The notes beneath the pieces were generated by a model. It was not told the DNA's origin and did not search any database. It saw nothing but the letters and a program-made list of their open reading frames with translations. A stretch of DNA of 64,000 bases from Candidatus Aenigmatarchaeota archaeon (lineage in GTDB: Archaea; Aenigmatarchaeota; Aenigmatarchaeia; QMZP01): assembly GCA_043824495.1 (NCBI GenBank), contig JBDRSV010000024.1, forward strand, positions 91,056 through 155,055, given 5' to 3'. Positions 1 through 64,000 of this stretch are shown piece after piece. The position numbers and the translations under genes were made by a program. Every line of letters starts with the position of its first letter. Position 1 is the stretch's first letter.

Positions 1-767
1 TTTTCTATCCCAACCACTTTTCTATGCTGGGCGACATCCAAGTAAAAGGCGCCGTAAATGCTATTCCGAAAACGGCTACAGCAGAAATTTGGGTGGCATA
101 TCTCGATTCGAACGGAATCGAAGAGAGACTACGTCCCATCAGATCCGAGCTGAAAAAGGAATTTGCATCAAGCGATTCCAATCTCGCGATCATATTCAGG
201 TCTAGTTCTCGGACTGAGTTTATGGCAGACGAAGTGGCGCATGATGTGATCAATTTTCTCCTGGAGATGCCAGACGGTGTCATTAGCATGTCACTTGATC
301 TGGAGGATGTTCCATACACATCCTCGAATGTTGGAGTCGTGAAAATCGAAAACGACTCTCTGGTTGTGGAAATATTGTCCCGATCCTTCTCTGATGACGA
401 TCTTTCCTGTATGAAAATGGAGATCGATCGCATCTGCCAGAGTCACAGTGCCACTGTAGAGTTCCCTGTAGAATCTTCAGGTTGGGAACCAAACCCTGAC
501 TCATATCTCCTTCAGGTCGCGCAAAAAACATGGGGTGAATGCGTTGGTGAGAATCTCAAACTTGTGGCAGTTCACGCAGGGTTGGAAGCTGGCGCAATTC
601 AAAACCGATGTGAAATCCTGTTTCCTAACAGGATAATGGACGTCATCTCACTTGGCCCCCAAATCGAGAAATCACACACATCAGATGAGAGAGCGTCCAT
701 CACATCCGTCGTCCAACTCTACAATTTCATGAAAGTTTTCGTGCTCGAATTGGTACATGAAAACTGA
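1..767 (+). CDS. Xaa-His dipeptidase (PepD, peptidase M20C family), C-terminal ~255 aa. The ORF is open to the window start, so the 5' end is missing.
   Basis: The frame is open from position 3. The C-terminal motifs AVHAGLEAG...ISLGPQIEKSHTSDERASITSV resemble the PepD C-terminus (HAGLECG...GP.I...HSPDER). The region is GC-rich. Confidence 0.55.
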   Translation, partial: FYPNHFSMLGDIQVKGAVNAIPKTATAEIWVAYLDSNGIEERLRPIRSELKKEFASSDSNLAIIFRSSSRTEFMADEVAHDVINFLLEMPDGVISMSLDLEDVPYTSSNVGVVKIENDSLVVEILSRSFSDDDLSCMKMEIDRICQSHSATVEFPVESSGWEPNPDSYLLQVAQKTWGECVGENLKLVAVHAGLEAGAIQNRCEILFPNRIMDVISLGPQIEKSHTSDERASITSVVQLYNFMKVFVLELVHEN

Positions 768-867
768 TTGAGGTCTGTAGTGAATCACGTAGAAAAAAAG
801 GAACAGAAGAGAATGTTAATTTTTTCAAATCAAGCAGCGAACAACAAAGTTCGCTCAGAAAACTGAG

Positions 868-2388
868 GTGATTTTCATGACTCAACAGGAAGCCCTCACA
901 AGGCTTACAAAACTCTGGGGAAAGGCTGCACTTCTCGATTCTTGTGGCCAGCTTCTGGGATGGGACGAACGAGTTTACATGCCCAGAAAGGGTGCAAAAC
1001 ATCGCGCAGATCAGCTTGCCATGGTGGCGGGAATGGTGCATGAACTCCAGGTTGATCCCAGAATCGGTGATCTTCTGGGTGCAATCAGCGGAAGTGATCT
1101 GGTTCGCGACCCGAGTTCAGACGCTGACGTCATCGTCCGCGAAATCGGCCGGGCTCACTACCGGCTGGTGAAAATGCCGCAATCGCTGGTCGAAGAGATC
1201 ACGCGCGTCACTACGCTCGCCCAGGGTGCGTGGGGCGAGGCGCGCGCCAACTCCGACTTCAAGTCGTTCAAGCCATGGCTGGAGAAAGTCATCGCACTGA
1301 AGAAGCAGGAAGCCGAAGCCGTCGGGTACAAAGACGATCCATACGATGCCATGCTCGATGTTTACGAGCCGGGCGCAACGGTCACCTCAATCGACGAGAT
1401 CTTCGCCAAGAACCGTGAAGAACTCGTGATGCTCCTCGATAAGATCAAAGGCTCGGGCAAAGGCCCCGACACCACGATCATCACCCGTGAATATCCAATC
1501 GAAGCACAGAAGACATTCGGTCACGAGGGCGCTGCCGCAATCGGTTTCGACTTCGAGCGCGGTCGTCTCGATATCACGACCCACCCCTTTTGCGCCGGCA
1601 TCGGCCCCGGCGATACGCGCATCACCACTCGTTACGATGTCCATCATTTCCCCGGCGCGTTCTTCGGTATACTGCACGAGGCCGGACACGGTATCTACGA
1701 CCAATGTCTGCCCGATGACAAGTTTGGCAGTCCGCTGGGTGAGTATATCTCGCTCGGTATCCACGAGTCGCAGTCGCGCATGTGGGAAAATATGGTCGGA
1801 CGCTCACGCGCCTTCTGGACACGCATGTATCCCAAAGCGCAGAAGGCATTCCCCAAAGCGTTAGGCGATGTTCCGGTTGACGCGTTCTATTGGGCGATCA
1901 ACGACGTCCGTCCGTCGTTCATCCGTGTCGAAGCCGACGAGGCCACTTACAACCTGCACATTCTGCTGCGTTTCGAAATGGAGCGCGCGTTCTTCTCGGG
2001 TGACTTGAAGGTCGATGACATCCCGGGCGCCTGGAACGAGAAATTCAAATCATACTTCGGCATCACCCCGCCCAATGACGCGCAGGGCTGCATGCAGGAC
2101 GTTCACTGGAGCGCGGGACTGGTTGGCTATTTCCCGACCTACGCACTTGGCAATCTCTACTCTGCGCAGTTCTTCGCCAAAGCCAACGAGGATCTCGGCG
2201 ACCTCCACGCCCAATTCGCCAAGGGCGAGTTCGCACCGCTGAAGAAGTGGCTGCAAGACAACATCCACAGCCACGGCCGCCGCTATCTCGCATGCGAGCT
2301 GGTCGAACGTGTCACCGGCAAGCCGCTCGGCTCCGAAGCGGTGATGGCGTACATGAACAAGAAGTTCGGTGAACTCTACGGCTTCTGA
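868..2388 (+). CDS. Carboxypeptidase Taq-like metallopeptidase (M32 family)
   Basis: HEAGHGIYDQ carries the HEXXH zinc site, and HESQSRMWEN is present, as in the Thermus carboxypeptidase Taq family. Length ~500 aa, GC-rich. Confidence 0.85.
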   Translation: MIFMTQQEALTRLTKLWGKAALLDSCGQLLGWDERVYMPRKGAKHRADQLAMVAGMVHELQVDPRIGDLLGAISGSDLVRDPSSDADVIVREIGRAHYRLVKMPQSLVEEITRVTTLAQGAWGEARANSDFKSFKPWLEKVIALKKQEAEAVGYKDDPYDAMLDVYEPGATVTSIDEIFAKNREELVMLLDKIKGSGKGPDTTIITREYPIEAQKTFGHEGAAAIGFDFERGRLDITTHPFCAGIGPGDTRITTRYDVHHFPGAFFGILHEAGHGIYDQCLPDDKFGSPLGEYISLGIHESQSRMWENMVGRSRAFWTRMYPKAQKAFPKALGDVPVDAFYWAINDVRPSFIRVEADEATYNLHILLRFEMERAFFSGDLKVDDIPGAWNEKFKSYFGITPPNDAQGCMQDVHWSAGLVGYFPTYALGNLYSAQFFAKANEDLGDLHAQFAKGEFAPLKKWLQDNIHSHGRRYLACELVERVTGKPLGSEAVMAYMNKKFGELYGF

Positions 2389-2539
2389 GAAGTACAATAC
2401 ACCGAATAAACCAGAGTCACTAAAACCCGATAACCTTTAATCCCAGTGGCTAGTAGTGTCGGTCGCTGGGCTGTGGTTCGAGGGAGTTCGCCACAAGAGG
2501 CTCGATGTTCAAGGAGACTGGACTCGAAAGGTTGACAAC

Positions 2540-2947
2540 ATGATGAGACGCATGATTTTCTTGTTGCTGTCGCTTCTGCTGGTGATCAGTTGCTCAGACT
2601 CGGATACTTCAGACGGTTTCTTCCCAAGTCTTGACGAGCAGTATGCTCAGGGTCTGGGAATGTCTTCTGACAAACCATTTCAGGGATTTTATGATCTTAG
2701 TAGTGGATGCAAGATCATACCTGGTGGTCATGTCGAAATTTGCTGCAGAATCCAAGGCGGTCTTAGTCTGGCTGTCAAGGACGCAGTGAATCGCTCCGAT
2801 CGACTAAAAATAGAATTCGGTGGTATCGAGAGCGTCTTATTCGAATCTGGTCAGACAGAAGACACCTTGCGATTGACGGCGATTTCCGAAAAACACCGCG
2901 AGAAAAGGTTGTACATTGTGGTGGTGAACAGTGCTGTGGGGACATAG
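2540..2947 (+). CDS. Putative lipoprotein (hypothetical)
   Basis: MMRRMIFLLLSLLLVISCSDS is a signal peptide with a lipobox Cys. GC-rich, bacterial-style. Confidence 0.5.
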   Translation: MMRRMIFLLLSLLLVISCSDSDTSDGFFPSLDEQYAQGLGMSSDKPFQGFYDLSSGCKIIPGGHVEICCRIQGGLSLAVKDAVNRSDRLKIEFGGIESVLFESGQTEDTLRLTAISEKHREKRLYIVVVNSAVGT

Positions 2948-3009
2948 GTTCTCGCCGCGAATCCAAACAGGTATTCAAGAAGAGTCAATTCCTTCTGCCT
3001 GTTTTTAAT

Positions 3010-3030
3010 TTGTCTAATTAAAGGGATATA
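3010..3030 (-). repeat. Junction motif copy 1 (TTGTCTAATTAAAGGGATATA), at the right edge of a GC-rich block
   Basis: Inverse orientation of the 21-bp motif that recurs at 17661, 20177, 36287 and 56969. A hairpin precedes it on the GC side (AAACAGG...CCTGTTT, 2970-3008). Confidence 0.6.
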
Positions 3031-3110
3031 GAAAGAAAAAATTAGAAATGTTCAGACATATAAACCTTATAAACTATAATGCTCAATAATTGGTATAATT
3101 CGAAAGGAAA

Positions 3111-3458
3111 ATGACATATATGAAAGCTAAGACAGATATTGGGGTTGGTTTGAAGCCACCTGAGCATAAATGTGAAGAAGAAAACTGTGCATGGCACGGG
3201 AAATTGCCTGTCAGAGGCAGAGTGTTTAGAGGTAGAGTTAGGGCCGCTAAATCTCAGAAAACAGCTATAATCGACTGGGGATTCCATAGATTCGTGCCTA
3301 AATACGAGAGATATGAGAGAAGAAAATCAAGAGTGACTGTTCATAATCCTGGCTGTATGAATGCTAAAGAAGGGGATAATGTTGTAATAGCAGAATGCAG
3401 ACCAATTTCAAAGACAAAGCACTTTGTAATTGTTGGTGTGCAAAAGGAAGGAAAATAA
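3111..3458 (+). CDS. rps17: 30S ribosomal protein S17 (uS17)
   Basis: The sequence matches the archaeal S17 fold and length, and L14 follows immediately. Confidence 0.85.
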   Translation: MTYMKAKTDIGVGLKPPEHKCEEENCAWHGKLPVRGRVFRGRVRAAKSQKTAIIDWGFHRFVPKYERYERRKSRVTVHNPGCMNAKEGDNVVIAECRPISKTKHFVIVGVQKEGK

Positions 3459-3459
3459 T

Positions 3460-3858
3460 ATGAAAGCGATATCAGCCAATATGACAAGGTGTTTGCCTGT
3501 GGGAGCAAGAATTAATTGTGTAGATAATTCAGGAGCAAAAATAATTAGAATAATTTCTGTAAGAGGATTTAAAGGTATACGAAGAACAATTCCTTCAACT
3601 GGTATTGCTGGTTTATTCCAGTGTAAAGTACTCAAAGGAAATGAGAAAGTTCGACATCTGGTTCATAAAGCTGTTATTGTAAGACAAACAAAAGAATTCA
3701 GAAGAGCAGACGGAACAAGAGTGTCATTCGAAGATAATGCAGCTGTATTAGTGGATGACAAAGGGGATCCAAAGGGTAATAGCATCAAGGGTCCTATTGC
3801 AAGGGAAGTTGTTGAGAGATTCCCAACAATTGGTAAGATTGCAAGCACAGTAGTTTAA
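3460..3858 (+). CDS. rpl14: 50S ribosomal protein L14 (uL14)
   Basis: Start MKAISANMTRCLPVGARINCVDNSGAK, with the NCVDNSGAK signature. The internal Met start gives ~132 aa. Confidence 0.9.
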   Translation: MKAISANMTRCLPVGARINCVDNSGAKIIRIISVRGFKGIRRTIPSTGIAGLFQCKVLKGNEKVRHLVHKAVIVRQTKEFRRADGTRVSFEDNAAVLVDDKGDPKGNSIKGPIAREVVERFPTIGKIASTVV

Positions 3859-4211
3859 TGGTGACTGACATGACAGATAACATAGATTTCAGTGAATTCC
3901 AAAAAGTTAATATAAGAATAGGAACAATTGAAGCAGCTGAGCCTGTTGAGAACACAGAAAAGCTGTTGAGGCTTCAAATAAGTTTAGGCGAAGAGAAGAG
4001 ACAAATTGTTTCTAGTATAGCAAAGGATTTCACACCTGATCAACTCATTGGTAAGCAAATACCAATACTTACCAACCTGGAGCCAAAAAGTTTCAGAGGA
4101 ATTGAAAGTCAGGGTATGATCTTACTGGTCGTAGAGGAACAAGATGGTTCAGAAAAGCTCACATTAATAACGCCTGAAAATAAAGTTCCTACAGGATCTA
4201 CAGTCAGGTAA
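3858..4211 (+). CDS. tRNA-binding domain protein (Trbp111/CsaA/EMAP-II-like OB fold)
   Basis: VNIRIGTIEAAEPVENTEKLLRLQISLGEE...IESQGMILL is the typical tRNA-binding OB domain pattern. It is inserted between L14 and L24. Confidence 0.6.
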   Translation: MVTDMTDNIDFSEFQKVNIRIGTIEAAEPVENTEKLLRLQISLGEEKRQIVSSIAKDFTPDQLIGKQIPILTNLEPKSFRGIESQGMILLVVEEQDGSEKLTLITPENKVPTGSTVR

Positions 4212-4216
4212 GAGTA

Positions 4217-4561
4217 ATGTCAAAAAAGAGAACAGTTGCAATATTGGTGGGGATATTAATGTTGTTATTGGTATTCCTGGTCGTACTACCGCTATCATTC
4301 GACTCTTCATTGGGAGCTGACTCATTACCTGATTCAGCTTTTTATGAAATTGAATTAGCAGGTGAGAACATAGCATGTGGTATATCACTTGATAGAAAAG
4401 CATGTTTGCTTGAACTTGCTAATGAAAGAGACCAAGAAGTGGAAGAGTTAAATATAAAACAAAGAAGATTATTCGATGAAGATGAAAAGCAACAGTATGA
4501 ATTGCTCATAATTAAAACTGAAAACGCAGCTTCGAGATTAAGAATCGAGGCACTAAAATAG
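4217..4561 (+). CDS. Hypothetical membrane-anchored protein
   Basis: N-terminal transmembrane helix (VAILVGILMLLLVFLVVLPL), and a complete ORF. Confidence 0.4.
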   Translation: MSKKRTVAILVGILMLLLVFLVVLPLSFDSSLGADSLPDSAFYEIELAGENIACGISLDRKACLLELANERDQEVEELNIKQRRLFDEDEKQQYELLIIKTENAASRLRIEALK

Positions 4562-4569
4562 GAGATCAA

Positions 4570-5094
4570 ATGAAACAGACATGGTCTAAAGACTGGTTGA
4601 GTTCAAAACAACCAAGAAAGCAAAGGAAATATAGAGCTAATGCACCGCTCCATATTAGACGTAAGTTTATTTCTGCACACTTGAGTGAAGATTTGAGAAG
4701 ACAATTCAGTAGAAGAGCATTCCCTCTAAGAAAAGGTGATCAAGTAGAAATTATGAGAGGTAGCTTCAGAGGTAAGAAAGGTCAGGTAACTCGAGTAAAC
4801 TTGTCAAAAAGTAAAGTTTACGTTGAAGGTGTAAACGTGAAAAAAGTGGATGGATCTGAAGTTGCAAGAGGAATCCAACCTTCCAACATTAGAATAATCA
4901 GTCTGAACCTTGACGATAAAAAGAGAAGAATCGCTGTAGACAGAACAAGAGACCAGAAAAAATCTGTAAAAGAAACAGTCAAAGAAGTGAAAACAGAAAA
5001 AGAAACAAAACCGGTAGCTAAACCAGATAAATCAAAAGTTCCAGCGAAAGAAGCTAAAACCACTCCTAAAAAATTAACAAAGGAAGGGAAATGA
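4570..5094 (+). CDS. rpl24: 50S ribosomal protein L24 (uL24) with a Lys-rich C-terminal extension
   Basis: KOW motif region RKGDQVEIMRGSFRGKKGQVTRV. The C-terminus is K/E-rich (KKSVKETVKEVKTEKETKPVAKPDKSK). Confidence 0.85.
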   Translation: MKQTWSKDWLSSKQPRKQRKYRANAPLHIRRKFISAHLSEDLRRQFSRRAFPLRKGDQVEIMRGSFRGKKGQVTRVNLSKSKVYVEGVNVKKVDGSEVARGIQPSNIRIISLNLDDKKRRIAVDRTRDQKKSVKETVKEVKTEKETKPVAKPDKSKVPAKEAKTTPKKLTKEGK

Positions 5095-5135
5095 GTTACT
5101 TTATGCTTAAATAGTTAATAATTAAGAGGTTTGAT

Positions 5136-5846
5136 ATGTCACATTTAAAGAGATACGCGATGCCAAGGAACTGGCCAGTTGAGGTCAAGAAGAAAATTTT
5201 TATAGTTAGACCTATGCCTGGGCCTCATGCTATAAATAGATGCATACCTCTAAAAATTCTGATTAAAGATTCTCTAGACTATGCAGATACATCAAGAGAA
5301 GCAAAGAAAATTATCACATCAGGAAAAGTTAAAGTTGATGGTGTGATAAGAAGAGATGTTAAGTTTCCTGTGGGATTGATGGATGTTATAGAATTGCCTG
5401 ATGCAAAGGAAGCTTATAGAGTTGTTCTCAATAGAAGAGGAATAATATTGAAGAAGATAAAATCTGATTCTGATAAGAAATTATGTTTAATCAAAAACAA
5501 AGTGAGTGTTAAAAAAGGACATTTTCAACTAAATCTTCATGACGGTAGAAATATACTCCTAAAAACAGGAGCTGACGCTTACAAAACAGGCGATTCCATT
5601 GTTATCCAACTTTCTGATAATAAAATACTCAAGCACTACAAACTAGAAAAAGGAGTACCAGCTTTCATATACGCAGGAAAGAATATGGGTGTCTCAGGAA
5701 CAATAAAGGAAATCAAAAAGAAGAAAACAATGGTAGAGAAATCTGTTATTATATTTAAGACTGATGAAAAAGAAATGGAAACCCTTAAGGGTTACGTTTT
5801 CCCAGGTTACTTGGATTTGGGTGAATCTGGAAAGGAGAGTAAATGA
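5136..5846 (+). CDS. rps4e: 30S ribosomal protein S4e (eS4)
   Basis: MSHLKRYAMPRNWPVEVKKKIFIVRPMPGPH is the typical S4e N-terminus. Sits at the archaeal operon position after L24. Confidence 0.9.
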   Translation: MSHLKRYAMPRNWPVEVKKKIFIVRPMPGPHAINRCIPLKILIKDSLDYADTSREAKKIITSGKVKVDGVIRRDVKFPVGLMDVIELPDAKEAYRVVLNRRGIILKKIKSDSDKKLCLIKNKVSVKKGHFQLNLHDGRNILLKTGADAYKTGDSIVIQLSDNKILKHYKLEKGVPAFIYAGKNMGVSGTIKEIKKKKTMVEKSVIIFKTDEKEMETLKGYVFPGYLDLGESGKESK

Positions 5847-6352
5847 CAGAAAACCCAATGAGACAGATAAGAATAGAGAAGGTCACTGTAAACATGGGAG
5901 CAGGTGAAGCCGGAGCTAAGTTAGATAATTCTGTTAAGCTTATTGAAAAATTAACAGGAGCTAAAATTGTTATTACAAAAACACATAAAAGAACCACATT
6001 CGGTGGACCAAAGAAAAAACCTATTGGAGCCAAAACAACTCTAAGAGGTAAAAAAGCTGAAGAATTCTTAGAGCTAATGTTAAAAGCTGTTGAAAATAAA
6101 TTAAGAAAAAAACAATTTGATGTTAATGGAAATTTCTCTTTTGGTATAAAAGAATACATTGATATACCAGGTGTCAAATACGATCCAGATATTGGAATTA
6201 TGGGAATGGATATCTGTGTAACATTACAAAGACCTGGATATAGAGTTAAGAATAGAAAAATAAATCAAAGAAAGATTGGGATGAAACACAACATTAAAAA
6301 AGAGGACTCCATGGAATTCATGAAAACTAGATTTAAGGTAGAGGTAGTTTAG
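5843..6352 (+). CDS. rpl5: 50S ribosomal protein L5 (uL5)
   Basis: Start MRQIRIEKVTVNMGAGEAG, with GMDI and the usual L5 pattern. Operon position fits. Confidence 0.9.
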   Translation: MTENPMRQIRIEKVTVNMGAGEAGAKLDNSVKLIEKLTGAKIVITKTHKRTTFGGPKKKPIGAKTTLRGKKAEEFLELMLKAVENKLRKKQFDVNGNFSFGIKEYIDIPGVKYDPDIGIMGMDICVTLQRPGYRVKNRKINQRKIGMKHNIKKEDSMEFMKTRFKVEVV

Positions 6353-6574
6353 ATGTCATTTTTAAAAGTTAGAAAACAGATAGAGAAAAAACCTATCAAG
6401 GTTGCAAGATATGATAAATTTAACAAACCAAAAAAGAGAAAATTCGGAAAAAATATTCATAGATGCGCAAAATGTAACAGAACAGGCGGGATGATAAATA
6501 AGTACGATTTACATTATTGTAGACAGTGCTTCAGAGAACAAGCAGAAAAATTAGGATTTGTAAAATATAGTTAG
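6353..6574 (+). CDS. rps14: 30S ribosomal protein S14 (uS14, zinc-binding type)
   Basis: C-terminal C-x2-C...C-x2-C zinc-binding motif (CAKCNRTGG...YCRQCFRE). Operon position between L5 and S8. Confidence 0.8.
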   Translation: MSFLKVRKQIEKKPIKVARYDKFNKPKKRKFGKNIHRCAKCNRTGGMINKYDLHYCRQCFREQAEKLGFVKYS

Positions 6575-6582
6575 GAGTTAAT

Positions 6583-6969
6583 ATGAGACACGATTTAATT
6601 TCAGATGCATTATGCATAATAAAAAACGCAGAATTCATTGGTAAAAAGGAGTGTAAGGTTCCTGTGTCTAAGTTAATTAAAGGTATGTTGACAATCATAA
6701 AAACCAATGAATACATTAAGGATTTCAAGTTAACACATGAAGAGAAAGGAGATTATTTTCATGTTCATCTTGCAGGTAAAATAAATGATTGTAATTCTAT
6801 TAGACCACAATACTCATTCCAAGTAAAAGACGTTGTTAAATGGGAAAAAAGATTCCTTCCAGCAAGAGAGATAGGAATTTTAATTATTACCACATCAAAG
6901 GGCATAATGGATCAAAGACAAGCAGAAAAAGAAAAATCCGGTGGTAGATTACTGGGTTATGTTTACTAG
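6583..6969 (+). CDS. rps8: 30S ribosomal protein S8 (uS8)
   Basis: N-terminus DLISDALCIIKNAE and C-terminus GGRLLGYVY, typical of S8. Confidence 0.85.
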   Translation: MRHDLISDALCIIKNAEFIGKKECKVPVSKLIKGMLTIIKTNEYIKDFKLTHEEKGDYFHVHLAGKINDCNSIRPQYSFQVKDVVKWEKRFLPAREIGILIITTSKGIMDQRQAEKEKSGGRLLGYVY

Positions 6970-6977
6970 GTGATTAT

Positions 6978-7241
6978 ATGATAACAAGCAGAGACATTAA
7001 ACATGCAGAAGAGCAAAAAAAATTGTTGATTGGAACAAAAAGTATAGTGAAATCACTAAAAATCGGGGAACTGGAAAGAGTCATTTATGCTTCTAATTGC
7101 CCAGAATCCACATTGAAGGATATAAATTATTATTTAAAATTAACTAAAACTGAAGTGGAATTATTCGATGGAAATTCTTCAAAACTAGGTGAAACCTGCG
7201 GTAAACCCTTTAATATACTTATGATCGCAATAAAGAAGTAG
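6978..7241 (+). CDS. rpl30e: 50S ribosomal protein L30e (eL30)
   Basis: LLIGTKSIVKSLK...VIYASNCPE...LGETCGKPF matches the L30e family. Confidence 0.8.
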   Translation: MITSRDIKHAEEQKKLLIGTKSIVKSLKIGELERVIYASNCPESTLKDINYYLKLTKTEVELFDGNSSKLGETCGKPFNILMIAIKK

Positions 7242-7247
7242 ATAAAT

Positions 7248-7652
7248 ATGCCAATAAAACTAGAAACAATGACAATTAGAACTATTGCAACATTTGAAAA
7301 CGTAACGAACGTTCATGCGGTGGATTGCATAATTGCAGACGATTACATGTGTTTTCTTGTTGATCCTGAAAAAGTTGGCTTAGCAATTGGCAAAAACGGA
7401 TCAACAATAAAACAATTAAGAAAAATGTTTAATAAACAAATAAAAGTGTTCGGTTACTACAGAGATCCAGAATCTCTTGTAAAGGGGGTAATACCCGAAG
7501 TAATTGAAATAGAACAAAATAGTGGAGCTTTGGTAGCTACTCTCCCAAGCGGAGAAAAATTATCTATAATAGAGAAAAACAACAAGAATATTAAGATACT
7601 AAAGGAAATATTAAAGAGACATTTTTCCATCAAGACATTAAAACTCAGATAA
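7248..7652 (+). CDS. nusA: Archaeal NusA-like transcription factor (KH domains)
   Basis: KH motif VGLAIGKNGSTIKQL, ~135 aa. It follows L30e as in archaeal RNAP operons. Confidence 0.75.
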   Translation: MPIKLETMTIRTIATFENVTNVHAVDCIIADDYMCFLVDPEKVGLAIGKNGSTIKQLRKMFNKQIKVFGYYRDPESLVKGVIPEVIEIEQNSGALVATLPSGEKLSIIEKNNKNIKILKEILKRHFSIKTLKLR

Positions 7653-7657
7653 GATAT

Positions 7658-8287
7658 ATGATTCAAATGAAAATTAAGATAATAAAAAAATCTGGAAATG
7701 ACCTTGAATTCACAGCTGAAAACATCAGTATACCTTTAGCAAATGCACTTAGAAGGATAATGATTTCTGAAGTGCCAACATTATCAGTTGACTGGATTGA
7801 TATTCATAATAATACATCTGTTTTGTTTGATGAGATGATATCTCACAGAATTGGTTTAATTCCAATAAAATTCAACCCTGATAAATTTAACTTTATAGAT
7901 GATTGTAAATGTGAAGGCAAAGGATGTACATTGTGTCAAGCAGTGTTCTCAGTGACCAAGAAAGGTCCATGTATTGTTTATTCGGGGGACATGAAACCTG
8001 CAAACAAAGAAGCAATTTTCACAGATCCTAAATTCCCTATAGTTGAACTTCTAGAAAATCAAGAAATCAAACTAGATGCTATTGCAAGACTTGGAATAGG
8101 ACAAAATCACTCAAAGAATCAAGCAGCTATAGCAGCATATGAATATGATGGTGACGGAAAAGCATTGAAATTTAAATTTAAGATAGAGTCTGTATCAGGT
8201 TTGAAACCTGATTACATTGTTGAAAAAGCAGCACATATATTAGAATTAAAAGCAGCGGAATTTAAGAAGGAAGTCAATAAGATATGA
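7658..8287 (+). CDS. rpoD: DNA-directed RNA polymerase subunit D (Rpo3/RpoD)
   Basis: ANALRRIMISEVPTLSVDWIDIHNNTSVLFDEMISHRIGLIPI is the classic Rpo3/Rpb3 N-terminal motif. It also has a Cys cluster, CKCEGKGCTLC. Confidence 0.8.
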   Translation: MIQMKIKIIKKSGNDLEFTAENISIPLANALRRIMISEVPTLSVDWIDIHNNTSVLFDEMISHRIGLIPIKFNPDKFNFIDDCKCEGKGCTLCQAVFSVTKKGPCIVYSGDMKPANKEAIFTDPKFPIVELLENQEIKLDAIARLGIGQNHSKNQAAIAAYEYDGDGKALKFKFKIESVSGLKPDYIVEKAAHILELKAAEFKKEVNKI

Positions 8288-8496
8288 GCGCTCAATTGGT
8301 TGTATCCTGGATCCTTGGTAGCATATTCATGCTAGGAGGGGTATGGATAATAACAAACCTCGAGATGAATCTTGGGGTGACCGAGTCCTCTTATATTGTC
8401 GCTCTTATTATAGCATTTATCATGTTCCTTCTAGCTGGTTTCCTATGGATTTCGGTTGCCGTGGGTACAGAAAAACAGCCGCATCACCACCATTAA
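8284..8496 (+). CDS. Small two-TM membrane protein ending in HHHH (hypothetical)
   Basis: Two hydrophobic helices, and the ORF ends ...EKQPHHHH before the stop. The start overlaps the rpoD stop (ATGA). Confidence 0.3.
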   Translation: MSAQLVVSWILGSIFMLGGVWIITNLEMNLGVTESSYIVALIIAFIMFLLAGFLWISVAVGTEKQPHHHH

Positions 8497-8606
8497 TTCC
8501 GAAATGAGCTATTCCTGCATTTATAAATATTTATATCAATAAGAACCAATATACTCACAAAATCTATATAAATCCTTGAGCTGAATAAGCTCATACAAGT
8601 GATATC

Positions 8607-9029
8607 ATGGGACAATTTGGAGCACGAGAATTAAAGAAAAAGAGGAAAAAGTTTAGATGGAAATCTACAAAACACAAGAGACATCAGCTAAAATTATGGA
8701 AGAAATCACCTCTTAGAGGAGCTCCTATCGGAAAAGGTATAGTTCTTAAGAAGAAGGGTATTGAACAAAAACAGCCACATTCTGGTATTATTAAAGCTGT
8801 CAGAGTACAGATAGTTAAAAACGGTATTAATGTTACAGCATTTGTACCAAAAACAGGTGCAATCAAGCATATAGACGAGCATGACGAAGTAACAATAGAA
8901 GGAATGGGCGGATCTCAGGGTGGAGCTGTCGGTTCTATGCACGGTATCAAGTTTAAGGTTTTCAAGGTGAATAATATTTCTTTGAAAGAAATTCTAAAGG
9001 GGAAAAAACAGAAGTCTAAGGGCGGTTAA
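8607..9029 (+). CDS. rps12: 30S ribosomal protein S12 (uS12)
   Basis: The [27 protein letters not shown] region fits S12, and S7 follows. Confidence 0.85.
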
Positions 9030-9031
9030 TT

Positions 9032-9622
9032 ATGTCAATATTACTTTTTAATAGATGGGATACGAGCAAAGTTGAAGTCCAAGATCCTAGTCTTAAGAGA
9101 TATGTTAATTTGGAACCTGTTATAGTACCTAGAACTAACGGTAAAATGAGAGGTCAGCACAAATATAAAGTTAATATAGTTGAAAGATTCACAAACAGAC
9201 TCATGGTTAATGGCCATAGAGGAAAAAAACATAAAATCACATCAGGTCATCATGTTGGAAATACAGCAACACTTTTCAATCACATGAAAGCTGCTTTCAC
9301 AGAAATAGAAAACAAGACAAAGAAAGATCCTGTGCAAGTTCTTGTACACGCAATAGAGAATTCTTCAGTAGTTGAAGAGGTTGCTTCTTACAGAATGGGT
9401 GGCATAATGGCTAGAAAAGCTGTTGTAGTGTCTCCTCAGAGAAGGCTAGACCTAGCATTAAGATACCTCACGCAAGGAATCTACAAGAAGAGCTTCAAAA
9501 ACAGGCAACCTCTCTCAAGAGTCATCGCAGATGAGCTCATAGCTGCTGCTAACAACGACACAAAAGTCTTCGCAATCCAAGAGAAAAACAGAATAGAAAG
9601 AGAAGCCGAAGGCGCTAGATAA
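9032..9622 (+). CDS. rps7: 30S ribosomal protein S7 (uS7)
   Basis: Length and motifs fit archaeal S7 (VERFTNRLMVNGHRGKK...). Order is S12 then S7. Confidence 0.9.
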   Translation: MSILLFNRWDTSKVEVQDPSLKRYVNLEPVIVPRTNGKMRGQHKYKVNIVERFTNRLMVNGHRGKKHKITSGHHVGNTATLFNHMKAAFTEIENKTKKDPVQVLVHAIENSSVVEEVASYRMGGIMARKAVVVSPQRRLDLALRYLTQGIYKKSFKNRQPLSRVIADELIAAANNDTKVFAIQEKNRIEREAEGAR

Positions 9623-9708
9623 TTTTAATGTGCTATTTTTAGTGTCAGTAATTTCGTATAACAGGTAGCTCACACTACTTTTTTCTAAAAATAAAAGAAA
9701 TTGGGTAT

Positions 9709-10134
9709 TTACCCAATGTAATTAGCTTGTCCTGCACCTTGAGGTTTCAAGACTGGGATACCTATTGGTGGTGGTAGCTGTAAATCGTCAGCCATGTAAG
9801 CTATCTTTAGAAGACATCTCCTGAATAAGTGATTCAAGATTTCTATGTTTATTTCTTCTGGTAATTTTTTGTCTTTTTTCCAAGCTTTCATTACTATTGC
9901 TAGTGTTTTTGGAAGATAGATAACTTCTCCGCCTACCTTGATGTCGGCCAAATCAGGTGCATATTTTGTCTCAAACTCGAATGTTACGGACATTCCTTTT
10001 TTGTTAAGTGTTCCGATGTTTACTTCTTTTACACCTATGATTTTTGGTGTTGAGTTTACTTTAATTTCACCCTTAATTGGCTTTGGTTTTTTATTTGCCT
10101 CAAATGAGGTAAATGCGAGTCCTATGATTGGCAT
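9709..10134 (-). CDS. Hypothetical protein
   Basis: Complete 141-aa ORF in an AT-rich region. No family recognised. Confidence 0.4.
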   Translation of the reverse strand: MPIIGLAFTSFEANKKPKPIKGEIKVNSTPKIIGVKEVNIGTLNKKGMSVTFEFETKYAPDLADIKVGGEVIYLPKTLAIVMKAWKKDKKLPEEINIEILNHLFRRCLLKIAYMADDLQLPPPIGIPVLKPQGAGQANYIG

Positions 10135-10248
10135 ACTAATCTCCTTAATATTATGTATACTATTACATATTGTTATTTAAATGCATATTATGCTCTCATT
10201 TACGAATATTTCTTCATATATTTATATTTCCGTACACAAATCTATACT

Positions 10249-10782
10249 ATGAATATTCTCATACCAATGGCAGAGGGCTTTGAGGAAATAGAAGCTATTA
10301 CAGTTATAGATGTTTTCAGGAGAGCTGGAATCAATACTATCAGCGTCGGTCTTCCTGGTACAATGGTCACAGGAGCTCACGGCATCAAAGTTTTTGCTGA
10401 TAAGAGACTTGATGAAGTGAATATAGACGATTTTGATGCTCTTGTTCTTGTTGGTGGAGATCCTGGATACCACAATCTAGGTAAATCACAGAAGATAATA
10501 GAAGCCATCAAGAGGTTTGAAGCAGCAAAGAAACCTGTAGGAGCTATATGTACTGCGCCAGCTATTCTAGGTAAGCTAGGTCTACTAGACGAAAGAAGAG
10601 CAACAATATATCCCGGAATGGAGAGAGAGATACCAAGACCAAGAGGAAACAGAGTCATAGACGATGATAATATAATAACATCACAAGGACCTGGAACAGC
10701 TATGGAATTTGCTATCCAGATTGTGGATAAACTCAAGGGTCCTTCAATAGCGGGTAAGGTAAGAAGGGAACTGGTGGCTTAA
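10249..10782 (+). CDS. DJ-1/PfpI family protein
   Basis: MNILIPMAEGFEEIEAITVIDVFRRAG, and the nucleophile-elbow Cys in VGAICTAPAILG. Confidence 0.8.
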   Translation: MNILIPMAEGFEEIEAITVIDVFRRAGINTISVGLPGTMVTGAHGIKVFADKRLDEVNIDDFDALVLVGGDPGYHNLGKSQKIIEAIKRFEAAKKPVGAICTAPAILGKLGLLDERRATIYPGMEREIPRPRGNRVIDDDNIITSQGPGTAMEFAIQIVDKLKGPSIAGKVRRELVA

Positions 10783-11007
10783 ATGAGCGGATTAACTGCA
10801 GCCGAGAAAGAAATTCTAGAAATAATGTCAAAGAGACTTTTAGTAACAACAAGAGAGTTGAACAAATTCTTGAGCTCTGATAAATACAATGGAGGAACTG
10901 ATTTTAGTTTACAGAGACTTGTAGATCAAGGATACTTAGAAAGAGTAGAATCCTTAGGGACAACTGTTGTTGTAACTCAGAAAGGCTTGAGAGCTCTAAA
11001 AGCTTGA
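10783..11007 (+). CDS. Small winged-helix DNA-binding protein (hypothetical)
   Basis: 74 aa with an HTH-like region, immediately after the DJ-1 gene. Confidence 0.4.
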   Translation: MSGLTAAEKEILEIMSKRLLVTTRELNKFLSSDKYNGGTDFSLQRLVDQGYLERVESLGTTVVVTQKGLRALKA

Positions 11008-11070
11008 GTAAAGATCTTTTTATAGTAAAATGACATATATAGAAGTACTTCGATCGAATGATCTTAGAAT

Positions 11071-11233
11071 AGCCCCGTAGTGTAGTGGTCAAAGTTTGAC
11101 AACCTGTGTGCTCGCATGTAGTTGTCTACACGACTAGGCATATCGGGCCTTGGTTTTCGCAACTAAGGATCTGAGCGAGAAATCGCTGTGAAAGAGGATA
11201 CCCGGTGACTGCGGTTCGAATCCGCACGGGGCT
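11071..11233 (+). tRNA. Intron-containing tRNA (~162 nt). The anticodon is not resolved; candidates are UUG (Gln) or UGG (Pro).
   Basis: Acceptor stem AGCCCCG/CGGGGCT, U8. T-arm TGCGG-TTCGAAT-CCGCA. Because it is ~85 nt longer than a standard tRNA, one or more introns are implied. Confidence 0.55.
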
Positions 11234-11266
11234 ATCATTTTTATTGTATACTTACAATTATTTCTT

Positions 11267-12952
11267 ATGTATCCACTAGAAAAGTTCAGAGACGATATTA
11301 AATCAGTGATAGCTGAATACAAAAAGATAAAGAAAGATGAAGTTGTTTTAGCAAAACCTCCTCAAGGTATTCCAGCAGATTTAGCCTATCCATGTTTTGG
11401 CTTGGCTAAAAGAGAAAAAAGAGATCCAGTAGAATTTGCTCTCACAACAGTGGAGAAAATAAAACCTAGAGGATTGATATCCAGAATAGAAGCTAATGGT
11501 CCATACATAAACTTCTATGCAGACTGGAGTAAGATGGGAAGCTTAGTTTTGAATGGAATAATAAAAGAAAAAAACGCTTATGGTAAAGGAAAGAAAAAGA
11601 ATAAGATTCTAGTGGAACACACTTCAGCCAATCCAGATGGTCCTTTACATCTAGGTCATTTCAGAAACACTGTTATAGGAGACTCTTTAGCAAGAATATT
11701 ACGATTCTATGGTCATGAAGTAAAAACAGATTTCTATGTAAATGATACAGGAAGACAAATAACTCTAGCTTCTTGGATGTATTTACAAAATGAGCCTAAA
11801 CCTAAAGGTAAGCTAGATTGGTGGGTTTATGACTTGTATTTCAAATGTAACCAGAAATTGAAAACCAATCCAAGTATAGAAAATGAAATAACAGATATGA
11901 TGCTTAAGTTTGAAAATGGAGATAAAGAACTAAGAAAAACACATGAGTTCATAGTTGATCAATGCTTGAAGGGGCATAAAGAAACTCTAGAAAGCATTGG
12001 AATTAAAATCGATAGATTCTCAAAGGAAAGCGAATTCCTATTCACTGGAAAAGTTGATGATGTTTTGAAGAAGATACTCAAAACAAAGGAAGGAAAATCG
12101 TCTGGTAAAAGAGTATGGGTTGACTTGAAACAATTCAAAATAGAAAGAGAATTCACTCTAACAAGATCTGATGGAACAACAATTTATCCAGCAAGAGATT
12201 TGGCATATCATGCAGACAAGTTTGAAAGAGCAGATCAAAACATAAATATTATAGGAACAGATCAGAAATTTTACTTCAAGCAGTTAACATCAACTCTTGG
12301 TTTACTATTTCCAAAGAAAACAGAGAATTATCATGTTTTGTTTTATGAGTTTTTGCTGTTGCCAGAAGGAACAATGTCTACACGTTTAGGTAAATTTATT
12401 TCAGTTGATGAACTTGTAAAGAAATTTACAGAAACTGCAAGAAAAAGTATAGAAATAAAAAATCCAAAATACTCAACTAAATTCAAGGATGATATAGCTA
12501 AGATGGTTGGTATAGGTGCATTGAAGTATGCAATGATAAAAGTTTCGCCTGAGAAAACATATTCTTTCAGTGTGGATGACAGCCTAAATTTCGAAGGTAA
12601 CACGGCACCTTATATTCAATATACTCATGCAAGAGCTTCTTCGATACTTCAGAAAGCTGGTAGTAGCAAACATGTAATCAAGTATATAGGAGAAGAAGAG
12701 AAACAAGTCATGAACAAGTTAATGGAATTCCCATATGCAGTGAAAAGAGCTTCTAAAGAATATAGACCACACATAATAGCTAACTATGCATATGATCTAG
12801 CAACGTCTTTCAATAACTTCTATCACTCGGTTCCTGTACTGAAAGCAGAAAAAGACTTAATAGGAACAAGACTAGCTATAGTAAAAGCTGCTCAGATAGT
12901 TTTGAAAACAAGTCTAGATCTTCTAGGTATAGAAGCACCTGATAAGATGTAG
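11267..12952 (+). CDS. argS: Arginyl-tRNA synthetase
   Basis: NPDGPLHLGHFRN is the class I HIGH motif of the ArgRS type. 561 aa, ending in ...DKM as in ArgRS. Confidence 0.9.
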   Translation: MYPLEKFRDDIKSVIAEYKKIKKDEVVLAKPPQGIPADLAYPCFGLAKREKRDPVEFALTTVEKIKPRGLISRIEANGPYINFYADWSKMGSLVLNGIIKEKNAYGKGKKKNKILVEHTSANPDGPLHLGHFRNTVIGDSLARILRFYGHEVKTDFYVNDTGRQITLASWMYLQNEPKPKGKLDWWVYDLYFKCNQKLKTNPSIENEITDMMLKFENGDKELRKTHEFIVDQCLKGHKETLESIGIKIDRFSKESEFLFTGKVDDVLKKILKTKEGKSSGKRVWVDLKQFKIEREFTLTRSDGTTIYPARDLAYHADKFERADQNINIIGTDQKFYFKQLTSTLGLLFPKKTENYHVLFYEFLLLPEGTMSTRLGKFISVDELVKKFTETARKSIEIKNPKYSTKFKDDIAKMVGIGALKYAMIKVSPEKTYSFSVDDSLNFEGNTAPYIQYTHARASSILQKAGSSKHVIKYIGEEEKQVMNKLMEFPYAVKRASKEYRPHIIANYAYDLATSFNNFYHSVPVLKAEKDLIGTRLAIVKAAQIVLKTSLDLLGIEAPDKM

Positions 12953-13083
12953 AGTGATTAAACGGTAAGCATAATCAAGCTAATAGCACTTATTATAATT
13001 ATTTATTTAGTAGTTTCTATTTTCCAATGTTACTGGCCTGCGAGTATGCTTGAAGAAGTCTTATGTATTTATGGTCCACTATT

Positions 13084-13614
13084 CTAGACACTATTCCACA
13101 ATCTCTGAATTAGTTGATTCATTGTAATCTTTTTCTGGAACAGTTCTTTTACATCATTCTTTTCAATCTGCACTCTTATCTGTGCCTTATTCTCTAAATC
13201 ATTCTTATAAGATTCAACTCTTGCAACTAACTCTGGTTTTATCGCTTCATTTTCAGCTTCTACTGCAAATTTTCTTACAAAAGAAGCATCCATAGCTAAA
13301 AGATCATTTGCAATTCGTTCTCTGTAAAGAGACTTAACCATTTTTGTTATTGTAGCTGCTTTTTCTACAGTAGCTGAATCAGATGCTTTCTGTACCACAA
13401 AAGCTTCTACACTCCCTGCACTAACAGGAACAGCTTCTTCTATACCTAAAGTATCTCTGTAAATACTCTCTTTCTGTGCAGATGTTGTAGCTTGATGTTT
13501 TATTACATCAGATGATCTTATGTCTACTAGAGCAAATCTTCCAGAAGCTTGTACAAGAGACATTGATAAAACTAACAAAATTCCAATTATCATCAAAGTT
13601 AATTTATAGTTCAT
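13084..13614 (-). CDS. Secreted hypothetical protein
   Basis: Signal peptide MNYKLTLMIIGILLVLSMSLVQASG. Its start overlaps the upstream gene (operon). Confidence 0.45.
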   Translation of the reverse strand: MNYKLTLMIIGILLVLSMSLVQASGRFALVDIRSSDVIKHQATTSAQKESIYRDTLGIEEAVPVSAGSVEAFVVQKASDSATVEKAATITKMVKSLYRERIANDLLAMDASFVRKFAVEAENEAIKPELVARVESYKNDLENKAQIRVQIEKNDVKELFQKKITMNQLIQRLWNSV

Positions 13615-14410
13615 TGAACCACTCCGTTAATTTTATTGAGTGTGCTGGATATGTTTTATCCACCACCAATATTTTTTTCTTCTCTAAATTCTTAAGCGCC
13701 GCTGCAAGACTAGATTTTGATATTCCCGATTTCTTTTCCAGTTCACTTCTCCTGATAACTCCTTTATTTTCTACGACTATATTTACAATCTTCTTTTCAT
13801 TCACTGATAATGTTTTTATGACCGATTCCTTTTTGGATAACCCTGGTTTCATTTTGTGTATGATTAATCCAATTCCAATGATTATGATAATACCAATAGC
13901 TGCAAACACGAATATAATTGGGTCGGTAGTCTTTGGTAGTTCCTTTTCAAATGAATATGATATTTCAATTGAGTTTATTCCTGCCCACCGAAGTTCTGTT
14001 ATATCTCCAGTTTGTATGTAAGCTGAAGGATTTGATGAAATTATTTTTGTGTTGTCAGGCATCAAAATAACAATGTTGTTATTTTGTAATCCTGTATCCA
14101 TATTGAATTTCCAGTTACCGTCTGTTTTTGATGTGAGTAGAGATGTTGTGTACAAAACAACAGCTTCTCTAGTTTCTCCAATTGACACTTCTATATAATC
14201 ATCATGCACTAGATGCAACCCGCCTCTTACTAGTACCTCATCCACATCTGCTGGGATTGGTAGACGATAAATACCTGATCCTGTTATTGTTATGCTTACT
14301 AATGTGTTTCCATTATCTTCTATGATTATGTAATATTCGGTTGCTTCTTGCGCATACACTGTCGGTATCAGCGCGAGCAATCCTATCATGATCAGCAATA
14401 CAACTTTCAT
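13604..14410 (-). CDS. Membrane-anchored protein with a C-terminal winged-HTH (possible membrane-bound regulator)
   Basis: N-terminal signal peptide, a central TM helix (IIFVFAAIGIIIIIGIGLII), and a C-terminal EKKSGISKSSLAAALKNLEKKKILVV HTH-like region. Confidence 0.5.
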   Translation of the reverse strand: MKVVLLIMIGLLALIPTVYAQEATEYYIIIEDNGNTLVSITITGSGIYRLPIPADVDEVLVRGGLHLVHDDYIEVSIGETREAVVLYTTSLLTSKTDGNWKFNMDTGLQNNNIVILMPDNTKIISSNPSAYIQTGDITELRWAGINSIEISYSFEKELPKTTDPIIFVFAAIGIIIIIGIGLIIHKMKPGLSKKESVIKTLSVNEKKIVNIVVENKGVIRRSELEKKSGISKSSLAAALKNLEKKKILVVDKTYPAHSIKLTEWFNEL

Positions 14411-14475
14411 ACATGAAAGTTAATTTTTGCCTACTTAAATATGACCTGGGGGAAGGGTTCCCCAGGTATATAATT

Positions 14476-15171
14476 TTACCAGTAAAGACCTGGTCCGAAT
14501 GGGCCGATTGGTACTTCTATTGGTTTATTTGGTTTAGGTTGTGGTGTGTTCCACTCTTCAGGGAACCCTGGTCCTATACCACAGTCCCCGCATACTGCTA
14601 TTCGTGGGAATACTTTGTATTCACCGTATGAATAGTCTCCGTAGATATCCATGGCTTTCCAGTGATTTCCACTGTACCAACCAAAGAAGAGCTCATCTTC
14701 ATAGAAGCCAGCGAATTTGTGGTTCTCATAAATTCCCCATACTTTGACTCCATTATTATCTTCACCAACAAAATATCCATTTGCGTATGTTCCCCATATA
14801 ACATTTTCTCCGTCATGTGTCCATAGAATAAATCTATGTGGTCCTGTGTAGTAGGGCATTGTTTCTCCTGTTGTATCAGAAGATCCTGTACTTGGAGCTT
14901 CCATTTTGTCTACTGTAGCTTCGTAACTTGAAGGTATAGAAGCTGTAGCTTCTGTTTTAAACTCTTCTAGCTTATCTGCTACATTCGTTTTCACGATTTC
15001 TATATGCTCTGTGTTCACGCTGTTAGCGAATCCAAATCCCCTCTTCATATCATTCAGTTTCTGAATAAGAGGTTCATAATCCTCGCTTGAAACAGCTTGT
15101 GTTGAGGCAATTCCTAGTGCCAATACTGACACGAAAACAATTGCCATAATATATTTGGTGTCCATTTTCAC
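14476..15171 (-). CDS. Secreted hypothetical protein (W/Y/G-rich)
   Basis: Signal peptide MKMDTKYIMAIVFVSVLALGIASTQA. Complete ORF. Confidence 0.5.
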   Translation of the reverse strand: MKMDTKYIMAIVFVSVLALGIASTQAVSSEDYEPLIQKLNDMKRGFGFANSVNTEHIEIVKTNVADKLEEFKTEATASIPSSYEATVDKMEAPSTGSSDTTGETMPYYTGPHRFILWTHDGENVIWGTYANGYFVGEDNNGVKVWGIYENHKFAGFYEDELFFGWYSGNHWKAMDIYGDYSYGEYKVFPRIAVCGDCGIGPGFPEEWNTPQPKPNKPIEVPIGPFGPGLYW

Positions 15172-15315
15172 ACCCCCTTGACATCACCAAGGAATGAACA
15201 GGATATAAAGACCATACCGAACAAAAGTGAACAATCATGTTATATCCCTCTAATTAGACAATATAAAACAATCAGGTGCCGAGTGCACACCTAATTGTCC
15301 TTGCCAATCCTCTTC

Positions 15316-16422
15316 TCATCTCAGCTTCAAAAACGCTATATGAGGTGCAGGCAGCCACTTGACTAACGATTCAGTCCAAGAGAAAGACCATTTCAGCTTC
15401 TTCTTCATCTCGTGAACCTTCATACATTTCACCGAGACTAGATTCCAGTTCAGGATGCCGAAAGCTGTGCCCAAGAGACCACCGACAAGCATAACGAAGC
15501 CCTGTCCTACAAGATCCATTCCGGCGGAGGAAACGAGAAATTTGTAAGCGAGAAATCCGCCCAAGACTCCGTCAACTGCACACAACACTCTCTGGAAACA
15601 GTGAACCATCTTGATGATGTTCCAGATAAACTGACCGATAAATGTGAGGACCACCGAGATGCACACCAAGACAACGAAAATGACGGTCAGTGCAGTGAGA
15701 ATTGGGTACCAGACAGAAAGTAGAAGCAAACTGAAGAGAATGTATCCCATCGCGTTGAGATACCCGAGTTTTATTTCTCGGCGGTTCTTCTCCTCAAGGA
15801 AATACCTCCTTCTTAACACACCGATGTCGTATTTTTGGTCCGTGTGTCTGCTTATTCCGAGAGCCTCCCCAATACTCTTATAGTTGTACAAAACGTCTTC
15901 CCCGCTAGCGTCTTTCTTATCGACCATCATGAAAGGATAGAAGAACCTTCCGCGATCACGACTTCCAACAAAAGCGAGGAAAGAAAGAACGCCGGAAAAG
16001 ATCACAACACAGGCACCAGAGAGCGCCAACAGAAGAATGCTGCTGAGAGCGAGTTGAAGGATGTTCAGTGTTTCAGCATCTGCGAAAAGACCGGAAAATA
16101 TGTGATGTGCTGGCCACAAGCCGAGCACAAGACTCGGAAAAAGGAACGGGTGTGGCTTCGAGCATAACCAGTCCTTGGCTTTTCCGTAGTTGTCTCTGAT
16201 ATAAAACGGCCAAGTTCCGATATCATCCAACATCTCTCCGAGCATCACTTGGATCGCTTTGGCCACCTCACGGAGGTCGTAACCAAAATAACCAGCTGCT
16301 CCGCCGGCCAGGAAAGCAGCAACCCACATGTACAACTTGTCCGGCATCAGCCACATGGCAGTTGCACAGAACACGATGCCTCCAATGAAGCATCCGATTC
16401 CGATCTTCATCCAATCTTTCAT
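15316..16422 (-). CDS. Multi-pass membrane protein (hypothetical)
   Basis: Several hydrophobic helices. GC is intermediate (~47%). Confidence 0.5.
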   Translation of the reverse strand: MKDWMKIGIGCFIGGIVFCATAMWLMPDKLYMWVAAFLAGGAAGYFGYDLREVAKAIQVMLGEMLDDIGTWPFYIRDNYGKAKDWLCSKPHPFLFPSLVLGLWPAHHIFSGLFADAETLNILQLALSSILLLALSGACVVIFSGVLSFLAFVGSRDRGRFFYPFMMVDKKDASGEDVLYNYKSIGEALGISRHTDQKYDIGVLRRRYFLEEKNRREIKLGYLNAMGYILFSLLLLSVWYPILTALTVIFVVLVCISVVLTFIGQFIWNIIKMVHCFQRVLCAVDGVLGGFLAYKFLVSSAGMDLVGQGFVMLVGGLLGTAFGILNWNLVSVKCMKVHEMKKKLKWSFSWTESLVKWLPAPHIAFLKLR

Positions 16423-16489
16423 GGCGAAAATCTCCTTCTCGTTGTATTTCTTTGTTTATAGTTATCGTCCTAGAATTAATTCAAAACAA

Positions 16490-16996
16490 TCATATCTGCA
16501 AAGGTTCAAGCAGATACATCAGACTTCGGTCTCGTAATTCTGTCCTCTTATAAGGAGGGAGATCTATGAGACAAAGACTGGAAATACTCACGTGCATGGT
16601 TTGATACTTGGTTTCGTCTGCTTGGTACATTCCCGTAAAGATTATATTATTCAGGACAAACCCGGAAACTACTGTCCAGATCCAGAATGCCATCCATCCA
16701 TCGTACAAGAAGACGCTGGCAATCGCTGAAATGATTGCACCCACTGCGAGAACACCTACCTCAAAGAGAAGCATCGTAAAGATATCTCCCACGGGGTCGT
16801 TTTTGTCCTCTTCCCACCAATCCTCCATGACGAGTTCGTGGATAATCATGTCAATGAGATTCTGCCTGTTCTGCATTTTCTCGTGGTAGGCTATGAAACG
16901 AGTTGGTTGACGAATGTTGTGCCAGATGATCAATCCAATTGGCACCCAGATGACTGCTGTAGTGACAAGCAGCCAGAGAACTACTCTAGTTTCCAT
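16490..16996 (-). CDS. Membrane protein (hypothetical)
   Basis: Probable start METRVVLWLLVTTAVIW, with several TM segments. Confidence 0.45.
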   Translation of the reverse strand: METRVVLWLLVTTAVIWVPIGLIIWHNIRQPTRFIAYHEKMQNRQNLIDMIIHELVMEDWWEEDKNDPVGDIFTMLLFEVGVLAVGAIISAIASVFLYDGWMAFWIWTVVSGFVLNNIIFTGMYQADETKYQTMHVSISSLCLIDLPPYKRTELRDRSLMYLLEPLQI

Positions 16997-17234
16997 GTCC
17001 CCTCCAGGATTGATTGTTAGAAAAAATACTAGTATAATCACTCTCGTTAATTGACATTTCTGTCTTTCGTTGTCGTAGAGTATTGATTCCTAAATTACAG
17101 ATGATGACTTTACCTCGAACAAGAATCTTGTGCCAGGTGCTAAAAGTTGTCAGCGATGATAAATGTGGAACATGATGCATAGAATTTAACCTAAAATTTT
17201 ATAAACCTATACAAAACCTTTTTATACCTCTTAA

Positions 17235-17639
17235 TTGACAATATATAGTATGAAGAAAAAAGCAAAGAGGACCACAAAGAAAACAGTGAAAAAACCAGTC
17301 AAGAAAATAAAAATAGAAAAGAGAGTAACACCAAAACCAAAAAAAGAAGAGAAAATTAAATGTCCTTATTGTAAGAGTTCTAGAGTGGTTTGGAGAGGAT
17401 ATAGATACAACGAAAAGACTGACAAGCACTTAAGATTATGTAACAACTGTAAGAGAAAGTTCACAAAAAGAGACGAGTTCTTCCGTATGAGATTCGGTGA
17501 AGAAGAGATAAAAAGAGCTGTGGAATTATACAAGAAAGGTTATTCTTCTGCAGAAGTAGTTCAGAACCTGAAAAGAAATCATGGAATAAAGGTTTCAAGA
17601 TGGACTGTGATCTGTTGGCATAAGAGATACACTAAGTAA
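17235..17639 (+). CDS. Zinc-ribbon plus HTH protein. It resembles the N-terminal DNA-binding module of IS1 InsA and IS6-type transposases, but has no DDE domain.
   Basis: Lys-rich N-terminus, then CPYCKSSRVVWRGYRYNEKTDKHLRLCNNCKRKF (a C4 zinc ribbon), then an HTH-like region (GYSSAEVVQNLKRNHGIKVSRWTV). It ends 22 bp before junction motif copy 2. Confidence 0.5.
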   Translation: MTIYSMKKKAKRTTKKTVKKPVKKIKIEKRVTPKPKKEEKIKCPYCKSSRVVWRGYRYNEKTDKHLRLCNNCKRKFTKRDEFFRMRFGEEEIKRAVELYKKGYSSAEVVQNLKRNHGIKVSRWTVICWHKRYTK

Positions 17640-17660
17640 TTATTTTTTTTATCAGTTATT

Positions 17661-17681
17661 ATATCCCTTTAAATGGACAAT
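17661..17681 (+). repeat. Junction motif copy 2 (ATATCCCTTTAAATGGACAAT), at the left edge of a GC-rich block
   Basis: Forward orientation. A hairpin follows it on the GC side (GGGAGAGGTGCAG...CTGCACACTCTCCC). Confidence 0.6.
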
Positions 17682-17754
17682 GCAAAGGGAGAGGTGCAGT
17701 ATTCCACATCTGCACACTCTCCCACCACATCACCTTTTCAGGCTTTGCAGATTT

Positions 17755-19629
17755 TTACTTCAGAAGCGTCATCTTTTTGCTTTCCGTCAGGCTGGCCGTT
17801 TGCAACCGATAGAAGTACATACCGGACGCGACGGCCTTACCGTAGCGGTCGGTTCCGTCCCAGCTAACCTGATGTGTTCCTTCGGGCTGGGACCCGTTGA
17901 CGAGAGTGGCAACGTTGCGGCCGAGGATATCAAAGACCTCTAGCTTTACGTCTCCTCCCTGAGTCAACTGATAGGAAATCACGGTTCCGGCGTTGAAGGG
18001 GTTCGGGTAGTTCTGGTTCAAGCTGAATGATGTAGGAACGGCTCCTGTTGTCTTGTACGCGATGTTCAGCGTACCTAATGGAATCCACCCAGCCGGAACT
18101 GTCCGGCTGTTGTTGATCTCGTCAGCTATCGTTTTGGCCAACTCGTGATCGCCGAATGGATCGTCGATCAAGTTGTCGCAGTATGTTACCGCCTGTGACA
18201 CAGTCGCGCCGTCATCGCTAATCACAGCGGTTTGTGCCAGTTTGCCGCTAGCGACATTGAGTAGCAAAGCCATGAGTTGCTGTCTGGCTCGATCAATCAT
18301 GTCAACGCTGCCCTTGAGGTTCAGCAACGTCTTCGCGACTTCGAGCTTGTCTTCACAAAGATCCGACACGGGTGGATCGTACACGACGACCTCGTTCACT
18401 GCGTTCGAGTTGAAGTGGCCCGCGATGAGGTCGAGATAGCTACACAGAGTTGAAGCATCGATTTGCGCGCGGCCATTCCCACCAGTAGCGACGCCGACGT
18501 TGTGTTTCCAGAAGCCGATTGTTCGTTGTTCTCCAGCGTCTGACGGGCATCCCAATTCAAAGTCGATTTGGGCTGTGCCTTCACAATCGAGATCGACGGA
18601 CTGTTCGCTCGGAAATGCCGTATACCCGAGGGGGCCAACAAATGATACCATGTAGCTGGCCTCACCCGGGAGGTTCTCGAAATCGTAGTAACCGGCTTCA
18701 TCAGTCACAGCCGATTCTACAAGTACACCGGTGGCATCGAAGACATCAATCGTGATACCAAGAACAGAGCAGTCAGCACTCAGTGTGCCCTCAATTGCGG
18801 CGAAGCATTCTTCCTCTCCACCTCCGCATGCACACGTTCCATCTTCCACCTCAATGGCGGTGATGGTGTTGTCGTAGGCGTCCTTTGACCAGACGACGGT
18901 CAACGGCGCGAAGTTGATGACGTCGCATTCGAGATCCTCATCCCGACCACCGATCGTCGCGAAGTCACTGAGATACACGCCCGTTGTCTTGTCAATGCGA
19001 ACGATGTTGCCCAGACCATCGCGCCCGATGTAAAGGGTGTTCCCCGTCCCAACAATAACACCACTTATTCGATCCAGTGTATTGCCGGCCGCGTCGGTCG
19101 GATACAACGTTCCCAGATAGGCTCCCGAGCCCGCATCGAAGTGGTCAATGCCCGTTGATACATCATCGGAAACCCAGACACTGTTATCCGTCGCATCAAA
19201 GCCAATGCCGTCGATGAAACAGAAGCCCGGTGTTACCACAGAAAACTGGAAAGTGGCTACGCCGGTGGTGGGATCGATGAGATACACGTTCGCCGGACAT
19301 TCGTTGTCACTGCCTCCCCAGATCATGTTGCGCGTATTGTCCCATGCAATAGCGCCGATCGAAACTGGTGTGCCATCCGGTTTGAAAATGGAAACGAAGC
19401 CGAGATCGGTGCCGAATTTGTCTATCGAGTAGAGAGTTGGGTCGAAAGAGTTGGTGTAGAAAATCACACCATCACATCCAACTGCAACACCGATACCGAC
19501 ACCAGACGAGCTTGGAACAGGAACTGTGACGTTCGTGATGACATCACCGGGAGCTGCCATTGACGTAGCGGTGATAGCGGTGAAGAGGCAGAACACAACA
19601 AGCGCAGTGAAAGCTGTGAGACGCTTCAT
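17755..19629 (-). CDS. Large secreted protein with beta-propeller-like repeats, a carboxypeptidase-regulatory-like domain and a T9SS-type C-terminal sorting domain
   Basis: Signal peptide MKRLTAFTALVVFCLFTAITATSMA. The C-terminus NYPNPFN...VFDILGRNVATL...GMYFYRL matches the Por/T9SS C-terminal-domain consensus. GC-rich, bacterial (FCB-group-like). Confidence 0.7.
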   Translation of the reverse strand: MKRLTAFTALVVFCLFTAITATSMAAPGDVITNVTVPVPSSSGVGIGVAVGCDGVIFYTNSFDPTLYSIDKFGTDLGFVSIFKPDGTPVSIGAIAWDNTRNMIWGGSDNECPANVYLIDPTTGVATFQFSVVTPGFCFIDGIGFDATDNSVWVSDDVSTGIDHFDAGSGAYLGTLYPTDAAGNTLDRISGVIVGTGNTLYIGRDGLGNIVRIDKTTGVYLSDFATIGGRDEDLECDVINFAPLTVVWSKDAYDNTITAIEVEDGTCACGGGEEECFAAIEGTLSADCSVLGITIDVFDATGVLVESAVTDEAGYYDFENLPGEASYMVSFVGPLGYTAFPSEQSVDLDCEGTAQIDFELGCPSDAGEQRTIGFWKHNVGVATGGNGRAQIDASTLCSYLDLIAGHFNSNAVNEVVVYDPPVSDLCEDKLEVAKTLLNLKGSVDMIDRARQQLMALLLNVASGKLAQTAVISDDGATVSQAVTYCDNLIDDPFGDHELAKTIADEINNSRTVPAGWIPLGTLNIAYKTTGAVPTSFSLNQNYPNPFNAGTVISYQLTQGGDVKLEVFDILGRNVATLVNGSQPEGTHQVSWDGTDRYGKAVASGMYFYRLQTASLTESKKMTLLK

Positions 19630-20176
19630 GGATTTTTATTCCTTAGGTTGTGAGGGAAATATGACCCTCCGGGTTTGTTTTTCGATTAGTTTCTGATTGT
19701 TTGTCGTTTACCACGTTTCCAAGTTAAGGTCCGCGAATCGCTATTTTCATTGGCATCCTCTCTTTGGGTTAATGTTGTCCGCACAAATTGCGGGATTAAA
19801 AGAAGGAAAGACACAAAAGATAGAGTATGTCTTATGTAGACTGAGAGTAAAATCATTCGAAGAATAAAGCTAATACTATTAAAACAAACATGCATGTTTG
19901 ATGTGTTTCTTTTCATGTTTTTTGTGTTAGCCAATGTACCGTTTCTATGGTTAATTGGATTGATTGAGTTGCAATCAATACAAATTTAAATGATGTTCGA
20001 ATGAGTAGCATGATTTAAATTGTATACAAAAATTGACGTTGATTCATCGTCGTTTTTTTGTGTTTTGGTATTTTTTTTGATTCTAGCTTGTCGCTTTTGT
20101 CAAGTCTTTAACTCAAGTATATAGCTTACAGGTATTTAAATGTTTTCTAACACATTTTTTTTAATTTTCTTTCTTT

Positions 20177-20197
20177 TATCCCTTTAAATAGACATAT
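20177..20197 (+). repeat. Junction motif copy 3 (TATCCCTTTAAATAGACATAT), at the left edge of the ORF-free GC-rich region
   Basis: Forward orientation, followed by a weak AACGGGCG...CGCCCGTT inverted repeat with a ~38-nt loop. Confidence 0.55.
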
Positions 20198-23100
20198 AAA
20201 AAGGCAAACGGGCGAAGATTTGGAGCCAAACTCTTCTTGATGTCTCACCTCCGCCCGTTAAATGCCGTTGTCCGGCCTATCAATTTACCCGCCGGTTAGG
20301 TGAGCACATGTGCTCGTGTCCCAGAGGCGCATGTTTTCATGCCCTCCTTTGCCGGGTTCTTACGCGAACGTGCTGCTTGACCGAGATAATGTAGCTGCCA
20401 GATTCCCCACAACCTTGTTATTGGTGGAACCGCGACAGCGGTCGGTCCAGTCCGTATGCATCGTAGCCTCACTTGGTGAAGGACTGCGAATCAAGAGACG
20501 GGGATTCAGAAGAATCCCCGTCTCACGAGTTGACGGTTGGTACGAGATATATCAAAGGAAGTCTTTATGCCATTGGGTGCATTCCGAAACCTTTAGCCTC
20601 GTCCGTCTCCGAGGGATCCTATCAAAGGTTTCATAAAGGAAATTTCATGGACCTCGTTACGATAGGATCGGAGTGGCGTAAAGCCACGGCCAGAACCTCG
20701 AGGTCCCCCAGGATAAGATCACCGTTTGAATATGAGTCAGCGGTGAACGTAAGGGTGCTGGCGATTCTTCTTCGCATTCAAACCCTCCAGGGAACACTTC
20801 GTAATTTGTGTTGTCAGCGGCTGTTTACGAATCGGCGGTGATCGTTTCCACCACGGTACATGTCGGCGTGGTGACAAACGATGAAGAAGCGACTTCAAAA
20901 CGCGCGCGGCCATTGCTCGGCGGCGGCGAATGAGCCCAGGCATTGACGGCGGTCGCGGCGGTATTCATCCAGGAAGCGACCACTGGTGACCCGCGAAGGG
21001 TCGGTAATCGGTTCATAGAGCAAGCTCCATTTCTTCCGATAGGAAAATTCCAATCCACTTTACAAACTCTCGCCTAAACAGAAAGTATTGTCACATAACT
21101 TTCCGTCGCAAAAGAGAATGTGAAGAGGAAACAATTTCGTACACCTCGTCAAGAGATCGTCTCCATTTTCACCCTACATGGGCTAGGCGAGAGGATAGAC
21201 CAGTTGCTGATAGAGATGTAGAGGGAACCGTTTTCATCCGAAGATCTCTCCCGTCCCTCAGGGAGTAAGTTGCTCGTCCACCAGGTTCCCATACCAAGGG
21301 AGCTGGCAACTCTGCCATTCTCTCTATCCGACTCTCTGTTGTCATCGCCACTACGGCAACAACTCTTAGCCTATCCGGCGTAGGATTATGAGAGTGTAGA
21401 GCGAATTCCTCGTTCCATGTTTGTTCTGTATCGCTGCCTGTTATGATATCCAATCCTGAAAACGGGATTGGGTCAGCGGTATAAACAATACAGGAACCAT
21501 ATATGAGGTAGCAGAGTGTCATGATTCCCAGCATGACAACTCCTTACAAGGGCACATGGTTATATGGTAAATGCTCTCTCCGTCAACAAATCGTGCCCTC
21601 TAAGACATGTTTAGGAGAGAAAGGCGACAACTCATGAAGTGTTCTTCAGGTGGACCCGTCATCACTGTTATTGCGTTGACGGCCTTCTCCTTGACCCGGA
21701 CTTAGACGTGTGGCTTTCGGTGTTTTCGCGGCGCGTTTCTGCTGTTTTGGACTACGCTTCTTGTTGCTCGGAAGCCCGTCTCGGGCACCACCGTGACACG
21801 TCATGAAAGACCTCGTTTGTGAGGAGTTCAGTTCAAGCTTGTGCTGGAACTGTTTGGAACGAGGAATTGTTACTCTTTACGGCGAGCGATTGTGTGTCAT
21901 CGTAACTCCTTGACAATGGTTTCCACAAGCTCCAAAATAAAAAAGAGCTGTTGTTTTCAAATTCAGTTGGGAATCTCCTAGCCCGCCCCCAGAACTGACT
22001 AGAGGAGATCCCCAACTTTTGTACAGCGCACCCCGTGCATTGTTTTCAGGGTGGAGGGGCCCGGCGGTCAACTGAGCCCCTCACTGGACGAATCGGTCAC
22101 AGATAACATGTTACGCATTACCGACTCGAAATCTATGCCACGGCAGTAGATGGAAGTGGTCGCATCTACCGCCGGGCTTCACGACGTTGTGCATTTTGTC
22201 GCCTTCAGCCTTACACAACGCCGTTATTTCCCCACCCACAGGGAATTTAATATCGCGGGGCCTCACTCAGGAGACCCCGCTTCCGTTGGGTTTACTACCG
22301 AATTGTTCGGTAGCGTTCTTCCACGACAGACATACGCACATGCGCACGTCTTCATTTCTTTGAGGACCTACTCATCTCCGATTTGAGTAGGTCCTCGGCT
22401 CCCCACAACCCCCCGATCAGCACCGGGAATTTTTTTGAGGGGAAATCTGAGCAGATATCTCAGACTCCCCTCCCGTCAGGTCTACCGACCAGCACTTCCG
22501 GTTGGACGCCGGAAATTCTTTATTAGAAGGGGTTTCCCCTCTCCAAGAAACCCCTTCCTCTTCGGCGTAGCGCGTCTCACGCGCTTTAGTGCATCGATCC
22601 CCACCGATCAGGTAAAACCCTTGGATGGTTCTCTCCCCGAACCCCCACTGAAATATTTTGGAACCCCTCATAGATCCCCGTAATCTCCGAGAGGTTCCGA
22701 CAGCAGCACCATACAAATGGGACTACCGTGACAATCAAAAATACCGGAATCCACCGCGTCAGAAGAGGATTCCGGTATTCTACATCGCTGGTTGTGTTGA
22801 GAGCTTACCCCTTACTGGTCTTAACGAGTATGTTACGTCGGACTTCCTTTCACCAAATATACGGGTCACTACAGAATACCCGATCGATCCGCTTTGTTGT
22901 CTTAATCTCACCAGCGGATAGTGACGCGGTTACAGCCAGCGATTTCGCCTTTATACAACAGGCGTCTCCAAACCAAAATGGAAATTGGAGTTGTTGCTTC
23001 CACACTTCCGGATTTCCCCCTCCGGTAAACTCTAAGGTACTGATAGGTGACCGCTCGTGTTTCTTGTGTTCGCAATTGCCGATTGCATCAAGCTCTTCGT

Positions 23101-23949
23101 AGATCTAGATCTGGAAGTAATTAGCAAACGATCACAATAAACAGACAACTGGGAGAAGTCCATTTCTACCAGTACCTGGATTTTCTAACCCTCGGGAGGT
23201 GTGTACAAGCCTAAGCAGAGTTTGTCCTGTTGAATTGGCCCCGAGGGTAAGTGGCCTTCCGGAAGAGAATTGGTGAGGTCCTGTAACAGAACTCTATCTC
23301 ATTCCGGGGTAAAGCTCAAGGCACAGCCAGAAGGAGACGTATTACCTTGAGAAGTTGGTCTCCCGAGTGAAGAAATTCGAGATGTCCCATCGATGAAGGA
23401 CATCTCTTCTCCACTCGGGCTCATTCGTCAGCCTGGAAGGAGAAGTGCAAGAGTTTTCGCGCAATTACTCTCTCTCCTCCCGGGAAATTTATGACCTCCT
23501 GGTCCGAAACTTGTGCCGCGGTAAACCAGAAGGCGTAACTGCTAGGCTATGTGACGGCCACAGCAGTAGGGATCGAATCCAATACACGAAAGACAGCTAA
23601 GACTAACTCTGTCTCGTGTGGTTTACGAGTAAAATTCAGAAATCGATAGTCTTCGGCCTCTTCGAGGGAAACTGCTTAAGCGCTTAATTGCAGCGCGTTA
23701 TGTTTCCTGGTAAGTGACCTGTTCTCTAGGATGTACCGAAGGCTAACTTAGTTAGTCTCGGGAAATTCGCGTGTGATTGGTAGAAATGAAACATGAAATG
23801 TCCTTATATATAAATGTAATTTAATTACTTAAATAGGTTGATGGATAGCTTTAAAAAGGTACTATTAAAATTATTTTTTTGTGAAGGGATCGATATACCA
23901 AGTGCTTCCAAAAATAAAGAGTAGAAAAAAATAAGAGTGAAAAAAGCAA

Positions 23950-25992
23950 TTAACCAATGAATTCAACCTTTTCAAAACTGCCGTTTTCTTCAAATTTGTC
24001 TAATGTTGATACGAAAATTATTACTTTTTTCTTGTCTTCTTTACAGATTCTAGCTGCTTGTTGTATTACCATGTTCTTGATTCTGTCTGAAGCACATATG
24101 AAATGATTGCTTTGTTTCAAGTCCTGATAAATTAATTCTCTATCATCTGTGTCTTCAACCATTATAGTTAATTCTTTTCCATCGTTCTGTAAATATATTC
24201 TGTTACCTTCTTGTTCACTCTTCCATCCGACTTCATTAAAGGTCTGCATGATACCTGTTAAGTTCAATTCTTTTTTCTGTGTTGAGTTACCAAATTTATT
24301 AGTGAAAACTTTCTCTCCTATATTTGTAAGAAAGTAATAACATAATCTATTCTTCTTAACTTTAGCATCAGCTGAATCAACTAATCCGTTATAAGTTAAG
24401 TTCTCAACCTTTTTCTTGAAAGTTGCTCCTGACATTTTTACATTTGTGTATATCTGAGATGTGTAAGCAGCACTACCATTACCAATGGTTTTCATCATAG
24501 CCCACTCTTGTTCTCCTAAATCCTCAATTGGAAGAGAGTTTATGAATTCTTCTTCCTTTACTGGAGGAGGTGAGTAGCTATCTTCTTTAGCTATTCTGTC
24601 TTTCATGTGCTCTCTGATATCATCATCTACAATAGAGTTCTTAACCAGTTTAGCCTTGTCGAATTTTACAAGGAATGGTTCTGGGAAATTCATAGAGTGT
24701 CTCAAAAGCATGAAACCGTGACCTACTGGCAGTCTTCTTAGATACTTACCTTCTTCTCTAGAATCAAGACCAAGCATGTTTGAAGCGTCTTGAATATCTG
24801 AAGTATGTTTTGTATCCAAACCTAGATTCATGTATATATGAGTAGAAGTATTACCAATTGCTGGATATGAAACTAAAGATGGATGCTGATCTATGTATAT
24901 CATTCCTAATCCTAATTCTCTAATTTCTCTAAATATTAATTCTACAACGGTTTCTGATCCTAATTTGGCAGATTTTTCTCTGTTAAGAACATGATGAGCT
25001 TCTTCCATCACTATACATCCTATGACTTCTTCTTTTCCGCCTTCTACGAGTAACCAATCTCTTATCCACTGTAGAATTATTTCTATGATAAAGCTCTTAT
25101 CATTAACATCAAGAGCATCTAATTCTAGAATTGTTACCTTTCCTTTCTTGAAGAAATCAGATGGTTTTATACCTTCTACACAGTCGAATATATGACCTGT
25201 GTCTTTGAAGCATAATGACTCTAATGGTCTTTCAGCTGTTGCTAACCAGTTTCTTTCTCTTGTTGGCAGCTTACCTTCTGCATATTCTGCTAAGTAATCT
25301 TTAAGGTCAAACAGTGTTGGATTTTTCTTTTCCTTGAAAACTCCATCTAAAGCTTTCAAGATTACGTGTCTTCCACCACCGAGTAACCAGTAAGAATGAT
25401 CGAATATTGAAGAGAACTCTTTCATCCACTGTGTTTGACTAATTCCTTTAGGACCTTTCAGTGGATTGAATTTGAAAGGAGCTACGCCTCTTCCGATTGT
25501 GTAAATATCTATTTTGTCTTTAATTTTAGTTGATAGTAAATCTTTATAATTTCTCTTAGAGAAATCAAATATCAAAACAGGAATATCCTTTTCTGCTAAT
25601 TCTTCAATTAAGTTATATGAAATATTTGTTTTACCATAACCAGATGAACCAAATATTCCTATATGTGTAAGTAAGTTTTTCTCTTCTAGCATGATTGGAT
25701 ATAAACCCTTTCTTCCGTATAAAACATCACCTAATCTAATTGTTCCTTTAGCTGCTGCTTCTTGGCTAGGAGGTTCCATTAGTACTGTATCTCTTAGATC
25801 TTCATCAGCAGAAACTGCGGCTTTTATAACATCAAGTAGTTCGAAGATTCTTTGTCTTACATCTTCGTTTCCAACTAAGTAAGCTTTACTTAATCTCAAA
25901 GCTTTGTCTTTACCCAAGATTGGAGTAAGCTTCTTAATTTCATCTGCAATTAGTTTTTCTTGAATATTAATCATTTGTACCACCCAAATCAT
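23950..25992 (-). CDS. HerA/DUF87-like P-loop ATPase (FtsK-HerA superfamily) with a C-terminal wHTH-like extension
   Basis: Walker A GIFGSSGYGKTN and Walker B-like IVMEEAHHV. 680 aa, in an AT-rich archaeal-like segment. Confidence 0.7.
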   Translation of the reverse strand: MIWVVQMINIQEKLIADEIKKLTPILGKDKALRLSKAYLVGNEDVRQRIFELLDVIKAAVSADEDLRDTVLMEPPSQEAAAKGTIRLGDVLYGRKGLYPIMLEEKNLLTHIGIFGSSGYGKTNISYNLIEELAEKDIPVLIFDFSKRNYKDLLSTKIKDKIDIYTIGRGVAPFKFNPLKGPKGISQTQWMKEFSSIFDHSYWLLGGGRHVILKALDGVFKEKKNPTLFDLKDYLAEYAEGKLPTRERNWLATAERPLESLCFKDTGHIFDCVEGIKPSDFFKKGKVTILELDALDVNDKSFIIEIILQWIRDWLLVEGGKEEVIGCIVMEEAHHVLNREKSAKLGSETVVELIFREIRELGLGMIYIDQHPSLVSYPAIGNTSTHIYMNLGLDTKHTSDIQDASNMLGLDSREEGKYLRRLPVGHGFMLLRHSMNFPEPFLVKFDKAKLVKNSIVDDDIREHMKDRIAKEDSYSPPPVKEEEFINSLPIEDLGEQEWAMMKTIGNGSAAYTSQIYTNVKMSGATFKKKVENLTYNGLVDSADAKVKKNRLCYYFLTNIGEKVFTNKFGNSTQKKELNLTGIMQTFNEVGWKSEQEGNRIYLQNDGKELTIMVEDTDDRELIYQDLKQSNHFICASDRIKNMVIQQAARICKEDKKKVIIFVSTLDKFEENGSFEKVEFIG

Positions 25993-26515
25993 TAAAGATC
26001 TTTAAGATCTTATTTTCTGTTTGTAGTTGTTCCAGGAGCTCTCTTAGCTCTGTTTTTAATTCTAATCCATCTCTCCAAAAAAGAATATTTTCTTGTCTTT
26101 TTTCTTTTCTGAGAATAGAAACATCAAGTTTGAAATTTCTCTTTTCATCGATGTCTGTGATATGATTCATCATATCGTCTTTTTCTTCGATGTCTTCTTC
26201 AATTTCTTTTAAGAATGTTTTGTGGAGAACTTCTCTTTCTTTCATAGTGTTTTCAATTTCACTAACTCTTATTTGCAAGAATTCTACTTTATCGAATAAG
26301 CTTCCAATAACTAGAGGATCATCTCTTTTTAGAGCAGTGAGTTTACTTTCTTCAAATCTTGGCATTGATCTTTTCTTAATAATTTGAACTTCTCTAACTT
26401 CGGGTTCATCTAGATCAATCTCATCATGTCTAATTAAAGACTCACGTCTTCTCTTTTTTGTAATGTCTTCATACTCGTCAAGAGTTTTATAATAGGGTTC
26501 CATTAATCTGTCCAT
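25967..26515 (-). CDS. Coiled-coil protein, partner of the HerA-like ATPase
   Basis: Highly charged and heptad-rich (EIENTMKEREVLHKTFLKEIEEDIEEKDD...). Its stop overlaps the ATPase start, so the two form an operon. Confidence 0.5.
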   Translation of the reverse strand: MDRLMEPYYKTLDEYEDITKKRRRESLIRHDEIDLDEPEVREVQIIKKRSMPRFEESKLTALKRDDPLVIGSLFDKVEFLQIRVSEIENTMKEREVLHKTFLKEIEEDIEEKDDMMNHITDIDEKRNFKLDVSILRKEKRQENILFWRDGLELKTELRELLEQLQTENKILKIFNDLGGTND

Positions 26516-27377
26516 AATAATTACCTCGAGTGACCATTTGTCACTATCTGATAGTTAAAATATGTATAAAGGGTTTATAAAGCTTTCGGTTAGCTTGCAG
26601 TGTGCTGTTTTTGAGCGTAAAAATCGTGTACGAAAGACAATTTTCTTGGGTTTCCATGACTTTTGTGCCAACGAAAGACATATTCTGTCTTTAGTAAGAG
26701 AGTTAATAAAGATTTCTGTCTCGCGCCTTATAAAGGATCCGAATTGGATATTTTATATAGTAATTAATTACTATTGTAGAGATCTTTATTTACTTAAGTC
26801 TTTACATAAATAATTCTCAAATACTTTTTGTCTTTGCTAAAGTTTAATGCAGATTTTCCTCGAAACTTTTGTGGAAATTCTTGAAATCAAATGTCTTCTA
26901 GTTTTGCTAGAGCTTTTGAAGACATGGAAACTCTCATAAAACCCCAACCGAAAAGTATTTAAACCCTTTGACTATAATTTCACTATAGATTAGTGACAAC
27001 AAATTAAGAAATGTCTGAGTTATGTGTGGTGTCAAATCCTACATAACTATCTTTACAATCTACGCAACTTTGAATAAAAAGAATTTCGGGTTAAACTCGC
27101 AATTCTAAACTCAGAGAAATTGAGTGCACAGGAATTTAGGCGCGGCCTAAAATCCCCATAAGAAATCCAAAAAAATGACACGCTTTGTGTCAAAAAATGT
27201 GATTTGAGGGGGTTTGATTTCCTTAGCTCTGAGTATCTACTTTTCGAAAACCACGAAGACTCGCGTAACAATTCTAAGCAATAAATATAGTGAAATTCCA
27301 GACTTCTGTAGACTTTCGCTGTCTGACATAGAAATTAACAAGTTGACAATAAACGGAAACTTCTGGGAGGGATTGTC

Positions 27378-27740
27378 ATGAGAAATATCATGAGCTGTGT
27401 TTTCCTGCTGCTCACATTATTCCTGGTGAGTTGTGCGAAAAGTGGTCCGGAGCTGGGGAGTGATATCCGGATCAGTGGAACAATCGTCGACATGAGCGAA
27501 GGAGGTAGTAGGGATTTCCTGATCCAGTCCGGAGGAAAACTCTACCATTTCGGTACTCGACTGCAATTTAAATGGAGTAAACTTCGTGCGGGACATTACG
27601 TCACCGTGGATGGGAAGTTTGGGGGACCGTGCGAGGAAGCCTCAATGTTCAGACGCTACATGTACGACGACGAAGGGAACTTCATCAAGTCCCTCGAGGT
27701 CTATGACATCATCCATGTTTCGAACGTGGAGAGGCAGTGA
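27378..27740 (+). CDS. Putative lipoprotein (hypothetical)
   Basis: MRNIMSCVFLLLTLFLVSCAKS is a lipobox signal. A TTGACAATAAAC promoter-like element lies ~35 nt upstream. Confidence 0.5.
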   Translation: MRNIMSCVFLLLTLFLVSCAKSGPELGSDIRISGTIVDMSEGGSRDFLIQSGGKLYHFGTRLQFKWSKLRAGHYVTVDGKFGGPCEEASMFRRYMYDDEGNFIKSLEVYDIIHVSNVERQ

Positions 27741-28240
27741 TCCCACTGAGTTCATCCAATTCATCGGGTGGACCCAGATGAGATTATTGTCTAAAGGCTA
27801 AATCAGCAGGCCTTGAATTGTTGGTAGGGATCATTGGAAGATTCCCAAAAACATGGCAAGGAGGGCAACATGTCGCAGGGAACCAAAAACACCAAAGACA
27901 CAGGAACAAGAGCGTTTCTGGTTATCGACGGAACTACAGGAGACCTCATTCCTGTGAAAGCATCGTCTGGACGAAAAGCTGAGCAAATCGCCGGCAGCGT
28001 AACCAGACAATCCCGCAAATAAAATTACCCACTGTGAATTCCCCAGGAGTATCATCCGCCCGGAAGATACTCTGTTCTCCCCCATACTACCATAGGCCAC
28101 ACGGAGCTCATCAGGTTTTCACTTGGTGGGCTCCAGTGAGATCTTTGGTGGTTAACGTTCCATAACCGTTTCATTCACAACCTTTTGCCGACCTTGTCTG
28201 CATTGCAGCTCAAGGAAGTGTGTAAAGGAAGGAGAGTGTC

Positions 28241-28942
28241 ATGTTATTGCATGTAACAGTAATAAGCCGCGGAGACAGAACAACGATCGATGTTCCCAGA
28301 ACAGAATTCAACTGGGATACCAATCAATGTCGCGTAGTTGAAGGTGCAGAGGAAGCTGAAAGAAATCTCGGGGTGGCGGAGAATCTCGAAATCCGTAAAC
28401 CCGCGGCTTACCAGGGACCCTATTTATACTGTATTGTAGAGGTGGGGTTCGAGGAAATTTGTTTTCCCCCGACTTTCCTCAAGTGGATCGAGAATGTTCC
28501 CGAGGATGAGAAAAGAGCCATCCTTATCGTTCCCACCAAAACCATCCGAAAGGCCGATGATAGTCACTATATGGGATCTATAGATCGTTATAGGTATTAT
28601 CCTCATGGTGAAGTCTTCCTGATTGGTCGCAGAATCATCGTGAGGAACATCTACCTATCACCTGATAACATCAAGATGGTGGTGGATAAAATCCTTGCCC
28701 GACTGAGTGACGGCCTGTTCCTCCGGTTGGCCTTTGAGTTTCTCCAGGCTACGCCGATCAGTGACAATCCTACGGTGACTGGAGAACATATCACCATGTT
28801 GGATAATCTCTTCACGGGGACGCGTTCCCTTCGGAGAGGAGATTCAACTCGTCGCGAACGGTTCAATCATGTTCGGGCCGTGATTGGACATATGGCCAAA
28901 CACGGGATAGTTCTGTCTGGCAAGATCGAACCCGTGAAGTAA
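28241..28942 (+). CDS. Hypothetical protein
   Basis: Preceded by a strong SD (AAGGAAGGAGAG). The upstream leader is conserved with the one before 32758. GC-rich. Confidence 0.5.
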   Translation: MLLHVTVISRGDRTTIDVPRTEFNWDTNQCRVVEGAEEAERNLGVAENLEIRKPAAYQGPYLYCIVEVGFEEICFPPTFLKWIENVPEDEKRAILIVPTKTIRKADDSHYMGSIDRYRYYPHGEVFLIGRRIIVRNIYLSPDNIKMVVDKILARLSDGLFLRLAFEFLQATPISDNPTVTGEHITMLDNLFTGTRSLRRGDSTRRERFNHVRAVIGHMAKHGIVLSGKIEPVK

Positions 28943-28983
28943 TCAACGGCTTGGAAACCAAGTCAAATCAACGACAATGAAAG

Positions 28984-29316
28984 TTGAGGTGTAATATGAA
29001 TAGGCGAATACAGAGTATGATTGTGATGACTGCGACTTTGATAGCTGTTGCAGTCTTTCTCCAAGTCTCACAGCTTCACGCGGCACATTTGATGGCAACC
29101 GCAATTGCAATTGCGGTTGTGGTGATGATCGTTGTTAACATGGGAAGAGTTCCCAACACTCGGCAGAAGTTTCGGAACTTCTCTGTCGGAGCCGTTTTCG
29201 GGAGCATCTTCCTGTGGGAGTTGTTCAAGGTTACGTTCTTGAATCACCCTGCGGCTCTTTGGAGTGTGGTTGTACTCGGAGCTGCGGCAGTCTCATTTCT
29301 GACGTTCCGCCGGTAG
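28984..29316 (+). CDS. Small membrane protein (hypothetical)
   Basis: Three hydrophobic helices. Confidence 0.4.
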   Translation: MRCNMNRRIQSMIVMTATLIAVAVFLQVSQLHAAHLMATAIAIAVVVMIVVNMGRVPNTRQKFRNFSVGAVFGSIFLWELFKVTFLNHPAALWSVVVLGAAAVSFLTFRR

Positions 29317-29387
29317 TACTGAAGTTCACCGGGGATCCCGATCAATCTGGTTGGGATCCCCTCAACCTGACAATAAACTGTTGTTAA

Positions 29388-30233
29388 ATGTTCCATTACA
29401 CCAAGGAGGGCGCAATGCGTCACCAACGTTTCATCACCACAGTACTGGCACTCATGTTCTTGACTGTGCCGGCAATGTTCAGCAGTGCGGTTCTGGCCGA
29501 TCCGATTTCATCCGGAGACGGTCAAATGTATGTGGTCCAACAGGGAGATTGGTTGACGCGGCCGATCATCCCGACACTCTACTCGGATGTGTTGAAGCCA
29601 GGCGACTTGAAGAGTGCTCTCTGGATCGCTGACATCTTCGATACACTCAACATTAACATCACCCACCGCGACAAAATTCGGGCGTATGATACCATCATGG
29701 CGCCGTCATTCGCGGCGTTGAAGAAGTACAAACATCTCGCACCCGCCGACGTGGTCATCAACCTGTTCGCCACGTATGATATCGCGTCCATGGAACTTGT
29801 GGACGCCGAGTTTGTAAGAAAGCGCATCGAGGACTTTGAGGGTACTTACTGGTACAAAAATCGAGCCGCGTGGGCCCGAATTTTCGGAGTCGGTAATGGC
29901 ACGTATGTCTGCGGTGACACCGTGATGCCGTTCTCATGGTTCATGAGCTGCAATACGGACGGTAATACGGGAATGACTATCTCCATCTCCATGGACGAAG
30001 GAGATCTCACCGCAGTTCGCAAGGTTCCAGGTACACGTAACGGATTCTGGGGAGCCAGTCGTGACAATAAGTTCACATACGTGGGCTTCGGCAACGACTG
30101 GATCGATCGTTGCGACTGGAATGACGAGACCGAGAGCTGGGACATTCCACCAGTTCTGAATGAGATCGTCGGAACTCTCAACAACTTTCCATTCGTCCAG
30201 TATATGACCGTCGTCGCGTACGAACTGGAATAG
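29388..30233 (+). CDS. Secreted protein, paralog A (hypothetical)
   Basis: Signal peptide and TM region. The C-terminal region (FSWFMSCNTDGNTGMT) resembles the FAWVAWTNTDGNLQF region of the next gene. SD CAAGGAGGG. Confidence 0.55.
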   Translation: MFHYTKEGAMRHQRFITTVLALMFLTVPAMFSSAVLADPISSGDGQMYVVQQGDWLTRPIIPTLYSDVLKPGDLKSALWIADIFDTLNINITHRDKIRAYDTIMAPSFAALKKYKHLAPADVVINLFATYDIASMELVDAEFVRKRIEDFEGTYWYKNRAAWARIFGVGNGTYVCGDTVMPFSWFMSCNTDGNTGMTISISMDEGDLTAVRKVPGTRNGFWGASRDNKFTYVGFGNDWIDRCDWNDETESWDIPPVLNEIVGTLNNFPFVQYMTVVAYELE

Positions 30234-30294
30234 TTGTTACAGGGGATCCTGACCAATTCGGTTGGGATCCCTTCAACTTGACAATTAACGTAAC

Positions 30295-31659
30295 ATGTTA
30301 ACAATGAATACCAACAGAGAAGGAGAAAGTCAAATGTGTAACATCATCATCCGTACCATCGTGGCACTGGCACTCATGGTTCTGATCGTGCCGGCCATCA
30401 CCAACATCGCAATTGCGGACGGAACGCCGTGTGGTCTCACCGTAGGTAATGGCAACGACATCGATCGCGACTTCGTTGCATTCCTCAACAAAGAAGGAAT
30501 CAGATGGTTAACAATCGAGGAATTCGTTGAGTGCTACTCCCAACTGATCGGTCCAGGTAGTACCATGTTGAGCACCACTCGGGGATATGGCTGGGGATAT
30601 ATTGACGTTCCTTTCAAGTTTGGCGATTCGGTCGCGTCTATAGTGAACATGGAGATCATGCCAGGCGTCCGGATCAATATGGCTTGGGATCAAGCGGTCA
30701 TCTTCTACAAATATGCGAATAATCATGGAATGCATATTCTGAAGAAGACGGAGAATGACCGTGAGGTTCCGGCCTGGAGCGGCTTGATTGATGAAGCTAC
30801 GGTGCGTCAACATGTCAACGGCTTCGAAGTGTCCGCGCAGATTCCGAGTGATGTTCTGGAATCGGATGTTGCGATTATCCGGATGCGAGATTTAAAGGAC
30901 GCCTACTTGGCCGAGAACACCGACGTTATCGAGTCTTACCTCATCGAGAAGTTTGACCTCGACGACGATTCCGAGCCGTATTCTGACAATCGGCCAAATA
31001 TATTTCATCGCAGTGGCGAAGTCTTACTGGACTCGGAGATGTTCTTCGTGTATGAAGGTCTGGAAATTCTCAATCTCATCATCAATGATCGGTGGATTGG
31101 TGTACGATTCCCCGGATCGACCTATATCCACTTCATCAACATCGGACCGAGAAAAGTCCACGACTTGAATGCCAACTTCGTCGAGACGAAAACTCCGAAC
31201 AACACCGGCGGTCAGATCAGTATCCCGCAGGATGTGATCGAAAAGATGACGTGGATCGATTCCGTCTATTCGGATAGGATGTCCCCGAATCCGATGTTAG
31301 GTTTCGGAAACGGTGAGTACCTGGCGAGCTCTGGGATCGTTTCGTTCGCGTGGGTTGCCTGGACCAACACCGATGGCAACCTCCAGTTCTATCTCAATGT
31401 TCTCCTTAACATTGATCATCAGGTGACGATCGAGACTGTGTCTCACTACGGTGGGCCTGATGTTTGGAGGGCGTGGAGTCCGAATCAGACCTGCACAGAG
31501 GTGGAGACTGGAAACGGCTGGTGTTATATTCACTGTTCCCAGTCGGAAAGTGGACCTCGAATCTGCGACTATAGACAAGCCTTGGACGATGCAGTCGCGG
31601 CGTTCAATGGCATCGATTTCTTCACGAACATGAAGGTGATCATGTACACGGTGAAGTAA
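30295..31659 (+). CDS. Secreted protein, paralog B (hypothetical)
   Basis: Signal peptide and TM region (IIIRTIVALALMVLIVPAI). Shares the C-terminal module with paralog A, and has the same hairpin-plus-TTGACAAT upstream module. Confidence 0.55.
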   Translation: MLTMNTNREGESQMCNIIIRTIVALALMVLIVPAITNIAIADGTPCGLTVGNGNDIDRDFVAFLNKEGIRWLTIEEFVECYSQLIGPGSTMLSTTRGYGWGYIDVPFKFGDSVASIVNMEIMPGVRINMAWDQAVIFYKYANNHGMHILKKTENDREVPAWSGLIDEATVRQHVNGFEVSAQIPSDVLESDVAIIRMRDLKDAYLAENTDVIESYLIEKFDLDDDSEPYSDNRPNIFHRSGEVLLDSEMFFVYEGLEILNLIINDRWIGVRFPGSTYIHFINIGPRKVHDLNANFVETKTPNNTGGQISIPQDVIEKMTWIDSVYSDRMSPNPMLGFGNGEYLASSGIVSFAWVAWTNTDGNLQFYLNVLLNIDHQVTIETVSHYGGPDVWRAWSPNQTCTEVETGNGWCYIHCSQSESGPRICDYRQALDDAVAAFNGIDFFTNMKVIMYTVK

Positions 31660-32092
31660 AGCCGAACGCCACGAATTACTAATCCGCTCTTCTTCCCAAA
31701 GAAGTGTGGCTAGTGTGAAAGGAGTATGGGAAGGTTCCACAGTAGTAGCATCAACGGCAAAAAGTAAAAGACAAAAAAATGAAGGCCAAACCCGAGGAGG
31801 AACTCGAAGTGAAGACGAAACGAAGGTCATGCCAATATCCCATTTCGCCCATGATGGCGACTCATATTCTCATAGTCTGACCGGCCGCCGGCGACGCCAC
31901 GGGCCTCTTATATAGTTAGCGGGGCCCATCGCCAATGCAGTCAAAATCCCGGGTAGGCTTCAACCCCTACCCGGGGTTCCAAATGAGCTCATCTAGTTCA
32001 GATATTTTCTAGGTGGGCCCATTTGGAATTGTAAATGATTGTTGACTGTTCAATGAGCGTTCCGAAAGGAACATTGCAAGGAGATTTTTATC

Positions 32093-32557
32093 ATGACACA
32101 GCAGATGACATCAGTACCAGATGGTTGGGGCGGAGCAGGTGGCGACAGTCTCGGCACAGATGCACTCGAGCTTCTGAAGAAAATGGGATTCGACAATGCA
32201 ATGGGACAAGCGTTGCTCGGCAGCTTTAATCCACAGGGTTTCGTGGATGCGCTTCTCACGTTCCGACCGTTCCCGGTTGGCGGAGTCTCTCCCGAAGCTC
32301 GGAACGAGAGCAGAGAAGCTCAGTGGATTTATCTCACATGGATCTTCACCAGTCGGCAGAGAGCCTCCTTTCCCGTCGAAGGGGTGAGTGGCCTTGCTGA
32401 CTTCGTGGATATTGTCCGGAAAGCACAGAGCGATGCGGACGCGAACGAACATGCAGTTCGAATCTTGTCCAGGTTTGGGTGTGTCGATCTCCTCGTTGGT
32501 GAAGGTCGGACCTTCTTGCACACGAAAGCCATCGATTTCGCTAATTCCCAAACGTAA
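32093..32557 (+). CDS. Hypothetical protein
   Basis: Complete 154-aa ORF flanked on both sides by the repeated intergenic hairpin module. Confidence 0.45.
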   Translation: MTQQMTSVPDGWGGAGGDSLGTDALELLKKMGFDNAMGQALLGSFNPQGFVDALLTFRPFPVGGVSPEARNESREAQWIYLTWIFTSRQRASFPVEGVSGLADFVDIVRKAQSDADANEHAVRILSRFGCVDLLVGEGRTFLHTKAIDFANSQT

Positions 32558-32757
32558 GTCCGCGACATCACCAACCAATCCCGGGAACAAGACAGTTCAA
32601 TCTGTTCCCGGGTTCCAAATGAGTTCATGTGGTTTGATTTCTTGACTAGGTGGGCTCATTTGGAATTGAGTTGTAGTAGAACCATAACCCATTCACGACC
32701 TTTTGTCGACCCTGTCTGATATCAGTTCAGGGAAGAATCTAAAGGAAGGAGAATTCA

Positions 32758-34749
32758 ATGCATTCACTCCAAGAAGTAAAAGAACACATCAAGACAACGA
32801 TGTGCAAAGCGGTTCAAGTGAATCGCTGGATGATGTGGATCGCGCTCGTCGTCATATGTATTGTGGCGATTGAGTTGTTCGTTTGGTTGCCTTCACTGCC
32901 AGAAGAGGCGCAAGACGTCCTTTCCCCATTCATAGAAGGTGGAAACAGGAATGCAGGCACGTTATTACTCCACTTCTTCTGTTTCATGGGTGCATTGGTG
33001 TCTATCTTCTTCAAAATCTTCGGTCCGATCACAAGATCTTATGATAATACACTTTTCTGGGAACTCCATCTGGGTGGAACAAAAAGGATCGGATTCCGCC
33101 TGGGTGACTGGCCTACTGGTGTGTTCATTGAAGCGGCAGACGTTCTCAGTGATTTACCAGCGAATGTCAGGAAAAGAATTCCGTGCACCCAGTATGCTGT
33201 TTCTCGAATTAAAAGCGTAACGGAATTCGACGACAGCGGTAGAGCCATCGTCCCACGGGATGAGAGTGTGTCTTCTGTGAGATTCGCCACAGTGGATGAT
33301 GGTCGACCGGGAACGCTCGACTTGGATAGGGTGTTCTCCTGGGCGCATAAGTACATCCGAGGCTATTATATCTGCCTGGCCTTTACATGTCTGTTCCTGG
33401 CTTGGCCGGTGATAACCGGCTACTCGATCGCGAGCTTCATGCACGACCTCCCGGTCCAGATCCACGACATCGCTGTTGACCCATCTCAGAATTCGACGAA
33501 AGTAATCGTCAGTTCTGATCGCAATGTCCGGTATGACTCAAGAATCGAGGTTGCAGATGACTGTGTCTGCTCCCGATTCATTCTGAACATATACCCGGCA
33601 AAGTGTGATTTCCTGGAGGAGATCTTTGCCAGTGACTATGTAATGAGAGGGTATTATGGGGCTCGAACCAACACCGGGCAGCTCTCCGAAGCAACTGGAT
33701 GGAATGGTGTCAGGCAAATCAACATCAGACAAGTTGGTGACACCATCAAGATTGTACTCGGCCTGAAAGATATGGTTGAGTACGCAATGAGTCGCTCGTC
33801 AGAGCACGGCACAAAGGATCTGGTCGTTGGTCTGGACACGCCAGTCGAGTCCAAACAGACATCGGGCGAATATTGGACCGCGAACAAGTTCGCAGATCAG
33901 TACGAAGTTCCTGACAACAATGCCCGTCGCGAGTCATCGTGTGGTGAATGGAAGTCGTTCGTCAGATTTGTATCTGCGGATAGTAACAACGTATACTTCT
34001 CTGCCAGATACGGTGGAGTGTACAGAGTGGATATGAATGGATGGATTGACACGATCGTCCCAAACAACGAGGTTGATTACTACCACACGCCAGTGAGTAG
34101 CGGTAATAAACTCGCTGGCATCCATGATGGGAATGATCTCTGTATTGTGGATATGGATACCAGAAAGGTCAAGAACGTCACCCATGGACAAATATGGGAC
34201 GTCGATTGGGTCTCGGACACCGGACTCGTGTTCTGGAGAGATCTTGATGGTGTCTGTTACTACTCCCTCTCTGCGGACTCGTCTTGGTCTTTGAACAAAA
34301 AGGCCAAATTCCCATCTGTGTGTGGGGATAAGATATTCTACCTCACACACTTACGCACCCATCGGGATGAGTGGGATTCCACACTAATCTGGGAGATGAG
34401 CCTTGACGGGTCTTCCAGAACCGTAGCTAGGTTGAAGGGAGGCTACTCACACCTGAGTATGTCTTCGGACTGCTCAATTGCAGTTCTGAAAGAGCCGTAT
34501 AGTTCTGACCGCACGTGGGTCAATAGAATCAAAACATTCTCCTTCAACGACTGCATTATGACAACACTGACGGAGTGTGGTGAGTCTCCAAGGATCACTA
34601 CAGACAATCGAATTGTTTATGTCAAGTTGTATCCTGTGGAGGGGCGTGGGGATTTCAACTCGAACTCAGAAGTCCGGATCATGGATCTGGACGGCAGAAA
34701 CGACACCTTGATTGTCAACAGAGAGGAACTCCGGAAGTTTCCGATGTAA
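32758..34749 (+). CDS. Membrane protein with a large C-terminal beta-propeller-like extracytoplasmic domain (hypothetical)
   Basis: N-terminal TM helices, 663 aa. Repetitive W/D/G-rich blade-like segments. The upstream leader is conserved with the 28241 gene. Confidence 0.55.
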   Translation: MHSLQEVKEHIKTTMCKAVQVNRWMMWIALVVICIVAIELFVWLPSLPEEAQDVLSPFIEGGNRNAGTLLLHFFCFMGALVSIFFKIFGPITRSYDNTLFWELHLGGTKRIGFRLGDWPTGVFIEAADVLSDLPANVRKRIPCTQYAVSRIKSVTEFDDSGRAIVPRDESVSSVRFATVDDGRPGTLDLDRVFSWAHKYIRGYYICLAFTCLFLAWPVITGYSIASFMHDLPVQIHDIAVDPSQNSTKVIVSSDRNVRYDSRIEVADDCVCSRFILNIYPAKCDFLEEIFASDYVMRGYYGARTNTGQLSEATGWNGVRQINIRQVGDTIKIVLGLKDMVEYAMSRSSEHGTKDLVVGLDTPVESKQTSGEYWTANKFADQYEVPDNNARRESSCGEWKSFVRFVSADSNNVYFSARYGGVYRVDMNGWIDTIVPNNEVDYYHTPVSSGNKLAGIHDGNDLCIVDMDTRKVKNVTHGQIWDVDWVSDTGLVFWRDLDGVCYYSLSADSSWSLNKKAKFPSVCGDKIFYLTHLRTHRDEWDSTLIWEMSLDGSSRTVARLKGGYSHLSMSSDCSIAVLKEPYSSDRTWVNRIKTFSFNDCIMTTLTECGESPRITTDNRIVYVKLYPVEGRGDFNSNSEVRIMDLDGRNDTLIVNREELRKFPM

Positions 34750-34830
34750 GCGTGTAGTTATCATTCACACCCCGCCTGGATTCAATTCCAGGCGGGGTTG
34801 ATCATGAAATAAAGAGAAGGGGAGTGTACC

Positions 34831-35835
34831 ATGATAAAAATGTTTGGTAAACTGCTCTGCGGAGTTGCCATGGTTGTAGGCGGGTTGATCGCAGTGCTAG
34901 CGACGATCACTTTCTTCGCAGTCATTGGGAACATGGTAATCGATACTTACAAAATTGGCATGCATTTCTCTCCGTTGTTACCGACAGCCTTCATCAGCCT
35001 TTGGGTCGCCGCCGTCATGCTTTGGATTACCACCCTCGGCGCGAAAGGCCTCGGATGGTCGGTATCATGCCATTTGAAATTCAACATCGGTTACGGTTCC
35101 ATGCTGCTGGGAATCGTCGGCGTAATTGTGATCCTGGGATACTACACATATCTCTTCACCTTTGCTGACATCCCAGGACAACTGGTTGTCCTCAGTATTG
35201 ACGGTATGGAGACGTTCAGTCGGGTGGAAGTTCGTCTCATGAAAATCATGGATTTGGTGCCTCTACTATTCGCATCCATTTGCACCGGATTCACCGGACT
35301 GGCTCTCTGGTGGGGACGAATACAATCAATCCGGTTTCCGTTCTCCCGTTGGTTCGGAATCGCTGTCGCGATGATTCTTGTTATTGTCATGGCAGTGCCT
35401 GTTCTTGGTCAGGCCGATTCCACAGGCTTCACTGAGGCCAAGACCCATCTTTGTGGGATGCAGATGAATTATGCTGAATATTTCGGTGAGTTGTTCGCGG
35501 CGCGTTTCGCATCCCGGGAACTTGATATCAATATCTTCGATGCCGATGAAGAGTGGATGTGGAGAATGGTTGATTCAACATTCTACCGAAGGGATACACT
35601 CTTTGCTGTCAGAGACGGGTTCTCGTCGGTATTTAATATGGCCGAAGAGAAGGCCGAGCTTGTGGCCGCGACTGATCTGGCGAGAATTGTCGGGAAAATC
35701 AGGGGAATCCCGGAAGGTGAACGCGTTCCTTTAAGGTATTGTTTCCGTGGGGGACAGTTCATCAAGAAAGATACAAACAGAGGTTACCATGCGGTTGTAG
35801 TGCAGATTCTTCCGCTGTCTGAGAATCTGGAGTGA
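34831..35835 (+). CDS. Multi-pass membrane protein (hypothetical)
   Basis: At least six hydrophobic helices. SD GAAGGGGAG. Confidence 0.5.
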   Translation: MIKMFGKLLCGVAMVVGGLIAVLATITFFAVIGNMVIDTYKIGMHFSPLLPTAFISLWVAAVMLWITTLGAKGLGWSVSCHLKFNIGYGSMLLGIVGVIVILGYYTYLFTFADIPGQLVVLSIDGMETFSRVEVRLMKIMDLVPLLFASICTGFTGLALWWGRIQSIRFPFSRWFGIAVAMILVIVMAVPVLGQADSTGFTEAKTHLCGMQMNYAEYFGELFAARFASRELDINIFDADEEWMWRMVDSTFYRRDTLFAVRDGFSSVFNMAEEKAELVAATDLARIVGKIRGIPEGERVPLRYCFRGGQFIKKDTNRGYHAVVVQILPLSENLE

Positions 35836-35973
35836 AACCAACATTATCCTTTCAACATTTGATGGAGGACGGGTCATGAAACTAGTCTTAAATCGTAGGC
35901 ATCTTATAGATCCCGCCAGTGTCATTGGGCCACGCGTGAACTGGTTGTTCTCCTGAATGGCCAAGAGGTTCAG

Positions 35974-36222
35974 GTGCGTCCTATCGACCAGACGATAATT
36001 CTGATCGGACGCGATCCGGAATGTGACGTAATACTCGATAATCGCGCCGTCGACTTCTTCCATGCTCACATTGATTTCGGCGAGAATTTTGTAGTAATTG
36101 ACAACGTGTCACTCAACGGCACGTTTGTCAACGGAGAAAAGGTCGAGAAAGCGGTTCTCCGTCCTGGTGATGTGATCACAATAGCCAGGTATGAGATTCA
36201 CATCCGGTCCCTCCGGAAGTAG
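35974..36222 (+). CDS. FHA-domain protein, N-terminally truncated or frameshifted
   Basis: GRDPECDVILDNRAVDFFHAHIDF...DNVSLNGTFVNGEKV...PGDVITIARYEI is the FHA consensus. The FHA-like sequence continues upstream (ELVVLLNGQEVQV) with no start codon. MKLVLNRR... sits in a different frame at 35876-35953. Confidence 0.6.
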   Translation: MRPIDQTIILIGRDPECDVILDNRAVDFFHAHIDFGENFVVIDNVSLNGTFVNGEKVEKAVLRPGDVITIARYEIHIRSLRK

Positions 36223-36286
36223 ACGACGCGATGGTAGTCTTGTTCCAATTCCGTACAGGTGTTTACAAAATCTGTGCGGGATTTGT

Positions 36287-36308
36287 ATTGTCTAATTAAA
36301 GGGATATA
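36287..36308 (-). repeat. Junction motif copy 4 (ATTGTCTAATTAAAGGGATATA), at the right edge of a GC-rich block
   Basis: Inverse orientation, the same variant as copy 1. An 8-bp stem (CCGTACAG...CTGTGCGG) precedes it on the GC side. Confidence 0.6.
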
Positions 36309-36390
36309 AGAGTTAAGGCTTTGCACAAAAACTCTGTTTTACACAAAAACTGTGCTTAGCCTAAAAAATTCAAGAAAAAGGAGGTGAAGC

Positions 36391-36609
36391 GTGAAAAAGG
36401 TTAAAAGTTGGAAATCTAAAGATAATAATATGATGATTACTCCAAGATTAGTGTTAATGTTCATTTTTGGACTTATTGCTATTTATGGTCTTTTTGCTGC
36501 TCTTAGTCCAGAAAGGTATATAATTCCTCTAGTTTCAGGTGAATTTGCACAAATTATTGGGTTTATTATATTTATCATAGCAGGTTATTTTTTTGTTAGG
36601 TTTAGATAA
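36391..36609 (+). CDS. Small membrane protein (hypothetical)
   Basis: Two TM helices, with an RBS-like GGAGGTGAAG upstream. Confidence 0.3.
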   Translation: MKKVKSWKSKDNNMMITPRLVLMFIFGLIAIYGLFAALSPERYIIPLVSGEFAQIIGFIIFIIAGYFFVRFR

Positions 36610-36874
36610 TATGGACAAAATACAACTTAAAAAGAATAAGATAGATCTGGAAGCTAGATATATAATGCAAGAAAGAAATGCTATTTTATTGGCCCTCCCT
36701 GCTTTACCATTAACTTCTTTTAACTTGGGTTTGTTTGTAGGTCAACTTGATCCATTAGTCTCTGCATTCATTGCTTTGGTTGTTTTTGAATATCTTTATT
36801 TTATTAAGCTTCATTTTGATCGAAAATTAAAGGATAAAATAAAAGAAATTGATGATCTGATGAGAATTACCTAA
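36593..36874 (+). CDS. Small membrane protein (hypothetical)
   Basis: Overlaps the preceding ORF, and has a hydrophobic core. Confidence 0.3.
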   Translation: MLGLDNMDKIQLKKNKIDLEARYIMQERNAILLALPALPLTSFNLGLFVGQLDPLVSAFIALVVFEYLYFIKLHFDRKLKDKIKEIDDLMRIT

Positions 36875-36935
36875 GGCGAATTCTGACCAAAAACCCTTGC
36901 ATTGATTTATATTCCTTTCCAACTAATTCTTTCCT

Positions 36936-37589
36936 ATGACAAAACCAATCGCACTATCGGCAAGTAGCATAAGACTTTTCCTAGAGTGCCCTCGATGCTT
37001 CTGGCTGCATATAAACAAGAAGGTAAGAAGGCCTTCGGGAGCTTTCCCATCGTTGCCAGCGGGTATGGACAAGATACTCAAGATACACTTTGATGAGTAC
37101 AGGGAGAAAGGCAAGATACCAAAAGAGCTAGAAGGCAAATTCAGCGGCAAGCTTTTTGGTGATACAGAAATATTGGGTGTGTGGCGTAACAACAGAAAAG
37201 GGCTAAGACATACAGACAAAAAGAGTGGCATTATTCTCATGGGAGCGTTAGATGACCTCTTTGTCACCAATAATGGACAGTTTGCACCATTGGACTTCAA
37301 AACAAGAGGCTATCCCCTCAAGGAAGACACACATGAACACTATCAGCACCAGATGGACATTTACTCATATCTTCTAGAAAAGAACAACATGAAGACTGCA
37401 GGCTATGCAATACTCATATTCTACCATCCGAAACGTGTTACAAGCACATGCAATGTTGAGTTTAATGCAGACCCTTTGAAGGTGAAGACCAGCATAAAGG
37501 ACGGTGAGAAGATATTTTTGGATGCTGTAAAATGCCTTTCGGGGAAAGAGCCCAATCCTGGCAAGGACTGTGGGTTTTGTAGATGGTGA
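36936..37589 (+). CDS. Cas4-like/RecB-family PD-(D/E)xK nuclease with an Fe-S cluster cysteine set
   Basis: N-terminal CPRC. Motif II GALDDL, motif III LDFKT, QhxxY (HQMDIYSYLL), and C-terminal C...CGFC. No CRISPR array nearby. Confidence 0.65.
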   Translation: MTKPIALSASSIRLFLECPRCFWLHINKKVRRPSGAFPSLPAGMDKILKIHFDEYREKGKIPKELEGKFSGKLFGDTEILGVWRNNRKGLRHTDKKSGIILMGALDDLFVTNNGQFAPLDFKTRGYPLKEDTHEHYQHQMDIYSYLLEKNNMKTAGYAILIFYHPKRVTSTCNVEFNADPLKVKTSIKDGEKIFLDAVKCLSGKEPNPGKDCGFCRW

Positions 37590-37696
37590 TTCAAATCTAT
37601 TTTCAGTGTCAAACAAACCTATTTAAATAAAACAGACCACTTTCTATTGGAACTAATTAAATATATACCAACTGAAACCAATAATTAATAGTTCAT

Positions 37697-38329
37697 ATGC
37701 TTATGGACGAACGAAAACCAGAAATAAAAATTGTAGATAGGTCATTCTTACTTTACCTTCTATCGAAGGCCCAAGAAGCTAAAGCAGAATTAGGTAGAAC
37801 CTTATTACAGAAATTTGTTTTCGCTACTGAGGTTACTACGAAAGGAAAGGGTGGTGGAGGGCTAAATTATTATATTTATAAATGGAAACATGGTCCATTT
37901 AGCAAAGAGCTTGCACAAGATAGAGAAGTTCTTCTAAAAAACAATTTAATAACAGATAGTAATGAACTTACAAAAGAAGGGCATAAAATATTATCATATA
38001 TTAATCCCATTGTTGATAAAGATTCGGAATCTAAAGCCGTAATAAGTGTAATAACTAAAACTCTTTCTGGGAGAAGCTTGTCTCATATATTAGAAATTAT
38101 TTATAAGTCCGATTTTGATCTCCCAAATGGGAAAAGAATGAAAATAAAGACAATACCAGAGGGGACTCCAATGATTTTCAGATCGGAAGAACGAGATGTT
38201 AAAAACAGATCTCTCTTCACAGAATCTACGATAGAAACACTGGCCATAATGATGAATAAGGAAAAACATTCTTCTCTTAAGAAAGCCATGTCAATGCCGA
38301 TGATAGGAGAATTCAAATATGATATATGA
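37697..38329 (+). CDS. Hypothetical protein
   Basis: Complete 210-aa ORF. Its stop overlaps the next gene, so it is in an operon with it. Confidence 0.45.
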   Translation: MLMDERKPEIKIVDRSFLLYLLSKAQEAKAELGRTLLQKFVFATEVTTKGKGGGGLNYYIYKWKHGPFSKELAQDREVLLKNNLITDSNELTKEGHKILSYINPIVDKDSESKAVISVITKTLSGRSLSHILEIIYKSDFDLPNGKRMKIKTIPEGTPMIFRSEERDVKNRSLFTESTIETLAIMMNKEKHSSLKKAMSMPMIGEFKYDI

Positions 38330-38724
38330 TAAAAAAAAGATTTCTTGAAACTAGCGGATTTCGTGAATTCTTCCAAAGTTTGAGCGATTTCGACAAAAAA
38401 AATGTTAAAAAAATTATAGAAAAAATAAGAGAACGTGTGGAGTATAATATACTTAAACCAGATAGTTTTCTTCGCTATGAGTTTGCAGGCACGCGGAAAG
38501 AAAGAAGAGAAAGACTTAGAGTATTCTATCGCGTGTGTGAGGAATGCCGAAGACTAGGTCATGATAAAATCGAAGGCAGATGTCACGATTGCCCAAGAGA
38601 AGACGATATCATTTGTCTTATATGGGGAGACGATATTCGAGACGATGAAACATATAAAGATAAAACAATGCTTGACAGACCAGGAGCTAAAATAGATAAG
38701 AGGTCAAATGAATTCTGTGAATGA
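38326..38724 (+). CDS. Hypothetical protein with an internal C4 zinc ribbon (possible RelE-like core)
   Basis: RYEFAG...RVFYRV flanks CEECRRLGHDKIEGRCHDCP. The RelE-like resemblance is weak. Confidence 0.35.
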   Translation: MIKKRFLETSGFREFFQSLSDFDKKNVKKIIEKIRERVEYNILKPDSFLRYEFAGTRKERRERLRVFYRVCEECRRLGHDKIEGRCHDCPREDDIICLIWGDDIRDDETYKDKTMLDRPGAKIDKRSNEFCE

Positions 38725-38761
38725 ATTAATTTTTTATTTTACGGCGATTTTGGCCTAAAAC

Positions 38762-38995
38762 CTATCTATCAACAGTCTCTACCCACGGCGCTTTTCTCTC
38801 AGGCAGTTTACTTCCTTTGATCACTATCTTGAATTTTAGTGGATTAGTAATATGCTTTCTGAATTCGTCTTTCCTCATTTCTGTCAAGTGTCTGACTATC
38901 TCAACAACATTGAGTCTGTATTCTTCGCTGAATCCTTCTTTTGGTGGTTTAGGGTCCTTTATTCTAATGTCTTTTAGAATTATATCTACCATCAT
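38762..38995 (-). CDS. Hypothetical small protein
   Basis: Complete 77-aa ORF. Confidence 0.3.
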   Translation of the reverse strand: MMVDIILKDIRIKDPKPPKEGFSEEYRLNVVEIVRHLTEMRKDEFRKHITNPLKFKIVIKGSKLPERKAPWVETVDR

Positions 38996-39018
38996 TATAT
39001 TTGGAGCAAAGAAATAAA

Positions 39019-39324
39019 TTAGCTTTCAATTCGCGTGGGGAGCCCCGATTCTCTGAGGCGTTTTATACGTTCCTCATGAGTCATTTTACCTGTGCCTCTT
39101 TCTATAGAGTCCTTTATTTCTGTTTTAGATGCTTTGCATTCAGGACATTTGGTATGGACATCGAGCTTTTCTGGATGATATTTTGGTATCAATTTACTTC
39201 TTCCTGCAGCATGAGCTCTCCCTTCGCTATACCAATCAAGTGTTTTGGTAATATCAATATCCGCCTTTTTACAGAATGGGCACCTGATACTTTCTCTTGT
39301 AAATTCAGGTTTTGATCTTGTCAT
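39019..39324 (-). CDS. Zinc-ribbon protein (hypothetical), downstream of the RM gene
   Basis: CPFCKK...CPECK C4 zinc ribbon. It is 5 bp from the RM ORF. Confidence 0.4.
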   Translation of the reverse strand: MTRSKPEFTRESIRCPFCKKADIDITKTLDWYSEGRAHAAGRSKLIPKYHPEKLDVHTKCPECKASKTEIKDSIERGTGKMTHEERIKRLRESGLPTRIES

Positions 39325-39329
39325 ATATC

Positions 39330-42056
39330 TTATATTTTCTCTATTATTTTCTTCTCTTCTTCTGTTATCCCGTATATTCTATATATATATGAATCTATTT
39401 CTTTGTCAATTCTTTGTATCTCATTTTCTATATGTACTCTTCTATCCGTTTTTTTGTCACCTATCTCATTTAAACTGTTATTCATAGAAATTATTTTATC
39501 AACTAAGTTAATGACATCTTTCTCTGTTTCTTTACTAACTAGTTTAATAGGAAATTTCTTCGTATTAGCAATTAGTATTTTTTGGAATAGCCTTTTTGAA
39601 GGATCTAAATATTTCTCTTTATGGTAAAAAGTCATTAGCTTTGAGTTTAAAATTGCTAGAATATATTTAATTTGATCAGAACTACCGTTCTTGGGTATTA
39701 TATTAAATCCTATTTGTGTGTTATATAACTCCTTTTCGGTATATCCAGCGTATATTTTTGGAGGTTTACCACTGATAATCTGTCTCACGACTATACGAGG
39801 TTTTAAGAAAAATCTCTGTTCTCTGGGAGCGCCTAGCCATTTCCCATAACTAATATATTCTGTTTGGTTCCATTTTATACCATATCTTATAATGCCTGCT
39901 CCAGATAAGAGGGGTTTGAAAGTTTCATTCTTTTTTGTTTCTGAATGAAAAACTTTATTTTTTATTTGATCTTGTGTATGACCTTTGTATTTATCATAAG
40001 GTGTTAATCCTAGCGAGAAATCGCACAAATCTATCAAAGGTTTTGTACCTTCTTCAATCTTTTTAATTATTTTACTTATAGTAGGATTTCGAGATATATT
40101 GATAATGTTATCACGACTCCAGTCTAGTTGATTAAATGTTGTGTATGTATTGCAATTTTCTTTGTCTATGAAACTTATCTTTTCTTCACTAGGATAAATC
40201 AAAAGTTCACATTTAGTACTTTTTGTTGGCTTCTTTTTTTGGTATATGAGTATTATGGTCTCTACTTTAGCCTTCTCAAAAACATTATCAGGAAGTCTCA
40301 CAATCTTTTTAAGAGTCGCTTCGTTTAATAGTAATTTTCTTATTTTTGAATATGATTGATTATATAGGATTGAATTCGGTATAATAAAACCGAAGTATCC
40401 TCCATTCTTTAGTAGACGGAAAGATTTTTCAACAAAAACTGAGTACAGATTCATTCTATTTTCTACTGTTTCATATGCCGAAAATAAATATTTAACAATT
40501 AGAGGATCTAGCTGTTTTATATCTACATACGGTGGATTACCAATTATAATATCAAAGGAACCTCCTTCAAAATCGTCTATCCATTTAAAAGAGTCTAATC
40601 CAGCAACCTCTTCAGCATCTATTAAACTGTTTCCATGACATATATGAGTATCAATCTCTGTGGGTAGTTTTCTTCCCTTTTCTGCAGCCTTCAGTAATAA
40701 ATTCAGTTTTGTTATTTCTACTGCTTTATTGTCTAAGTCCACACCGTAAAAGTTATTCTTAAGCATGTGTGTTTTAACTGAATAAATTCCCTGATAATCT
40801 AATCTCATTTGTTTTGCTTCTGGTTTTTGCATCATACTATTCAACAAATGATCAAAAGACTTTATTAAGAATGAACCAGAACCACACGCAGGGTCTAATA
40901 TTTTAATTTCTAATGGCTTCGTTTTTTTATCTGTTATTAACTCTCCTAAAGTGTTTCTAATAATATAATCTACTACATAAGTCGGTGTGTAATAAATGCC
41001 TTGTTCCTTTCTATGTAGTCTCGAATCTCTTAATTGAGCTTTCCCTGATTTCTTTTGATCAAGAATTAGACCCAAGTATTGCTCATAAACTTGACCTAGA
41101 ACATCAGCATCTATCCAGTCAAAATTATAAATGTATGTTTTGTCTTTCGATTCGTATAAATAATAAATTAAATTTTTAATTATAGATCCGTTGATATTGA
41201 TTGTATCACAATCATTATCTCTCGATATAGCAAACAAACCACTGTTATATACATCATCATATGTTTTGAATATTTCCTTCAGTTTTGTGTAAGCTTTACT
41301 ATCATGTAGGTGTTTTATATCGCTAAGTATAACACCATCAGGATTTATGTTTATGTCTTCACAGCGTCGAATAAATATAAGTCTGTCTAGAATTCTCTGG
41401 ACTATATCATCCTTCTCATCAATAGAATACTTTTTTGCATAGGTTTTCTCAATGTCGCTAGCAATTAAACTTCTTATAAGCATCAAATCATTAAGCAGGG
41501 TTTTATCGATAGAAACCCTTTTCTTCAATCTACCTTCATCTTCAGCTTTTTTAAGGATAATATTTTCTTCAAAACTGTTTTTTGATAAGAAAAGCAAATC
41601 TTCAAAGCTGTTGATATAATCTTCTGGGGTATTGAAAACTCGGAATTTATTTCTTATAGAATTTTCTTCCTCTACACAAAATATTCTTGTTTCTTCAAAG
41701 TTGGTTGATACTGCAAAAGGTACTCTCTTTGATAGTGCATATGATATTACTTGTTTATCCGCTTCTCTATCTAAAGATACACCAACCTTTTTGACTTCAA
41801 GAAAGAAAACAGTTCTGCCATTAATCTTAAAGGCGTAATCTGCGCGTCCTCTTTGACTTCCTCTATGTGCTTGAGACTGTTTATCAAAATCATTTCGCTC
41901 CCAACCAAGCAACTGAAAAAGAGGTTCAATTAATCTAGTTTCTGTATCAGCTTCTGACAGTTTTTTATATGATTCTTTGTCAGCGTTGAATTCGTTAATT
42001 AATTTTTGAATTTCCTCCTTAATGATCTCTTTATCCATATAATTAGAATGAAACAA
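39330..42056 (-). CDS. Single-chain restriction-modification enzyme (Type IIL/IIG, MmeI-like): PD-ExK nuclease, then a gamma-class N6-adenine methyltransferase, then a target-recognition domain
   Basis: The N-terminus has D...FFLEVKK (PD-ExK). Methyltransferase motif I is ILDPACGSGSFL and motif IV is IIGNPPY, in gamma-class order. 908 aa. Confidence 0.75.
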   Translation of the reverse strand: MFHSNYMDKEIIKEEIQKLINEFNADKESYKKLSEADTETRLIEPLFQLLGWERNDFDKQSQAHRGSQRGRADYAFKINGRTVFFLEVKKVGVSLDREADKQVISYALSKRVPFAVSTNFEETRIFCVEEENSIRNKFRVFNTPEDYINSFEDLLFLSKNSFEENIILKKAEDEGRLKKRVSIDKTLLNDLMLIRSLIASDIEKTYAKKYSIDEKDDIVQRILDRLIFIRRCEDININPDGVILSDIKHLHDSKAYTKLKEIFKTYDDVYNSGLFAISRDNDCDTININGSIIKNLIYYLYESKDKTYIYNFDWIDADVLGQVYEQYLGLILDQKKSGKAQLRDSRLHRKEQGIYYTPTYVVDYIIRNTLGELITDKKTKPLEIKILDPACGSGSFLIKSFDHLLNSMMQKPEAKQMRLDYQGIYSVKTHMLKNNFYGVDLDNKAVEITKLNLLLKAAEKGRKLPTEIDTHICHGNSLIDAEEVAGLDSFKWIDDFEGGSFDIIIGNPPYVDIKQLDPLIVKYLFSAYETVENRMNLYSVFVEKSFRLLKNGGYFGFIIPNSILYNQSYSKIRKLLLNEATLKKIVRLPDNVFEKAKVETIILIYQKKKPTKSTKCELLIYPSEEKISFIDKENCNTYTTFNQLDWSRDNIINISRNPTISKIIKKIEEGTKPLIDLCDFSLGLTPYDKYKGHTQDQIKNKVFHSETKKNETFKPLLSGAGIIRYGIKWNQTEYISYGKWLGAPREQRFFLKPRIVVRQIISGKPPKIYAGYTEKELYNTQIGFNIIPKNGSSDQIKYILAILNSKLMTFYHKEKYLDPSKRLFQKILIANTKKFPIKLVSKETEKDVINLVDKIISMNNSLNEIGDKKTDRRVHIENEIQRIDKEIDSYIYRIYGITEEEKKIIEKI

Positions 42057-42193
42057 ATTCTAATAAGCTTTATCTTCACCAATAATTTCTGTTTCTCCTT
42101 TTCTGCCGCTGTACAAGTTCTGGTTCAGTGCGGTTCAACTTAGTTCAACTGAACTGTAGAAAACTTTATAAGCCCTATAAACAAGGATAATGT

Positions 42194-43213
42194 ATGCAAA
42201 AAAAATATTCAGCAGATTGGCTTGAAAAAGCTGAGATTGTGAAAAGAAAAATAAAGGACCTACAACTGGATCCAGAAAATGTTAGGTTTAGCCATATACC
42301 ACAAATTCATAAGAGCACAAAAAACATAGAAGAAATAATGAAGGAGGATGACGGCATCTTTGACCTTTATGATCAAATACTTTCTTCAAATGGTATTATA
42401 GAGCCTATTGTAATTGATTCAAATAATATGGTCATCGAGGGTAATCGAAGATTAACTTGTTTGAGGCTCTTGGATGACCAGGCAAAAAAAGGAGAATTAG
42501 ATGATGAAGGCATATCTAGAACCCAGTTTGAAGAGGTGCAATGCAGACTCTTGCCTAAAATAGATGACGAAACAAGGGATCTTTTCCTTGCAACAATACA
42601 TGTGAAAGGCAAGAAGCCTTGGAAAAGATTTAATAAAGCCAAGCATATATACAGGCTTAACAGAATGCACAAAATAAGTTATGACGAAATAGCAAGACTT
42701 CTTGGGATGGGAAAAGCCACCGTCCAGAGAAATGTTTCTGTTTATGTGGAGGTCAGTAAATATCACACAAGATTCTCTGACGATAAAGAATGGTTTAAGA
42801 AATTCATGCTCTATGAGCAGTTTTTTATGAGAAAAGATTTAAGAGATTTTAGAGAAGATCAAGAAAACATAAACATTTTTGCTAAATGGGTTTATTCTGG
42901 AAAATTTCAAAATCATAAAGATATTAGAAGATTATATGAAGTCCTAAATGATGAGGACTCAAAAAATGAATTTGAAAAGACAAATATGGAGAACGCCATA
43001 AAAACATTGGAAACCAAGAATCCTGAGCTCGTAGACGCTGACTTTAAGAAAATAAACGACACTATAAGTGTTTTACAAGAAATTTCAAGAGCTAAGCTCA
43101 ATGATATTGTCTCAAACCCAGAGAAAATAAAACTATTAAATTCGCTTGAGCATGAACTGAAAAACTTACTGATTGATATAGAAAGCAGAAAAGACAGCTT
43201 AAGGAAAAAATAA
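42194..43213 (+). CDS. ParB/Srx-like nuclease-domain protein with an HTH
   Basis: IEPIVIDSNNMVIEGNRRLTCLRLL is the ParB-like N-terminal domain motif, and SYDEIARLLGMGKATVQRN is an HTH. It is divergent from the RM gene, with a palindromic operator-like site between them. Confidence 0.6.
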   Translation: MQKKYSADWLEKAEIVKRKIKDLQLDPENVRFSHIPQIHKSTKNIEEIMKEDDGIFDLYDQILSSNGIIEPIVIDSNNMVIEGNRRLTCLRLLDDQAKKGELDDEGISRTQFEEVQCRLLPKIDDETRDLFLATIHVKGKKPWKRFNKAKHIYRLNRMHKISYDEIARLLGMGKATVQRNVSVYVEVSKYHTRFSDDKEWFKKFMLYEQFFMRKDLRDFREDQENINIFAKWVYSGKFQNHKDIRRLYEVLNDEDSKNEFEKTNMENAIKTLETKNPELVDADFKKINDTISVLQEISRAKLNDIVSNPEKIKLLNSLEHELKNLLIDIESRKDSLRKK

Positions 43214-43371
43214 TGACCAGGGTGGTGGAAGGGGCGACTGACGGGTGGCCCTCCATAACTTCCTTTGTCAGGAAGCGAACACGGTAAAACGTGCCCTGGT
43301 CTTCATAATCTTAATGTTTGATTAATATTTATATGTTATTTATATATTCTTTTTCTATCTTATTAACTAAT

Positions 43372-43590
43372 CTATAGTTTCCAATAAGTAACTCCACCTC
43401 TGGTTTTACCTCTAGATAAGTACCCGCGTTTAAATAATCTCTTAAGTGTTTTATCTGCACTATGCCAACTCATTTTCGTTCTTTTCGCTATCTTATTTGT
43501 TGTTATGGGTCTCTGGGTTCTTCTAAGAAGATTAAGTATAGCAGATTCCTTTGGACTGAATCTTGAATGTCCGTTTACCATTTTAATCAC
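43372..43590 (-). CDS. Small winged-HTH DNA-binding protein
   Basis: SAILNLLRRTQRPITTNKIAKRTKMSWHSADKTLKRLFKRGYL is a wHTH pattern. Confidence 0.45.
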   Translation of the reverse strand: MIKMVNGHSRFSPKESAILNLLRRTQRPITTNKIAKRTKMSWHSADKTLKRLFKRGYLSRGKTRGGVTYWKL

Positions 43591-43849
43591 GCCTTATCAA
43601 CTTGAAGCTGACTTTAATATCTTTCTTGTCCTTAAGTGGAATTGGAGTTTCTACAGTATACTCTAAAAGATCTTCTTCAGAGAATTTTATTGCATCCGAT
43701 ATCTCTCTTGGAAACCTCACGAAAAACAAGTCTCGTGAGTCCTTGCTTATTTTTGCTGATTTTGTTATAATCTCTTTATCATATGGGAGCTCTTTTTCCA
43801 GTGATCTCTTTTTTTCAGGTTTTTCCCATTGTATGTTTTTTCTTCCCAT
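43583..43849 (-). CDS. Hypothetical protein
   Basis: Its stop overlaps the start of the downstream wHTH gene (43372-43590). Confidence 0.35.
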   Translation of the reverse strand: MGRKNIQWEKPEKKRSLEKELPYDKEIITKSAKISKDSRDLFFVRFPREISDAIKFSEEDLLEYTVETPIPLKDKKDIKVSFKLIRRD

Positions 43850-44027
43850 ACTTAATATATTGCATGTGTTCTTTATAAAAGTTATGGTGTATTTTTAAAG
43901 CTTTGTATGCAAAATGCAAACCTTTATAAGGATAAACATTCTAAATTACATATGTAACTTACAAACTCATAAAATATAAGGAGGTGATAACGAGACTGGC
44001 GATAAGGTATAACTTCGCCAGTCTCTC

Positions 44028-45038
44028 ATGCTTATGAAAACGAAACAACTTACTTTAGATCGAGACTGGAGCCAATATAACTTGGCCCAAACACAGGAGA
44101 AACTTCTATTCATGAGAATACTGAGTGATGCCGTTAATTCCATGAATATAGAATATACATACAAAGGCAACGGAAGACCAAGCATAGGCATAGAGGACAT
44201 GATAAAAGTCCTCGTGATAAAGGTTTTCAACGGCTTCTCGCAGAGGAGGACAATACCAGATTTGTATATGGCTAAAGGTTTAGGCTACATACCTGAAGTC
44301 CCACACTTCAATTCCATAAGCAACTACTTCAACAGCACTGAATTGACTTATTATCTTGAGCAGCTCTACAGGATATTGGCTATGCCATTCATTCCTATAG
44401 AACAGTACTTTGCTATCGATTCTACTGGTTTTGGTAAATACAATACCAATTGGACTGCCAGCAAATATAAAAACGCAAGCATGAGAAGCTTCAACAAGCT
44501 GCATATAATATGCGGAGTGCGGACAAACATAATTGTGATAGCTAAAGTGACAGATGCACACCAACACGATTCTCTTCAGTTTCCTAAGATGCTTAAGGAG
44601 ACATGCAAAATATTCACAGTAAAAGAGATCTCTGCAGACAAAGGATATCTAGCACTCTATAATGTGAATGCAGCTAAAGAATTAGGCGTAGTACCCTACA
44701 TAATGCCCAAGAAGAACACAAAGTTATATTCCAAAAAGAGATGGGTGGATGGAGAGGCATGGGATAGAATGGTACTCATGTGGAGACATAAAGAGGAAGA
44801 ATTCAGAAAACACTACCATCTGAGATCGAATGTTGAGAGCAGCTTCTCAATGATGAAGAGGAAGTTTCTTCCTTTCATAAGGAGTAAGAACCCTATTGCA
44901 CAGAAGAATGAAATTCTGGCTAAGGTTGCTTGTCACAATATATCCGTTCTTGTCCACTCAATCTTTGAATTGGGTTTAAACATAGATTTTAAAAATATAG
45001 ATTCAACAGATGAAAGGAGGGAATATTATGACGCCTGA
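44028..45038 (+). CDS. IS4/IS5-superfamily DDE transposase (DDE_Tnp_1)
   Basis: AIDSTG (D), ISADKGY (D), HYHLRSNVESSFSMMKRKF (the Y-x2-R-x3-E-x6-K signature). A hairpin GAGACTGGCGA...TCGCCAGTCTC lies just upstream. Confidence 0.7.
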   Translation: MLMKTKQLTLDRDWSQYNLAQTQEKLLFMRILSDAVNSMNIEYTYKGNGRPSIGIEDMIKVLVIKVFNGFSQRRTIPDLYMAKGLGYIPEVPHFNSISNYFNSTELTYYLEQLYRILAMPFIPIEQYFAIDSTGFGKYNTNWTASKYKNASMRSFNKLHIICGVRTNIIVIAKVTDAHQHDSLQFPKMLKETCKIFTVKEISADKGYLALYNVNAAKELGVVPYIMPKKNTKLYSKKRWVDGEAWDRMVLMWRHKEEEFRKHYHLRSNVESSFSMMKRKFLPFIRSKNPIAQKNEILAKVACHNISVLVHSIFELGLNIDFKNIDSTDERREYYDA

Positions 45039-45444
45039 AGAAGGGATGAAAATATTAAACCAGTATCTAAGTGATATGAATAAATTAAGGGAGAAAAGAT
45101 ATTATGAGGGTAAAGATGAATTAAACTTACTTGATAGAAAAATAAAAACTTTCATAAATAGAGTTTTCCCAGATTATGAAGAAAGGCAGAAAGACTATTA
45201 TAGAACTGTACATGCTTGGTTTATTGCTACAATGCATGAAGAGACAGAAGAAGAAAAACAAACGGATTACATGAATCAAATAAGAAAAATGACACTATTT
45301 GTCAATACTTTGTTGGATGAATTACAAGTTTTTGGGTTGGCATCAGAAAAATTTGGACCAACAAAAACTGAGACAGAAAAAGAAATAAGCGGTGGAATTC
45401 CAGGCATTCTAAAAGGTAAATACAAACGAACTAAAAGCGAATAG
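45010..45444 (+). CDS. Hypothetical protein
   Basis: ORF overlapping the 3' end of the transposase gene. Confidence 0.35.
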   Translation: MKGGNIMTPEEGMKILNQYLSDMNKLREKRYYEGKDELNLLDRKIKTFINRVFPDYEERQKDYYRTVHAWFIATMHEETEEEKQTDYMNQIRKMTLFVNTLLDELQVFGLASEKFGPTKTETEKEISGGIPGILKGKYKRTKSE

Positions 45445-45513
45445 TAAAAGGTTTTTGTGCAAAGCCAAGAGTTAAACATAAACTATAAATAAAAGAAGAT
45501 ACAAGAAGTCCAC

Positions 45514-46281
45514 ATGGAACCAATTATATGTTTTGGGCAACAGCCTAATGGAATATTTCCTAAGAATTTCTTTGTGGCTAAGATAGATTCAGCTAGAAAG
45601 CTTCAGCGGGAAATTGGTGGAAAAATAATATGGTTCTGTCACGATTCAGATCATGATCACAGAGAAACAAAAACAAGAATAGAATCTAATATGCATAAAG
45701 AAGGTTTTGTTGATCTTAACTTCTCGATTAAGAACAAAACCCAAAGGAAATATACTCCTTTATACCTAAAAGAAATAACTCCGGAATGGAAAGAAGAAAC
45801 AAGAAAAATTCTAGAAAGAATTGTTTCACTAGAATTGCTTATAATATTCTATTCTGTGAATGAAACAAGAGTAGCGGATTTCTGTATAGAGATGTATAAG
45901 AGAATGGGATTACTTGATGGTATAGATATTGTAAGAAGTAGTGATCCTAGGTTTAGAGAAGAAGCAGAGAAGCCAGAAGAAGAATTCATAGATGTGGAAT
46001 ATGATGGAGAAATAGTAAGAGCTAGGTGTATGAAAGATGGGTTATATTTACATGAAGGCGGAGATAGTTACAAGAAGATGGCGGATATGTGTGATTATTC
46101 AAAGAAACAAGTCTCCGCTGCTAGAGATTCTAGGTTTCCCTGGATGCAATCTGTAATTAAAGCAACTCATTATGTGTATGGAATGTCAGAGAAAGAATAT
46201 ATAAAGAAACAACAAATAGAGATGGTTCCTAGAGATGAAATAGATAAGAAAGATTTTGCATTTATTCAATTACTTAAATAA
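45514..46281 (+). CDS. Hypothetical protein
   Basis: Complete 255-aa ORF, convergent with the PIG-L deacetylase gene. Confidence 0.4.
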   Translation: MEPIICFGQQPNGIFPKNFFVAKIDSARKLQREIGGKIIWFCHDSDHDHRETKTRIESNMHKEGFVDLNFSIKNKTQRKYTPLYLKEITPEWKEETRKILERIVSLELLIIFYSVNETRVADFCIEMYKRMGLLDGIDIVRSSDPRFREEAEKPEEEFIDVEYDGEIVRARCMKDGLYLHEGGDSYKKMADMCDYSKKQVSAARDSRFPWMQSVIKATHYVYGMSEKEYIKKQQIEMVPRDEIDKKDFAFIQLLK

Positions 46282-46944
46282 ATCTAAATTAAGTTCTAGT
46301 GGTCTATCAACTATGAAGGATTCTCCATATTTAGAACCAATTAGACTACCTACACTTTGTCTATAGAAGCTTAGTCTATCTACAACACCTTCTGTTTGTG
46401 ATTTGTGACAATTTGCTAATTCTTTCCATTTCTCAAAATAGTCTGTTACATCACATACTAGATTAGGTTCTAGATGTCTTGGAATCATGTAATAAATTAC
46501 ATGTGGAACAAAATGATGATCATGGTCTAATTTGATATTCTTGAATTTAGCTAATCTCAGTGCATGTTTCACTATATTTCCTGTAGTGAAATGATCAGAG
46601 TGAGCTACTCCATCGTGATGCCCTGCATTGTTCTCATAATATGGAGCAAATACAATATCTGGTTTATGCTTTCTAATAACGGAAGCTATTTTTTCTCTAC
46701 TTTTATAATTGTCTTCTATTTGACAATCTTTGAAACCGAGGAATTCGAAAGAAGCTCCTGCGAATTTAGCAGCTTCCTCAACCTCTTTTTCTCGTATTTC
46801 AGGAGAACCCTTTGTCCCTGCTTCACCCTTGGTTAGTACAGCTAAGCTAACCTTGAAACCCTGGTCTACTAGCTTGAGTAGGGTCCCACCCATAGCAAAT
46901 TCTACATCGTCTGGATGAGCACCAAAAATTAGAACGCTTTTCAT
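46270..46944 (-). CDS. PIG-L/LmbE-family deacetylase
   Basis: N-terminus ...IFGAHPDDVEF..., His/Asp-rich, 224 aa. Confidence 0.75.
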   Translation of the reverse strand: MKSVLIFGAHPDDVEFAMGGTLLKLVDQGFKVSLAVLTKGEAGTKGSPEIREKEVEEAAKFAGASFEFLGFKDCQIEDNYKSREKIASVIRKHKPDIVFAPYYENNAGHHDGVAHSDHFTTGNIVKHALRLAKFKNIKLDHDHHFVPHVIYYMIPRHLEPNLVCDVTDYFEKWKELANCHKSQTEGVVDRLSFYRQSVGSLIGSKYGESFIVDRPLELNLDLFK

Positions 46945-47034
46945 GTGTATTTGTTCTCGTCTGAGTTTATATGCGTTTTTGTATAGAATATAGTGGCATA
47001 GATAGATTCAATAACTTTTGTTACTAATGAAAAT

Positions 47035-49560
47035 TTATTTTATGATATGAATTGCAACTGATTTTTCATATCCTTTTATGAAATCTTCTACCATGTCTCT
47101 TGCTGTAGTGTCTGAATGTTGTATTGGTGGATGCTTCATGAAATAAGCTGATGGACCTTCTAAGTAGCCTCCGATACCTCTATCTTTTGCTATTTTTGCA
47201 CAGCGAATACCATCTATTACTACACCAGCAGAATTTGGAGAATCTTCTACAGAAAGTCTGAGTTCTAAATTAAGAGGAACATCTCCGAATTTTCTTCCTT
47301 CCATTCTAATGAAACAAATCTTGTTATCTTTCTGCCATGGAACATAATCACTTGGTCCAATATGAATATTTTCTGGTTCTAGTGGTATTGGTAATTGAGA
47401 CTGAACAGCTTCTGTCTTGCTGATTTTTTTGCTCTTGAGTCTTGATCTCTCAAGCATGTTTAGGAAATCTGTGTTATGAACTAATATGTTTGAACAAATA
47501 AACCGTTCAAATGGTTTTGTGCTTATGTCATAAACATACACATCTTTTAATTTTATTTTTCTAATGTTTTTTATCTTAAGGAAGCGAGTATCGCCTGTAC
47601 ATAATTGTTTAATTTTTTCTCTTTCAAACTCACTTTTAACTTTATCCAATTGAGAAAGAACTATATGAGTTCTAATTGATCCGTGTTTGTACCACGTTGT
47701 TGATTTTATTTTCCATTTTTTCAAAAGTTTTATATTTGGTATTCGATGTGTTCCATAACGTTTTAATTTATTATTAGTATTGAGCATTGCCTTTTTCTTG
47801 TAATCTTGTAAAAATCCTACTTTATTTATGAACAATTCCATATCAATTTTTGATGATATTAATCCATGCCAAGCATACCCTAGTTTGCTGTTATATGCAG
47901 TTCTAGTGCTACTATATCTTTCCTTGAAAATTGTTGAATTTATTCCTAATCTCAAAAACAATGTCTGTATATCATTCAAAAGGTCACGAGAAACAGATGT
48001 CCATCTTATCTGTTTTCCTGTAACACCACCATCACCACTTAAATAACCTCTTAAAACTAATGATATTTGTCTATCTGATAAATTAAAAATCCATTCTGGT
48101 ATCCGTTTTGTATAAGCATTTCCCCCTAAACCAATAGCTAACTTAAATATTTTAGACAATATTTTTGAATGAATCCTTACACTAATACCGTCATTTCTAA
48201 CGCTATATCCAATATTAAATCTATCTGTTAAACTATCTATAAGGTACATACACTCAGGTTCAGCACCGCATGCAATTTCTATATTAGATGAACCTTCTCT
48301 ATCATAATTACCATCTGCAATCCATAAACCAACCAACTGTAAAAGATCATCTGTAATTGGGAATTTAACAGGAATTTTTATTTCAGGATGACCACGGACA
48401 TTTATATGACCGTCTGATACACCATCAACTAATAATTTATTACTATATGGACTTAGATCTATACTTTCAATTTCTTCTGATTTAGCATGTGGTAACACTC
48501 TAGGAACAGCAATATACGTTTCATTTCCTTTTAGTATTTTTACAGGGATTTCATTTAATATACCGTCATCGCTTAATGTAAAGACATTATGATCCCCTGT
48601 GATTTTTATTGTCCTACCTTCTTCGGTAGTTATTTCATAAATAGGTTCAGATACCTTATGTCGTATTAGTGCATTTATATCTGATAGGACAACGTTATAA
48701 TTATCATTTATAGTAAAACATCGCATATTTTCATTAATTTCTTTCATAATTACAATGTCTTTTCCATCAGATCTTTTCTTACCATAAAGCTCCAAATAAG
48801 AGTCTATCAAATCTCCAATTTTAACCCGCTTTAATTGATTGTTTATAACTACAGGAACCTCCTGATCTCCTGTTACACTGTTCCCCCCAGTATTCAATTG
48901 ATATGTCCTATCAATCTTTATTCCTCTATCAGAGAATAACTTTGTTAAAACTCTATGTGTAATTGTTGCACCTAATTGACTCTTAATATCATCACCAATA
49001 ATAGGAATTCCTTTTTCCTTGAACTTATCACCCCATTCAGGATTTGATGCAATGAAAACAGGCATACAGTTAATGAATCCAACACCTGCATCTAAACAAG
49101 CTTGTGCATAGAACTTAGTTGCTTCTTCACTTCCAACAGGCATGTAATTAATTAGCACATCAGCCTGACTATCCTTCAACACTTGAACAACATCCACATT
49201 TTTTTTCCCTGATTTTTTAAATCTATTATCTTCAGGATAATTATTCATATGATCTGCTACACCATCTAACACAGGTCCCATCTGAACTTCCACTCCAATG
49301 TGAGGAACATCCTTATAAAATATAGTAGTGTTGTTAGGCTTTGCGAATATTGCTTCCGACAAATCTTTATCTACCTTTCTCTCATCAATATCAAAAGCAG
49401 CTACTGGTTTAATATCAGATATTTTATATTCACCTAGAATATTATGCATTAGACCTGATACTGGTTTACTAGAATCTACATCTTTGTAATAGAATAATCC
49501 CTGAACAAGACTAGAACAACAATTACCAACTCCAGCAAATGCAACCTTTATTTCTGTCAT
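47035..49560 (-). CDS. ino1: myo-Inositol-1-phosphate synthase containing an intein
   Basis: The N-terminus [17 protein letters not shown] and the exteins ...YQLNTGGN / [20 protein letters not shown] match MIPS. A 469-aa insert carries LAGLIDADG motifs. Confidence 0.85.
47473..48879 (-). mobile_element. Intein with a LAGLIDADG homing endonuclease domain, inside ino1
   Basis: Starts SVTGDQEV (block A-like) after GGN. LAGLIDADG-type motifs LVGLWIADG and LRGYLSGDG. Ends ...NILVHN followed by Thr (+1). Confidence 0.7.
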
Positions 49561-49626
49561 GTTTTACACCTGTAAAATAGTTGGTCAAGAAAGTATATAT
49601 ACTTTACGTGTGTAAATTATTCAATA

Positions 49627-49938
49627 ATGAAACCTTTAGAGAGACTAGAGAAATTGAATACAAGTGATTGTTTGTGGGTCTACATTCTTAGTATACTGAA
49701 TAAGACTCCTATGCATGCATATGCGGTAAGAAAAGAAGTGGAAAAAAGGTTTGGTTTTACACCAGGAAATGTGACATCTTACAAGGTTTTATATTTACTC
49801 AAAAGAAATGGTTATGTAAGTAAGAGTAAATATGGTAGAACAATTGTATACGACATAACTACAGATGGAAAGAAAGAACTGAAAAAAGCAGCAGGCTTCT
49901 ACAGAAGTCTTGCTCAAAAGCTTGAGGCGAGAAAATGA
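49627..49938 (+). CDS. PadR-family transcriptional regulator
   Basis: CLWVYILSILNKTPMHAYAVRKEVEKRFGFTPGNVTSYKVLYLLKRNGYV is the PadR wHTH. Confidence 0.7.
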   Translation: MKPLERLEKLNTSDCLWVYILSILNKTPMHAYAVRKEVEKRFGFTPGNVTSYKVLYLLKRNGYVSKSKYGRTIVYDITTDGKKELKKAAGFYRSLAQKLEARK

Positions 49939-50525
49939 CACTGTATAAGAAAAGAAAAAAATTCGATTCACATTCAAAAAAACTAGGATCGTTTTTCTCT
50001 AAGTTTGGTCTATCTCCAAATCAGTGGACTATGGTTGGTTTTATTCCAGCCATAATAACTGCTTATTTTCTGTATGTAGGAAGCTTGTCTCTAGCTGCTT
50101 TATTCTTCATAATTACTATAGTAGTTGATGTGATAGATGGTTCTGTTGCAAGACATATGGGAAAATCAACTAAACTAGGAGCATATTTGGACACTGTGGT
50201 TGATAGATATGTAGAACTCATAATCATCATAGGATTGCTATTCGTATCAATGCCTGTTATACTTCTACCCATGTATGCATGGATCTTCTTGTTCTTATTC
50301 GGATCAATGATGACTACGTATGTAAAAGCAGCTGCAGTTGAAAAGGGTTTAACTACAAAGGAAATCAAAGGTGGACTGCTTGAAAGAACAGATAGAATGG
50401 TTATTCTGCTGATTGGACTTCTTTTGGGTATAGTTAATCCATTATATTTGAGTTATGTTATTATCTTGTTAGCAATACTCACAAACATTTCTGCTTTACA
50501 AAGATTTTCTATTGCAACGAGTTAA
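49935..50525 (+). CDS. CDP-alcohol phosphatidyltransferase (candidate archaetidylinositol-phosphate or di-myo-inositol-phosphate synthase)
   Basis: DVIDGSVARHMGKSTKLGAYLDTVVDR matches D-x2-DG-x2-AR...G-x3-D-x3-D. Multi-TM, and adjacent to ino1. Confidence 0.75.
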   Translation: MTLYKKRKKFDSHSKKLGSFFSKFGLSPNQWTMVGFIPAIITAYFLYVGSLSLAALFFIITIVVDVIDGSVARHMGKSTKLGAYLDTVVDRYVELIIIIGLLFVSMPVILLPMYAWIFLFLFGSMMTTYVKAAAVEKGLTTKEIKGGLLERTDRMVILLIGLLLGIVNPLYLSYVIILLAILTNISALQRFSIATS

Positions 50526-50563
50526 GGATAAATTATTTAAACAGGAACATACATCTTGTTCTC

Positions 50564-50827
50564 ATGACAGATTTAGATCTCAGTGATTATTTAGTAGCTA
50601 GAACATACTTAACGGAATTTCCTGAAGATCCTACACATGAGGATATAGGGACACTTATTCAGCTGGCAGATTCTCATGACCATTTCGTGATAAGAGAAAG
50701 AGCTTATGATATCTTAGGCAGACTTGGATATCCTACTGAGTTACATGTAGCTGCAGTTGATCCTCATCTTGTTGTAAGAAAAACTGGAAATAGATGGTTG
50801 AATGAGTGGAAAGTGTTATATGTCTAG
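50564..50827 (+). CDS. Hypothetical protein
   Basis: Complete 87-aa ORF. Confidence 0.35.
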   Translation: MTDLDLSDYLVARTYLTEFPEDPTHEDIGTLIQLADSHDHFVIRERAYDILGRLGYPTELHVAAVDPHLVVRKTGNRWLNEWKVLYV

Positions 50828-50857
50828 ATATTTAAACCCCTTTTCTATAGTCCTACT

Positions 50858-52045
50858 ATGAGTCAATTCTCAAACATAGAAGATGCTATACATGATGTAA
50901 AACAAGGAAAACCTATCATAGTTGTAGATGATGAACACAGGGAAAATGAGGGAGATTTAATTGTTGCTGCAGAAAAAGCCACTCCAGAAAATATTAATTT
51001 CATGGCTAAATTTGGAAGGGGTTTAATTTGTACTCCTATTACCAGAGAAAGAGCATCAGAACTTGGTTTAGATTTAATGGCTAGAACAACAGATAGACAT
51101 GGTACTGCTTTTACTGTTTCAATAGATCACAAAGATACAACAACAGGAATATCTGCCACTGAAAGATCACTTACAATACAAAAAATTATAGACGAGAATT
51201 CTAAAAAAGAAGATTTTTATCAACCTGGTCATGTGTTTCCTTTAATCAGCCTAAAAGGTGGAGTGCTACATAGAGCAGGTCATACAGAAGCTACTGTAGA
51301 CTTAGCTGTTCTAGCTGGTTTGAAACCAGCTGGTGTTTGTTGTGAAATAATGAAAGAAGATGGAGAAATGGCAAGACTCCCTGATTTATTAGAATTTGCT
51401 AAAACACATGAATTGAAAATCATAACAATAGCTGATTTAATTCAGTATAGAACAAAGAAAGACAAGCTCATAGAAAGAATCACAGAAATCAAGATGCCAA
51501 TAAAATATGGAGAATTCAGAGCATTTGGTTACAAAGACAAAGTGTATGGTGAAGAATTTTTGGTTCTAGTAAAAGGTGAAATTAAAGATAATGTTCTAGT
51601 TAGAGTGCATTCAGGGTGTGTTACAGGTGATATTTTCGGTTCTAAAAGATGTGATTGTGGTCCTCAGTTAGATGCAGCTTTGAAACAAATTTCAGAAGCT
51701 GGCAATGGTGTTTTACTATACATACAACATCACGAAGGAAGAGGAATTGGTTTGCTAAATAAACTAAAAGCTTACGAGCTTCAGGATCAAGGTCATGATA
51801 CAGTGGAAGCAAATGAGAAATTAGGATTCAAACCAGATTTGAGAGATTATGGTTTAGGAGCTCAAGTTCTTGTTGATCTAGGACTGAAAAAGATACGATT
51901 ACTTACAAATAATCCAACAAAAATAGTCGGTTTAGAAGGATATGGACTCGAGATAACAGAGAGAGTTCCTCTCAAAACAGTACCAAATGAATACAACCAT
52001 AAATACCTAGAAACTAAGAAAGAGAAGATGGGTCACGAGTTATAG
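50858..52045 (+). CDS. ribBA: Bifunctional 3,4-dihydroxy-2-butanone-4-phosphate synthase / GTP cyclohydrolase II
   Basis: RENEGDLI is the DHBP synthase motif, and CDCGPQL is the GTP cyclohydrolase II zinc site. 395 aa. Confidence 0.85.
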
Positions 52046-52144
52046 CTACTTTTGAACGTATTTAAGTCAAAAAGCTTATAAATCCTATATAAATAATACA
52101 AACCTAAGGGATGAAATCCCTCTTATGGGATGGAGGTAAAAAAT

Positions 52145-52516
52145 ATGGCAAAACCAAGTTTTGTAACATTCGATGTTCCTGCAGATGTAGTAAATAAAAT
52201 ATATGAGGCACTTTCCCTAGCAAACACTACAGGTAAGATAAGAAGAGGAGTAAACGAAGCAACAAAAGCAATAGAAAGAGGAAGCGCAAAGTTTATTGTT
52301 ATTGCAGAAGATGTAACTCCTGAAGAAGTAATCATGCACTTACCGTTGTTATGTAAGGAAAAGAAAATACCTTATGCATTTGTTCCTACAAAAGCAGAAT
52401 TGGGAAAAGCATCAGGAATAGATGTTCCAACATCTTCATTAGCTGTGCTTGAAGAAGGCGATTCTAAGAAAATCTTCGCAGAAGTTAAAGCTAAATTAGA
52501 TGCTTTGATCAAGTGA
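52145..52516 (+). CDS. rpl7ae: 50S ribosomal protein L7Ae (eL8 / K-turn binding)
   Basis: MAKPSFVTFDVPADVVNKIYEALSLANTTGKIRRGVNEATKAIERG is the canonical L7Ae sequence. Confidence 0.85.
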   Translation: MAKPSFVTFDVPADVVNKIYEALSLANTTGKIRRGVNEATKAIERGSAKFIVIAEDVTPEEVIMHLPLLCKEKKIPYAFVPTKAELGKASGIDVPTSSLAVLEEGDSKKIFAEVKAKLDALIK

Positions 52517-52722
52517 TTGTTATGGTAGTATCAGCAGAAGTAGTTCAAGTCGCAGGTAAATTGGGCGTCAAAGGCGTAAGCAGAGTTAGATGTAAGGTTC
52601 TTGACGGTCGTGATAAGGACAAAATAGTCACAAGAAACGTTTCAGGTCCTATCAGAAAAGGCGATATTATACTATTAAAAGACACCTCAATGGATAGCGT
52701 GTCTTCACTTCAGAAGAGATAG
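52513..52722 (+). CDS. rps28e: 30S ribosomal protein S28e (eS28)
   Basis: AEVVQVAGKLGVKGVSRVRCKVLDGRDKDKIVTRNVSGPIRKGDIILL is the S28e consensus. It follows L7Ae. Confidence 0.8.
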   Translation: MIVMVVSAEVVQVAGKLGVKGVSRVRCKVLDGRDKDKIVTRNVSGPIRKGDIILLKDTSMDSVSSLQKR

Positions 52723-52794
52723 ATTCTCTGACTTCTGATAATAAATTCCTTCTTATTAGAAAGAATATCTTTGGATGAGAGGGGGGACTAAACG

Positions 52795-52920
52795 CTCCTC
52801 GAGGGTTCATATGTCCTACCTATAGGCAAAATAGAGCATGTGGGGCACGTAAAAGACGCTCCTATAAGAGAAACCCTAGAAGAAACTGGTATAACTCCCT
52901 TATTTGAGCAAGTTTGGTAG
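52795..52920 (+). pseudogene. NUDIX hydrolase remnant (NUDIX box only; no start, ~37 codons)
   Basis: Translates to ...VLPIGKIEHVGHVKDAPIRETLEETGITPLFEQVW*. The REx2EExGI part of the NUDIX box is intact. There is a stop 5 codons upstream and no start codon. Confidence 0.35.
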
Positions 52921-52952
52921 GGTCATTTCAGATATTCTTGAAAAGGATAAAT

Positions 52953-53366
52953 ATGAAATTATGTAGTGCTTGTTTGCTTGGAGTTAAGTGTAGATACAAT
53001 GGGAAAGATAAAGCAGACGAAAAAATACTAGAACTATCCAAGAAAGAAGAATTGATACCCGTTTGTCCAGAACAACTTGGTGGATTATCTACTCCTAGAG
53101 AGCCAGCTGAACGGAAGGGAGACAGAATGATAACAATATCAGGTAAAGATGTTACTGAAAATTTTGAAAGGGGAGCTGAAGAGACACTCAGAATAGCCAA
53201 AATGATGGGAGTGAAAGAGGCCATATTAAAACAAAAAAGTCCTTCTTGTGGATGTGGAAAAGTTTATGATGGAACATTCACTGGAAAAATAATTAAAGAG
53301 GATGGTATAACGGCATCTTTATTGAAAAGGAATGGTATTAAAGTGATGTCTGAAGAGGATTTATGA
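52953..53366 (+). CDS. DUF523-family protein (YbbK-like)
   Basis: MKLCSACLLGVKCRYNG...PVCPEQLGGLSTPREPAE is the DUF523 signature. Confidence 0.65.
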   Translation: MKLCSACLLGVKCRYNGKDKADEKILELSKKEELIPVCPEQLGGLSTPREPAERKGDRMITISGKDVTENFERGAEETLRIAKMMGVKEAILKQKSPSCGCGKVYDGTFTGKIIKEDGITASLLKRNGIKVMSEEDL

Positions 53367-53427
53367 TAAGTCCCTTCATGTAAACTATATAAATACCCAG
53401 GACAAATAAAACCAGATAGGTGATCAC

Positions 53428-53595
53428 ATGAAGTGTAGTTTTTGTGGTGAAGCAATAAAAGAAGGAACTGGAAAGATGTTTGTTAGAACTGATGCTAGAG
53501 TTTTTCATTTCTGCGGTTCTAAGTGCCAGAAAAACCAGAGAATGGGTAGAGTAGGAAAGAACCTAAAGTGGACTAGTAAGTTCGAGAAGGGTTAA
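53428..53595 (+). CDS. rpl24e: 50S ribosomal protein L24e (eL24). It is not in the supplied ORF track because it is only 55 aa.
   Basis: MKCSFCGEAIKEGTGKMFVRTDARVFHFCGSKCQKNQRMGRVGKNLKWT has the C4 zinc motif and TDARVFHFC, canonical for L24e. It completes the L7Ae-S28e-L24e cluster. Confidence 0.8.
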   Translation: MKCSFCGEAIKEGTGKMFVRTDARVFHFCGSKCQKNQRMGRVGKNLKWTSKFEKG

Positions 53596-53601
53596 TTTTG
53601 T

Positions 53602-53793
53602 ATGAGAAAATATACTCTTACTTTCAGAGATGATCCAACATTTCTACTAGAAGAATCCGGTGTTGATGTTCTAGCTAATATGACAAAACCACCTGTACGA
53701 TTTTATCCATCAGGTGATATTAGAAATGACCTTCCTGACTCAAGAGATTTTCTGCTTCAGATGCTTAGAGATCGTGGTTACGGGGACAGGTAA
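53602..53793 (+). CDS. Hypothetical small protein
   Basis: A 63-aa ORF convergent with the diphthine synthase gene. It has low complexity and may not be real. Confidence 0.2.
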   Translation: MRKYTLTFRDDPTFLLEESGVDVLANMTKPPVRFYPSGDIRNDLPDSRDFLLQMLRDRGYGDR

Positions 53794-54543
53794 CTAAACA
53801 GATTCAATAAACTCTTTTTCTAAGAAGTGTAATTCACCAGGAATGAGTATTACTGATGGTGTTGTTTTGATATTTTTAGTTATCAATTCTTTTGCTTTAC
53901 CTGAAACTATTTGTTGTTCTCCACCAATTTGATAAACACCTATAACAAGAGTTTCTTCTGTTATTACGTCTTGTTTCTTTTCTTTTTCCATGTCTATGAG
54001 AATTTCTAACCCTTCTTTGACTGTCATGTATCTGTTTTCTTCTGATTTTACATCAAGCAAAACAAGTGTGTGTAGGCCATTTTTCTTGTTTTTCTGAATT
54101 GTTTCATAACAACTTGTAGGTTTGTAATTATCTTGTGGATAAGCTATAGTTGTGGTGGCTCCGAATTTGTATGGTTGTAAACCACTTTCTCCTATAGCTG
54201 AGTAAATACTAGAACCATGAATTACTTGAGTTTCAATTCCTGCTTTCTTTGCATCAAGAATAATAGATGTGTGTGTAGTTGCTACTAGAGCATCTCCACC
54301 TACTAGAATTCCTACGTTCTTTTCTTTTGCTTCCTTCAGAATTGTTTCAATACCCTCTTCTAAATCACTTCTTTTGATCTCTTTTACTGGTTTTCCTATT
54401 AGCTTATTTAGTTTCTTCTCGTCTATATTCATTCTGGTTGTGTATAGTTCCAAGTAAAGAATGTCACATTTCTGAGCTGTTTCTAAAGCTCTGATACTCA
54501 TATCTTTCTCATCATACAATCCAAGTGAAATTAAGTATAACAT
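53794..54543 (-). CDS. dphB: Diphthine synthase (Dph5)
   Basis: MLYLISLGLYDEKDMSIRALETAQKCD is the tetrapyrrole-methylase-fold diphthine synthase N-terminus. 249 aa. Confidence 0.8.
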   Translation of the reverse strand: MLYLISLGLYDEKDMSIRALETAQKCDILYLELYTTRMNIDEKKLNKLIGKPVKEIKRSDLEEGIETILKEAKEKNVGILVGGDALVATTHTSIILDAKKAGIETQVIHGSSIYSAIGESGLQPYKFGATTTIAYPQDNYKPTSCYETIQKNKKNGLHTLVLLDVKSEENRYMTVKEGLEILIDMEKEKKQDVITEETLVIGVYQIGGEQQIVSGKAKELITKNIKTTPSVILIPGELHFLEKEFIESV

Positions 54544-54642
54544 ATTTATCCCATCTGAGCAAGCAATCCCTTTCTTCTTACTCTCTTAAATGAATAGTAG
54601 TATAACGGTATTTAAAGAATAAGTTTTACCTGTTTAAATGTT

Positions 54643-55014
54643 TCATGTATAAAGTGGTTTTAGATCATCTACAGGATACACACCAAGAGTTTTAATGTAG
54701 GTTCTAGTTCCTTTTAGTGAATAAGCGTGTCTGATGTGGACACCCAATCTTCTTTTAAATCCACCAAGTGTCGACTCTGCGCTAACTAGTTTATCAGAAA
54801 ATTCATCTAGATCATATTCTGTTCCAAATGAAGCCAAATCGTCTCTTAATCTCCTACTTCTCTCTCTAGATGATATATTTATTTCTGCTGGATTTGTGTA
54901 ATCTATTCCATGTTTTCCACAGAAATCGGATATCTGGGTAAGTGTAAGAAGATCATCCAGAAGAACTCCACTAGCTTCTCTTAGAAAAGCTGCTGTGTTA
55001 TCGTTATTTGCCAT
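54643..55014 (-). CDS. Hypothetical protein
   Basis: Probable start MANNDNTAAFLREASG. The longer ORF (to 55128) carries an N-terminal extension that is unlikely to be real. Confidence 0.35.
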   Translation of the reverse strand: MANNDNTAAFLREASGVLLDDLLTLTQISDFCGKHGIDYTNPAEINISSRERSRRLRDDLASFGTEYDLDEFSDKLVSAESTLGGFKRRLGVHIRHAYSLKGTRTYIKTLGVYPVDDLKPLYT

Positions 55015-55055
55015 ACGGAGTAATAATAAGAAATAATTTAAATAAGTTTTCCATG

Positions 55056-55337
55056 CTAAACAGAACCTATAATGATTAGAGCTACTACGATAACCAAAGC
55101 TAGCATAAGCATAAATATCTGTTTCCATGAACTGAAAAAGAATTTTGCCATGAAGAATAATATTATCAGTATTAGTACACCGGCTAGAATAGTTCCTTCT
55201 ATACCTATGTTACTAACAGGGTTGAGAGAACCCATTAATTCTAGAAATAGACCAAAGATACCACTCAGTGTACTCATAGTGTTCCCTATAACAAGTTGTA
55301 TCATTTCAAGTATCACAATCAATGGAGCATCTGCCAT
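55056..55337 (-). CDS. Small membrane protein (hypothetical)
   Basis: Three hydrophobic helices. Confidence 0.3.
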   Translation of the reverse strand: MADAPLIVILEMIQLVIGNTMSTLSGIFGLFLELMGSLNPVSNIGIEGTILAGVLILIILFFMAKFFFSSWKQIFMLMLALVIVVALIIIGSV

Positions 55338-55362
55338 TGATTAATAATTAGTCTGAGTGCAT

Positions 55363-56547
55363 TTATTTCTTTGTGAGGATCTCAACTATGTCTCCATCCT
55401 TGAGCTCGTACTCTGCACCCACTTTCTTACGATCTGTCTTCATTCCACCTATGAATTTATCTGCTAAATCTGTGTGGATTTTTCCAGCGAACTGTTTCAA
55501 ATGAGTTCCTCTAGGAACTAAATGTACGTCTGGTAGAACATTTCCATCTTTATCTGTCATTTTACCTATGTTTGTAACTGGATAAACAGCTATCATATCG
55601 AGTGTTTCAAAAACAGTATGATTCAATATATTTTGTATACCAGTAGATTCATATTTAACAAGAATTTTTTCTTTTATGAACTCTAAAGCTGAGATTTGTT
55701 TTGGTGTTAGTCTATGCGCAACAACTATCTCAAAGTCTTTATCTCCTGGATTATATTTGATGAAACCATGCTCATTAGCTTCTCTTAAAGCTAGTTCACA
55801 CTCGGCTGTACATGGAATTATATGTTTATGTTTATCATGTAAAAGTTTGAAATTCTTCTGACCATCCTCTGTATCTATTTTATTTCCTGCTATCACAATA
55901 GGTTTGTTTCTTTTTCTTAGCTCACTTACTAAATGTATTAAATGATCTTCTTTTGTGTGCACTTCTATGTCTAATTTCTTAACTTCGTCTCTAACAGTTT
56001 CATAATCTAATTGTAAACCTGACAATTGTTCGTAAATTAAATCTTCTAGTTTTGCATCAGTTGTTTCAGCTTTTTTAGAGAGTTGTTTCCAGTTGTTTTT
56101 TAATATTTGAAACATCCAATAATCTATTTCTCTAGGTAAGAAATGGATATCTTCTTCAGGATCATGCGAACCTGCTTTTACAGGATTACCTTCCCCGTCT
56201 GTTCCTCCAGATAGATCAACTACATGAATTAGTCCTGATGCTGTCATAATGTCTGTTAGAAATTGATTACCTAAACCCTTTCCCTTATGTGCATCCGGAA
56301 CAAGTCCTGCTATGTCTATAAGTCTGACTGGTATGTATCTAATTCCGTCAATACATTTAGAATTCTTAGGCTTGCAAGTAACTCCTTGTGTCTTACAAGG
56401 ACATTCTGCTGTTACGTAAGCAACACCTTGGTTAGGTTTGATTGTTGTGAATATTCTGTTGCTTATTTCTATGTCTATCAGAGTAGCTGCTTTGAAGAAT
56501 GTTGATTTACCTGTGTTTGATTTACCTACAACCCCTATTTGGATCAT
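55363..56547 (-). CDS. Obg/YchF-like GTPase with a C-terminal TGS domain
   Basis: G1 GVVGKSNTGKST, G3 DIAGLV, G4 NKID, and a C-terminal TGS domain (ELKDGDIVEI). Confidence 0.8.
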   Translation of the reverse strand: MIQIGVVGKSNTGKSTFFKAATLIDIEISNRIFTTIKPNQGVAYVTAECPCKTQGVTCKPKNSKCIDGIRYIPVRLIDIAGLVPDAHKGKGLGNQFLTDIMTASGLIHVVDLSGGTDGEGNPVKAGSHDPEEDIHFLPREIDYWMFQILKNNWKQLSKKAETTDAKLEDLIYEQLSGLQLDYETVRDEVKKLDIEVHTKEDHLIHLVSELRKRNKPIVIAGNKIDTEDGQKNFKLLHDKHKHIIPCTAECELALREANEHGFIKYNPGDKDFEIVVAHRLTPKQISALEFIKEKILVKYESTGIQNILNHTVFETLDMIAVYPVTNIGKMTDKDGNVLPDVHLVPRGTHLKQFAGKIHTDLADKFIGGMKTDRKKVGAEYELKDGDIVEILTKK

Positions 56548-56582
56548 ATGATATATTTATTTAGTAAATTTAAAAACGATTC

Positions 56583-56951
56583 ATGGGCTTCAATTCCGGT
56601 AACCAGTTCAGAATTGCAGGTATACTTTTGATATTGGAAACTATAGCTCTTCTATATTTCTCTATCGTTCCGTATGCATCTATAGACACTGGGATAGAAG
56701 CATTGCGCCTCGGAGACTTCGAACACTTGATGGCTTATCTCATCTATGCTCTTTTAGCTGAGCGAGTATTAAGTCAGACAAAATTCAAGAAGCATAGAGT
56801 TATACTAGCATTCTTAATTGCAGCAGCTTTTGGTGGAATAAATGAGGTTATACAATCTTTCATTCCTTTGAGAGAAGCAGATATGATTGATTTAGCCTTT
56901 GATACTGTTGGTTCTGTCATCGGTAGCTTTTTGCTTGGTCTTAAGAAATGA
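56583..56951 (+). CDS. VanZ-like membrane protein
   Basis: Four TM helices, with a GGINEVIQSFIPLREADMIDLAFDTVG motif like the VanZ family. Confidence 0.5.
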   Translation: MGFNSGNQFRIAGILLILETIALLYFSIVPYASIDTGIEALRLGDFEHLMAYLIYALLAERVLSQTKFKKHRVILAFLIAAAFGGINEVIQSFIPLREADMIDLAFDTVGSVIGSFLLGLKK

Positions 56952-56968
56952 TTTTTTATAACCTTCTA

Positions 56969-56989
56969 TATCCCTTTAAATAGACAATA
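56969..56989 (+). repeat. Junction motif copy 5 (ATATCCCTTTAAATAGACAAT), at the left edge of a GC-rich block
   Basis: Forward orientation, followed by the hairpin GGGGAAAGTGTGA...TCACACTTTTTCTCCCC. Confidence 0.6.
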
Positions 56990-57063
56990 TAAAGGGGAAA
57001 GTGTGATTGGTGGTCACACTTTTTCTCCCCTTGTAGCACCCGGAGAAGCTGCTCGCGTTGCAG

Positions 57064-57528
57064 TTAATCGTCGAGGTCGAGATCCTGAATGGGACCGTCT
57101 GCGGGATCGATCGCCTTGTCGGTACATGTGAACTCATTGCCGTGACCCTCACCGAAGTTGGCTCGGGCCGTGATCTGGAACGTGCCGTCTGTTGACGCCG
57201 CGGGGACAATTGTGGTAGGCGAAGTAACCGCGAAGAACATTGTGTCCTTGGACCCACTGGCAGGAGCAGGTTTGAACTCGATCGTTGTGTCGCTGTCGCC
57301 ATAGTCGAAGCGGGCAGCGGGAGCCAATGAGCGAGTTAAACTGCTACTGCGAAAGGCTTCAATGCCTCCGGACAAACCGAGGTCGATAGCCTTGTCCCTG
57401 GCGATCTTCTCGATTGTTGTGCTTCTTACGTCTACTTTTACATCATTCAGAACTGTGTCCCCGAACTTCAGGTTGATTTTAATGCTGTCGGCCACGATAC
57501 CCCTCCGTTTCTGCGTGATCAATGTCAC
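57064..57528 (-). CDS. Hypothetical protein
   Basis: Complete ORF, GC-rich, first of a three-gene minus-strand cluster. Confidence 0.45.
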   Translation of the reverse strand: MTLITQKRRGIVADSIKINLKFGDTVLNDVKVDVRSTTIEKIARDKAIDLGLSGGIEAFRSSSLTRSLAPAARFDYGDSDTTIEFKPAPASGSKDTMFFAVTSPTTIVPAASTDGTFQITARANFGEGHGNEFTCTDKAIDPADGPIQDLDLDD

Positions 57529-57536
57529 GTCTGTGA

Positions 57537-58082
57537 TTAGTCCTTCTCAGCCTTCTGAAGTTTCAGACAAATGGTCTCACCGTCAGTTGCGTGGTCGTAG
57601 TCAAATGTAGTCGCAAATTTGGCGCTCCCGATCTTGATTCGAGCGTGAATCTGACACTTCTTGGGAATACTCGGGAGAGTTATCTCCCCACGAATGATCG
57701 TAGAGCCGCCTTCAGTGTCCTCATCATCTATCTTGAAGTAGACGATGGTCCCATTCGGAGTTGCGATACAGTCATCGCCGTGGCATACTTCGGCTTTGAC
57801 GGTGACTGAAGCACGAACAAAGTCGAGATCGAAATCGGTGTTCCCATCAGCCGTGTCATAATCCAGACGTGCTTCGTACAACTCGCCGTCGATTGTTACG
57901 AATGCTTCAAGCGATCCAGCCGCGAGGACGCCCATTAAGACGATGATACCGTTTTCTTTCACGGTGGCACGATTTTCTTCGCTTGCGTCGCCTGCGTCAT
58001 TACCAAATAATACTGAGATGCCTTTTGGTATTAGCTCAGTATCTTCGTAATAGGCGGTCAGTTGAAGTGTCGTTTTATCCAT
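57537..58082 (-). CDS. Hypothetical protein
   Basis: Complete ORF, GC-rich. It is 8 bp from the downstream gene. Confidence 0.45.
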   Translation of the reverse strand: MDKTTLQLTAYYEDTELIPKGISVLFGNDAGDASEENRATVKENGIIVLMGVLAAGSLEAFVTIDGELYEARLDYDTADGNTDFDLDFVRASVTVKAEVCHGDDCIATPNGTIVYFKIDDEDTEGGSTIIRGEITLPSIPKKCQIHARIKIGSAKFATTFDYDHATDGETICLKLQKAEKD

Positions 58083-58127
58083 TTATCCTTTGCCCTCCTT
58101 GTATGGTTTGCCTGTTCCATATAGGCG

Positions 58128-59030
58128 TTATAAACTGACTGTCACAAGAATGTGGTGTGACTTGTCCCCATATTCACTTTGGCGCATTGGCAAGAGCATT
58201 ACTCTACCAATCTTGCCTCCTATATAGTACCAGGAGGATTTAACACCGAACTCGTATCCGCCTCCGAGAAGAAGGAGGTATTTCCCATGCTGCCAGGCAA
58301 ACGCCTTGTCAGCACCGATTCCAACATTTCCGGATTTCGTATCACCGAAGGTCTCAAAGCCCAGGCCGTGGAAGAGGCCAACAGAACTAGAGAAGACCCA
58401 TTTACCCTTTCTGAAGTTCTGGTAGGCATCGAATCGTGTAGCTTGAATTCTTGCAGATCTCAGAAAACCGAGAACTGATGATTCTTTGTGATTAAGTTTC
58501 CATTCAAACCTGGTTCCAAAGTCCAAGTCCCACATGTTCTGGGATGGTTCGGTGATCCATATGGGACCGCCAGGAATGTACTCGGTTCCGGGAGCAATGA
58601 AATTGACAGTTCTCGTTCTCACCCAGATTCTTCGAGCCCCGATAGCAAGTCGAAATTTTCCAGGAAGAACTCCGAGAGCAAACCGAATATTCGTCGTTGT
58701 GGCGATTTTTTGGAAGTCGGTCTGTGCAGGTGGTACGCCTTCTGATTGAGTGTAACCACCGAGACCCATTAGAGTAAAGCTAGTCTCGGTACCCAGTGGG
58801 CGGAGAAGGAACGGGAGCTTGTACGAGGCTCCAGATTCTATTACCCAGAAATCTGTCCGCGAACCATACATCCCGTCTGTTGGGGTCTTGAGAATGTAGG
58901 TGAAGACTGACGAGTTGTCGTAAATTGGTGGTGGTTTGGCATCCACTTTCACCGGAGACACTACCACCACAAACAGTGTCACTGCTGCGATGATGTTACG
59001 CATCGAGACCCTCGCGATAACTTTATGCAT
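58128..59030 (-). CDS. Secreted beta-rich protein, a putative outer-membrane beta-barrel (hypothetical)
   Basis: Signal peptide MRNIIAAVTLFVVVVSPVKVDA. The sequence alternates aromatic and hydrophobic residues as in an OM barrel. Bacterial-style. Confidence 0.45.
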   Translation of the reverse strand: MHKVIARVSMRNIIAAVTLFVVVVSPVKVDAKPPPIYDNSSVFTYILKTPTDGMYGSRTDFWVIESGASYKLPFLLRPLGTETSFTLMGLGGYTQSEGVPPAQTDFQKIATTTNIRFALGVLPGKFRLAIGARRIWVRTRTVNFIAPGTEYIPGGPIWITEPSQNMWDLDFGTRFEWKLNHKESSVLGFLRSARIQATRFDAYQNFRKGKWVFSSSVGLFHGLGFETFGDTKSGNVGIGADKAFAWQHGKYLLLLGGGYEFGVKSSWYYIGGKIGRVMLLPMRQSEYGDKSHHILVTVSL

Positions 59031-59263
59031 CGAAACCCCCTTGGCTGAACGCCGTGACCGAGTCTATAGAAATCTCTCTACTTCTATCTCAACACGAAAG
59101 ACGATTTACTTGACTTTCGTGATTAAGTGGTTACCTAAATACAAATACCAGCACTGAGATGAGATTAATCTTCTCAGATAAATGCTGGGTTAAAGGTGTG
59201 TTTAGTTGAAAAACATGAATATAGAGGATTCTTGATAATAAACTTTTAAAAAGTAGGTGAACC

Positions 59264-60091
59264 TTAAAATAGGCCGAATTTCTTCTTTTTGAACTGTTTA
59301 TAGAATTCTGTCTGAGTTTTGATGGTAAATGTTTGTGTTATTGAGATTCCCAATAACATTATTATTGCTCCTATTATTATGCTAACAGATCCTGATTGTA
59401 ATGCTTTGAATAGTTCTGCTTCACTTCCGCCCATCATTGCGGCTGGTCCCAATGCTAGTGCAATTGCTCCTAATAATGGTAATGAGAATATGAATAATAT
59501 TACCAACACAAGAAGTGTGATTATTATCCAAATTAAAATTACACGAAGAGGACTCTTTGTGACTATGTGGTAAGAGTCTTTTAGGGAATTGAGTATTCCA
59601 TTCTTCTTAATGACTAATGACTGTAAGCTGAAGAAGAACAGTATTGAGATTATTACAGATACTATGGTTGATAGAACAGGACCAGCAAATGGTATTGCTC
59701 CGGCTATGGTACTGAAAATCATTGATATTATTGATATTAGTATAACCAAACCTAAACCTGGTAAGAATTTAGAGTAACCAACACTCCAGCTCTTACTCAC
59801 TTCCTTTTCTTTATCGCTCTGATGTATAAGAGCTATTGTTAAGTATAGATTTAGTAATGTCCATACAGCAAACAAGAACACAAGTGAGACGATGAATCCA
59901 CCTAAACTAAACAGAGCAAGTGGGTTTATAGCAGCTTCAGTTATCACAGATAATATTGATTCTAAATTAGTTGCTGCGAGACCAAATGCTACTAAGAAGA
60001 ATACTAAATGGAGTATGAAAAATGGTAACCATCTTCGAGGTGAAAACCCGAATTTGAATCCCTTCTCCAATGCATCTCCATAATTGAGCAT
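59264..60091 (-). CDS. Multi-pass membrane protein (hypothetical)
   Basis: At least six hydrophobic helices. AT-rich. Confidence 0.5.
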   Translation of the reverse strand: MLNYGDALEKGFKFGFSPRRWLPFFILHLVFFLVAFGLAATNLESILSVITEAAINPLALFSLGGFIVSLVFLFAVWTLLNLYLTIALIHQSDKEKEVSKSWSVGYSKFLPGLGLVILISIISMIFSTIAGAIPFAGPVLSTIVSVIISILFFFSLQSLVIKKNGILNSLKDSYHIVTKSPLRVILIWIIITLLVLVILFIFSLPLLGAIALALGPAAMMGGSEAELFKALQSGSVSIIIGAIIMLLGISITQTFTIKTQTEFYKQFKKKKFGLF

Positions 60092-60105
60092 AATTATACT
60101 TTACC

Positions 60106-60462
60106 TTACTTTCTTATAAACATTGATTTTCGCTTATCTATTATTATAATGTAACCTATTATTGCAAAGAATAGCATAACCAATGTATATGGGAATAGTA
60201 TTCCGGTTATGAAAAACAGATAACCTATAAATCCCCCAACAATAGCGAATATGACAACTGTCCACCCATAAAAATTCCCATCAGATGGCATTACAGCTTC
60301 AATTAAAACTAATAGACCGACAACGAAAACTATAGAACTTATGAATAAATCGAGAGCGCCAAATACACCTGAAAAAAGTAAAGCCCCAGCAACAAATCCC
60401 TTTGCTGCACTCTTGGGATGAAAAAATGGTTGTTCAATCATATACCTATCCATAAACCCCAT
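60106..60462 (-). CDS. Membrane protein (hypothetical)
   Basis: Three TM helices. The start is placed at an internal Met to avoid overlap. Confidence 0.35.
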   Translation of the reverse strand: MGFMDRYMIEQPFFHPKSAAKGFVAGALLFSGVFGALDLFISSIVFVVGLLVLIEAVMPSDGNFYGWTVVIFAIVGGFIGYLFFITGILFPYTLVMLFFAIIGYIIIIDKRKSMFIRK

Positions 60463-60961
60463 GTGAAGTTGGTGTGTCTGTCTTTTCAATAGCAAAATAA
60501 TCTTTGATTCCATTTCTGTAATTGAGTATTAAATTTCTACACTTTGCTATGTAACCTTGTCTAACTCTATCGTAAAACAAATAGGAATACATGTACCATA
60601 TAGGTTTTAAGATAATACTTTTGCCACCAAAACTTGTTCTAATAGCGCCTTGTAGTTGTAAACTAAAATCTCCAGATTTGTCTTTTTTTGATGTGTGCCC
60701 TTGAACTTTTATTTTTATGTAAGCATCAGAATGTCTACTGAGTTTTACTCTCACCCACCATTTAGAGAAAAAAGAAGTTGGATCACTTGAAACGTCCCAA
60801 TTAAGTTGTGTTTGAGCAGTACCTGAGGAACTCACGTGGAAAAATGGCTTTAGACTTCCCGATATTCTTTTAACAACATCAAATGAATTTGGACCTTGGT
60901 ATTTAACATAGCTAAATCTGTCTGGTGCAAGACAGTCATCTTGAATTTGCAACTTTCCCAT
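60446..60961 (-). CDS. Hypothetical protein, paralog 1 of a tandem pair
   Basis: Shares the architecture of the upstream 60969-61508 gene (GPN near the N-terminus, a WW/WV basic core, and a C-terminal W/Y-rich region ending in a Cys). Confidence 0.45.
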   Translation of the reverse strand: MGKLQIQDDCLAPDRFSYVKYQGPNSFDVVKRISGSLKPFFHVSSSGTAQTQLNWDVSSDPTSFFSKWWVRVKLSRHSDAYIKIKVQGHTSKKDKSGDFSLQLQGAIRTSFGGKSIILKPIWYMYSYLFYDRVRQGYIAKCRNLILNYRNGIKDYFAIEKTDTPTSHGVYG

Positions 60962-60968
60962 AATTACC

Positions 60969-61508
60969 TCAGCTCGTTTCTACTTTAACATCTTCTGAGT
61001 TCTTGTTTAATTCCTCGAAGAATTCTCTCATTTTTCTTTGTAAATAAACAGTCATGTGTCTACAGTCTTCTGCATACTCTTCTCTTTTTCCGTGATAGAA
61101 TAATCTATGCCAAAGAGTTCTCATCATTTCGTAAAATAATGTTCTTTGCCATATTGTATCTTGTGGATATTCTGTTCTTAATAGGCCCCTGATATCTATT
61201 TTTGCATTCCCCGTCTTCTCATTTCCTTGTGCAGATAGGTCTATTCTAACAAAAAGATATGTGTTCAAATCCATATCTTTGTGTATCCACCATCGTACCT
61301 TTATCTTATCTCCCTCTTTACCTTTTCCGTAAGAATAATCAGTTTCTTGTATATCGCTATCAGCGACTTTGAATATATTTTTCATGCCTTCGTATAGGCC
61401 GTTATAGAGCTTGATTACGTTCGGACCAACAAACTTCATTGTTATTCCACCTGGCTCTTCCTCAAAGCAATTGTCCTCCATAACTAACTTTGTTCTTGCA
61501 AAAACCAT
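60969..61508 (-). CDS. Hypothetical protein, paralog 2 of a tandem pair
   Basis: KFVGPNVIKLYNGL...KVRWWIHKD...IWQRTLFYEMMRTLWHRLFY parallels the neighbouring paralog. Confidence 0.45.
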   Translation of the reverse strand: MVFARTKLVMEDNCFEEEPGGITMKFVGPNVIKLYNGLYEGMKNIFKVADSDIQETDYSYGKGKEGDKIKVRWWIHKDMDLNTYLFVRIDLSAQGNEKTGNAKIDIRGLLRTEYPQDTIWQRTLFYEMMRTLWHRLFYHGKREEYAEDCRHMTVYLQRKMREFFEELNKNSEDVKVETS

Positions 61509-61532
61509 TAAATCACCAACTTATGTATTTAT

Positions 61533-61742
61533 TTGTCTCTAGGAAATAAATATAAGTATAGGTGTTCTATGTTTGGATTGATAGGTATCATTGTAGGAAT
61601 TCTAATGTTCCTTATTGGAGTATTTTTATTTTTCTTTTTTCCGTCGAATGCGTCTCATCAGTCAAGTAGTTTCGCTCTAACGGGTATTTTAATAGGACTC
61701 TTGTTAATGATTATAGGTGCAGTTTTAATATTTTTACCGTAG
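61533..61742 (+). CDS. Small two-TM membrane protein (hypothetical)
   Basis: Two hydrophobic helices. Precedes the 516-aa gene. Confidence 0.3.
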   Translation: MSLGNKYKYRCSMFGLIGIIVGILMFLIGVFLFFFFPSNASHQSSSFALTGILIGLLLMIIGAVLIFLP

Positions 61743-61749
61743 GTGAATT

Positions 61750-63300
61750 ATGGGATTAATAATAGATGACTTTAGGGATTGGGCAATGGAGTCAGGACCT
61801 TTGACAGGCACAGCTGTATGTGGATCTCCTTTCGAAATGCAGATAATTTTAGATTATACAGGACTTAGGGGAAGCGGTTCTAACATATATTATTCTCTAA
61901 TATACCAAGCACCTAAATGGAACTTCAAGGTCAAAAAAGTAGACGAATGGATAGAAGTTACACCAGCTTTTGCTGATTATTATAATATAACTATTGCACA
62001 AAAGCAAAAGATAGAGGGTGCAATTAAATCTGGGTTAGCTTCTGCTTCCCAATCTGTTGCTGATTATGAACTACTTGCTCACGATGCAAGAAGATATAGA
62101 GAAATAATAGATTATTTCAAGGAGGGTCAAAAAGACGATCATGTTCTACGTTCTCTGTTCCTTGACAGAGTGGATGTGTATACAGGAGATAATTACTCTC
62201 TTGTTACAATGGCTAAGAGGTGGCCAACAATAATAACTGATTTCATAAGAATGGAGAGTGCTTGGACGAATCCAGACATAATTCCGGAGGATAAGCAAGT
62301 TAAGCTCATAATGAATAATCTTGATGTTTCTCAAGCTGAAGCTACTATTCTGAAAACAAAGAATCAGCTGTTCAGAAAGTGGAAAGTAATGTTTTTCCCT
62401 GTTGTTAAGGATAGATATGCAAGAATACAGGCCATGGTTGAAGCAAGAAGAAAATCAATTGACGAATACAAGAACTGGCTTAAACCGTATGTGGCTAAAT
62501 ACAGAATGATAAGAGAGAAAACCGAATTAAATCCAAAAGAATATGTTTCAAATGCTTATATGACTCCTGGTTTTGGTCAATCCCAAGCATCTACAGGAGT
62601 AAGATTATGGTTCTTTAAAGTGTTCCCTCCAGAACAAATGGGTAAATCAGAATCAGTTAGAAGTGACGGAAAATTCATGATAAATCCTTATGATGACTTA
62701 GTCAAAGAGTGGAAAAAGAAAATAGAAGAAAAGTATGGCGTTGAAATAACAGATGACGAAGTAAAAAAACTCCTCAAAGAAAAATCATCAGGAGACAATC
62801 CTGAAATGGATCCTGGTGAGATATATTATATTCTAATAGACCTGAATATAGAACTTGCTCTAACCAAAACACCTCCTCCACAAGGGTCAGAACAAGACAA
62901 TTTGATGTTTAAACCTGTGAGAGCATGGGTAATGTCTCAGAATGTTTTGTTAATTCATTTACTTGAAATATATGCAATAGAGAAAAGTTTTGATAAATAT
63001 GTAAATGAGATGGTTGGAGCTCCTAGTATAGAAAAAAATATTCTAGAAAATATAGAAAAGGAGTTTGAGGAGCCTAAAACAGAGAAAATGACAGGATTGA
63101 AAAACGCTGGAAGAAAGATCAATAGAGCTGGAAGAATATTTAGGAAGGGTGGAGAAAAGATATTTTACGTGTTTGTAAAGAAAGGTCCATATGAAACCGT
63201 TTTCGAGGAAAGAGTATCAAAGATGTATATGCGTGGTGCTGGTGGACAGTATGGTAGGGTAATAGGCTTCATACAACAAAAAATGGGCGTTGGTAATTAG
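61750..63300 (+). CDS. Large hypothetical protein (516 aa)
   Basis: Complete ORF. No recognised family. Confidence 0.5.
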   Translation: MGLIIDDFRDWAMESGPLTGTAVCGSPFEMQIILDYTGLRGSGSNIYYSLIYQAPKWNFKVKKVDEWIEVTPAFADYYNITIAQKQKIEGAIKSGLASASQSVADYELLAHDARRYREIIDYFKEGQKDDHVLRSLFLDRVDVYTGDNYSLVTMAKRWPTIITDFIRMESAWTNPDIIPEDKQVKLIMNNLDVSQAEATILKTKNQLFRKWKVMFFPVVKDRYARIQAMVEARRKSIDEYKNWLKPYVAKYRMIREKTELNPKEYVSNAYMTPGFGQSQASTGVRLWFFKVFPPEQMGKSESVRSDGKFMINPYDDLVKEWKKKIEEKYGVEITDDEVKKLLKEKSSGDNPEMDPGEIYYILIDLNIELALTKTPPPQGSEQDNLMFKPVRAWVMSQNVLLIHLLEIYAIEKSFDKYVNEMVGAPSIEKNILENIEKEFEEPKTEKMTGLKNAGRKINRAGRIFRKGGEKIFYVFVKKGPYETVFEERVSKMYMRGAGGQYGRVIGFIQQKMGVGN

Positions 63301-63408
63301 TTTAGAATTTTCTTTTCGTAGTGGTTTATATAAACTGAAATCAATATACATTCAGCTATTGGTATAAACTTTATAAACTAATAATTTGTTTATCAAACAG
63401 TGATTTGG

Positions 63409-64000
63409 ATGGCTAAAAATAAAAAAATAACTAAGAGAGCAGTTAAGAAATCGGTTAAGAAAACAGCTGAAAAGCCAGCTAAGACTGCCAAATCAAAATC
63501 TAAACCTACTCCTAAGACCAAGAAACTAACACCAGAACAAGAAGCAAAAGAGCTTGATGATGAAAAGCTAGAAAGAATAGATCTTCTAAAGAAATTCACA
63601 AAGGATGTTTTGAAAGAGTATGGTCAGCTAATTAGAGCTATAGTATTATTTGGTTCTACTGCTAGAGGCGGGTTCAAGAAGCACTCTGATATTGATATTT
63701 TTGTTATAGTTGATGATACAAGAGAGAAAATCACTCCTATGCTTAGAGATAAACTAGAAGACGATTTAGACAAAATAGCTAAGAGCTGCTCAAAGAAAAT
63801 GTCTGTGCAGCAACCTTACATGCTCACTGAATTCTGGAGACTTGTGAGAGAAGGTCATCCAATTGTTTTCAATTTCATAAGAGAAGGAGTTCCCGTATTT
63901 GACAGAGACATGTTTTTACCTATCAAGAGATTACTTCAAATAGGAGAGATAAAGCCGTCTCAAGAAGCTGTTGAGAAATTTATTGAGAGAGGACCTAAGA
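63409..64000 (+). CDS. Minimal nucleotidyltransferase (Pol-beta superfamily) domain protein with a Lys/Ala-rich N-terminal tail. The 3' end runs past the window.
   Basis: GSTARGG...HSDIDIFV is the NTase motif. The ORF is open to the window end, so it is not in the ORF track. The N-terminus is KKxxKK-rich. Confidence 0.65.
   Translation, partial: MAKNKKITKRAVKKSVKKTAEKPAKTAKSKSKPTPKTKKLTPEQEAKELDDEKLERIDLLKKFTKDVLKEYGQLIRAIVLFGSTARGGFKKHSDIDIFVIVDDTREKITPMLRDKLEDDLDKIAKSCSKKMSVQQPYMLTEFWRLVREGHPIVFNFIREGVPVFDRDMFLPIKRLLQIGEIKPSQEAVEKFIERGPK

Follow-up and report, generated by a model that had tools for sequence, protein, structure and literature searches.

A GC-rich, hairpin-dense unit without long reading frames beside a HerA-like ATPase gene in an Aenigmatarchaeota genome: a candidate long non-coding RNA gene

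Large structured RNAs of bacteria, such as OLE, GOLLD, ROOL, HEARO and raiA, are sometimes tied to mobile or variable regions. In AT-rich archaea, elevated GC is a feature of structured RNA genes and would not be expected of old neutral DNA. The Hgc RNAs were reportedly found in this way by Klein, Misulovin and Eddy in 2002, as structured RNA genes whose GC content is high for the AT-rich archaeal genomes that carry them. Among archaeal integrons, attC sites of restricted diversity were described in Aenigmatarchaeota (Ghaly et al. 2022, PMC9668308). We analyzed a 64,000-nt stretch of DNA (the window) from a MAG of an Aenigmatarchaeota member, a DPANN archaeon with a GC content of ~33%. It contains a GC-rich, hairpin-dense unit without long ORFs, B4 (20202..23800, minus strand). 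Coding tests, folding and the ratio of G.U to A.C mismatches lead us to propose B4 as a non-coding RNA gene of ~3.6 kb.

Like the Hgc RNAs, B4 is a gene-free island of high GC in an AT-rich archaeon, with strong predicted structure, a preferred strand, and promoter-like and terminator-like ends of its own. Unlike the Hgc RNAs, which are about 100-300 nt, B4 is about 3.6 kb long, is not detectably conserved in sequence from one related genome to another and is not matched by the Hgc models of Rfam. The host also differs from the Hgc case in carrying GC-rich protein-coding islands, so GC alone is not an RNA marker here. With OLE, GOLLD, ROOL, HEARO/IscB omega-RNA and raiA, B4 shares a kilobase scale, the absence of coding, a high degree of structure and a variable region. 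However, those RNAs conserve sequence and long-range architecture across species, whereas units of the B4 type keep only position, end elements and "foldedness". B4 further differs from them in its archaeal host, in a predicted fold that is a chain of local hairpins, and in matching no covariance model.

When the whole window was searched with the Rfam 15 covariance models at gathering thresholds, nothing matched in the stretch. Over 19600-24100 at E <= 10, no rRNA or other family appeared, and the only matches were three junk snoRNA ones with E of 4-7. OLE, GOLLD, ROOL, HEARO, group II introns, RNase P, SRP and the Hgc RNAs all gave no covariance-model match; this list includes the large RNAs and the introns that a sequence-only reading of this DNA had named for such searches. 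That reading had also pointed out words resembling rRNA. The words are present (GGTGTGTACAAG at 23198 and GTGCCGCGGTAA at 23514), but no rRNA model matched. They are isolated 12-mers that arose by chance, since no Rfam family matches the stretch.

B4 has no coding signal. Within 20198-23750, ORFs starting with ATG, GTG or TTG reach at most 124 aa and stop-to-stop frames at most 142 codons, which bears out the earlier observation that 3.5 kb pass without a long reading frame. Reassignment of TGA, TAG or TAA, singly or paired, opened no long frame. A six-frame scan of the stretch found no Pfam domain, even at E <= 1. Stop-to-stop peptides, concatenated to 2,283 aa, had no match among 5.8 billion proteins in a search of uncertain sensitivity, as the locally called 121-aa ORF was not returned either. 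The 121-aa ORF, the largest on the minus strand, matched only itself in an exhaustive HMMER search of 1.84 billion cluster representatives. The best codon-usage score in B4 was 0.05, compared with 0.04 in shuffles, 0.28-0.36 in four of five neighbouring GC-rich genes and 0.11 in the fifth. A period-3 signal was absent over about 85% of the stretch; the exception is a weak bump at 20650-21250, with values of 2.0-3.0 against a 99% null of 2.3.

The stretch is GC-rich, as had been noted: most 100-nt bins have 44-60% GC, compared with 22-30% in the flanks (19800-20200 and 23800-24200) and likewise in the intergenic DNA of the host. The GC edges are sharp, at 20201 and about 23790. B4 as a whole has 49% GC, and the adjacent HerA-like gene has 33%. 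By tetranucleotide signature the GC-rich islands of the window resemble one another and not the host; B4 is intermediate (0.37-0.51 with the islands, 0.22-0.34 with the host). Most genes of the neighbouring islands are orphans without Pfam or PHROG matches. Comparison of the stretch with plasmids and phages by blastn gave no match. The stretch contains no tRNA gene and no C/D-box sRNA pattern. Within B4 there are no repeated words of at least 9 nt beyond chance, no tandem repeats detected by TRF and no dispersed repeats.

The hairpin density claimed from the sequence is confirmed. The four hairpins that had been quoted all exist, with perfect stems: 20495-20524 (13-bp stem, 4-nt loop), 22362-22396 (13-bp stem, 9-nt loop), 22526-22557 (11-bp stem, 10-nt loop) and 22740-22779 (13-bp stem, 14-nt loop). 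Four perfect stems of at least 11 bp compare with 0.01 expected from 100 dinucleotide shuffles and with 0-1 in the neighbouring GC-rich coding blocks. On the minus strand we counted 30-32 uninterrupted helices of at least 8 bp, compared with 11.2 +/- 3.3 in shuffles; between strands, B4 has 30 such helices on the minus and 16 on the plus strand. The local-fold z of the whole stretch is about -12 to -13 and is equal on both strands. Coding controls reached -2 (the B3 gene) and -5.9 (the genes of island C). The structure of B4 thus exceeds chance. The GC of its paired and unpaired positions does not differ from that in shuffles.

The folding is concentrated in blocks. The densest, at 21965..22790 on the minus strand, consists of about 20 back-to-back, unrelated stem-loops of 25-60 nt each, and z in its 150-nt windows falls to -8.4 on the minus strand versus -4.9 on the plus strand. 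About 19 of these follow one another within 22050-22800 on the minus strand, where z = -11.4. Two further minus-strand blocks lie near the ends: one at 23254..23630 near the 5′ end, with window z of -5.6 and -6.8, and one at 20379..20672 near the 3′ end, which includes the perfect 13-bp hairpin at 20495-20524. Stacked terminators were considered for the dense block and rejected, as most of its hairpins have no T-run after them. Part of the folding signal could act at the DNA level, because several of the palindromes are perfect 13-bp Watson-Crick ones and the z of the whole region is equal on both strands.

A G.U mismatch on one strand reads as A.C on the other. We defined helices by Watson-Crick pairs only and scored the single 1x1 mismatches inside them; an earlier, strict seed-extension form of the test gave counts too few for use. 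In B4 alone, 10 of these mismatches were G.U on the minus strand and one was G.U on the plus strand (p = 0.003). Six ORF-less units, B4 and its counterparts in related genomes, gave 34 G.U on the HerA-sense strand and 8 on the other (shuffle share 0.47; p = 6e-6). The shuffle calibration covers these first six units. The seventh, in L082, stands outside it and gave 5:1, with fold z of -8.5 in sense and -3.5 in antisense. Together the seven units have 39 G.U on the HerA-sense strand versus 9 on the other, while coding controls gave 2:2, 1:4 and 2:2. Tolerance of wobble pairs in the units is strand-specific, and the asymmetry points to selection on a minus-strand RNA. The counts are small (10:1 in B4, 39:9 in total) and strand-biased mutation could in principle mimic the effect, yet it is not seen in the transcribed coding controls.

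In unit sense the 3′ end of B4 is a terminator-like structure on the minus strand at 20207..20259, a hairpin (AACGGGCGGAGG...CTTCGCCCGTT) followed by TGCCTTTTTAT. Directly after it, at 20175..20201 (plus strand), is a copy of a 27-nt junction motif, TTTATCCCTTTAAATAGACATATAAAA as plus-strand text, with a PWM score of 34; the stretch does begin at a junction motif copy, as the sequence-only reading had it. In unit sense the conserved motif is TTTATATTGTCWATTTAAAGGGATATA, preceded by a hairpin of variable sequence. The same ending, a hairpin and then the motif, is found in all motif-terminated units of the window and of the relatives. At the 5′ end, a promoter-like region (23783..23839, minus strand) contains TATA-like elements at 23802-23815 and 23827-23839 and a "box", GAAATGAAACATGAAATG (plus strand), at 23783-23800. 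Units in L063 and L072 also have the box and an ACTTAAATAGGTT element at their 5′ ends. As read from the sequence, the region may serve as a promoter. Oligo-T runs resembling archaeal terminators lie just past the HerA-like stop codon (23905..23949, minus strand) and would separate the HerA transcript from B4.

B4 is one unit in an array of motif-ended units, which extends from a transposase-derived Zn-ribbon/HTH gene to a HerA-like ATPase gene. The former (17250..17639, plus strand) encodes a 129-aa protein resembling the N-terminus of IS6/IS1595 transposases. The motif directly follows this gene in the window and in L063, L069, L072, L074 and L078; in the window the copy at 17660..17686 (plus strand) ends the neighbouring coding unit B3, whose gene occupies 17755-19629 on the minus strand. 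At the other end, the HerA/DUF87-type ATPase gene (23950..25992, minus strand) is the conserved upstream neighbour of B4, with a Pfam DUF87 match and sub-threshold matches to the CedD and HerA models; its product has a wHTH domain at the N-terminus. Upstream of it is a conserved 182-aa gene (25967..26515, minus strand) that matches no family and is syntenic in relatives. The 64 kb contain six strong motif copies and one weak copy, and all six strong copies adjoin GC-rich islands. For this reason we rejected the motif as a general host promoter. Ten Sphingobacterium matches to the motif pattern among genome contigs, and those in a metagenome scan, proved to be an unrelated conserved gene segment. 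The motif-ended units, which carry genes for proteins or tRNAs, are rich in GC and foreign in tetranucleotide signature, and they are not the same in close relatives. Single units were also seen scattered elsewhere in the genome.

This arrangement resembles integron cassette arrays and CALINs in several respects. The units are tandem and interchangeable, each ended by a hairpin-containing site; the array adjoins a conserved gene, and its content varies between close relatives; some units have no ORF, and single units are scattered in the genome. A CALIN requires no IntI, and no IntI or tyrosine recombinase (Phage_integrase-type domain) was found among the window ORFs of at least 150 aa. Unlike attC, which has paired R''/R' and L''/L' boxes, the conserved element here is a linear motif of 27 nt, and the hairpin next to it is not conserved in sequence. 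By inspection, the motif-side hairpins are unrelated in sequence and show no conserved R'' (RYYYAAC) or R' (GTTRRRY) core boxes, and no inverted counterpart of the motif is present, so attC was rejected as its identity. The units also differ from integron cassettes in seeming to carry their own promoters, and the conserved gene at the array is here the transposase-derived Zn-ribbon/HTH gene. Like a CRISPR locus, B4 is a hypervariable non-coding locus, presumably transcribed, at a conserved position beside conserved genes. Unlike CRISPR, it has no direct repeats of any kind and no adjacent cas genes; a lone Cas4-like nuclease gene is 13 kb away. Spacer-like words were considered and rejected: hairpin arm-and-loop words of 20-23 nt had no match in IMG/VR, and they do not recur elsewhere in the window.

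The position of the ORF-less unit is conserved. In seven of the eight genomes examined, the window included, a unit of 0.8-3.9 kb without ORFs lies on the downstream side of the HerA-like gene; the relatives are L069/70/71, L072, L079, L080, L081 and L082. The one exception, L083, has called genes in its place. The end elements of the units are conserved as well, and fold z is negative in all of them and stronger on the HerA-sense strand. Compared with L069, L079 has an extra unit of four genes that separates its HerA-like gene from its ORF-less unit, and despite this insertion the ORF-less unit keeps the TATA-rich 5′ region that it has in common with L069. This promoter region of ~220 nt in L069 and L079 is the only similarity that blastn (word size 7), nhmmer and shared k-mers found among the units; their bodies have none. 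Rfam models found no match in the equivalent gaps of the relatives. The HerA orthologues are 51-70% identical and the nearest orthologous flanking proteins about 70-77%. Such divergence of the unit bodies beside flanking proteins of 51-70% identity is unusual for a functional RNA. The GC of unit and HerA-like gene is 45 vs 36 in L079 and 50 vs 38 in L080; no such contrast exists in L069 (41 vs 41), L072 (54 vs 50) and L081 (43 vs 50). The array itself varies among relatives, with five motif copies in L063, an array in L074 and the insertion in L079, and it is bounded by the ArgRS / Zn-ribbon-HTH genes on one side and the HerA-like gene on the other.

On balance, we modestly favour B4 as a long, heavily folded, minus-strand non-coding RNA gene or transcription unit. 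The transcript would start at the TATA/initiator-like elements around 23,783-23,839, about 120-190 nt downstream of the HerA-like gene, run for about 3.6 kb on the minus strand, and end at the strong hairpin at 20,207-20,259, after which come an oligo-U stretch and the conserved 27-nt motif. The RNA would fold locally, as "beads on a string", into several dozen unrelated stem-loops with no single conserved architecture. B4 would be the local version of the ORF-less unit kept downstream of the HerA-like ATPase gene, with position, end structure and degree of folding maintained and sequence not. A unit that keeps these features while its sequence is unlike that of its counterparts must evolve very fast or be replaced as a cassette. 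The missing coding signal, the surplus of structure, the strand bias of the wobble pairs and the conservation of position and end elements are observed; its transcription, the start and stop of the transcript, and its having a function are inferred. We would guess at a stable scaffold, decoy or precursor RNA linked to the flanking HerA-like and Zn-ribbon/HTH module. A large structured non-coding RNA had been among the candidates first listed; the folding, the G.U strand excess, the promoter-like and terminator-like ends and the syntenic units in relatives speak for it. The idea of a non-coding element backbone survives only in the sense that B4 is one unit of a motif-delimited array.

An appreciable minority possibility is that B4 is inert foreign DNA at an insertion hot spot, that is, one or more horizontally acquired non-coding fragments in a variable region, with hairpins that are DNA palindromes without RNA function, such as terminator leftovers or products of template switching. 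The interval between the Zn-ribbon/HTH and HerA-like genes does vary among relatives and holds unrelated units there, the unit bodies show no sequence conservation, and the non-host signature of the islands, with B4 intermediate, fits this account, as do the four perfect palindromes and the equal z of both strands. However, DNA palindromes are not expected to produce a strand-specific excess of G.U, and inert DNA would not readily account for an over-folded ORF-less unit with the same place and end structure in seven of eight genomes, or for 49% GC maintained in a 33% GC genome with intergenic DNA of 22-30%. The scarcity of T-runs also argues against leftover stacked terminators. The palindromes might instead serve as protein-binding, recombination or replication sites, for example for the Zn-ribbon/HTH protein or the HerA-like ATPase, or as the single-strand origin of an integrated replicon. 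The perfect Watson-Crick pairing and the similar z of both strands agree with a DNA-level element, and the neighbours encode a transposase-like DNA-binding domain and a DNA-translocase-type ATPase. We nevertheless consider it distinctly unlikely: the wobble asymmetry speaks for RNA, B4 neither contains nor adjoins a replication or recombinase gene, and the palindromes are all different with no repeated word, so they offer no common binding site.

Heavily decayed protein-coding genes from a GC-rich donor, another of the candidates first listed, are very unlikely. The weak period-3 bump at 20650-21250 is in their favour, and homology searches could miss pseudogenes of the neighbouring island genes, as these are mostly orphans. 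But no frame has a codon-usage signal, about 85% of the stretch is without period 3, there is no Pfam or protein match and no recoding rescues a frame; moreover, decay that erased all coding signal should also have eroded GC in an AT-biased genome. It is hardly credible that B4 belongs, in broken-up or rearranged form, to a known RNA family (rRNA, group II intron, OLE, GOLLD, ROOL or HEARO), or that it is an assembly chimera joined at a shared motif. Three short words similar to conserved rRNA words would suggest the former, and against it stand the Rfam results given above. The same motif at every AT/GC junction would suggest a chimera; however, the motif copies differ among themselves, the sequence of 17094-29629, with four junctions in it, recurs unchanged in a Logan contig (possibly from the same sequencing run), and relatives from other samples have arrays of like kind.

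If B4 is transcribed as we propose, it would yield an unusual long RNA, apparently selected for folding, position and end signals and not for sequence. Standard comparative RNA discovery depends on covariation and is therefore blind to RNAs that are kept for their folding but not their sequence. The tiny genomes of DPANN archaea leave little room for spare DNA, and a gene-free unit of 1-4 kb at one locus in seven of the eight genomes examined is thus unlikely to be free baggage. As an improbable idea, we suggest that Aenigmatarchaeota, and perhaps other DPANN, have a new platform of captured, swapped and scattered transcription units, in which the unit downstream of the ATPase gene, here B4, is a hypervariable hairpin-chain RNA. 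If this is true, each cassette unit would consist of promoter, body, variable hairpin and conserved 27-nt end motif, and units would accumulate in an interval with a domesticated transposase DNA-binding protein (Zn-ribbon/HTH) at one end and a HerA-like ATPase at the other. A kilobase-long RNA would then work with these two proteins, and it might be a fast-turnover guide, decoy or memory RNA in genetic conflict, or it might form the RNA part of the capture machinery. The surrounding motif-terminated units are a sign that symbiotic archaea capture genes by a lineage-specific route, and this could be tested with a simple sequence motif as the handle.

The absence of reading frames reported for 20198-23750 by the sequence-only reading was confirmed: the longest ORF is 124 aa, the longest stop-to-stop frame has 142 codons, and reassignment of stop codons opened no frame. 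No Pfam family matched the six-frame translations, the stop-to-stop peptides (2,283 aa) had no match among 5.8 billion proteins, and the sole ORF from the gene caller (121 aa) had no match but itself in 1.84 billion cluster representatives. Period-3 power stayed at background, apart from a weak bump at 20650-21250. On a codon-usage score learned from nearby GC-rich genes, the stretch reached no more than 0.05, compared with 0.04 for shuffles; four of five checked genes scored 0.28-0.36 and the fifth 0.11. Neither plasmids, phages nor the remainder of the window showed any similarity to the stretch. We conclude that the feature exists, that it does not code for protein and that it is probably an RNA.

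The four hairpins singled out earlier are all present, with perfect stems of 11-13 bp. Such stems are in about 400-fold excess (4 observed, 0.01 expected), and the coding GC-rich blocks contain essentially none. In 150-nt windows of the stretch, the mean folding z for the plus and minus strands was -1.4 and -1.8, compared with -0.1 to -0.6 in coding blocks. Local folding of the whole stretch gave z of about -12 to -13. On the minus strand, 22050-22800 holds about 19 neighbouring, mutually unrelated stem-loops (z = -11.4). The Rfam covariance search proposed in that reading was run, and the stretch matched no known family: no model passed its gathering threshold, and the only weaker matches were three to snoRNAs (E 4-7), due to chance. 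The rRNA-like words in the stretch are thus coincidental, as Rfam gave no rRNA match. Internal repeats, tandem repeats, tRNAs and C/D boxes were also sought in the stretch, and none was found. A known RNA family and an assembly artefact are both essentially excluded.

The stretch is bounded at one end by a 27-nt junction motif, TATATCCCTTTAAATAGACAATATAAA in plus-strand form, which has six strong copies in the window, at 3004-3030(-), 15241-15267, 17660-17686, 20175-20201, 36282-36308(-) and 56967-56993, and one weak copy at 17221-17247. Each strong copy marks a transition between AT-rich and GC-rich DNA. Every GC-rich block has the motif at one edge, with a hairpin of 12-16 bp and unrelated sequence 2-10 nt away on the GC-rich side. 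In the sense of the block genes the order is constant: gene or genes, hairpin, then TTTAT-ATTGTCWATTTAAAGGGATATA. The same arrangement occurs in contigs from Aenigmatarchaeota and other uncultured archaea with GC from ~37% to 62%. As the earlier reading had noticed, the stretch begins at a motif copy; read in the minus sense, hairpin (20207-20259) and motif (20201-20175) close the unit. At the other end, TATA-like elements and a short "box" (23783-23839) lie just past the oligo-T runs that follow the stop codon of the HerA-like ATPase gene, and these elements recur at unit 5' ends in relatives. With a terminal hairpin and motif at one end and TATA-like and box elements at the other, the stretch is laid out like a whole transcription unit on the minus strand, but has no ORF. 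The motif was not found in the literature searched. The motif search pattern also fits a conserved stretch within a Sphingobacterium gene (CTTATCCCTTTAAATAGACATTG; loci L003, L005-L008, L011, L014, L017, L020 and several metagenome loci). Because their flanks are unrelated, we regard these matches as coincidental; they would contaminate a naive motif census.

Related archaeal loci were recovered by pattern scans and protein-anchored look-ups. Their gene order is kept: ArgRS, a Zn-ribbon/HTH protein of 95-129 aa, variable DNA, and then the HerA-like ATPase with a 182-aa protein on the opposite strand. The window's Zn-ribbon/HTH protein (17250-17639(+), 129 aa) resembles the N-terminus of IS6/IS1595 transposases and has no catalytic domain. 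The motif directly follows this gene in the window and in relatives L063, L069, L072, L074 and L078. Since the protein is conserved beside ArgRS in relatives and always trailed by the motif, it is a candidate motif-binding protein. In L063, five tandem motif copies follow the gene (2333-6262) at a spacing of ~0.75-1.15 kb. Genes for tRNAs (3679-3836, minus strand) or small proteins occupy the resulting ~1-kb units, which have a conserved 5' module of ~130 nt in common; L063 5511-5685 resembles an intron-containing tRNA missed by ARAGORN and Rfam. In L074, the motif occurs three times or more (1675-3068), and one of the units contains a tRNA gene. On contig L002, from an uncultured archaeon, a motif copy and a Zn-ribbon/HTH homologue have a group II intron (4288-4449(+), D1-D4-7 model, 63 bits) ~3 kb away.

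Both the window and relatives have, downstream of the HerA-like gene, a gene-free unit that closes in hairpin and motif. Its size is 3.6 kb in the window, 2.3 kb in L069/70/71 (one organism, three samples), 2.5 kb in L072, 1.4 kb in L080, 0.8 kb in L081, ~1.5 kb in L082 and ~3.9 kb in L079 (3.3 kb of it without genes). In L079, the HerA-like gene and the ORF-less unit are separated by four genes that form a unit with a hairpin and motif of their own; the first ~220 nt (TATA-rich) of the ORF-less unit show homology to the beginning of the L069 unit. L083 is an exception, with called genes where the unit would sit. No common sequence was detected among the unit bodies by blastn, nhmmer or k-mers. 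All units are over-folded (mean window z -1.2 to -2.1, compared with ~0 to -0.5 in flanking genes), more so on the strand of the HerA-like gene; the whole L082 unit gave z = -8.5 sense and -3.5 antisense. Their GC is 41-54%, irrespective of that of the adjacent HerA-like gene (33-50%).

To separate RNA from DNA without alignment, we folded with Watson-Crick pairs only, which gives identical helices on both strands, and classified single mismatches flanked on both sides by 2 or more pairs. Because a G.T on one strand reads as A.C on the opposite strand, neutral decay of DNA palindromes predicts equal counts. The stretch showed 10 G.U on the minus strand and 1 on the plus strand (p = 0.003). Across six units, the counts, which are small, were 34 for the HerA-sense strand versus 8 (p = 6e-6, for these six, with dinucleotide shuffles as the null, share 0.47), and 39 versus 9 when L082 was added. 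Three coding controls in the window gave 2:2, 1:4 and 2:2 (~0.5 predicted from base composition), and HerA-like gene controls gave 5:2 in L082 and 1:0 in L083. Of all the evidence, this asymmetry most strongly suggests that the helices are important at the level of an RNA with the sense of the HerA-like gene (minus strand of the window). Mutation that is biased by strand may have added to it, though transcribed coding controls lack the asymmetry.

The host backbone is archaeal, with ~33% GC, and encodes L24P/L26e, S4e, L5, S7, an Rpb3-like RNA polymerase subunit, ArgRS and an intein-interrupted inositol-1-phosphate synthase. Over 17094-29629 the window is identical to a Logan contig (run SRR26275509), which may stem from the very run that yielded the window. 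Six blocks of ~45-60% GC are set into this backbone, at ~868-3030, 15241-17041 (15268-17041 as a coding block), 17687-19629, 20202-23790 (the ORF-less stretch), ~27400-36308 and 56967-59100 (56994-59100 as a coding block). Their tetranucleotide signatures correlate with each other (0.58-0.82) and not with that of the host (~0-0.25), the ORF-less stretch being intermediate. The coding blocks encode mainly orphan proteins, are missing at matching sites in relatives and look like horizontally acquired units. Compared with L063 and L069, the window carries additional DNA at several points, so the coding blocks behave as insertions.

Several other features were observed. The largest block is over-folded for coding DNA (z = -5.9) and has repeated hairpin-bearing intergenic elements and Shine-Dalgarno-bearing leaders, in pairs, upstream of ORFs (29328-29378/30239-30289, 31971-32031/32607-32668 and 28206-28235/32723-32752). 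A 624-aa protein of this archaeal genome (17755-19629(-)) ends in a C-terminal sorting domain for type IX secretion (Por_Secre_tail) and also has SdrD_B-like and FlgD_ig domains; L079 has an FlgD_ig protein in the same variable region. The inositol-1-phosphate synthase gene (47035-49560(-)) contains an intein that bears a LAGLIDADG endonuclease; in a related contig (L032, 14-1107), the orthologue aligns on either side of it and appears intein-free. The window also encodes an Eco57I/MmeI-type fused restriction-modification enzyme (39330-42056(-)), a DDE_Tnp_1 transposase (44028-45038(+)) and a lone Cas4-like PD-(D/E)XK nuclease (36936-37589(+)); it contains no CRISPR array.

Among the candidates of the sequence-only reading, a structured non-coding RNA is the most likely, favoured by the fold excess, the G.U asymmetry and the synteny; decayed genes, given no coding signal or protein match, are very improbable. 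The stretch would be a minus-strand gene for a long non-coding RNA that folds locally, and we lean towards its being the local version of a positionally conserved, sequence-hypervariable unit in a lineage-specific, motif-terminated array. In the main rival reading, the stretch would be foreign DNA that lies inert at a hot spot of insertion. The variability of the region among relatives and the lack of detectable common sequence in the unit bodies speak for it; the strand asymmetry and the kept position speak against it, and we consider this rival rather unlikely. Palindromes that act at the DNA level would account for the perfect stems; the mismatch asymmetry speaks against them, and this role is less likely again.

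In how it works, the stretch would come closest to large bacterial non-coding RNAs and to the structured, GC-rich RNA genes known from AT-rich archaea. By Rfam, however, it is a member of none of these families, and it lacks the sequence conservation that they have. The surrounding array is similar to the cassette arrays of integrons and to CALINs, both on record for Aenigmatarchaeota (PMC9668308), but no IntI was found among window ORFs of at least 150 aa, and inspection showed no canonical attC features; unlike a CRISPR array, the stretch has no repeats. A literature search on structured RNAs of DPANN surfaced nothing comparable. The stretch is noteworthy chiefly for its conserved position without conserved sequence, and for its cassette-like context. 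Its conserved neighbours, a DNA-binding protein derived from a transposase and a HerA/FtsK-type ATPase that weakly resembles CedD and anti-phage HerA models, suggest that the RNA may be linked to nucleic-acid transactions or genetic conflict.

Follow-up and report, generated by a model that had tools for sequence, protein, structure and literature searches.

A two-gene operon for a HerA/FtsK-type ATPase and a helical hairpin partner in Aenigmatarchaeota

The gene pair and its surroundings

The genes described here lie in a MAG of Candidatus Aenigmatarchaeota (DPANN), within a stretch of 64,000 nucleotides (the window) that was analysed as a whole. Two genes on the minus strand, the first encoding a small partner protein and the second an ATPase, form a genuine two-gene operon (Table 1). 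The NCBI protein of the same contig (P0001) is 100% identical to the ATPase and has 674 residues (MINIQEKL...); its start codon, the annotated ATG, is preceded by GGTGGT. Residues are numbered throughout in the 680-residue frame. With the annotated start, the stop/start overlap of the two genes is 8 nt (ATGATTAA), and with the first in-frame ATG it is 26 nt, so the overlap reported in the first-pass annotation holds for either ATG. The two genes are probably translationally coupled. An identical gene arrangement was recovered in the Logan assembly of run SRR26275509, making an assembly chimera unlikely.

Table 1. Features of the operon and its adjoining DNA (window coordinates)
Feature	Position	Strand	Details
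Partner gene	25967-26515	-	182 aa, ORF listing
ATPase gene	23950-25974	-	674 aa from annotated ATG at 25974
ATPase gene, first in-frame ATG at 25992	23950-25992	-	680 aa
ATPase, N-terminal three-helix bundle	25807-25974	-	Residues ~7-62; DSSP of model
ATPase, FtsK/HerA-type RecA-like core	24643-25740	-	Residues ~85-450; invariant columns, Foldseek
ATPase, winged helix-turn-helix, MarR/Lrp type	24283-24546	-	Residues ~483-570; PDB profile matches, model
ATPase, C-terminal alpha/beta domain	23953-24270	-	Residues ~575-680; model, hhalign to distant family
Palindromes ACTATCAGATAGT and AGTGACAAATGGTCACT, overlapping	26529-26555	-	Just 5' of partner start codon
Putative BRE/TATA, CCGAAAGCTTTATAAA	26574-26589	-	~60-75 nt 5' of partner ATG
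Motif GTCTTTCGT, two copies	26630-26638, 26671-26679	-	5' of operon
Motif GTCTTTCGT, third copy	23586-23594	-	356 nt beyond ATPase stop codon
Oligo-T tracts (TTTTTT, TTTTTTT, TTTTT)	23911-23946	-	Right behind ATPase stop codon

Co-transcription of the partner and ATPase genes is suggested by their overlap, by the BRE/TATA-like element 5' of the partner gene and by the T-tracts that follow the ATPase stop codon. The element CCGAAAGCTTTATAAA, presumably the operon promoter, is seen again 5' of the partner gene at many loci, where TATA words are also overrepresented. Archaeal transcription terminates at oligo-T, and the T-tracts are likely to be the terminator of the operon. Both palindromes fall within an arm of an inverted repeat of 54 nt (26538-26591 and 26946-26999), and another locus (L001) has a related one, ACTATTAAATAGT.

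The repeated motif, ACGMAAGAC in its general form, has five matches in the window against 0.79 expected. In addition to those of Table 1, copies lie 5' of other genes, at 17062 and 59094. Over 82 loci there are 45 matches in the 250 nt before the operon (bin -250 to 0) and only about 0.02 to 0.03 per locus per 250 nt elsewhere, an approximately 20-fold enrichment 5' of the chromosomal operon; the 8-mer ACGAAAGA has 33 occurrences where 1.5 would be expected (P ~1e-32). Taken over all loci, a secondary peak (nine matches in the +2750 bin) lies just 3' of the ATPase gene. The distant relatives described below do not have the motif. The upstream copies are candidates for an operator or a loading site. 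Any regulator might bind them, such as the PadR of the nearby synteny block.

The pair has a GC content of 32.9%, close to the ~34% of the window backbone (4500-12900 and 36900-55000). It stands between GC-rich blocks of ~50%, as had been seen from the first reading: 53.7% at 17755-19629, 50.4% at 20200-23700 and 49.4% at 27378-35835. The flanking genes include one for type IIG restriction-modification, a PD-(D/E)xK gene and one for a transposase. From the lack of any counterpart in 86 related loci (DNA and tblastx comparison), a CpG observed/expected ratio of ~1.0-1.2 against 0.4-0.5 in the backbone, and a T9SS-type sorting domain within 17755-19629, the GC-rich flanks are judged to be foreign, genome-specific insertions unrelated to the pair.

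Directly downstream of the pair, the ~3.5 kb of 20200-23700 are not only GC-rich but also hairpin-rich and free of ORFs. More speculatively still than the reading of the pair developed below, this region could be a large structured RNA whose function is tied to the pair.

Architecture of the ATPase and its partner

Assignment of the ATPase to the FtsK-HerA superfamily, made in the first-pass annotation, is secure. Pfam DUF87 matches at 6.3e-13 (49.8 bits, above the gathering cutoff of 23.2) and HerA (4d2i) is the best sequence-profile match of the family in the PDB (3e-8). Foldseek comparison of the structure model (pLDDT 82) with the PDB gave DndH-C, HerA, VirB4, TdpA and TrwB (E 1e-12 to 1e-6; 11-20% identity), with SIR2-HerA also among the closest folds. 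The Walker A (GSSGYGKTN, residues 115-123) and Walker B (IVMEEAHH, 327-334) motifs named in the same annotation are present, and they are invariant across 42 homologs. GSSGYGKT, EEAHH (330-334), the arginine-finger candidates R355 and R358 and the sequence DQHPS (368-372) were found in 42/42; in profile alignment, the last has H where the HerA 'SQRP' motif has R. Beyond the superfamily level, no match to the ATPase family was obtained in Pfam, PADLOC, NCBIfam, PHROGs or PDB sequence and fold searches.

The motor core, which has a helical insert at residues 186-280, is the most conserved part of the protein, with a mean pairwise identity of 70% against 42% for the winged helix-turn-helix (wHTH). 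The N-terminal helical bundle (56%) occupies the place of the HerA HAS-barrel, and the profile alignment with HerA 4d2i starts only at profile position 74. No transmembrane segment was found in either protein family: the maximum Kyte-Doolittle(19) value is at most 1.52 (1.10 for the ATPase itself) and exceeds 1.6 in 0/42 ATPase and 0/39 partner family members.

A poorly conserved linker, modelled with low confidence, connects the motor to the wHTH. This domain is the wHTH-like C-terminal extension anticipated earlier, and it is seen both in the model and in profile matches to LrpA (1i1g, 7e-4) and a MarR-type regulator (6jbx); the segment is also matched by PADLOC CARF3 models, NCBIfam Sta1/Lrs14 and phrog_11046. 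Its invariant residues among 42 homologs are S512, I514, Y515, S521, G522, F525 and K544.

The C-terminal domain, modelled with an alpha-beta-beta-beta-alpha-beta pattern, pairs in hhalign with the H/E/D/ExE-GK domain of a family of distant relatives, and the two families (alignments A1 and A3, respectively) align over their full length (E = 2e-121). In the distant family the catalytic columns are kept, with D in 36/36 and ExE in 33-35/36. In the ATPase family the D column holds T or I, one ExE column holds M or I, and the other has E in only 14/42. Full-length homology together with loss of the D/E columns indicates that the C-terminus is a PD-(D/E)xK homolog which has kept its fold and lost its catalytic residues.

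The partner had been described as a highly charged coiled-coil protein, and this it is: 44.5% of its residues are D, E, K or R, and it is modelled as a disordered charged tail (residues 1-72), within which a stretch MPRMEE..PLKR is conserved, followed by an antiparallel two-helix hairpin (73-118 and 122-178, pLDDT ~95). Its homologs (41-61% identity) all come from Aenigmatarchaeota-type MAGs, and G71, F74, R83, E86, R126, D131, S133, L135, R136, W147 and D149 are invariant in their alignment (A2). No specific relative of the partner was found in Pfam, PADLOC, NCBIfam, PHROGs or PDB sequence and fold searches, so the two proteins make a pairing as unfamiliar as it had first seemed. An effector domain was sought in Pfam, PADLOC and NCBIfam with no match; the model is of a hairpin.

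Conservation of the pair and its distant relatives

The partner gene lies upstream of the ATPase gene, on the same strand, in 82/82 sources with at least 500 bp of upstream sequence, and the divergence of one protein follows that of the other (r = 0.85); the pairing of ATPase and hairpin partner is obligate. Each of the 80 genome loci belongs to a different assembly, and almost all of these assemblies carry the label Aenigmatarchaeota or DPANN. The usual synteny is L7Ae/S28e/L24e-PadR-inositol-1-P synthase, then the pair, then ArgRS. The ATPase matches or exceeds the adjacent ArgRS in conservation, with identities of 51-68% where those of ArgRS are 34-64%, and at deep divergence it is the more conserved of the two. 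Across 86 Aenigmatarchaeota loci the partner and ATPase genes are the only ones shared. The pair is therefore a core trait of Aenigmatarchaeota, strongly conserved and passed on vertically, and is under very strong purifying selection.

Some mobile-element flavour remains, since in one locus (L006) the pair is in a different housekeeping context and not in its usual syntenic position, unrelated cargo genes stand between partner and ATPase in ~9/81 loci, and both flanks of the pair vary between genomes. The first-pass annotation had implied an accessory or defence-type island. That picture has not survived, as the pair is part of the native backbone, lineage-wide and in a syntenic housekeeping position. 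It had also named two things that would speak against its view, of which one, a conserved housekeeping context, is found here and the other, clear placement of both proteins in a known apparatus for conjugation or partition, is not.

The distant relatives are abundant and have the same partner pairing and ATPase-wHTH architecture, with an intact nuclease signature. A partner-like gene lies upstream in 58/69 of their loci (in locus L087 it matches the partner HMM at 4e-13). Pfam DUF87 matches 36/36 distant relatives and FtsK_SpoIIIE matches nine of the 36 weakly, and a few members touch the Hjc, AHJR-like or REase models of Pfam. Recurrent neighbours are genes for Cdc6-like proteins (27 loci) and tyrosine recombinases (23 loci), and the contexts look like those of integrative elements. 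The Aenigmatarchaeota module would then be the exapted form, with a dead nuclease, of a far more widespread two-gene module, and apparently derives from a mobile element; the direction, from mobile element to chromosome, is read from a single trait, the loss of the catalytic residues.

Integrases and Orc1/Cdc6-like genes are among the companions listed for 'dark matter islands' in the excerpts of PMC4158269, and they are the same as those of the distant relatives. However, the description given in those excerpts is generic, unlike the specific module architecture found here. The literature passages drawn on here, themselves excerpts, make no mention of the hairpin partner, of a wHTH and PD-(D/E)xK fusion or of a nuclease-dead chromosomal derivative in Aenigmatarchaeota.

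Proposed role and comparison with known systems

As a rule, ATPases of the FtsK/HerA superfamily assemble into hexameric rings through which double-stranded DNA is pumped, and this one presumably also forms a hexamer and translocates DNA. The reading preferred here, tentatively and with confidence just short of balanced, is that the pair is an exapted, soluble, site-targeted translocase of double-stranded DNA for chromosome maintenance, encoded by a native operon that is conserved across Aenigmatarchaeota, and not a defence system. The wHTH, on its flexible linker, would target the motor to specific DNA sites. For this presumed interaction the best candidate target is ACGMAAGAC, 5' and just 3' of the operon, which would also give autoregulation. 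The ring would use ATP to translocate or remodel chromosomal double-stranded DNA, with the hairpin partner as its stoichiometric regulator or adaptor. The process served may be segregation, resolution or repair-linked DNA processing.

A bolder form of this proposal, which must be called doubtful, is a lineage-specific chromosome-handling motor in which the soluble ring is loaded at ACGMAAGAC by its own wHTH, in a centromere- or KOPS-like manner, and gated by the hairpin subunit, which would plug or clamp it, while the dead nuclease holds DNA. If true, archaea would have a new type of apparatus for DNA segregation or resolution, and the pair would be a clear example of a mobile-element gene domesticated in DPANN archaea.

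Conservation within the ATPase bears on a further, unlikely explanation: that the protein is an ATP-dependent transcription regulator or nucleoid organiser, whose wHTH binds ACGMAAGAC of a small regulon and whose ring serves to switch or remodel and does not translocate processively. Many homologs are labelled MarR/HxlR-type regulators by JGI, the wHTH residues are conserved, and the motif stands 5' of the pair's own operon and of other genes. Nevertheless, the ATPase core is more conserved than the wHTH, all motor motifs are invariant, including the arginine-finger candidates, and the ancestor of this architecture was an ATPase-nuclease enzyme.

It is slightly less likely still that the pair has a mobile-element function, either still mobile or a relic, as the module for partition, replication or transfer of an old integrated element that became fixed in the lineage. 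The repeats would then be centromere- or iteron-like and would serve this element, not the cell. The links of the distant relatives to Cdc6-like initiators and tyrosine recombinases would fit, as would the motif repeated 5' of the operon, which resembles a par-locus layout, and the insertion hotspots on both flanks; cargo genes, too, can enter the operon. Against this, neither an integrase nor a Cdc6-like nor any other element gene is a recurrent neighbour of the pair across the 86 Aenigmatarchaeota loci, the ATPase family is absent from IMG/VR, and no full-length relative was found in the plasmid and phage collections PLSDB and INPHARED. The very strong purifying selection, the syntenic position across deep divergence and the inactivated nuclease also argue against an element function. 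Known partition loci, which consist of an NTPase, a centromere-binding protein and upstream repeats, share with the operon the repeats beside it. However, the ATPase is of HerA/FtsK type, not ParA, ParM or TubZ type, and the CbiA/ParA P-loop model gave only a weak match (15 bits, below the cutoff of 25.4).

SIR2-HerA/Nezha, DUF4297-HerA, TdpAB and DndFGH likewise combine a HerA-like ATPase of similar fold with a co-encoded partner. A defence system of this kind, in which the ATPase senses or threads foreign DNA and the partner is an adaptor, is improbable here, despite close folds in DndH-C, TdpA and SIR2-HerA, weak partial matches of the ATPase to the PADLOC HerA and mad8 models (1e-9 to 6e-11) and restriction-modification, PD-(D/E)xK and transposase genes in the window flanks. 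The restriction-modification and transposase genes nearby are part of insertions peculiar to this genome, and the NCBIfam equivalogs score far below their cutoffs (HerA_antiphage 36 bits against 800; a second equivalog 15.5 against 850). As in anti-phage HerA systems, a nuclease works with the motor in the distant relatives, but here it is fused in cis and intact, and these genes are also found near DUF6602/YLATT, PLD/MZB/helicase and RmuC genes; in the pair the nuclease domain has no catalytic residues and the partner no SIR2, DUF4297 or other effector domain. Moreover, the pair is inherited as a core gene, syntenically and vertically, and is conserved like one; defence genes show the opposite pattern, being patchily distributed and quick to evolve.

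CedB, CedD and VirB4 have an ATPase domain of the HerA/VirB4 clade in common with this protein; CedD is its best NCBIfam match (7.7e-17), and the VirB4 (TM-score ~0.7 on target) and TrwB folds are similar. A motor for transfer of DNA or macromolecules at the DPANN symbiont-host interface, importing or exporting DNA in the manner of Ced, Ted or T4SS, could explain the foreign islands on both sides of the pair in this genome but is the least probable explanation, given that the CedD match (61.1 bits) falls far below its cutoff of 600, transmembrane segments are lacking from both protein families, the islands differ in every genome, and no CedA/VirB6-type, membrane-channel or pilin gene recurs beside the pair across 86 loci. 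The transmembrane segment and VirB4-like N-terminal domain by which CedD is defined, according to the excerpts of PMC11868833, are absent here, where the N-terminus is the helical bundle.

Small antiparallel coiled-coil hairpins co-encoded with ring ATPases also occur as 'stalk' proteins (FliJ/YscO/CdsO of type III secretion, F1 gamma and V-type subunit D). YscO and CdsO are among the fold matches of the partner, with no significance (E at least 0.48) and mixed with generic coiled coils (Skp, SMC arms and Vipp1). The ATPases served by these stalks belong to a superfamily other than FtsK-HerA; the likeness is one of analogy only.

With HerA-NurA, the archaeal helicase-nuclease of DNA end resection (Saccharolobus HerA, 4d2i), the pair shares an FtsK-HerA core with a helical insert and an operon with a smaller partner. 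In the ATPase model the HAS-barrel of HerA is replaced by the helical bundle, a wHTH and a dead PD-(D/E)xK domain are added, and the partner is a helical hairpin and not the NurA nuclease. NurA usually shares an operon with Mre11/Rad50; no NurA or Mre11/Rad50 genes occur in the annotated neighbourhoods of the pair, and NCBIfam HerA_Thermprot gave 25.7 bits, below its cutoff of 800.

FtsK/SpoIIIE belongs to the same superfamily, has a motor followed by a C-terminal winged helix and is inherited as a core cellular gene. The FtsK gamma domain reads KOPS sites. The Pfam FtsK_SpoIIIE and FtsK gamma models do not match the window ATPase at E ≤ 1; this protein has no N-terminal membrane domain and its wHTH is of MarR/Lrp type. 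It is also set apart by its obligate hairpin partner and the dead nuclease domain at its C-terminus.

The gene pair and its upstream motif

Both overlapping minus-strand ORFs were found exactly where the first-pass annotation had placed them. Its length of 680 aa for the ATPase holds when counted from the first ATG, but the NCBI protein from the same contig (P0001, 100% identical) has 674 aa and starts at the ATG at 25974, with GGTGGT just before it. From this start the ATPase gene overlaps the partner TAA by 8 nt (ATGATTAA), and by 26 nt from the first ATG, so the described overlap of stop and start is real. The same arrangement was recovered in the Logan assembly of run SRR26275509. A BRE/TATA-like element ahead of the partner gene, together with T-tracts after the ATPase stop codon, suggests that the pair is likely to form a bicistronic operon. 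A 54-nt inverted repeat copies the promoter and palindrome region of the operon in divergent orientation, facing the GC-rich insertion. In the related locus L001, the side corresponding to its divergent arm is occupied by a divergently transcribed 469-aa gene.

The motif GTCTT(T/G)CGT / ACG(A/C)AAGAC is present in one to four copies upstream of the partner gene in genomes of 31% to 65% GC, and some copies form perfect inverted pairs (in locus L019, TGTCTTTCGTTA-N7-TAACGAAAGACA). Within 250 nt upstream, 45 occurrences were counted over 82 loci, compared with about 0.02-0.03 per locus per 250 nt elsewhere, with a second, lower peak immediately beyond the ATPase gene at its 3' end. In a de novo search for enriched 8-mers, ACGAAAGA came top, with 33 occurrences where 1.5 were expected (P about 1e-32). 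The window itself has five copies (0.79 expected), of which the intergenic ones away from the pair hint at a small regulon. The motif looks like the operator of a dimeric transcription factor and the ATPase's own winged helix-turn-helix (wHTH), whose helix residues are invariant, is a candidate for binding it. As a feature common to the distant family of ATPases described below the motif was rejected (no match in 61 loci).

Features of the window and of related loci (window positions, unless residues or a locus are named)
Feature	Position	Strand	Details
ArgRS	11267-12952		window backbone
Motif copy GTCTTTCGT	17062-17070	+	upstream of conserved Zn-ribbon gene 17235-17639
48-nt direct repeat (...TTATCCCTTTAAATRGACA)	17632-17679 and 20147-20194		73% identity
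Gene with T9SS-type sorting domain	17755-19629	-	624 aa; 53.7% GC
ORF-free stretch	20200-23700		about 3.5 kb; 50.4% GC; no ORF above 124 aa
Hairpin chain within it	21900-22800	-	z = -11.3
Motif copy	23586		356 nt past ATPase stop
ATPase gene	23950-25992	-	680 aa counted from first ATG
N-terminal three-helix bundle	residues 2-62		AlphaFold model
RecA-like core	residues ~85-450		AlphaFold model; helical insert 186-280
Linker between core and wHTH			AlphaFold model; low confidence
wHTH	residues ~483-570		AlphaFold model
Alpha/beta C-terminal domain	residues ~575-680		AlphaFold model; alpha-beta-beta-beta-alpha-beta pattern
Partner gene	25967-26515	-	182 aa
54-nt inverted repeat	26538-26591 and 26946-26999		74% complementarity; 354 nt apart
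BRE/TATA-like element CCGAAAGCTTTATAAA	26574-26589		ahead of partner gene
Motif copies	26630; 26671
GC-rich block	27378-35835	+	49.4% GC; eight same-strand genes
Weak paralogs within it	29388-30233 and 30295-31659
Right-side island	36936-45038		between partner gene and conserved backbone
PD-(D/E)xK nuclease gene	36936-37589		right-side island
Type IIG restriction-modification enzyme	39330-42056		right-side island; 908 aa; Eco57I, N6_Mtase, TaqI_C domains
DDE transposase	44028-45038		right-side island
Inositol-1-P synthase	47035-49560	-	window backbone
L7Ae	52130-52516		window backbone
YchF	55363-56547		window backbone
Motif copy GTCTTTCGT	59094-59102	-	upstream of unannotated 300-aa gene 58128-59030
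Cargo between partner and ATPase genes	L006:7300-8004; L061:2855-5742; L020:5081-5824; L066:5076-6002		core-family loci, among others
Structured downstream regions	L042:8020-9560; L001:12050-14330; also L059, L010		core-family loci
Distant module	L134:2051-12952; L100:6679-11991; L125:1226-6287		examples among L087-L170; order: 119-aa gene, hairpin partner, ATPase-wHTH-PD-(D/E)xK fusion

Domain structure and the nuclease domain

The ATPase has both proposed motifs, Walker A (GSSGYGKTN) and Walker B (IVMEEAHH), and its assignment to the FtsK-HerA superfamily was upheld by HMM search (Pfam DUF87, the HerA central domain, E = 6.3e-13). The PADLOC HerA and mad8 models and the NCBIfam CedD and HerA models matched weakly, the NCBIfam bit scores lying far below the curated cutoffs (CedD 61 against 600, HerA_antiphage 36 against 800, HerA_Thermprot 26 against 800). 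The family profile matched Saccharolobus HerA (4d2i) at 3e-8. In the AlphaFold model (pLDDT 82) five regions can be distinguished, including the wHTH-like extension that had been predicted, and the C-terminal part of the family profile matches Lrp/MarR-type regulators. Foldseek of the model against PDB gave DndH-C, HerA, HerA-NurA, TdpA, VirB4, SIR2-HerA and TrwB, all at 11-20% identity; as judged from the model, fold similarity is at superfamily level and to no specific clade. Walker A, EEAHH, R355/R358 and DQHPS are invariant in 42 core-family homologs.

The partner, annotated as a highly charged coiled-coil protein, is modelled as a disordered charged tail (residues 1-72) followed by a confidently predicted antiparallel helical hairpin (73-118 and 122-178, pLDDT about 95), in keeping with that description. 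Searches of Pfam, PADLOC, NCBIfam, PHROGs and PDB sequences found nothing for it, and when 5.8 billion proteins were searched with its profile, every match lay within the family. PDB profile search and Foldseek of the model gave no outside relative, the fold matches being generic coiled-coil hairpins (all E > 0.1).

A profile search of 1.84 billion cluster representatives with the ATPase gave 431 matches at E ≤ 1e-30. These split into the core family, above about 600 bits, and a long tail of 650-700-aa proteins aligning through the wHTH. Profile-profile comparison of the 42 core homologs with 36 tail members gave E = 2e-121 over 645 columns, covering N-domain, motor, wHTH and C-terminal domain. 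In this distant family the C-terminal domain has an intact PD-(D/E)xK signature (H, E and D each in 36/36, ExE in 33-35/36, then a conserved T-G), with the consensus EIETGKS at the nuclease motif, and a few members touch Pfam Hjc, AHJR-like or REase models. In the core family the D column is T or I; of the two ExE columns, one is M or I and the other shows E in just 14 of 42 sequences. Because the catalytic columns kept in the distant family have been lost, the alignments indicate that in the chromosomal family this domain is nuclease-dead and that the dead form is the derived one.

Metagenomes gave at least 551 matches to genes of the distant type, and the genomes that carry such genes range from 29% to 64% GC. 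Of 69 evaluable loci, 58 have a partner-like gene immediately upstream of the ATPase gene, and in L087 the partner HMM matches it at E = 4e-13. Genes that recur nearby are one coding for 119 aa, upstream of the partner (28 loci), one for an Orc1/Cdc6-like AAA+ protein (27 loci; Cdc6_lid at 1e-15) and one for a tyrosine recombinase (23 loci; Phage_integrase at 3e-28). Among the genes seen in single contexts are ArdC-N/MPTase, DUF2958, RmuC and others of defence type. No tRNAs were found at these loci and a single peptide pattern found no distant-family member in IMG/VR. This uncharacterised distant module might represent a new integrative-element family, or else a system that such elements carry. 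Its contexts agree with the generic account of HerA-like ATPases in integrated elements of archaea (arCOG00280; PMC4158269). The passages of literature consulted contain no mention of a hairpin partner, a wHTH-nuclease fusion or a chromosomal derivative. The pairing was likewise not found described in literature on DPANN with DUF87 or Aenigmarchaeota with HerA.

Distribution and genomic context

The window comes from a Ca. Aenigmatarchaeota MAG, and a scan of one genome per GTDB species gave 86 relatives. The 80 loci kept each belong to a separate assembly (80 in all). Almost all of these assemblies carry the label Aenigmatarchaeota or another DPANN label, and a few are evident mis-binnings. 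Wherever 500 bp or more of upstream sequence was available (82/82 sources), the partner gene precedes the ATPase gene on the same strand, and in most cases the two overlap or abut; in the five sources lacking a partner match the upstream sequence is missing. The usual gene order is YchF - TP_methylase - L24e/S28e/L7Ae - PadR - inositol-1-P synthase ... partner-ATPase ... small Zn-ribbon gene - ArgRS. The window shares this backbone, but additional DNA is inserted to the left and right of the pair. Against the same genomes, identity was 51-68% for the ATPase and 34-64% for ArgRS, and at deep divergence the ATPase is clearly more conserved. Pairwise divergences of partner and ATPase are correlated (r = 0.85, 2,485 pairs). 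The core family is essentially absent from IMG/VR (one marginal fragment), and neither PLSDB nor INPHARED has a full-length relative. One locus per assembly, obligate pairing, synteny, strong conservation and absence from virus and plasmid sets thus mark a core function passed on vertically and do not fit a defence island.

Unrelated cargo genes, mostly on the same strand, separate partner from ATPase in about nine of 81 loci and are also unrelated to each other. That of L006 encodes a protein with a JAB/MPN-like HSHP...S..D motif, and the cargo of L061, which lies on the opposite strand, looks by eye like a toxin-antitoxin pair of AbiE type. The window's myo-inositol-1-phosphate synthase (841 aa, against 360-440 aa in relatives) is split by an intein with a LAGLIDADG homing endonuclease. 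A tRNA integration hotspot behind the variable downstream flank was rejected, since no more than about 10 of 60 loci have a tRNA close to the pair and these tRNAs differ in identity.

The contrast between an AT-rich pair and GC-rich blocks, to which the first-pass annotation drew attention, is genuine, but it is the flanks that are foreign. The pair has 32.9% GC, backbone stretches of the window about 34%, and in other genomes the pair matches local GC content. The three GC-rich stretches showed no DNA or tblastx similarity in the 86 related loci, and their CpG observed/expected ratio is 1.0-1.2 compared with 0.4-0.5 in the backbone; the pair is therefore a native operon between foreign insertions. 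On the left, a gene with FlgD-Ig, SdrD-B and T9SS-type C-terminal sorting (Por_Secre_tail) domains, a bacterial-looking secretion signal in a DPANN archaeal contig, is probably foreign DNA. The 48-nt direct repeat sits at the AT-to-GC boundary of this gene unit and of the ORF-free block, and could be the edge of an insertion or a regulatory element common to the two. The genes of the right-hand block encode signal-peptide or lipobox proteins with no Pfam match.

The ORF-free stretch, which lies immediately 3' of the ATPase gene, has a much stronger tendency to fold than shuffled sequence. In sliding windows, mean z is -1.9 on the plus and -2.4 on the minus strand (minimum -8.6), compared with -0.3 to -1.2 in coding controls. 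Its strongest part is a chain of distinct near-perfect hairpins, and perfect hairpins whose stems reach 9 bp or more number five, against 0.2 expected. Rfam gave no match at gathering thresholds across the window and none at E ≤ 1 on 19400-24100. An rRNA operon was rejected, there being also no tRNAs and no 16S/23S signature motifs, as was an alternative genetic code, since single stop-codon reassignment opened no long ORF. The block has no codon-position GC signal, no paralogy to other GC-block genes and no homolog in related loci, and its hairpin sequences are absent from IMG/VR. Some relatives, about 10-15 of 63, also show unusually strong structure in gene-poor regions just downstream of the ATPase, with mean z as low as -4.2; overall, 23% of windows have z < -2, compared with 5% in coding sequence, the ATPase coding strand being the more negative. 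A shared downstream ncRNA was ruled out by all-vs-all blastn, which found similarity only between close relatives and none with the window's block. Either a large structured RNA or foreign DNA rich in hairpins could account for the window's ORF-free stretch.

Function and relation to known systems

Archaeal chromosome segregation and resolution are poorly understood, and in the minimal genomes of DPANN archaea strongly conserved genes of unknown function stand out. The reading best supported, though held tentatively, is that the pair is an exapted, nuclease-dead, site-targeted dsDNA translocase of FtsK/HerA type that would act with its obligate hairpin subunit in chromosome maintenance. Identity and evolution are the firmer parts of this reading and function the less firm; we infer hexamer formation, translocation, partner contacts and wHTH specificity.

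An ATP-dependent regulator or nucleoid factor is unlikely, as the motor is the most conserved part of the ATPase (mean pairwise identity 70% in the core, compared with 56% in the N-domain, 42% in the wHTH, 33% in the C-terminal domain and 26% in the linker). That the pair is a relic partition or replication module of a mobile element is somewhat less likely again, since no element genes recur with it. A third conserved gene was rejected, clustering of all neighbouring ORFs across loci recovering only the pair and antisense shadow ORFs. A known plasmid or phage gene was likewise rejected, PLSDB and INPHARED giving ATPase-domain matches alone (23-30% identity over about half of the query), as was virus origin, PHROGs matches being at superfamily level alone. 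The defence role implied by the first-pass annotation is improbable, since distribution and conservation contradict it, as do the dead nuclease and the lack of an effector domain in the partner. Least probable is a motor for symbiont-host DNA transfer, as neither protein family has a transmembrane segment.

The translocase reading makes the pair an example of exaptation from mobile elements, and the analysis puts right the tempting but mistaken annotation of a defence system. The pair is a lineage-core module, uncharacterised and strongly conserved, which carries a clear signature of domestication and comes with a DNA target that can be tested. Purifying selection on the two genes is at least equal to that on an aminoacyl-tRNA synthetase, their architecture of motor, DNA-binding domain, dead nuclease and hairpin partner is readable, and the chromosomal module is complemented by an abundant sister family in integrative elements that is, by signature, nuclease-active. 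Together with the candidate DNA target, these features yield the testable hypothesis of a lineage-specific DNA-handling machine.

The ATPase belongs to the DUF87/HerA class at superfamily level. Examination of homolog neighbourhoods, as the first-pass annotation had proposed, revealed a conserved housekeeping context, but the pair does not show the defining features of HerA-NurA, of anti-phage HerA systems or of CedB/CedD/VirB4. In ancestry the ATPase resembles HerA-nuclease machines. The defining features of FtsK are absent too, yet it is FtsK, a motor with a C-terminal winged helix, whose logic is most alike.

Follow-up and report, generated by a model that had tools for sequence, protein, structure and literature searches.

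A probable IS903-group-like unit transposon with variable restriction–modification cargo in DPANN archaea

Insertion sequences of the IS903 group (IS903B, ISEc35), within the IS5 family, encode a DDE transposase with a YREK signature and are classically about 1.05 kb long with a single ORF. IS903B ends in the inverted repeats GGCTTTGTTGAATAAATC and is flanked by a 9-bp direct repeat (PMC10569121), and 9-bp direct repeats are produced by IS5/IS903-group elements generally (PMC3281130). Restriction–modification (RM), toxin–antitoxin (TA) and other defence genes can also travel as variable cargo on larger transposase-bounded units, such as the Tn7-like elements of Benler et al. 2021 (PMC8649781); 'transporter IS' likewise carry passenger genes. 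Here we describe a 64,000-nt stretch of DNA from a Candidatus Aenigmatarchaeota archaeon (hereafter the window), one region of which shares features with both.

Positions 36317–45466 of the window (9,150 bp) are bounded by perfect 16-bp terminal inverted repeats (TIRs), GGCTTTGCACAAAAAC, which begin with GGCTTTG as do those of IS903B (GGCTTTGTTGAATAAATC). Exact matches to the TIR core GGCTTTGCACA occur in the 64-kb window only at 36317 (+) and 45456 (−), and an identical 9-mer, AAGAGTTAA, lies immediately outside both TIRs as a perfect target-site duplication (TSD). In its ends and its 9-bp duplication the element agrees with the IS903 group of the IS5 family. We therefore read the interval as a single DNA transposon, one of an IS903-group-like unit-transposon family of DPANN archaea, with a probability of about 0.85. 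The TSD indicates that the window copy itself has probably moved.

Table 1. Features of the element and its boundaries (window coordinates).
Feature	Position	Strand	Evidence or remark
Left TSD copy AAGAGTTAA	36308..36316	.	9-mer identical to right copy
Left TIR GGCTTTGCACAAAAAC	36317..36332	+	16/16 reverse complement of 45451-45466; bounds 9 other elements too
72-aa ORF, two hydrophobic segments, cargo	36391..36609	+	hydropathy
93-aa ORF, hydrophobic segments, cargo	36593..36874	+	
A, Cas4-like PD-(D/E)XK nuclease with CxxC...CxxC cluster, 217 aa	36936..37589	+	Pfam PDDEXK_1 4.6e-8
B, Panacea (SocA)-like putative antitoxin, 210 aa	37697..38329	+	BLASTP 7e-9 to Pfam-verified SocA_Panacea protein
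C, RelE/ParE-fold putative toxin with four-Cys zinc-ribbon insert, 132 aa	38326..38724	+	
D, 77-aa ORF, last gene of F-E-D operon	38762..38995	-	
E, zinc-ribbon protein (C15, C18, C60, C63; CxxC..CxxC), 101 aa	39019..39324	-	5 nt downstream of F
F, single-chain Type IIG RM, 908 aa	39330..42056	-	Eco57I 8e-38, N6_Mtase, TaqI_C, N-terminal HSDR_N
Operator-like cluster, GGTTCAR half-sites including inverted repeat GTTCAACTTAGTTCAACTGAAC, F-G intergenic	42122..42154	+	
BRE/TATA-like promoter of G, GAAAACTTTATAAGCC	42159..42174	+	
G, ParB/Noc/KorB-like, 339 aa, hallmark gene of the family	42194..43213	+	AF2, Foldseek, PADLOC
H, winged-HTH protein (Lrs14/MarR-like), 72 aa, cargo	43372..43590	-	
I, 88-aa ORF, 8-nt overlap with H	43583..43849	-	
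Hairpin, 11-bp perfect stem, between SD-like AAGGAGGTGA and J ATG	43992..44025	+	RNAfold -21.6 kcal/mol
J, IS5-family (IS903-group-like) DDE transposase, catalytic residues intact	44028..45038	+	DDE_Tnp_1 1.2e-17; NF033579 IS5 5.6e-31
K, 144-aa ORF between J and right end	45010..45444	+	
Right TIR, reverse complement = GGCTTTGCACAAAAAC	45451..45466	-	
Right TSD copy AAGAGTTAA	45467..45475	.	

A sequence-only reading had described a 'defense and mobile-DNA island' here. This was right in spirit, but the genes it listed are the interior of one 9.15-kb TIR- and TSD-bounded transposon rather than a loose island. All the genes it named are real ORFs at their coordinates and most of its labels hold: a Cas4/RecB-like nuclease apart from any CRISPR array, an operon of 210-aa and 132-aa proteins, two small proteins of which one (E) is a zinc ribbon, a winged-HTH protein (H) and an IS5-type transposase (J). 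Two labels survive in part. The 908-aa enzyme F is a single-chain RM protein, of Eco57I/TaqI/CamA type rather than MmeI-like (MmeI scored only 3.4e-5 in a search against PDB sequences), and G is ParB-like with an HTH, its structural matches being DNA-binding ParB, Noc and KorB proteins instead of the nuclease domain proposed. I, K, the two small membrane-protein ORFs, the TIRs and the TSD had been missed.

The transposase J falls below the NCBIfam IS5 cut-off (108 versus 140 bits), and its best plasmid matches are the transposases of ISEc35, an element with IS903-like ends, at only about 25% identity. An alignment with nine homologs and ISEc35 shows conservation of the DDE residues and of Y-2-R-3-E-6-K, so that J looks catalytically intact. 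By analogy with IS903, J would bind the TIRs, mobilize the whole unit and generate the 9-bp duplications.

Nine further elements with the same ends were found in other DPANN archaea. When a position weight matrix for the TIRs was run across the 1.04 Mb of loci fetched, a low threshold yielded 38 matches; the matches at a higher threshold defined 10 TIR-bounded elements of 2.7–9.15 kb, the window copy included. Eight of the ten have a 9/9 TSD (the window copy, L018, L020, L021/39, L044, L048/49, L051 and L053), that is, seven of the nine further elements; L047 has none. A homolog of G is present in all ten, whereas the transposase and at least one DNA methyltransferase are each present in nine. 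The rest of the cargo varies from one element to another. Even the methylase or restriction partner differs (D12, Dcm plus Vsr, N6_N4 or IIG), and recognizable restriction endonucleases occur in at least two elements (MvaI_BcnI, 1.8e-48; RE_HindVP, 1.4e-16). Unlike classical IS903-group elements, those of DPANN archaea carry passenger genes and all possess a ParB/KorB-like gene. They differ from Tn7-like elements in being much smaller, in using a single DDE IS5-type enzyme without TnsABC or TniQ, and in having a ParB-like protein as the constant accessory gene.

This hallmark protein, G, has homologs that tblastn confirmed in about 170 metagenome stretches, and its model is that of a DNA binder of the ParB/Noc/KorB type. 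A ParB-type N-terminal domain, in which the GxRR motif reads EGNRR, is followed by an HTH (residues 150–181) and a helical C-terminal part. The AF2 model (pLDDT 89) aligns best in Foldseek with Noc, ParB-CTP, KorB and pNOB8 ParB over ~245 columns, and no nuclease is among its significant structure matches. The likeness to these CTP-dependent proteins is one of predicted fold, and nucleotide binding by G is putative. G differs from them in having no ParA partner, in not matching Pfam ParB_N, in its helical C-terminal part and in an invariant HVKGKKPW motif characteristic of the family.

Like the repressor KorB, G has a palindromic site beside promoters that it could control. The pattern GTTYAR-N6-16-YTRAAC has its sole match in the 64-kb window in the F–G operator cluster, also the window's densest cluster of half-sites. 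In other loci an equivalent inverted repeat abuts the G promoter: of 44 such sites in 848 kb scanned, 20 are upstream of a G start at a distance of 300 nt or less, and across 10 aligned loci the block GAAACCTTTAAAAAC is conserved ~20–25 nt 5' of the G ATG. G would be a site-specific DNA binder acting at the operator 5' of its own promoter, in intergenic DNA that G has in common with the transposase gene in compact elements and with F in the window. From this position and the conserved cis-element we infer that G may be the element's regulator, plausibly timing expression of the transposase and/or restriction genes after arrival.

The adjacency of G and methyltransferases goes beyond mere co-carriage, since a methyltransferase adjoins G in most loci, including those without TIRs. 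Many G loci have no detectable TIRs and are always next to methylases or PD-lambda-5 pairs; the methylase, not the transposase, could therefore be G's primary partner. PD-lambda-5 itself (Vassallo et al. 2022, PMC9519451) comprises a ParB-like protein and a D12 methylase and has been presented as RM+Abi in compacted form. It is possible, though we favour it distinctly less, that G is primarily an RM-associated factor independent of transposition, a large analogue of controller proteins or a third component of PD-lambda-5-like modules, the transposon simply carrying G-plus-RM cassettes. In the clade-2 loci (L005, L011, L013–L017 and L036), where no TIR was detected, G lies directly upstream of D12 methylases or, in other DPANN genomes, of bona fide PD-Lambda-5_A/B pairs (PADLOC 1e-116 and 1e-119). 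DNA-level conservation extends to G and the methylase while the intervening PD-Lambda-5_A gene comes and goes, and a soil clade has an N6_N4 methylase divergent beside G. G matches PADLOC PDC-M38A (1e-19) and the N terminus of PD-Lambda-5_A (3e-8), sharing its ParB-like N-terminal ~90 residues; in place of the C-terminal two thirds of that protein, G has its HTH, and the window has no D12 methylase. Against a primary tie to methylases, the 2.7-kb element L051 retains TIRs, a perfect TSD and G, yet has neither methylase nor transposase, and in 7 of 10 elements and in L022 the spacer that holds the G operator region also adjoins the transposase gene. This alternative bears on the role of G only, and the transposon reading can stand beside it.

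On the transposon reading, the remaining genes would be independent cargo modules: F with its zinc-ribbon partner E (and D), B with C, A, the H–I pair, the two small membrane proteins, and K. F combines a PD-ExK nuclease (D73..E87-x-K89), a gamma-class N6A methylase (DPACGSG388, NPPY507) and a TaqI_C target-recognition domain, and matches PADLOC REase_MTase_IIG at 1e-93. E has one homolog (34% identity, 1.5e-14), directly 3' of a 1024-aa IIG-like methylase in a locus without G (L026), and is a conserved zinc-ribbon partner of Type IIG-like enzymes; its Lar_restr_allev matches (0.011 and 4.6e-4) are both below cut-off. No homolog of D was found in the loci searched, none of K in the other elements, and none of B, C, D, H, I or K in any other G locus; the 72-aa ORF had no match in Pfam.

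B and C form a putative TA pair separate from the other cargo. As in PanA modules, a Panacea-like gene precedes and overlaps (here by 4 nt) one for a RelE/ParE-fold protein, an arrangement conserved in one other genome (L030), there without A. B, unlike known PanA antitoxins, is below the Pfam threshold; its sole homolog (49% identity) matches SocA_Panacea weakly (E 0.042), and B itself matches PADLOC PDC-M19A at 3.5e-6. The top 21 PDB matches of the AF2 model of C (pLDDT 79) in Foldseek are all RelE/ParE/YoeB/YafQ/HigB-type TA toxins (best RelE2, TMt 0.79), and 7 of 24 family members match ParE_toxin. C differs from known RelE/ParE toxins in the zinc ribbon, of four invariant Cys, between its core strands.

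Solo-Cas4/PDDEXK_1 proteins are small RecB-like nucleases with Cys ligands and no cas neighbours, and in DPANN archaea are reported to be mostly vertically inherited (Hudaiberdiev et al. 2017, PMC5704561). By its homologs, A is a member of this family, widespread in DPANN archaea and some CPR and occasionally present in two copies per genome, here as cargo inside a transposon. Its Cas4 matches are weak (PADLOC; TIGR00372 25.5 bits versus a cut-off of 65), phrog_31195 matches at 1.7e-44, and the window holds zero CRISPR arrays and zero Rfam matches. Conserved residues are D106, D120-x-K122, Q139..Y143 and C18, C21, C212 and C215, a CxxC...CxxC arrangement that contrasts with the 1+3 Cys pattern of Cas4. 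Homologs of A number at least 623, against the ~170 metagenome stretches for G.

The sequence-only reading had suggested that A and G, beside the RM enzyme, could be parts of an uncharacterized multi-gene defence system. In such a system A and G would act as effectors or sensors alongside the Type IIG enzyme, perhaps with B–C as further subunits. We consider this improbable. Homologs of A, G, J and methyltransferases do recur together: of 25 non-redundant loci whose flanks were good, 6 have an A-like gene no more than 7 kb from G, and 18 have a methylase within 3 kb of it (two more were found by eye), and both PADLOC profiles matched by G belong to candidate systems. However, the linked genes sit between common TIRs, which explains their linkage by joint carriage on one transposon family without a shared defence mechanism. 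Moreover, the methylase partner changes per element, the A tree does not track that of G (between L021 and L005, A is 82% and G 49% identical), and A occurs without G beside unrelated defence genes. The proposed trio of A with the 210-aa and 132-aa proteins is not conserved, only B–C recurring. G resembles DNA-binding proteins, and Type IIG enzymes are self-sufficient.

Still less likely is a chromosomal hotspot of defence genes with A, a conserved housekeeping gene, as its anchor, its modules gained singly and the region immobile as a unit. Besides the reported vertical inheritance, it draws on three other genomes in which the defence genes found 3' of A-family members vary (a PycTM protein together with a IIG-like methylase and an SNF2/PLD helicase; Dnd-like genes; HsdR). 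In the window, nevertheless, A sits ~600 nt in from the left end, on the inner side of the TIR/TSD boundary; it is also within the L021/L039 element, and a second copy in the same sample follows another TIR (L112). Mis-joining of flanks through a repeat in a mosaic-GC metagenome bin is scarcely credible: GC does fall from ~49% to ~36% exactly at the left end and a related TIR occurs elsewhere in the sample, but mis-joining would not place the same 9-mer directly outside both TIRs, and a 48-kb contig in the Logan assembly of run SRR26275509 spans both junctions with identical gene order.

For a transposon of this kind, carriage of RM and TA modules would both protect the host and stabilize the inserted element.

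The sequence-only reading had described a defence and mobile-DNA island, and all of the ORFs that it listed are present where it placed them. Together they form the interior of a transposon (table below), the ends of which carry the terminal inverted repeat (TIR) GGCTTTGCACAAAAAC, with arms that match at 16 of 16 positions. The exact core GGCTTTGCACA is found in the window only at 36317 (+) and 45456-45466 (-). Directly outside both TIRs lies the 9-mer AAGAGTTAA (36308-36316 and 45467-45475), a target-site duplication (TSD), and the reconstructed empty site reads ...TTAAAGGGATAT AAGAGTTAA ACATAAACTATAAAT.... The window comes from a Candidatus Aenigmatarchaeota MAG (DPANN), and a 48-kb contig in the Logan assembly of run SRR26275509 has its gene order. 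The suspicion of a multi-gene defence system is borne out as to linkage, since homologs of A and J and DNA methylases recur around the ParB/KorB-like gene G, but not as to a shared defence mechanism: what joins them is carriage on one transposon.

Coordinates of the transposon, its principal genes and related features in the window and in homologous loci
Feature	Location	Strand	Description
Whole transposon	window 36317-45466		9,150 bp; largest of the set; the previously described island is its interior
A	window 36936-37589		PD-(D/E)XK nuclease with weak Cas4 similarity
F	window 39330-42056	minus	predicted single-chain Type IIG restriction-modification (RM) enzyme
G	window 42194-43213		ParB-like N-terminus and HTH
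J	window 44028-45038		IS5-type DDE transposase
Copies of TTGTCTAWTTAAAGGGATAT	window 3010-3029(+), 15242-15261(-), 17661-17680(-), 20176-20195(-), 36288-36307(+), 56968-56987(-)		20-nt promoter-like motif
E homolog	locus L026, 9668-9967	minus	uncalled 100-aa zinc-ribbon ORF
L051 element	locus L051, 7090-9773		2,684 bp; both TIRs, perfect TSD GACTTCGAT
Spacer hairpin	locus L020, ~9690-9710; equivalents in L021, L022, L044, L047, L048		from alignment of J-G spacers

The window's element belongs to a family. An inverted repeat of 18-21 nt (GGCTTTGCACAATAA...) became visible in several homologous loci on pairing the flank beyond J with those that lie past G and the genes downstream of it. Candidate TIRs bracketing J by itself, in 12 loci, were chance-level matches of 8-14 nt, and the true ends appeared once G and the cargo were included. 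A position-weight scan over 1.04 Mb of fetched DNA gave 38 matches at a low threshold, and end matches at a higher threshold define ten TIR-bounded elements of 2.7-9.15 kb. Eight of these have a perfect 9/9 TSD (the window's element, L018, L020, L021/L039, L044, L048/L049, L051 and L053); the L047 element has both ends and no TSD, and that of L019 sits at a contig edge. The same scan found no TIRs near the G loci of clade 2 (L005, L011, L013-L017 and L036), nor near L026 and L027, two loci with A-like genes. In viral contigs, the 15-nt end motif had more than 120 matches, all single and unpaired, as chance predicts, and G had distant matches alone (25-37% identity), so these scans give no evidence that the elements travel on viruses.

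G is present in all ten elements, whereas the transposase J and one or two methylases are each present in nine. Recognisable Type II endonucleases are carried by the L019 (MvaI_BcnI, 1.8e-48) and L020 (RE_HindVP, 1.4e-16) elements, and A is cargo in both the window's and the L021/L039 element. The L051 element, inserted beside ribosomal-protein-like genes, holds G and three small ORFs, with neither transposase nor methylase, and is probably a non-autonomous derivative. Homologs of B, C, D, I, K and the winged-HTH protein H (assigned by family scan) were found in none of the 93 fetched G-neighbourhood loci, and the small ORFs between J and G show no homology to one another, nor to H or I. In compact elements the J-G spacer contains a GC-rich hairpin that is conserved, with CTTCGG as its loop and compensatory changes in the stem (variants GGGGACTTCGGTCCCC, GGGGCTTCGGCCCC, GGGCCTTCGGGCCC and GGACCCTTCGGGTTC), followed by a second GC-rich stem. 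The window's element lacks this hairpin, which could serve the compact elements as a structured leader or a small RNA; neither the window nor the L020 J-G spacer matched anything in Rfam.

The transposase is intact by its catalytic motifs. J has the first D in A[VI]D[SA]TG, the second in [SC]ADK[GA]Y, and the E in YHxRSNxE with K at +7; J and nine homologs share this DDE triad as well as a Y-(2)-R-(3)-E-(6)-K signature, and both align with ISEc35. Its Pfam match is DDE_Tnp_1 (1.2e-17), and with 108.1 bits against a cut-off of 140 for the NCBIfam IS5 family transposase model (NF033579) J is at best a distant IS5-family member. On bacterial plasmids J is matched best by the transposases of ISEc35, at 25% identity and 91% coverage; the ends of ISEc35, GGCGTTGTTGCTCAAATC and GGCCTTGTTGATCAAATC, are IS903-like. 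IS903B has inverted repeats GGCTTTGTTGAATAAATC and a 9-bp direct repeat (PMC10569121), and elements of the IS5/IS903 group are about 1,050 bp long with 9-bp repeats (PMC3281130). TIRs of the IS903 group are about 16-18 bp long and start GGC(T)TTG; the window's element likewise has 16-bp TIRs of this kind and a 9-bp TSD. The TIRs, the 9-bp duplication, the ISEc35 match and the intact triad and signature of J thus suggest that these elements function as IS903 does. Whereas members of the IS903 group are about 1 kb with the transposase as sole ORF, the elements described here span 2.7-9.15 kb and carry 3-12 passenger ORFs. Hence they are not simple insertion sequences and are to be classed as unit transposons or transporter IS. 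After an SD-like AAGGAGGTGA, within 43978-44030, comes a perfect stem of 11 bp (43992-44002/44015-44025; -21.6 kcal/mol), which ends 2 nt short of the transposase ATG and is plausibly a translational brake.

About 40 full-length homologs of G were found by protein search and 169 tblastn-confirmed stretches by metagenome scan, the named matches coming from DPANN archaea. We compared 93 fetched loci against the window's proteins. In 18 of the 25 non-redundant loci that extend 3 kb or more to each side of G, a DNA methylase gene is no more than 3 kb away from it, and two further loci were identified by eye; the type differs from locus to locus (D12, Dcm with Vsr, N6_N4, Type IIG). A J-like transposase, 39-42% identical to the window's, adjoins G in at least ten distinct loci, and A-like genes lie within 7 kb in 6 of the 25. 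In a distant G clade from soil metagenomes (L066, L069-L078; 30-35% identity), where no TIRs were detected, G and an N6_N4 methylase gene are arranged divergently, and after G come a gene for a canonical ParB_N protein (5.6e-30) and three conserved genes of unknown function.

The structural model of G argues for a ParB/KorB-like protein. An AlphaFold model built from a 20-sequence alignment (pLDDT 89) places an HTH DNA-binding domain after a ParB-type N-terminal domain. The top 32 Foldseek matches in the PDB (E < 0.01) are all Noc, ParB, KorB, pNOB8 ParB or Spo0J, CTP-bound ParB included, with both domains aligned over about 220-300 columns and E-values down to 5e-5. No nuclease structure is among the significant matches, so that the earlier label of a ParB-like nuclease with an HTH holds in its ParB-like and HTH parts and finds no support here as to the nuclease. 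Sequence comparison is fainter: Pfam ParB_N does not match G even at E <= 10, a profile search of solved structures gave a marginal Noc HTH match (E 0.13), and PHROG gave a ParB-like partition protein (1.5e-7). EGNRRLTCL of G retains the G-x-R-R of the GERRxRA CTP-binding box, and EGNRR and HVKGKKPW are invariant in the family. Beside G, neither the loci annotated with Pfam nor the gene maps of the remaining ones show a ParA-like gene.

G is also distinct from the defence system PD-lambda-5. That system comprises a full-length PD-Lambda-5_A and a D12 methylase, whereas G matches just profile positions about 7-100 of PD-Lambda-5_A, and the window holds no D12 methylase. In one G clade, bona fide PD-lambda-5 pairs lie downstream of G (PADLOC 1e-116 and 1e-119). 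Between L005, L013, L016 and L017 on the one side and L011 and L015 on the other, G and the D12 methylase are conserved at the DNA level (70-82%), while the intervening PD-Lambda-5_A gene is either missing or one of two unrelated types; the ParB-like effector gene thus appears to have been swapped or lost in situ.

In ten loci of the two G clades nearest the window, the region upstream of G has a conserved BRE/TATA block, GAAACCTTTAAAAAC, directly adjoined by the inverted repeat RGTTYAR-N13-YTRAACY; a third clade has repeated TAAACC-type half-sites at the equivalent position. The window's copy (42133-42154, GTTCAACTTAGTTCAACTGAAC) is the sole match to this operator pattern in 64 kb. Across 848 kb, 20 of 44 sites fall in the 300 nt that precede a G start; these zones amount to 3.3% of the sequence, and the strict pattern is found upstream of G in only 20 of 86 loci. 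The operator region occupies the spacer common to G and a divergent transposase gene in seven of the ten elements and in L022; in the window it occupies the spacer common to G and the divergent Type IIG gene F. From these features we infer that G is a putative site-specific regulator of the element. A serious alternative is that its primary partners are methylases or RM systems, as G stands beside methylases also in loci without detectable TIRs.

A bolder reading goes beyond that of a regulator and is less likely than not, with a probability of roughly one in four: G would be a transposon-encoded ParB/KorB-like nucleotide switch that defines DPANN-wide 'defence shuttles'. Operator-bound G, possibly spreading along the DNA, would keep both the transposase and the arriving restriction enzyme silent until the DNA of the new host is methylated, and G may also direct insertion to sites beside TATA/BRE promoter elements. 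We know of no IS5-family element with such a regulatory or targeting accessory.

Among the cargo, A had been read as a Cas4-like nuclease away from any CRISPR array or cas genes. Its isolation is confirmed, with no array, cas gene or Rfam CRISPR match within 64 kb. The nuclease assignment also stands, PDDEXK_1 (4.6e-8) being its only Pfam match, whereas sequence membership of Cas4 does not: the TIGR00372 score of 25.5 bits falls short of the cut-off (65), and PF01930 likewise does not match. The conserved residues are D106, D120-x-K122, Q139..Y143 and C18/C21/C212/C215, a 2+2 cysteine spacing unlike the Cas4 pattern; the cysteines may hold either Fe-S or Zn. The family numbers at least 623 proteins from DPANN archaea and some CPR bacteria, and its genes also adjoin unrelated defence genes in loci without G. 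This distribution is consistent with the published picture of solo Cas4 (PMC5704561). The idea of A as chromosomal anchor of a defence hotspot was dropped for the window, since A lies inside the TIRs. In L112, from the window's own sample, a TIR-like GGCGTTGCACAATAAC precedes an HD-domain gene and then an A paralog (81% protein and 77% DNA identity), inside which the contig stops (3841-5909). L112 appears to represent another, related element end from this population.

Family scans support most of the earlier gene labels; that of F as MmeI-like is an exception. F matches Eco57I, N6_Mtase, TaqI_C (714-837) and an N-terminal HSDR_N, and the PADLOC check that had been proposed returned REase_MTase_IIG (1e-93). 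With the motifs D73..E87-x-K89 (HSDR_N), DPACGSG388 (motif I) and NPPY507 (motif IV), F is a predicted Type IIG enzyme whose single chain combines a nuclease with a gamma-class N6A methylase and a domain for target recognition. Its methylase core is nearer CamA, BsaXI and TaqI than MmeI (CamA 1.6e-23 vs MmeI structure 3.4e-5), and the one MmeI-named domain matched, the methylase-core MmeI_Mtase (5.4e-13), overlaps the stronger Eco57I and N6_Mtase matches. F, E and D form an operon with gaps of 5 and 23 nt. The sole E homolog in the loci compared is in L026, a locus without G, where it directly follows genes for a IIG-like methylase of 1024 aa and an SNF2/PLD helicase; E and this homolog each weakly resemble, below threshold, the restriction-alleviation protein Lar.

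B and C, which overlap by 4 nt, had been grouped with A as a trio whose conservation was to be checked. The trio is not conserved: the one true B homolog (49% identity) in a search of 5.8 billion proteins lies in L030, with a 132-aa C homolog (44%) as the next gene, in an unrelated context without A. B aligns with a Pfam-verified Panacea protein (BLASTP 7e-9, 26% identity over 162 aa) and has no Pfam match above filters; its homolog P0162 matches SocA_Panacea below the cut-off (E 0.042). The C family has four invariant cysteines, and 7 of 24 members weakly match ParE_toxin. The C model (pLDDT 79) has RelE/ParE/YoeB/YafQ/HigB-type toxins as all of its top 21 fold matches, RelE2, RelE1 and RelE among them, the best with TMt 0.79 and probability 1.0 at borderline E-values (best 1.1e-3). 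From the pairing kept in L030, the Panacea alignment of B and the RelE/ParE fold of C, B-C is therefore predicted to be a self-contained Panacea-type toxin-antitoxin pair.

The insertion site is marked by TTGTCTAWTTAAAGGGATAT, which has six copies in the window against 0.03 expected, seemingly placed at edges of GC-rich segments. The TSD begins immediately after one copy, and in L112 the motif plus 9 nt likewise precedes the TIR-like end; this recurrence suggests a preferred insertion point. Roughly half of 23 element ends surveyed by eye (the window's, L003, L018-L021, L028, L040, L044-L054 and L112) have, in the 14-16 nt immediately outside the TSD, the TATA/BRE-like TTTAWAAAGGTTTY. It possibly reflects a target preference for promoter-proximal DNA, or a symmetric AT-rich preference such as that of IS903. 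In the window the element lies between the promoter-like motif at 36288 and a 255-aa gene (45514-46281), 38 nt upstream of its ATG (45476-45514). The insertion may have uncoupled this gene from its promoter, and an outward promoter in the element end, as reported for IS903-group elements (PMC3281130), could compensate.

The rest of the window contains no CRISPR array and no tRNA, and gave no Rfam match. Within this 33%-GC archaeal contig lie segments of 44-58% GC (1-3000, 15000-23000, 27000-36300 and 57000-59000), with an M32 carboxypeptidase (868-2388) and a Por_Secre_tail domain of bacterial T9SS sorting (17755-19629). Pfam matched none of six ORFs tested in 28-36 kb, nor 15316-16422 or 58128-59030. 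Foreign DNA, another element type and mis-binning are candidate origins of these segments. At 47035-49560(-), precomputed Pfam matches show an inositol-1-phosphate synthase gene interrupted by an intein with a LAGLIDADG domain.

The element family unites two transposon kinds already known, the IS903-type and the defence-cargo one, and its unusual constant feature is G. Our literature search, incomplete in coverage, found no description of the family. For annotation, the window is a warning that co-occurrence inside a mobile element is not evidence for a multi-gene defence system. The 16-bp end motif together with the G gene provides a search key for cargo mapping, in the manner of work on Tn7-like transposons in bacteria, and G, together with the conserved operator, is a candidate transposon regulator of a new kind that can be tested. 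The genomes of DPANN archaea are tiny and mostly lack CRISPR-Cas, and to our knowledge the acquisition and exchange of defence genes among these archaea are poorly understood. The elements point to a concrete vehicle by which complete RM systems, toxin-antitoxin pairs and a Cas4-like nuclease are moved among DPANN lineages, namely Aenigmarchaeota, Woesearchaeota, Pacearchaeota, Micrarchaeota and Nanoarchaeota.
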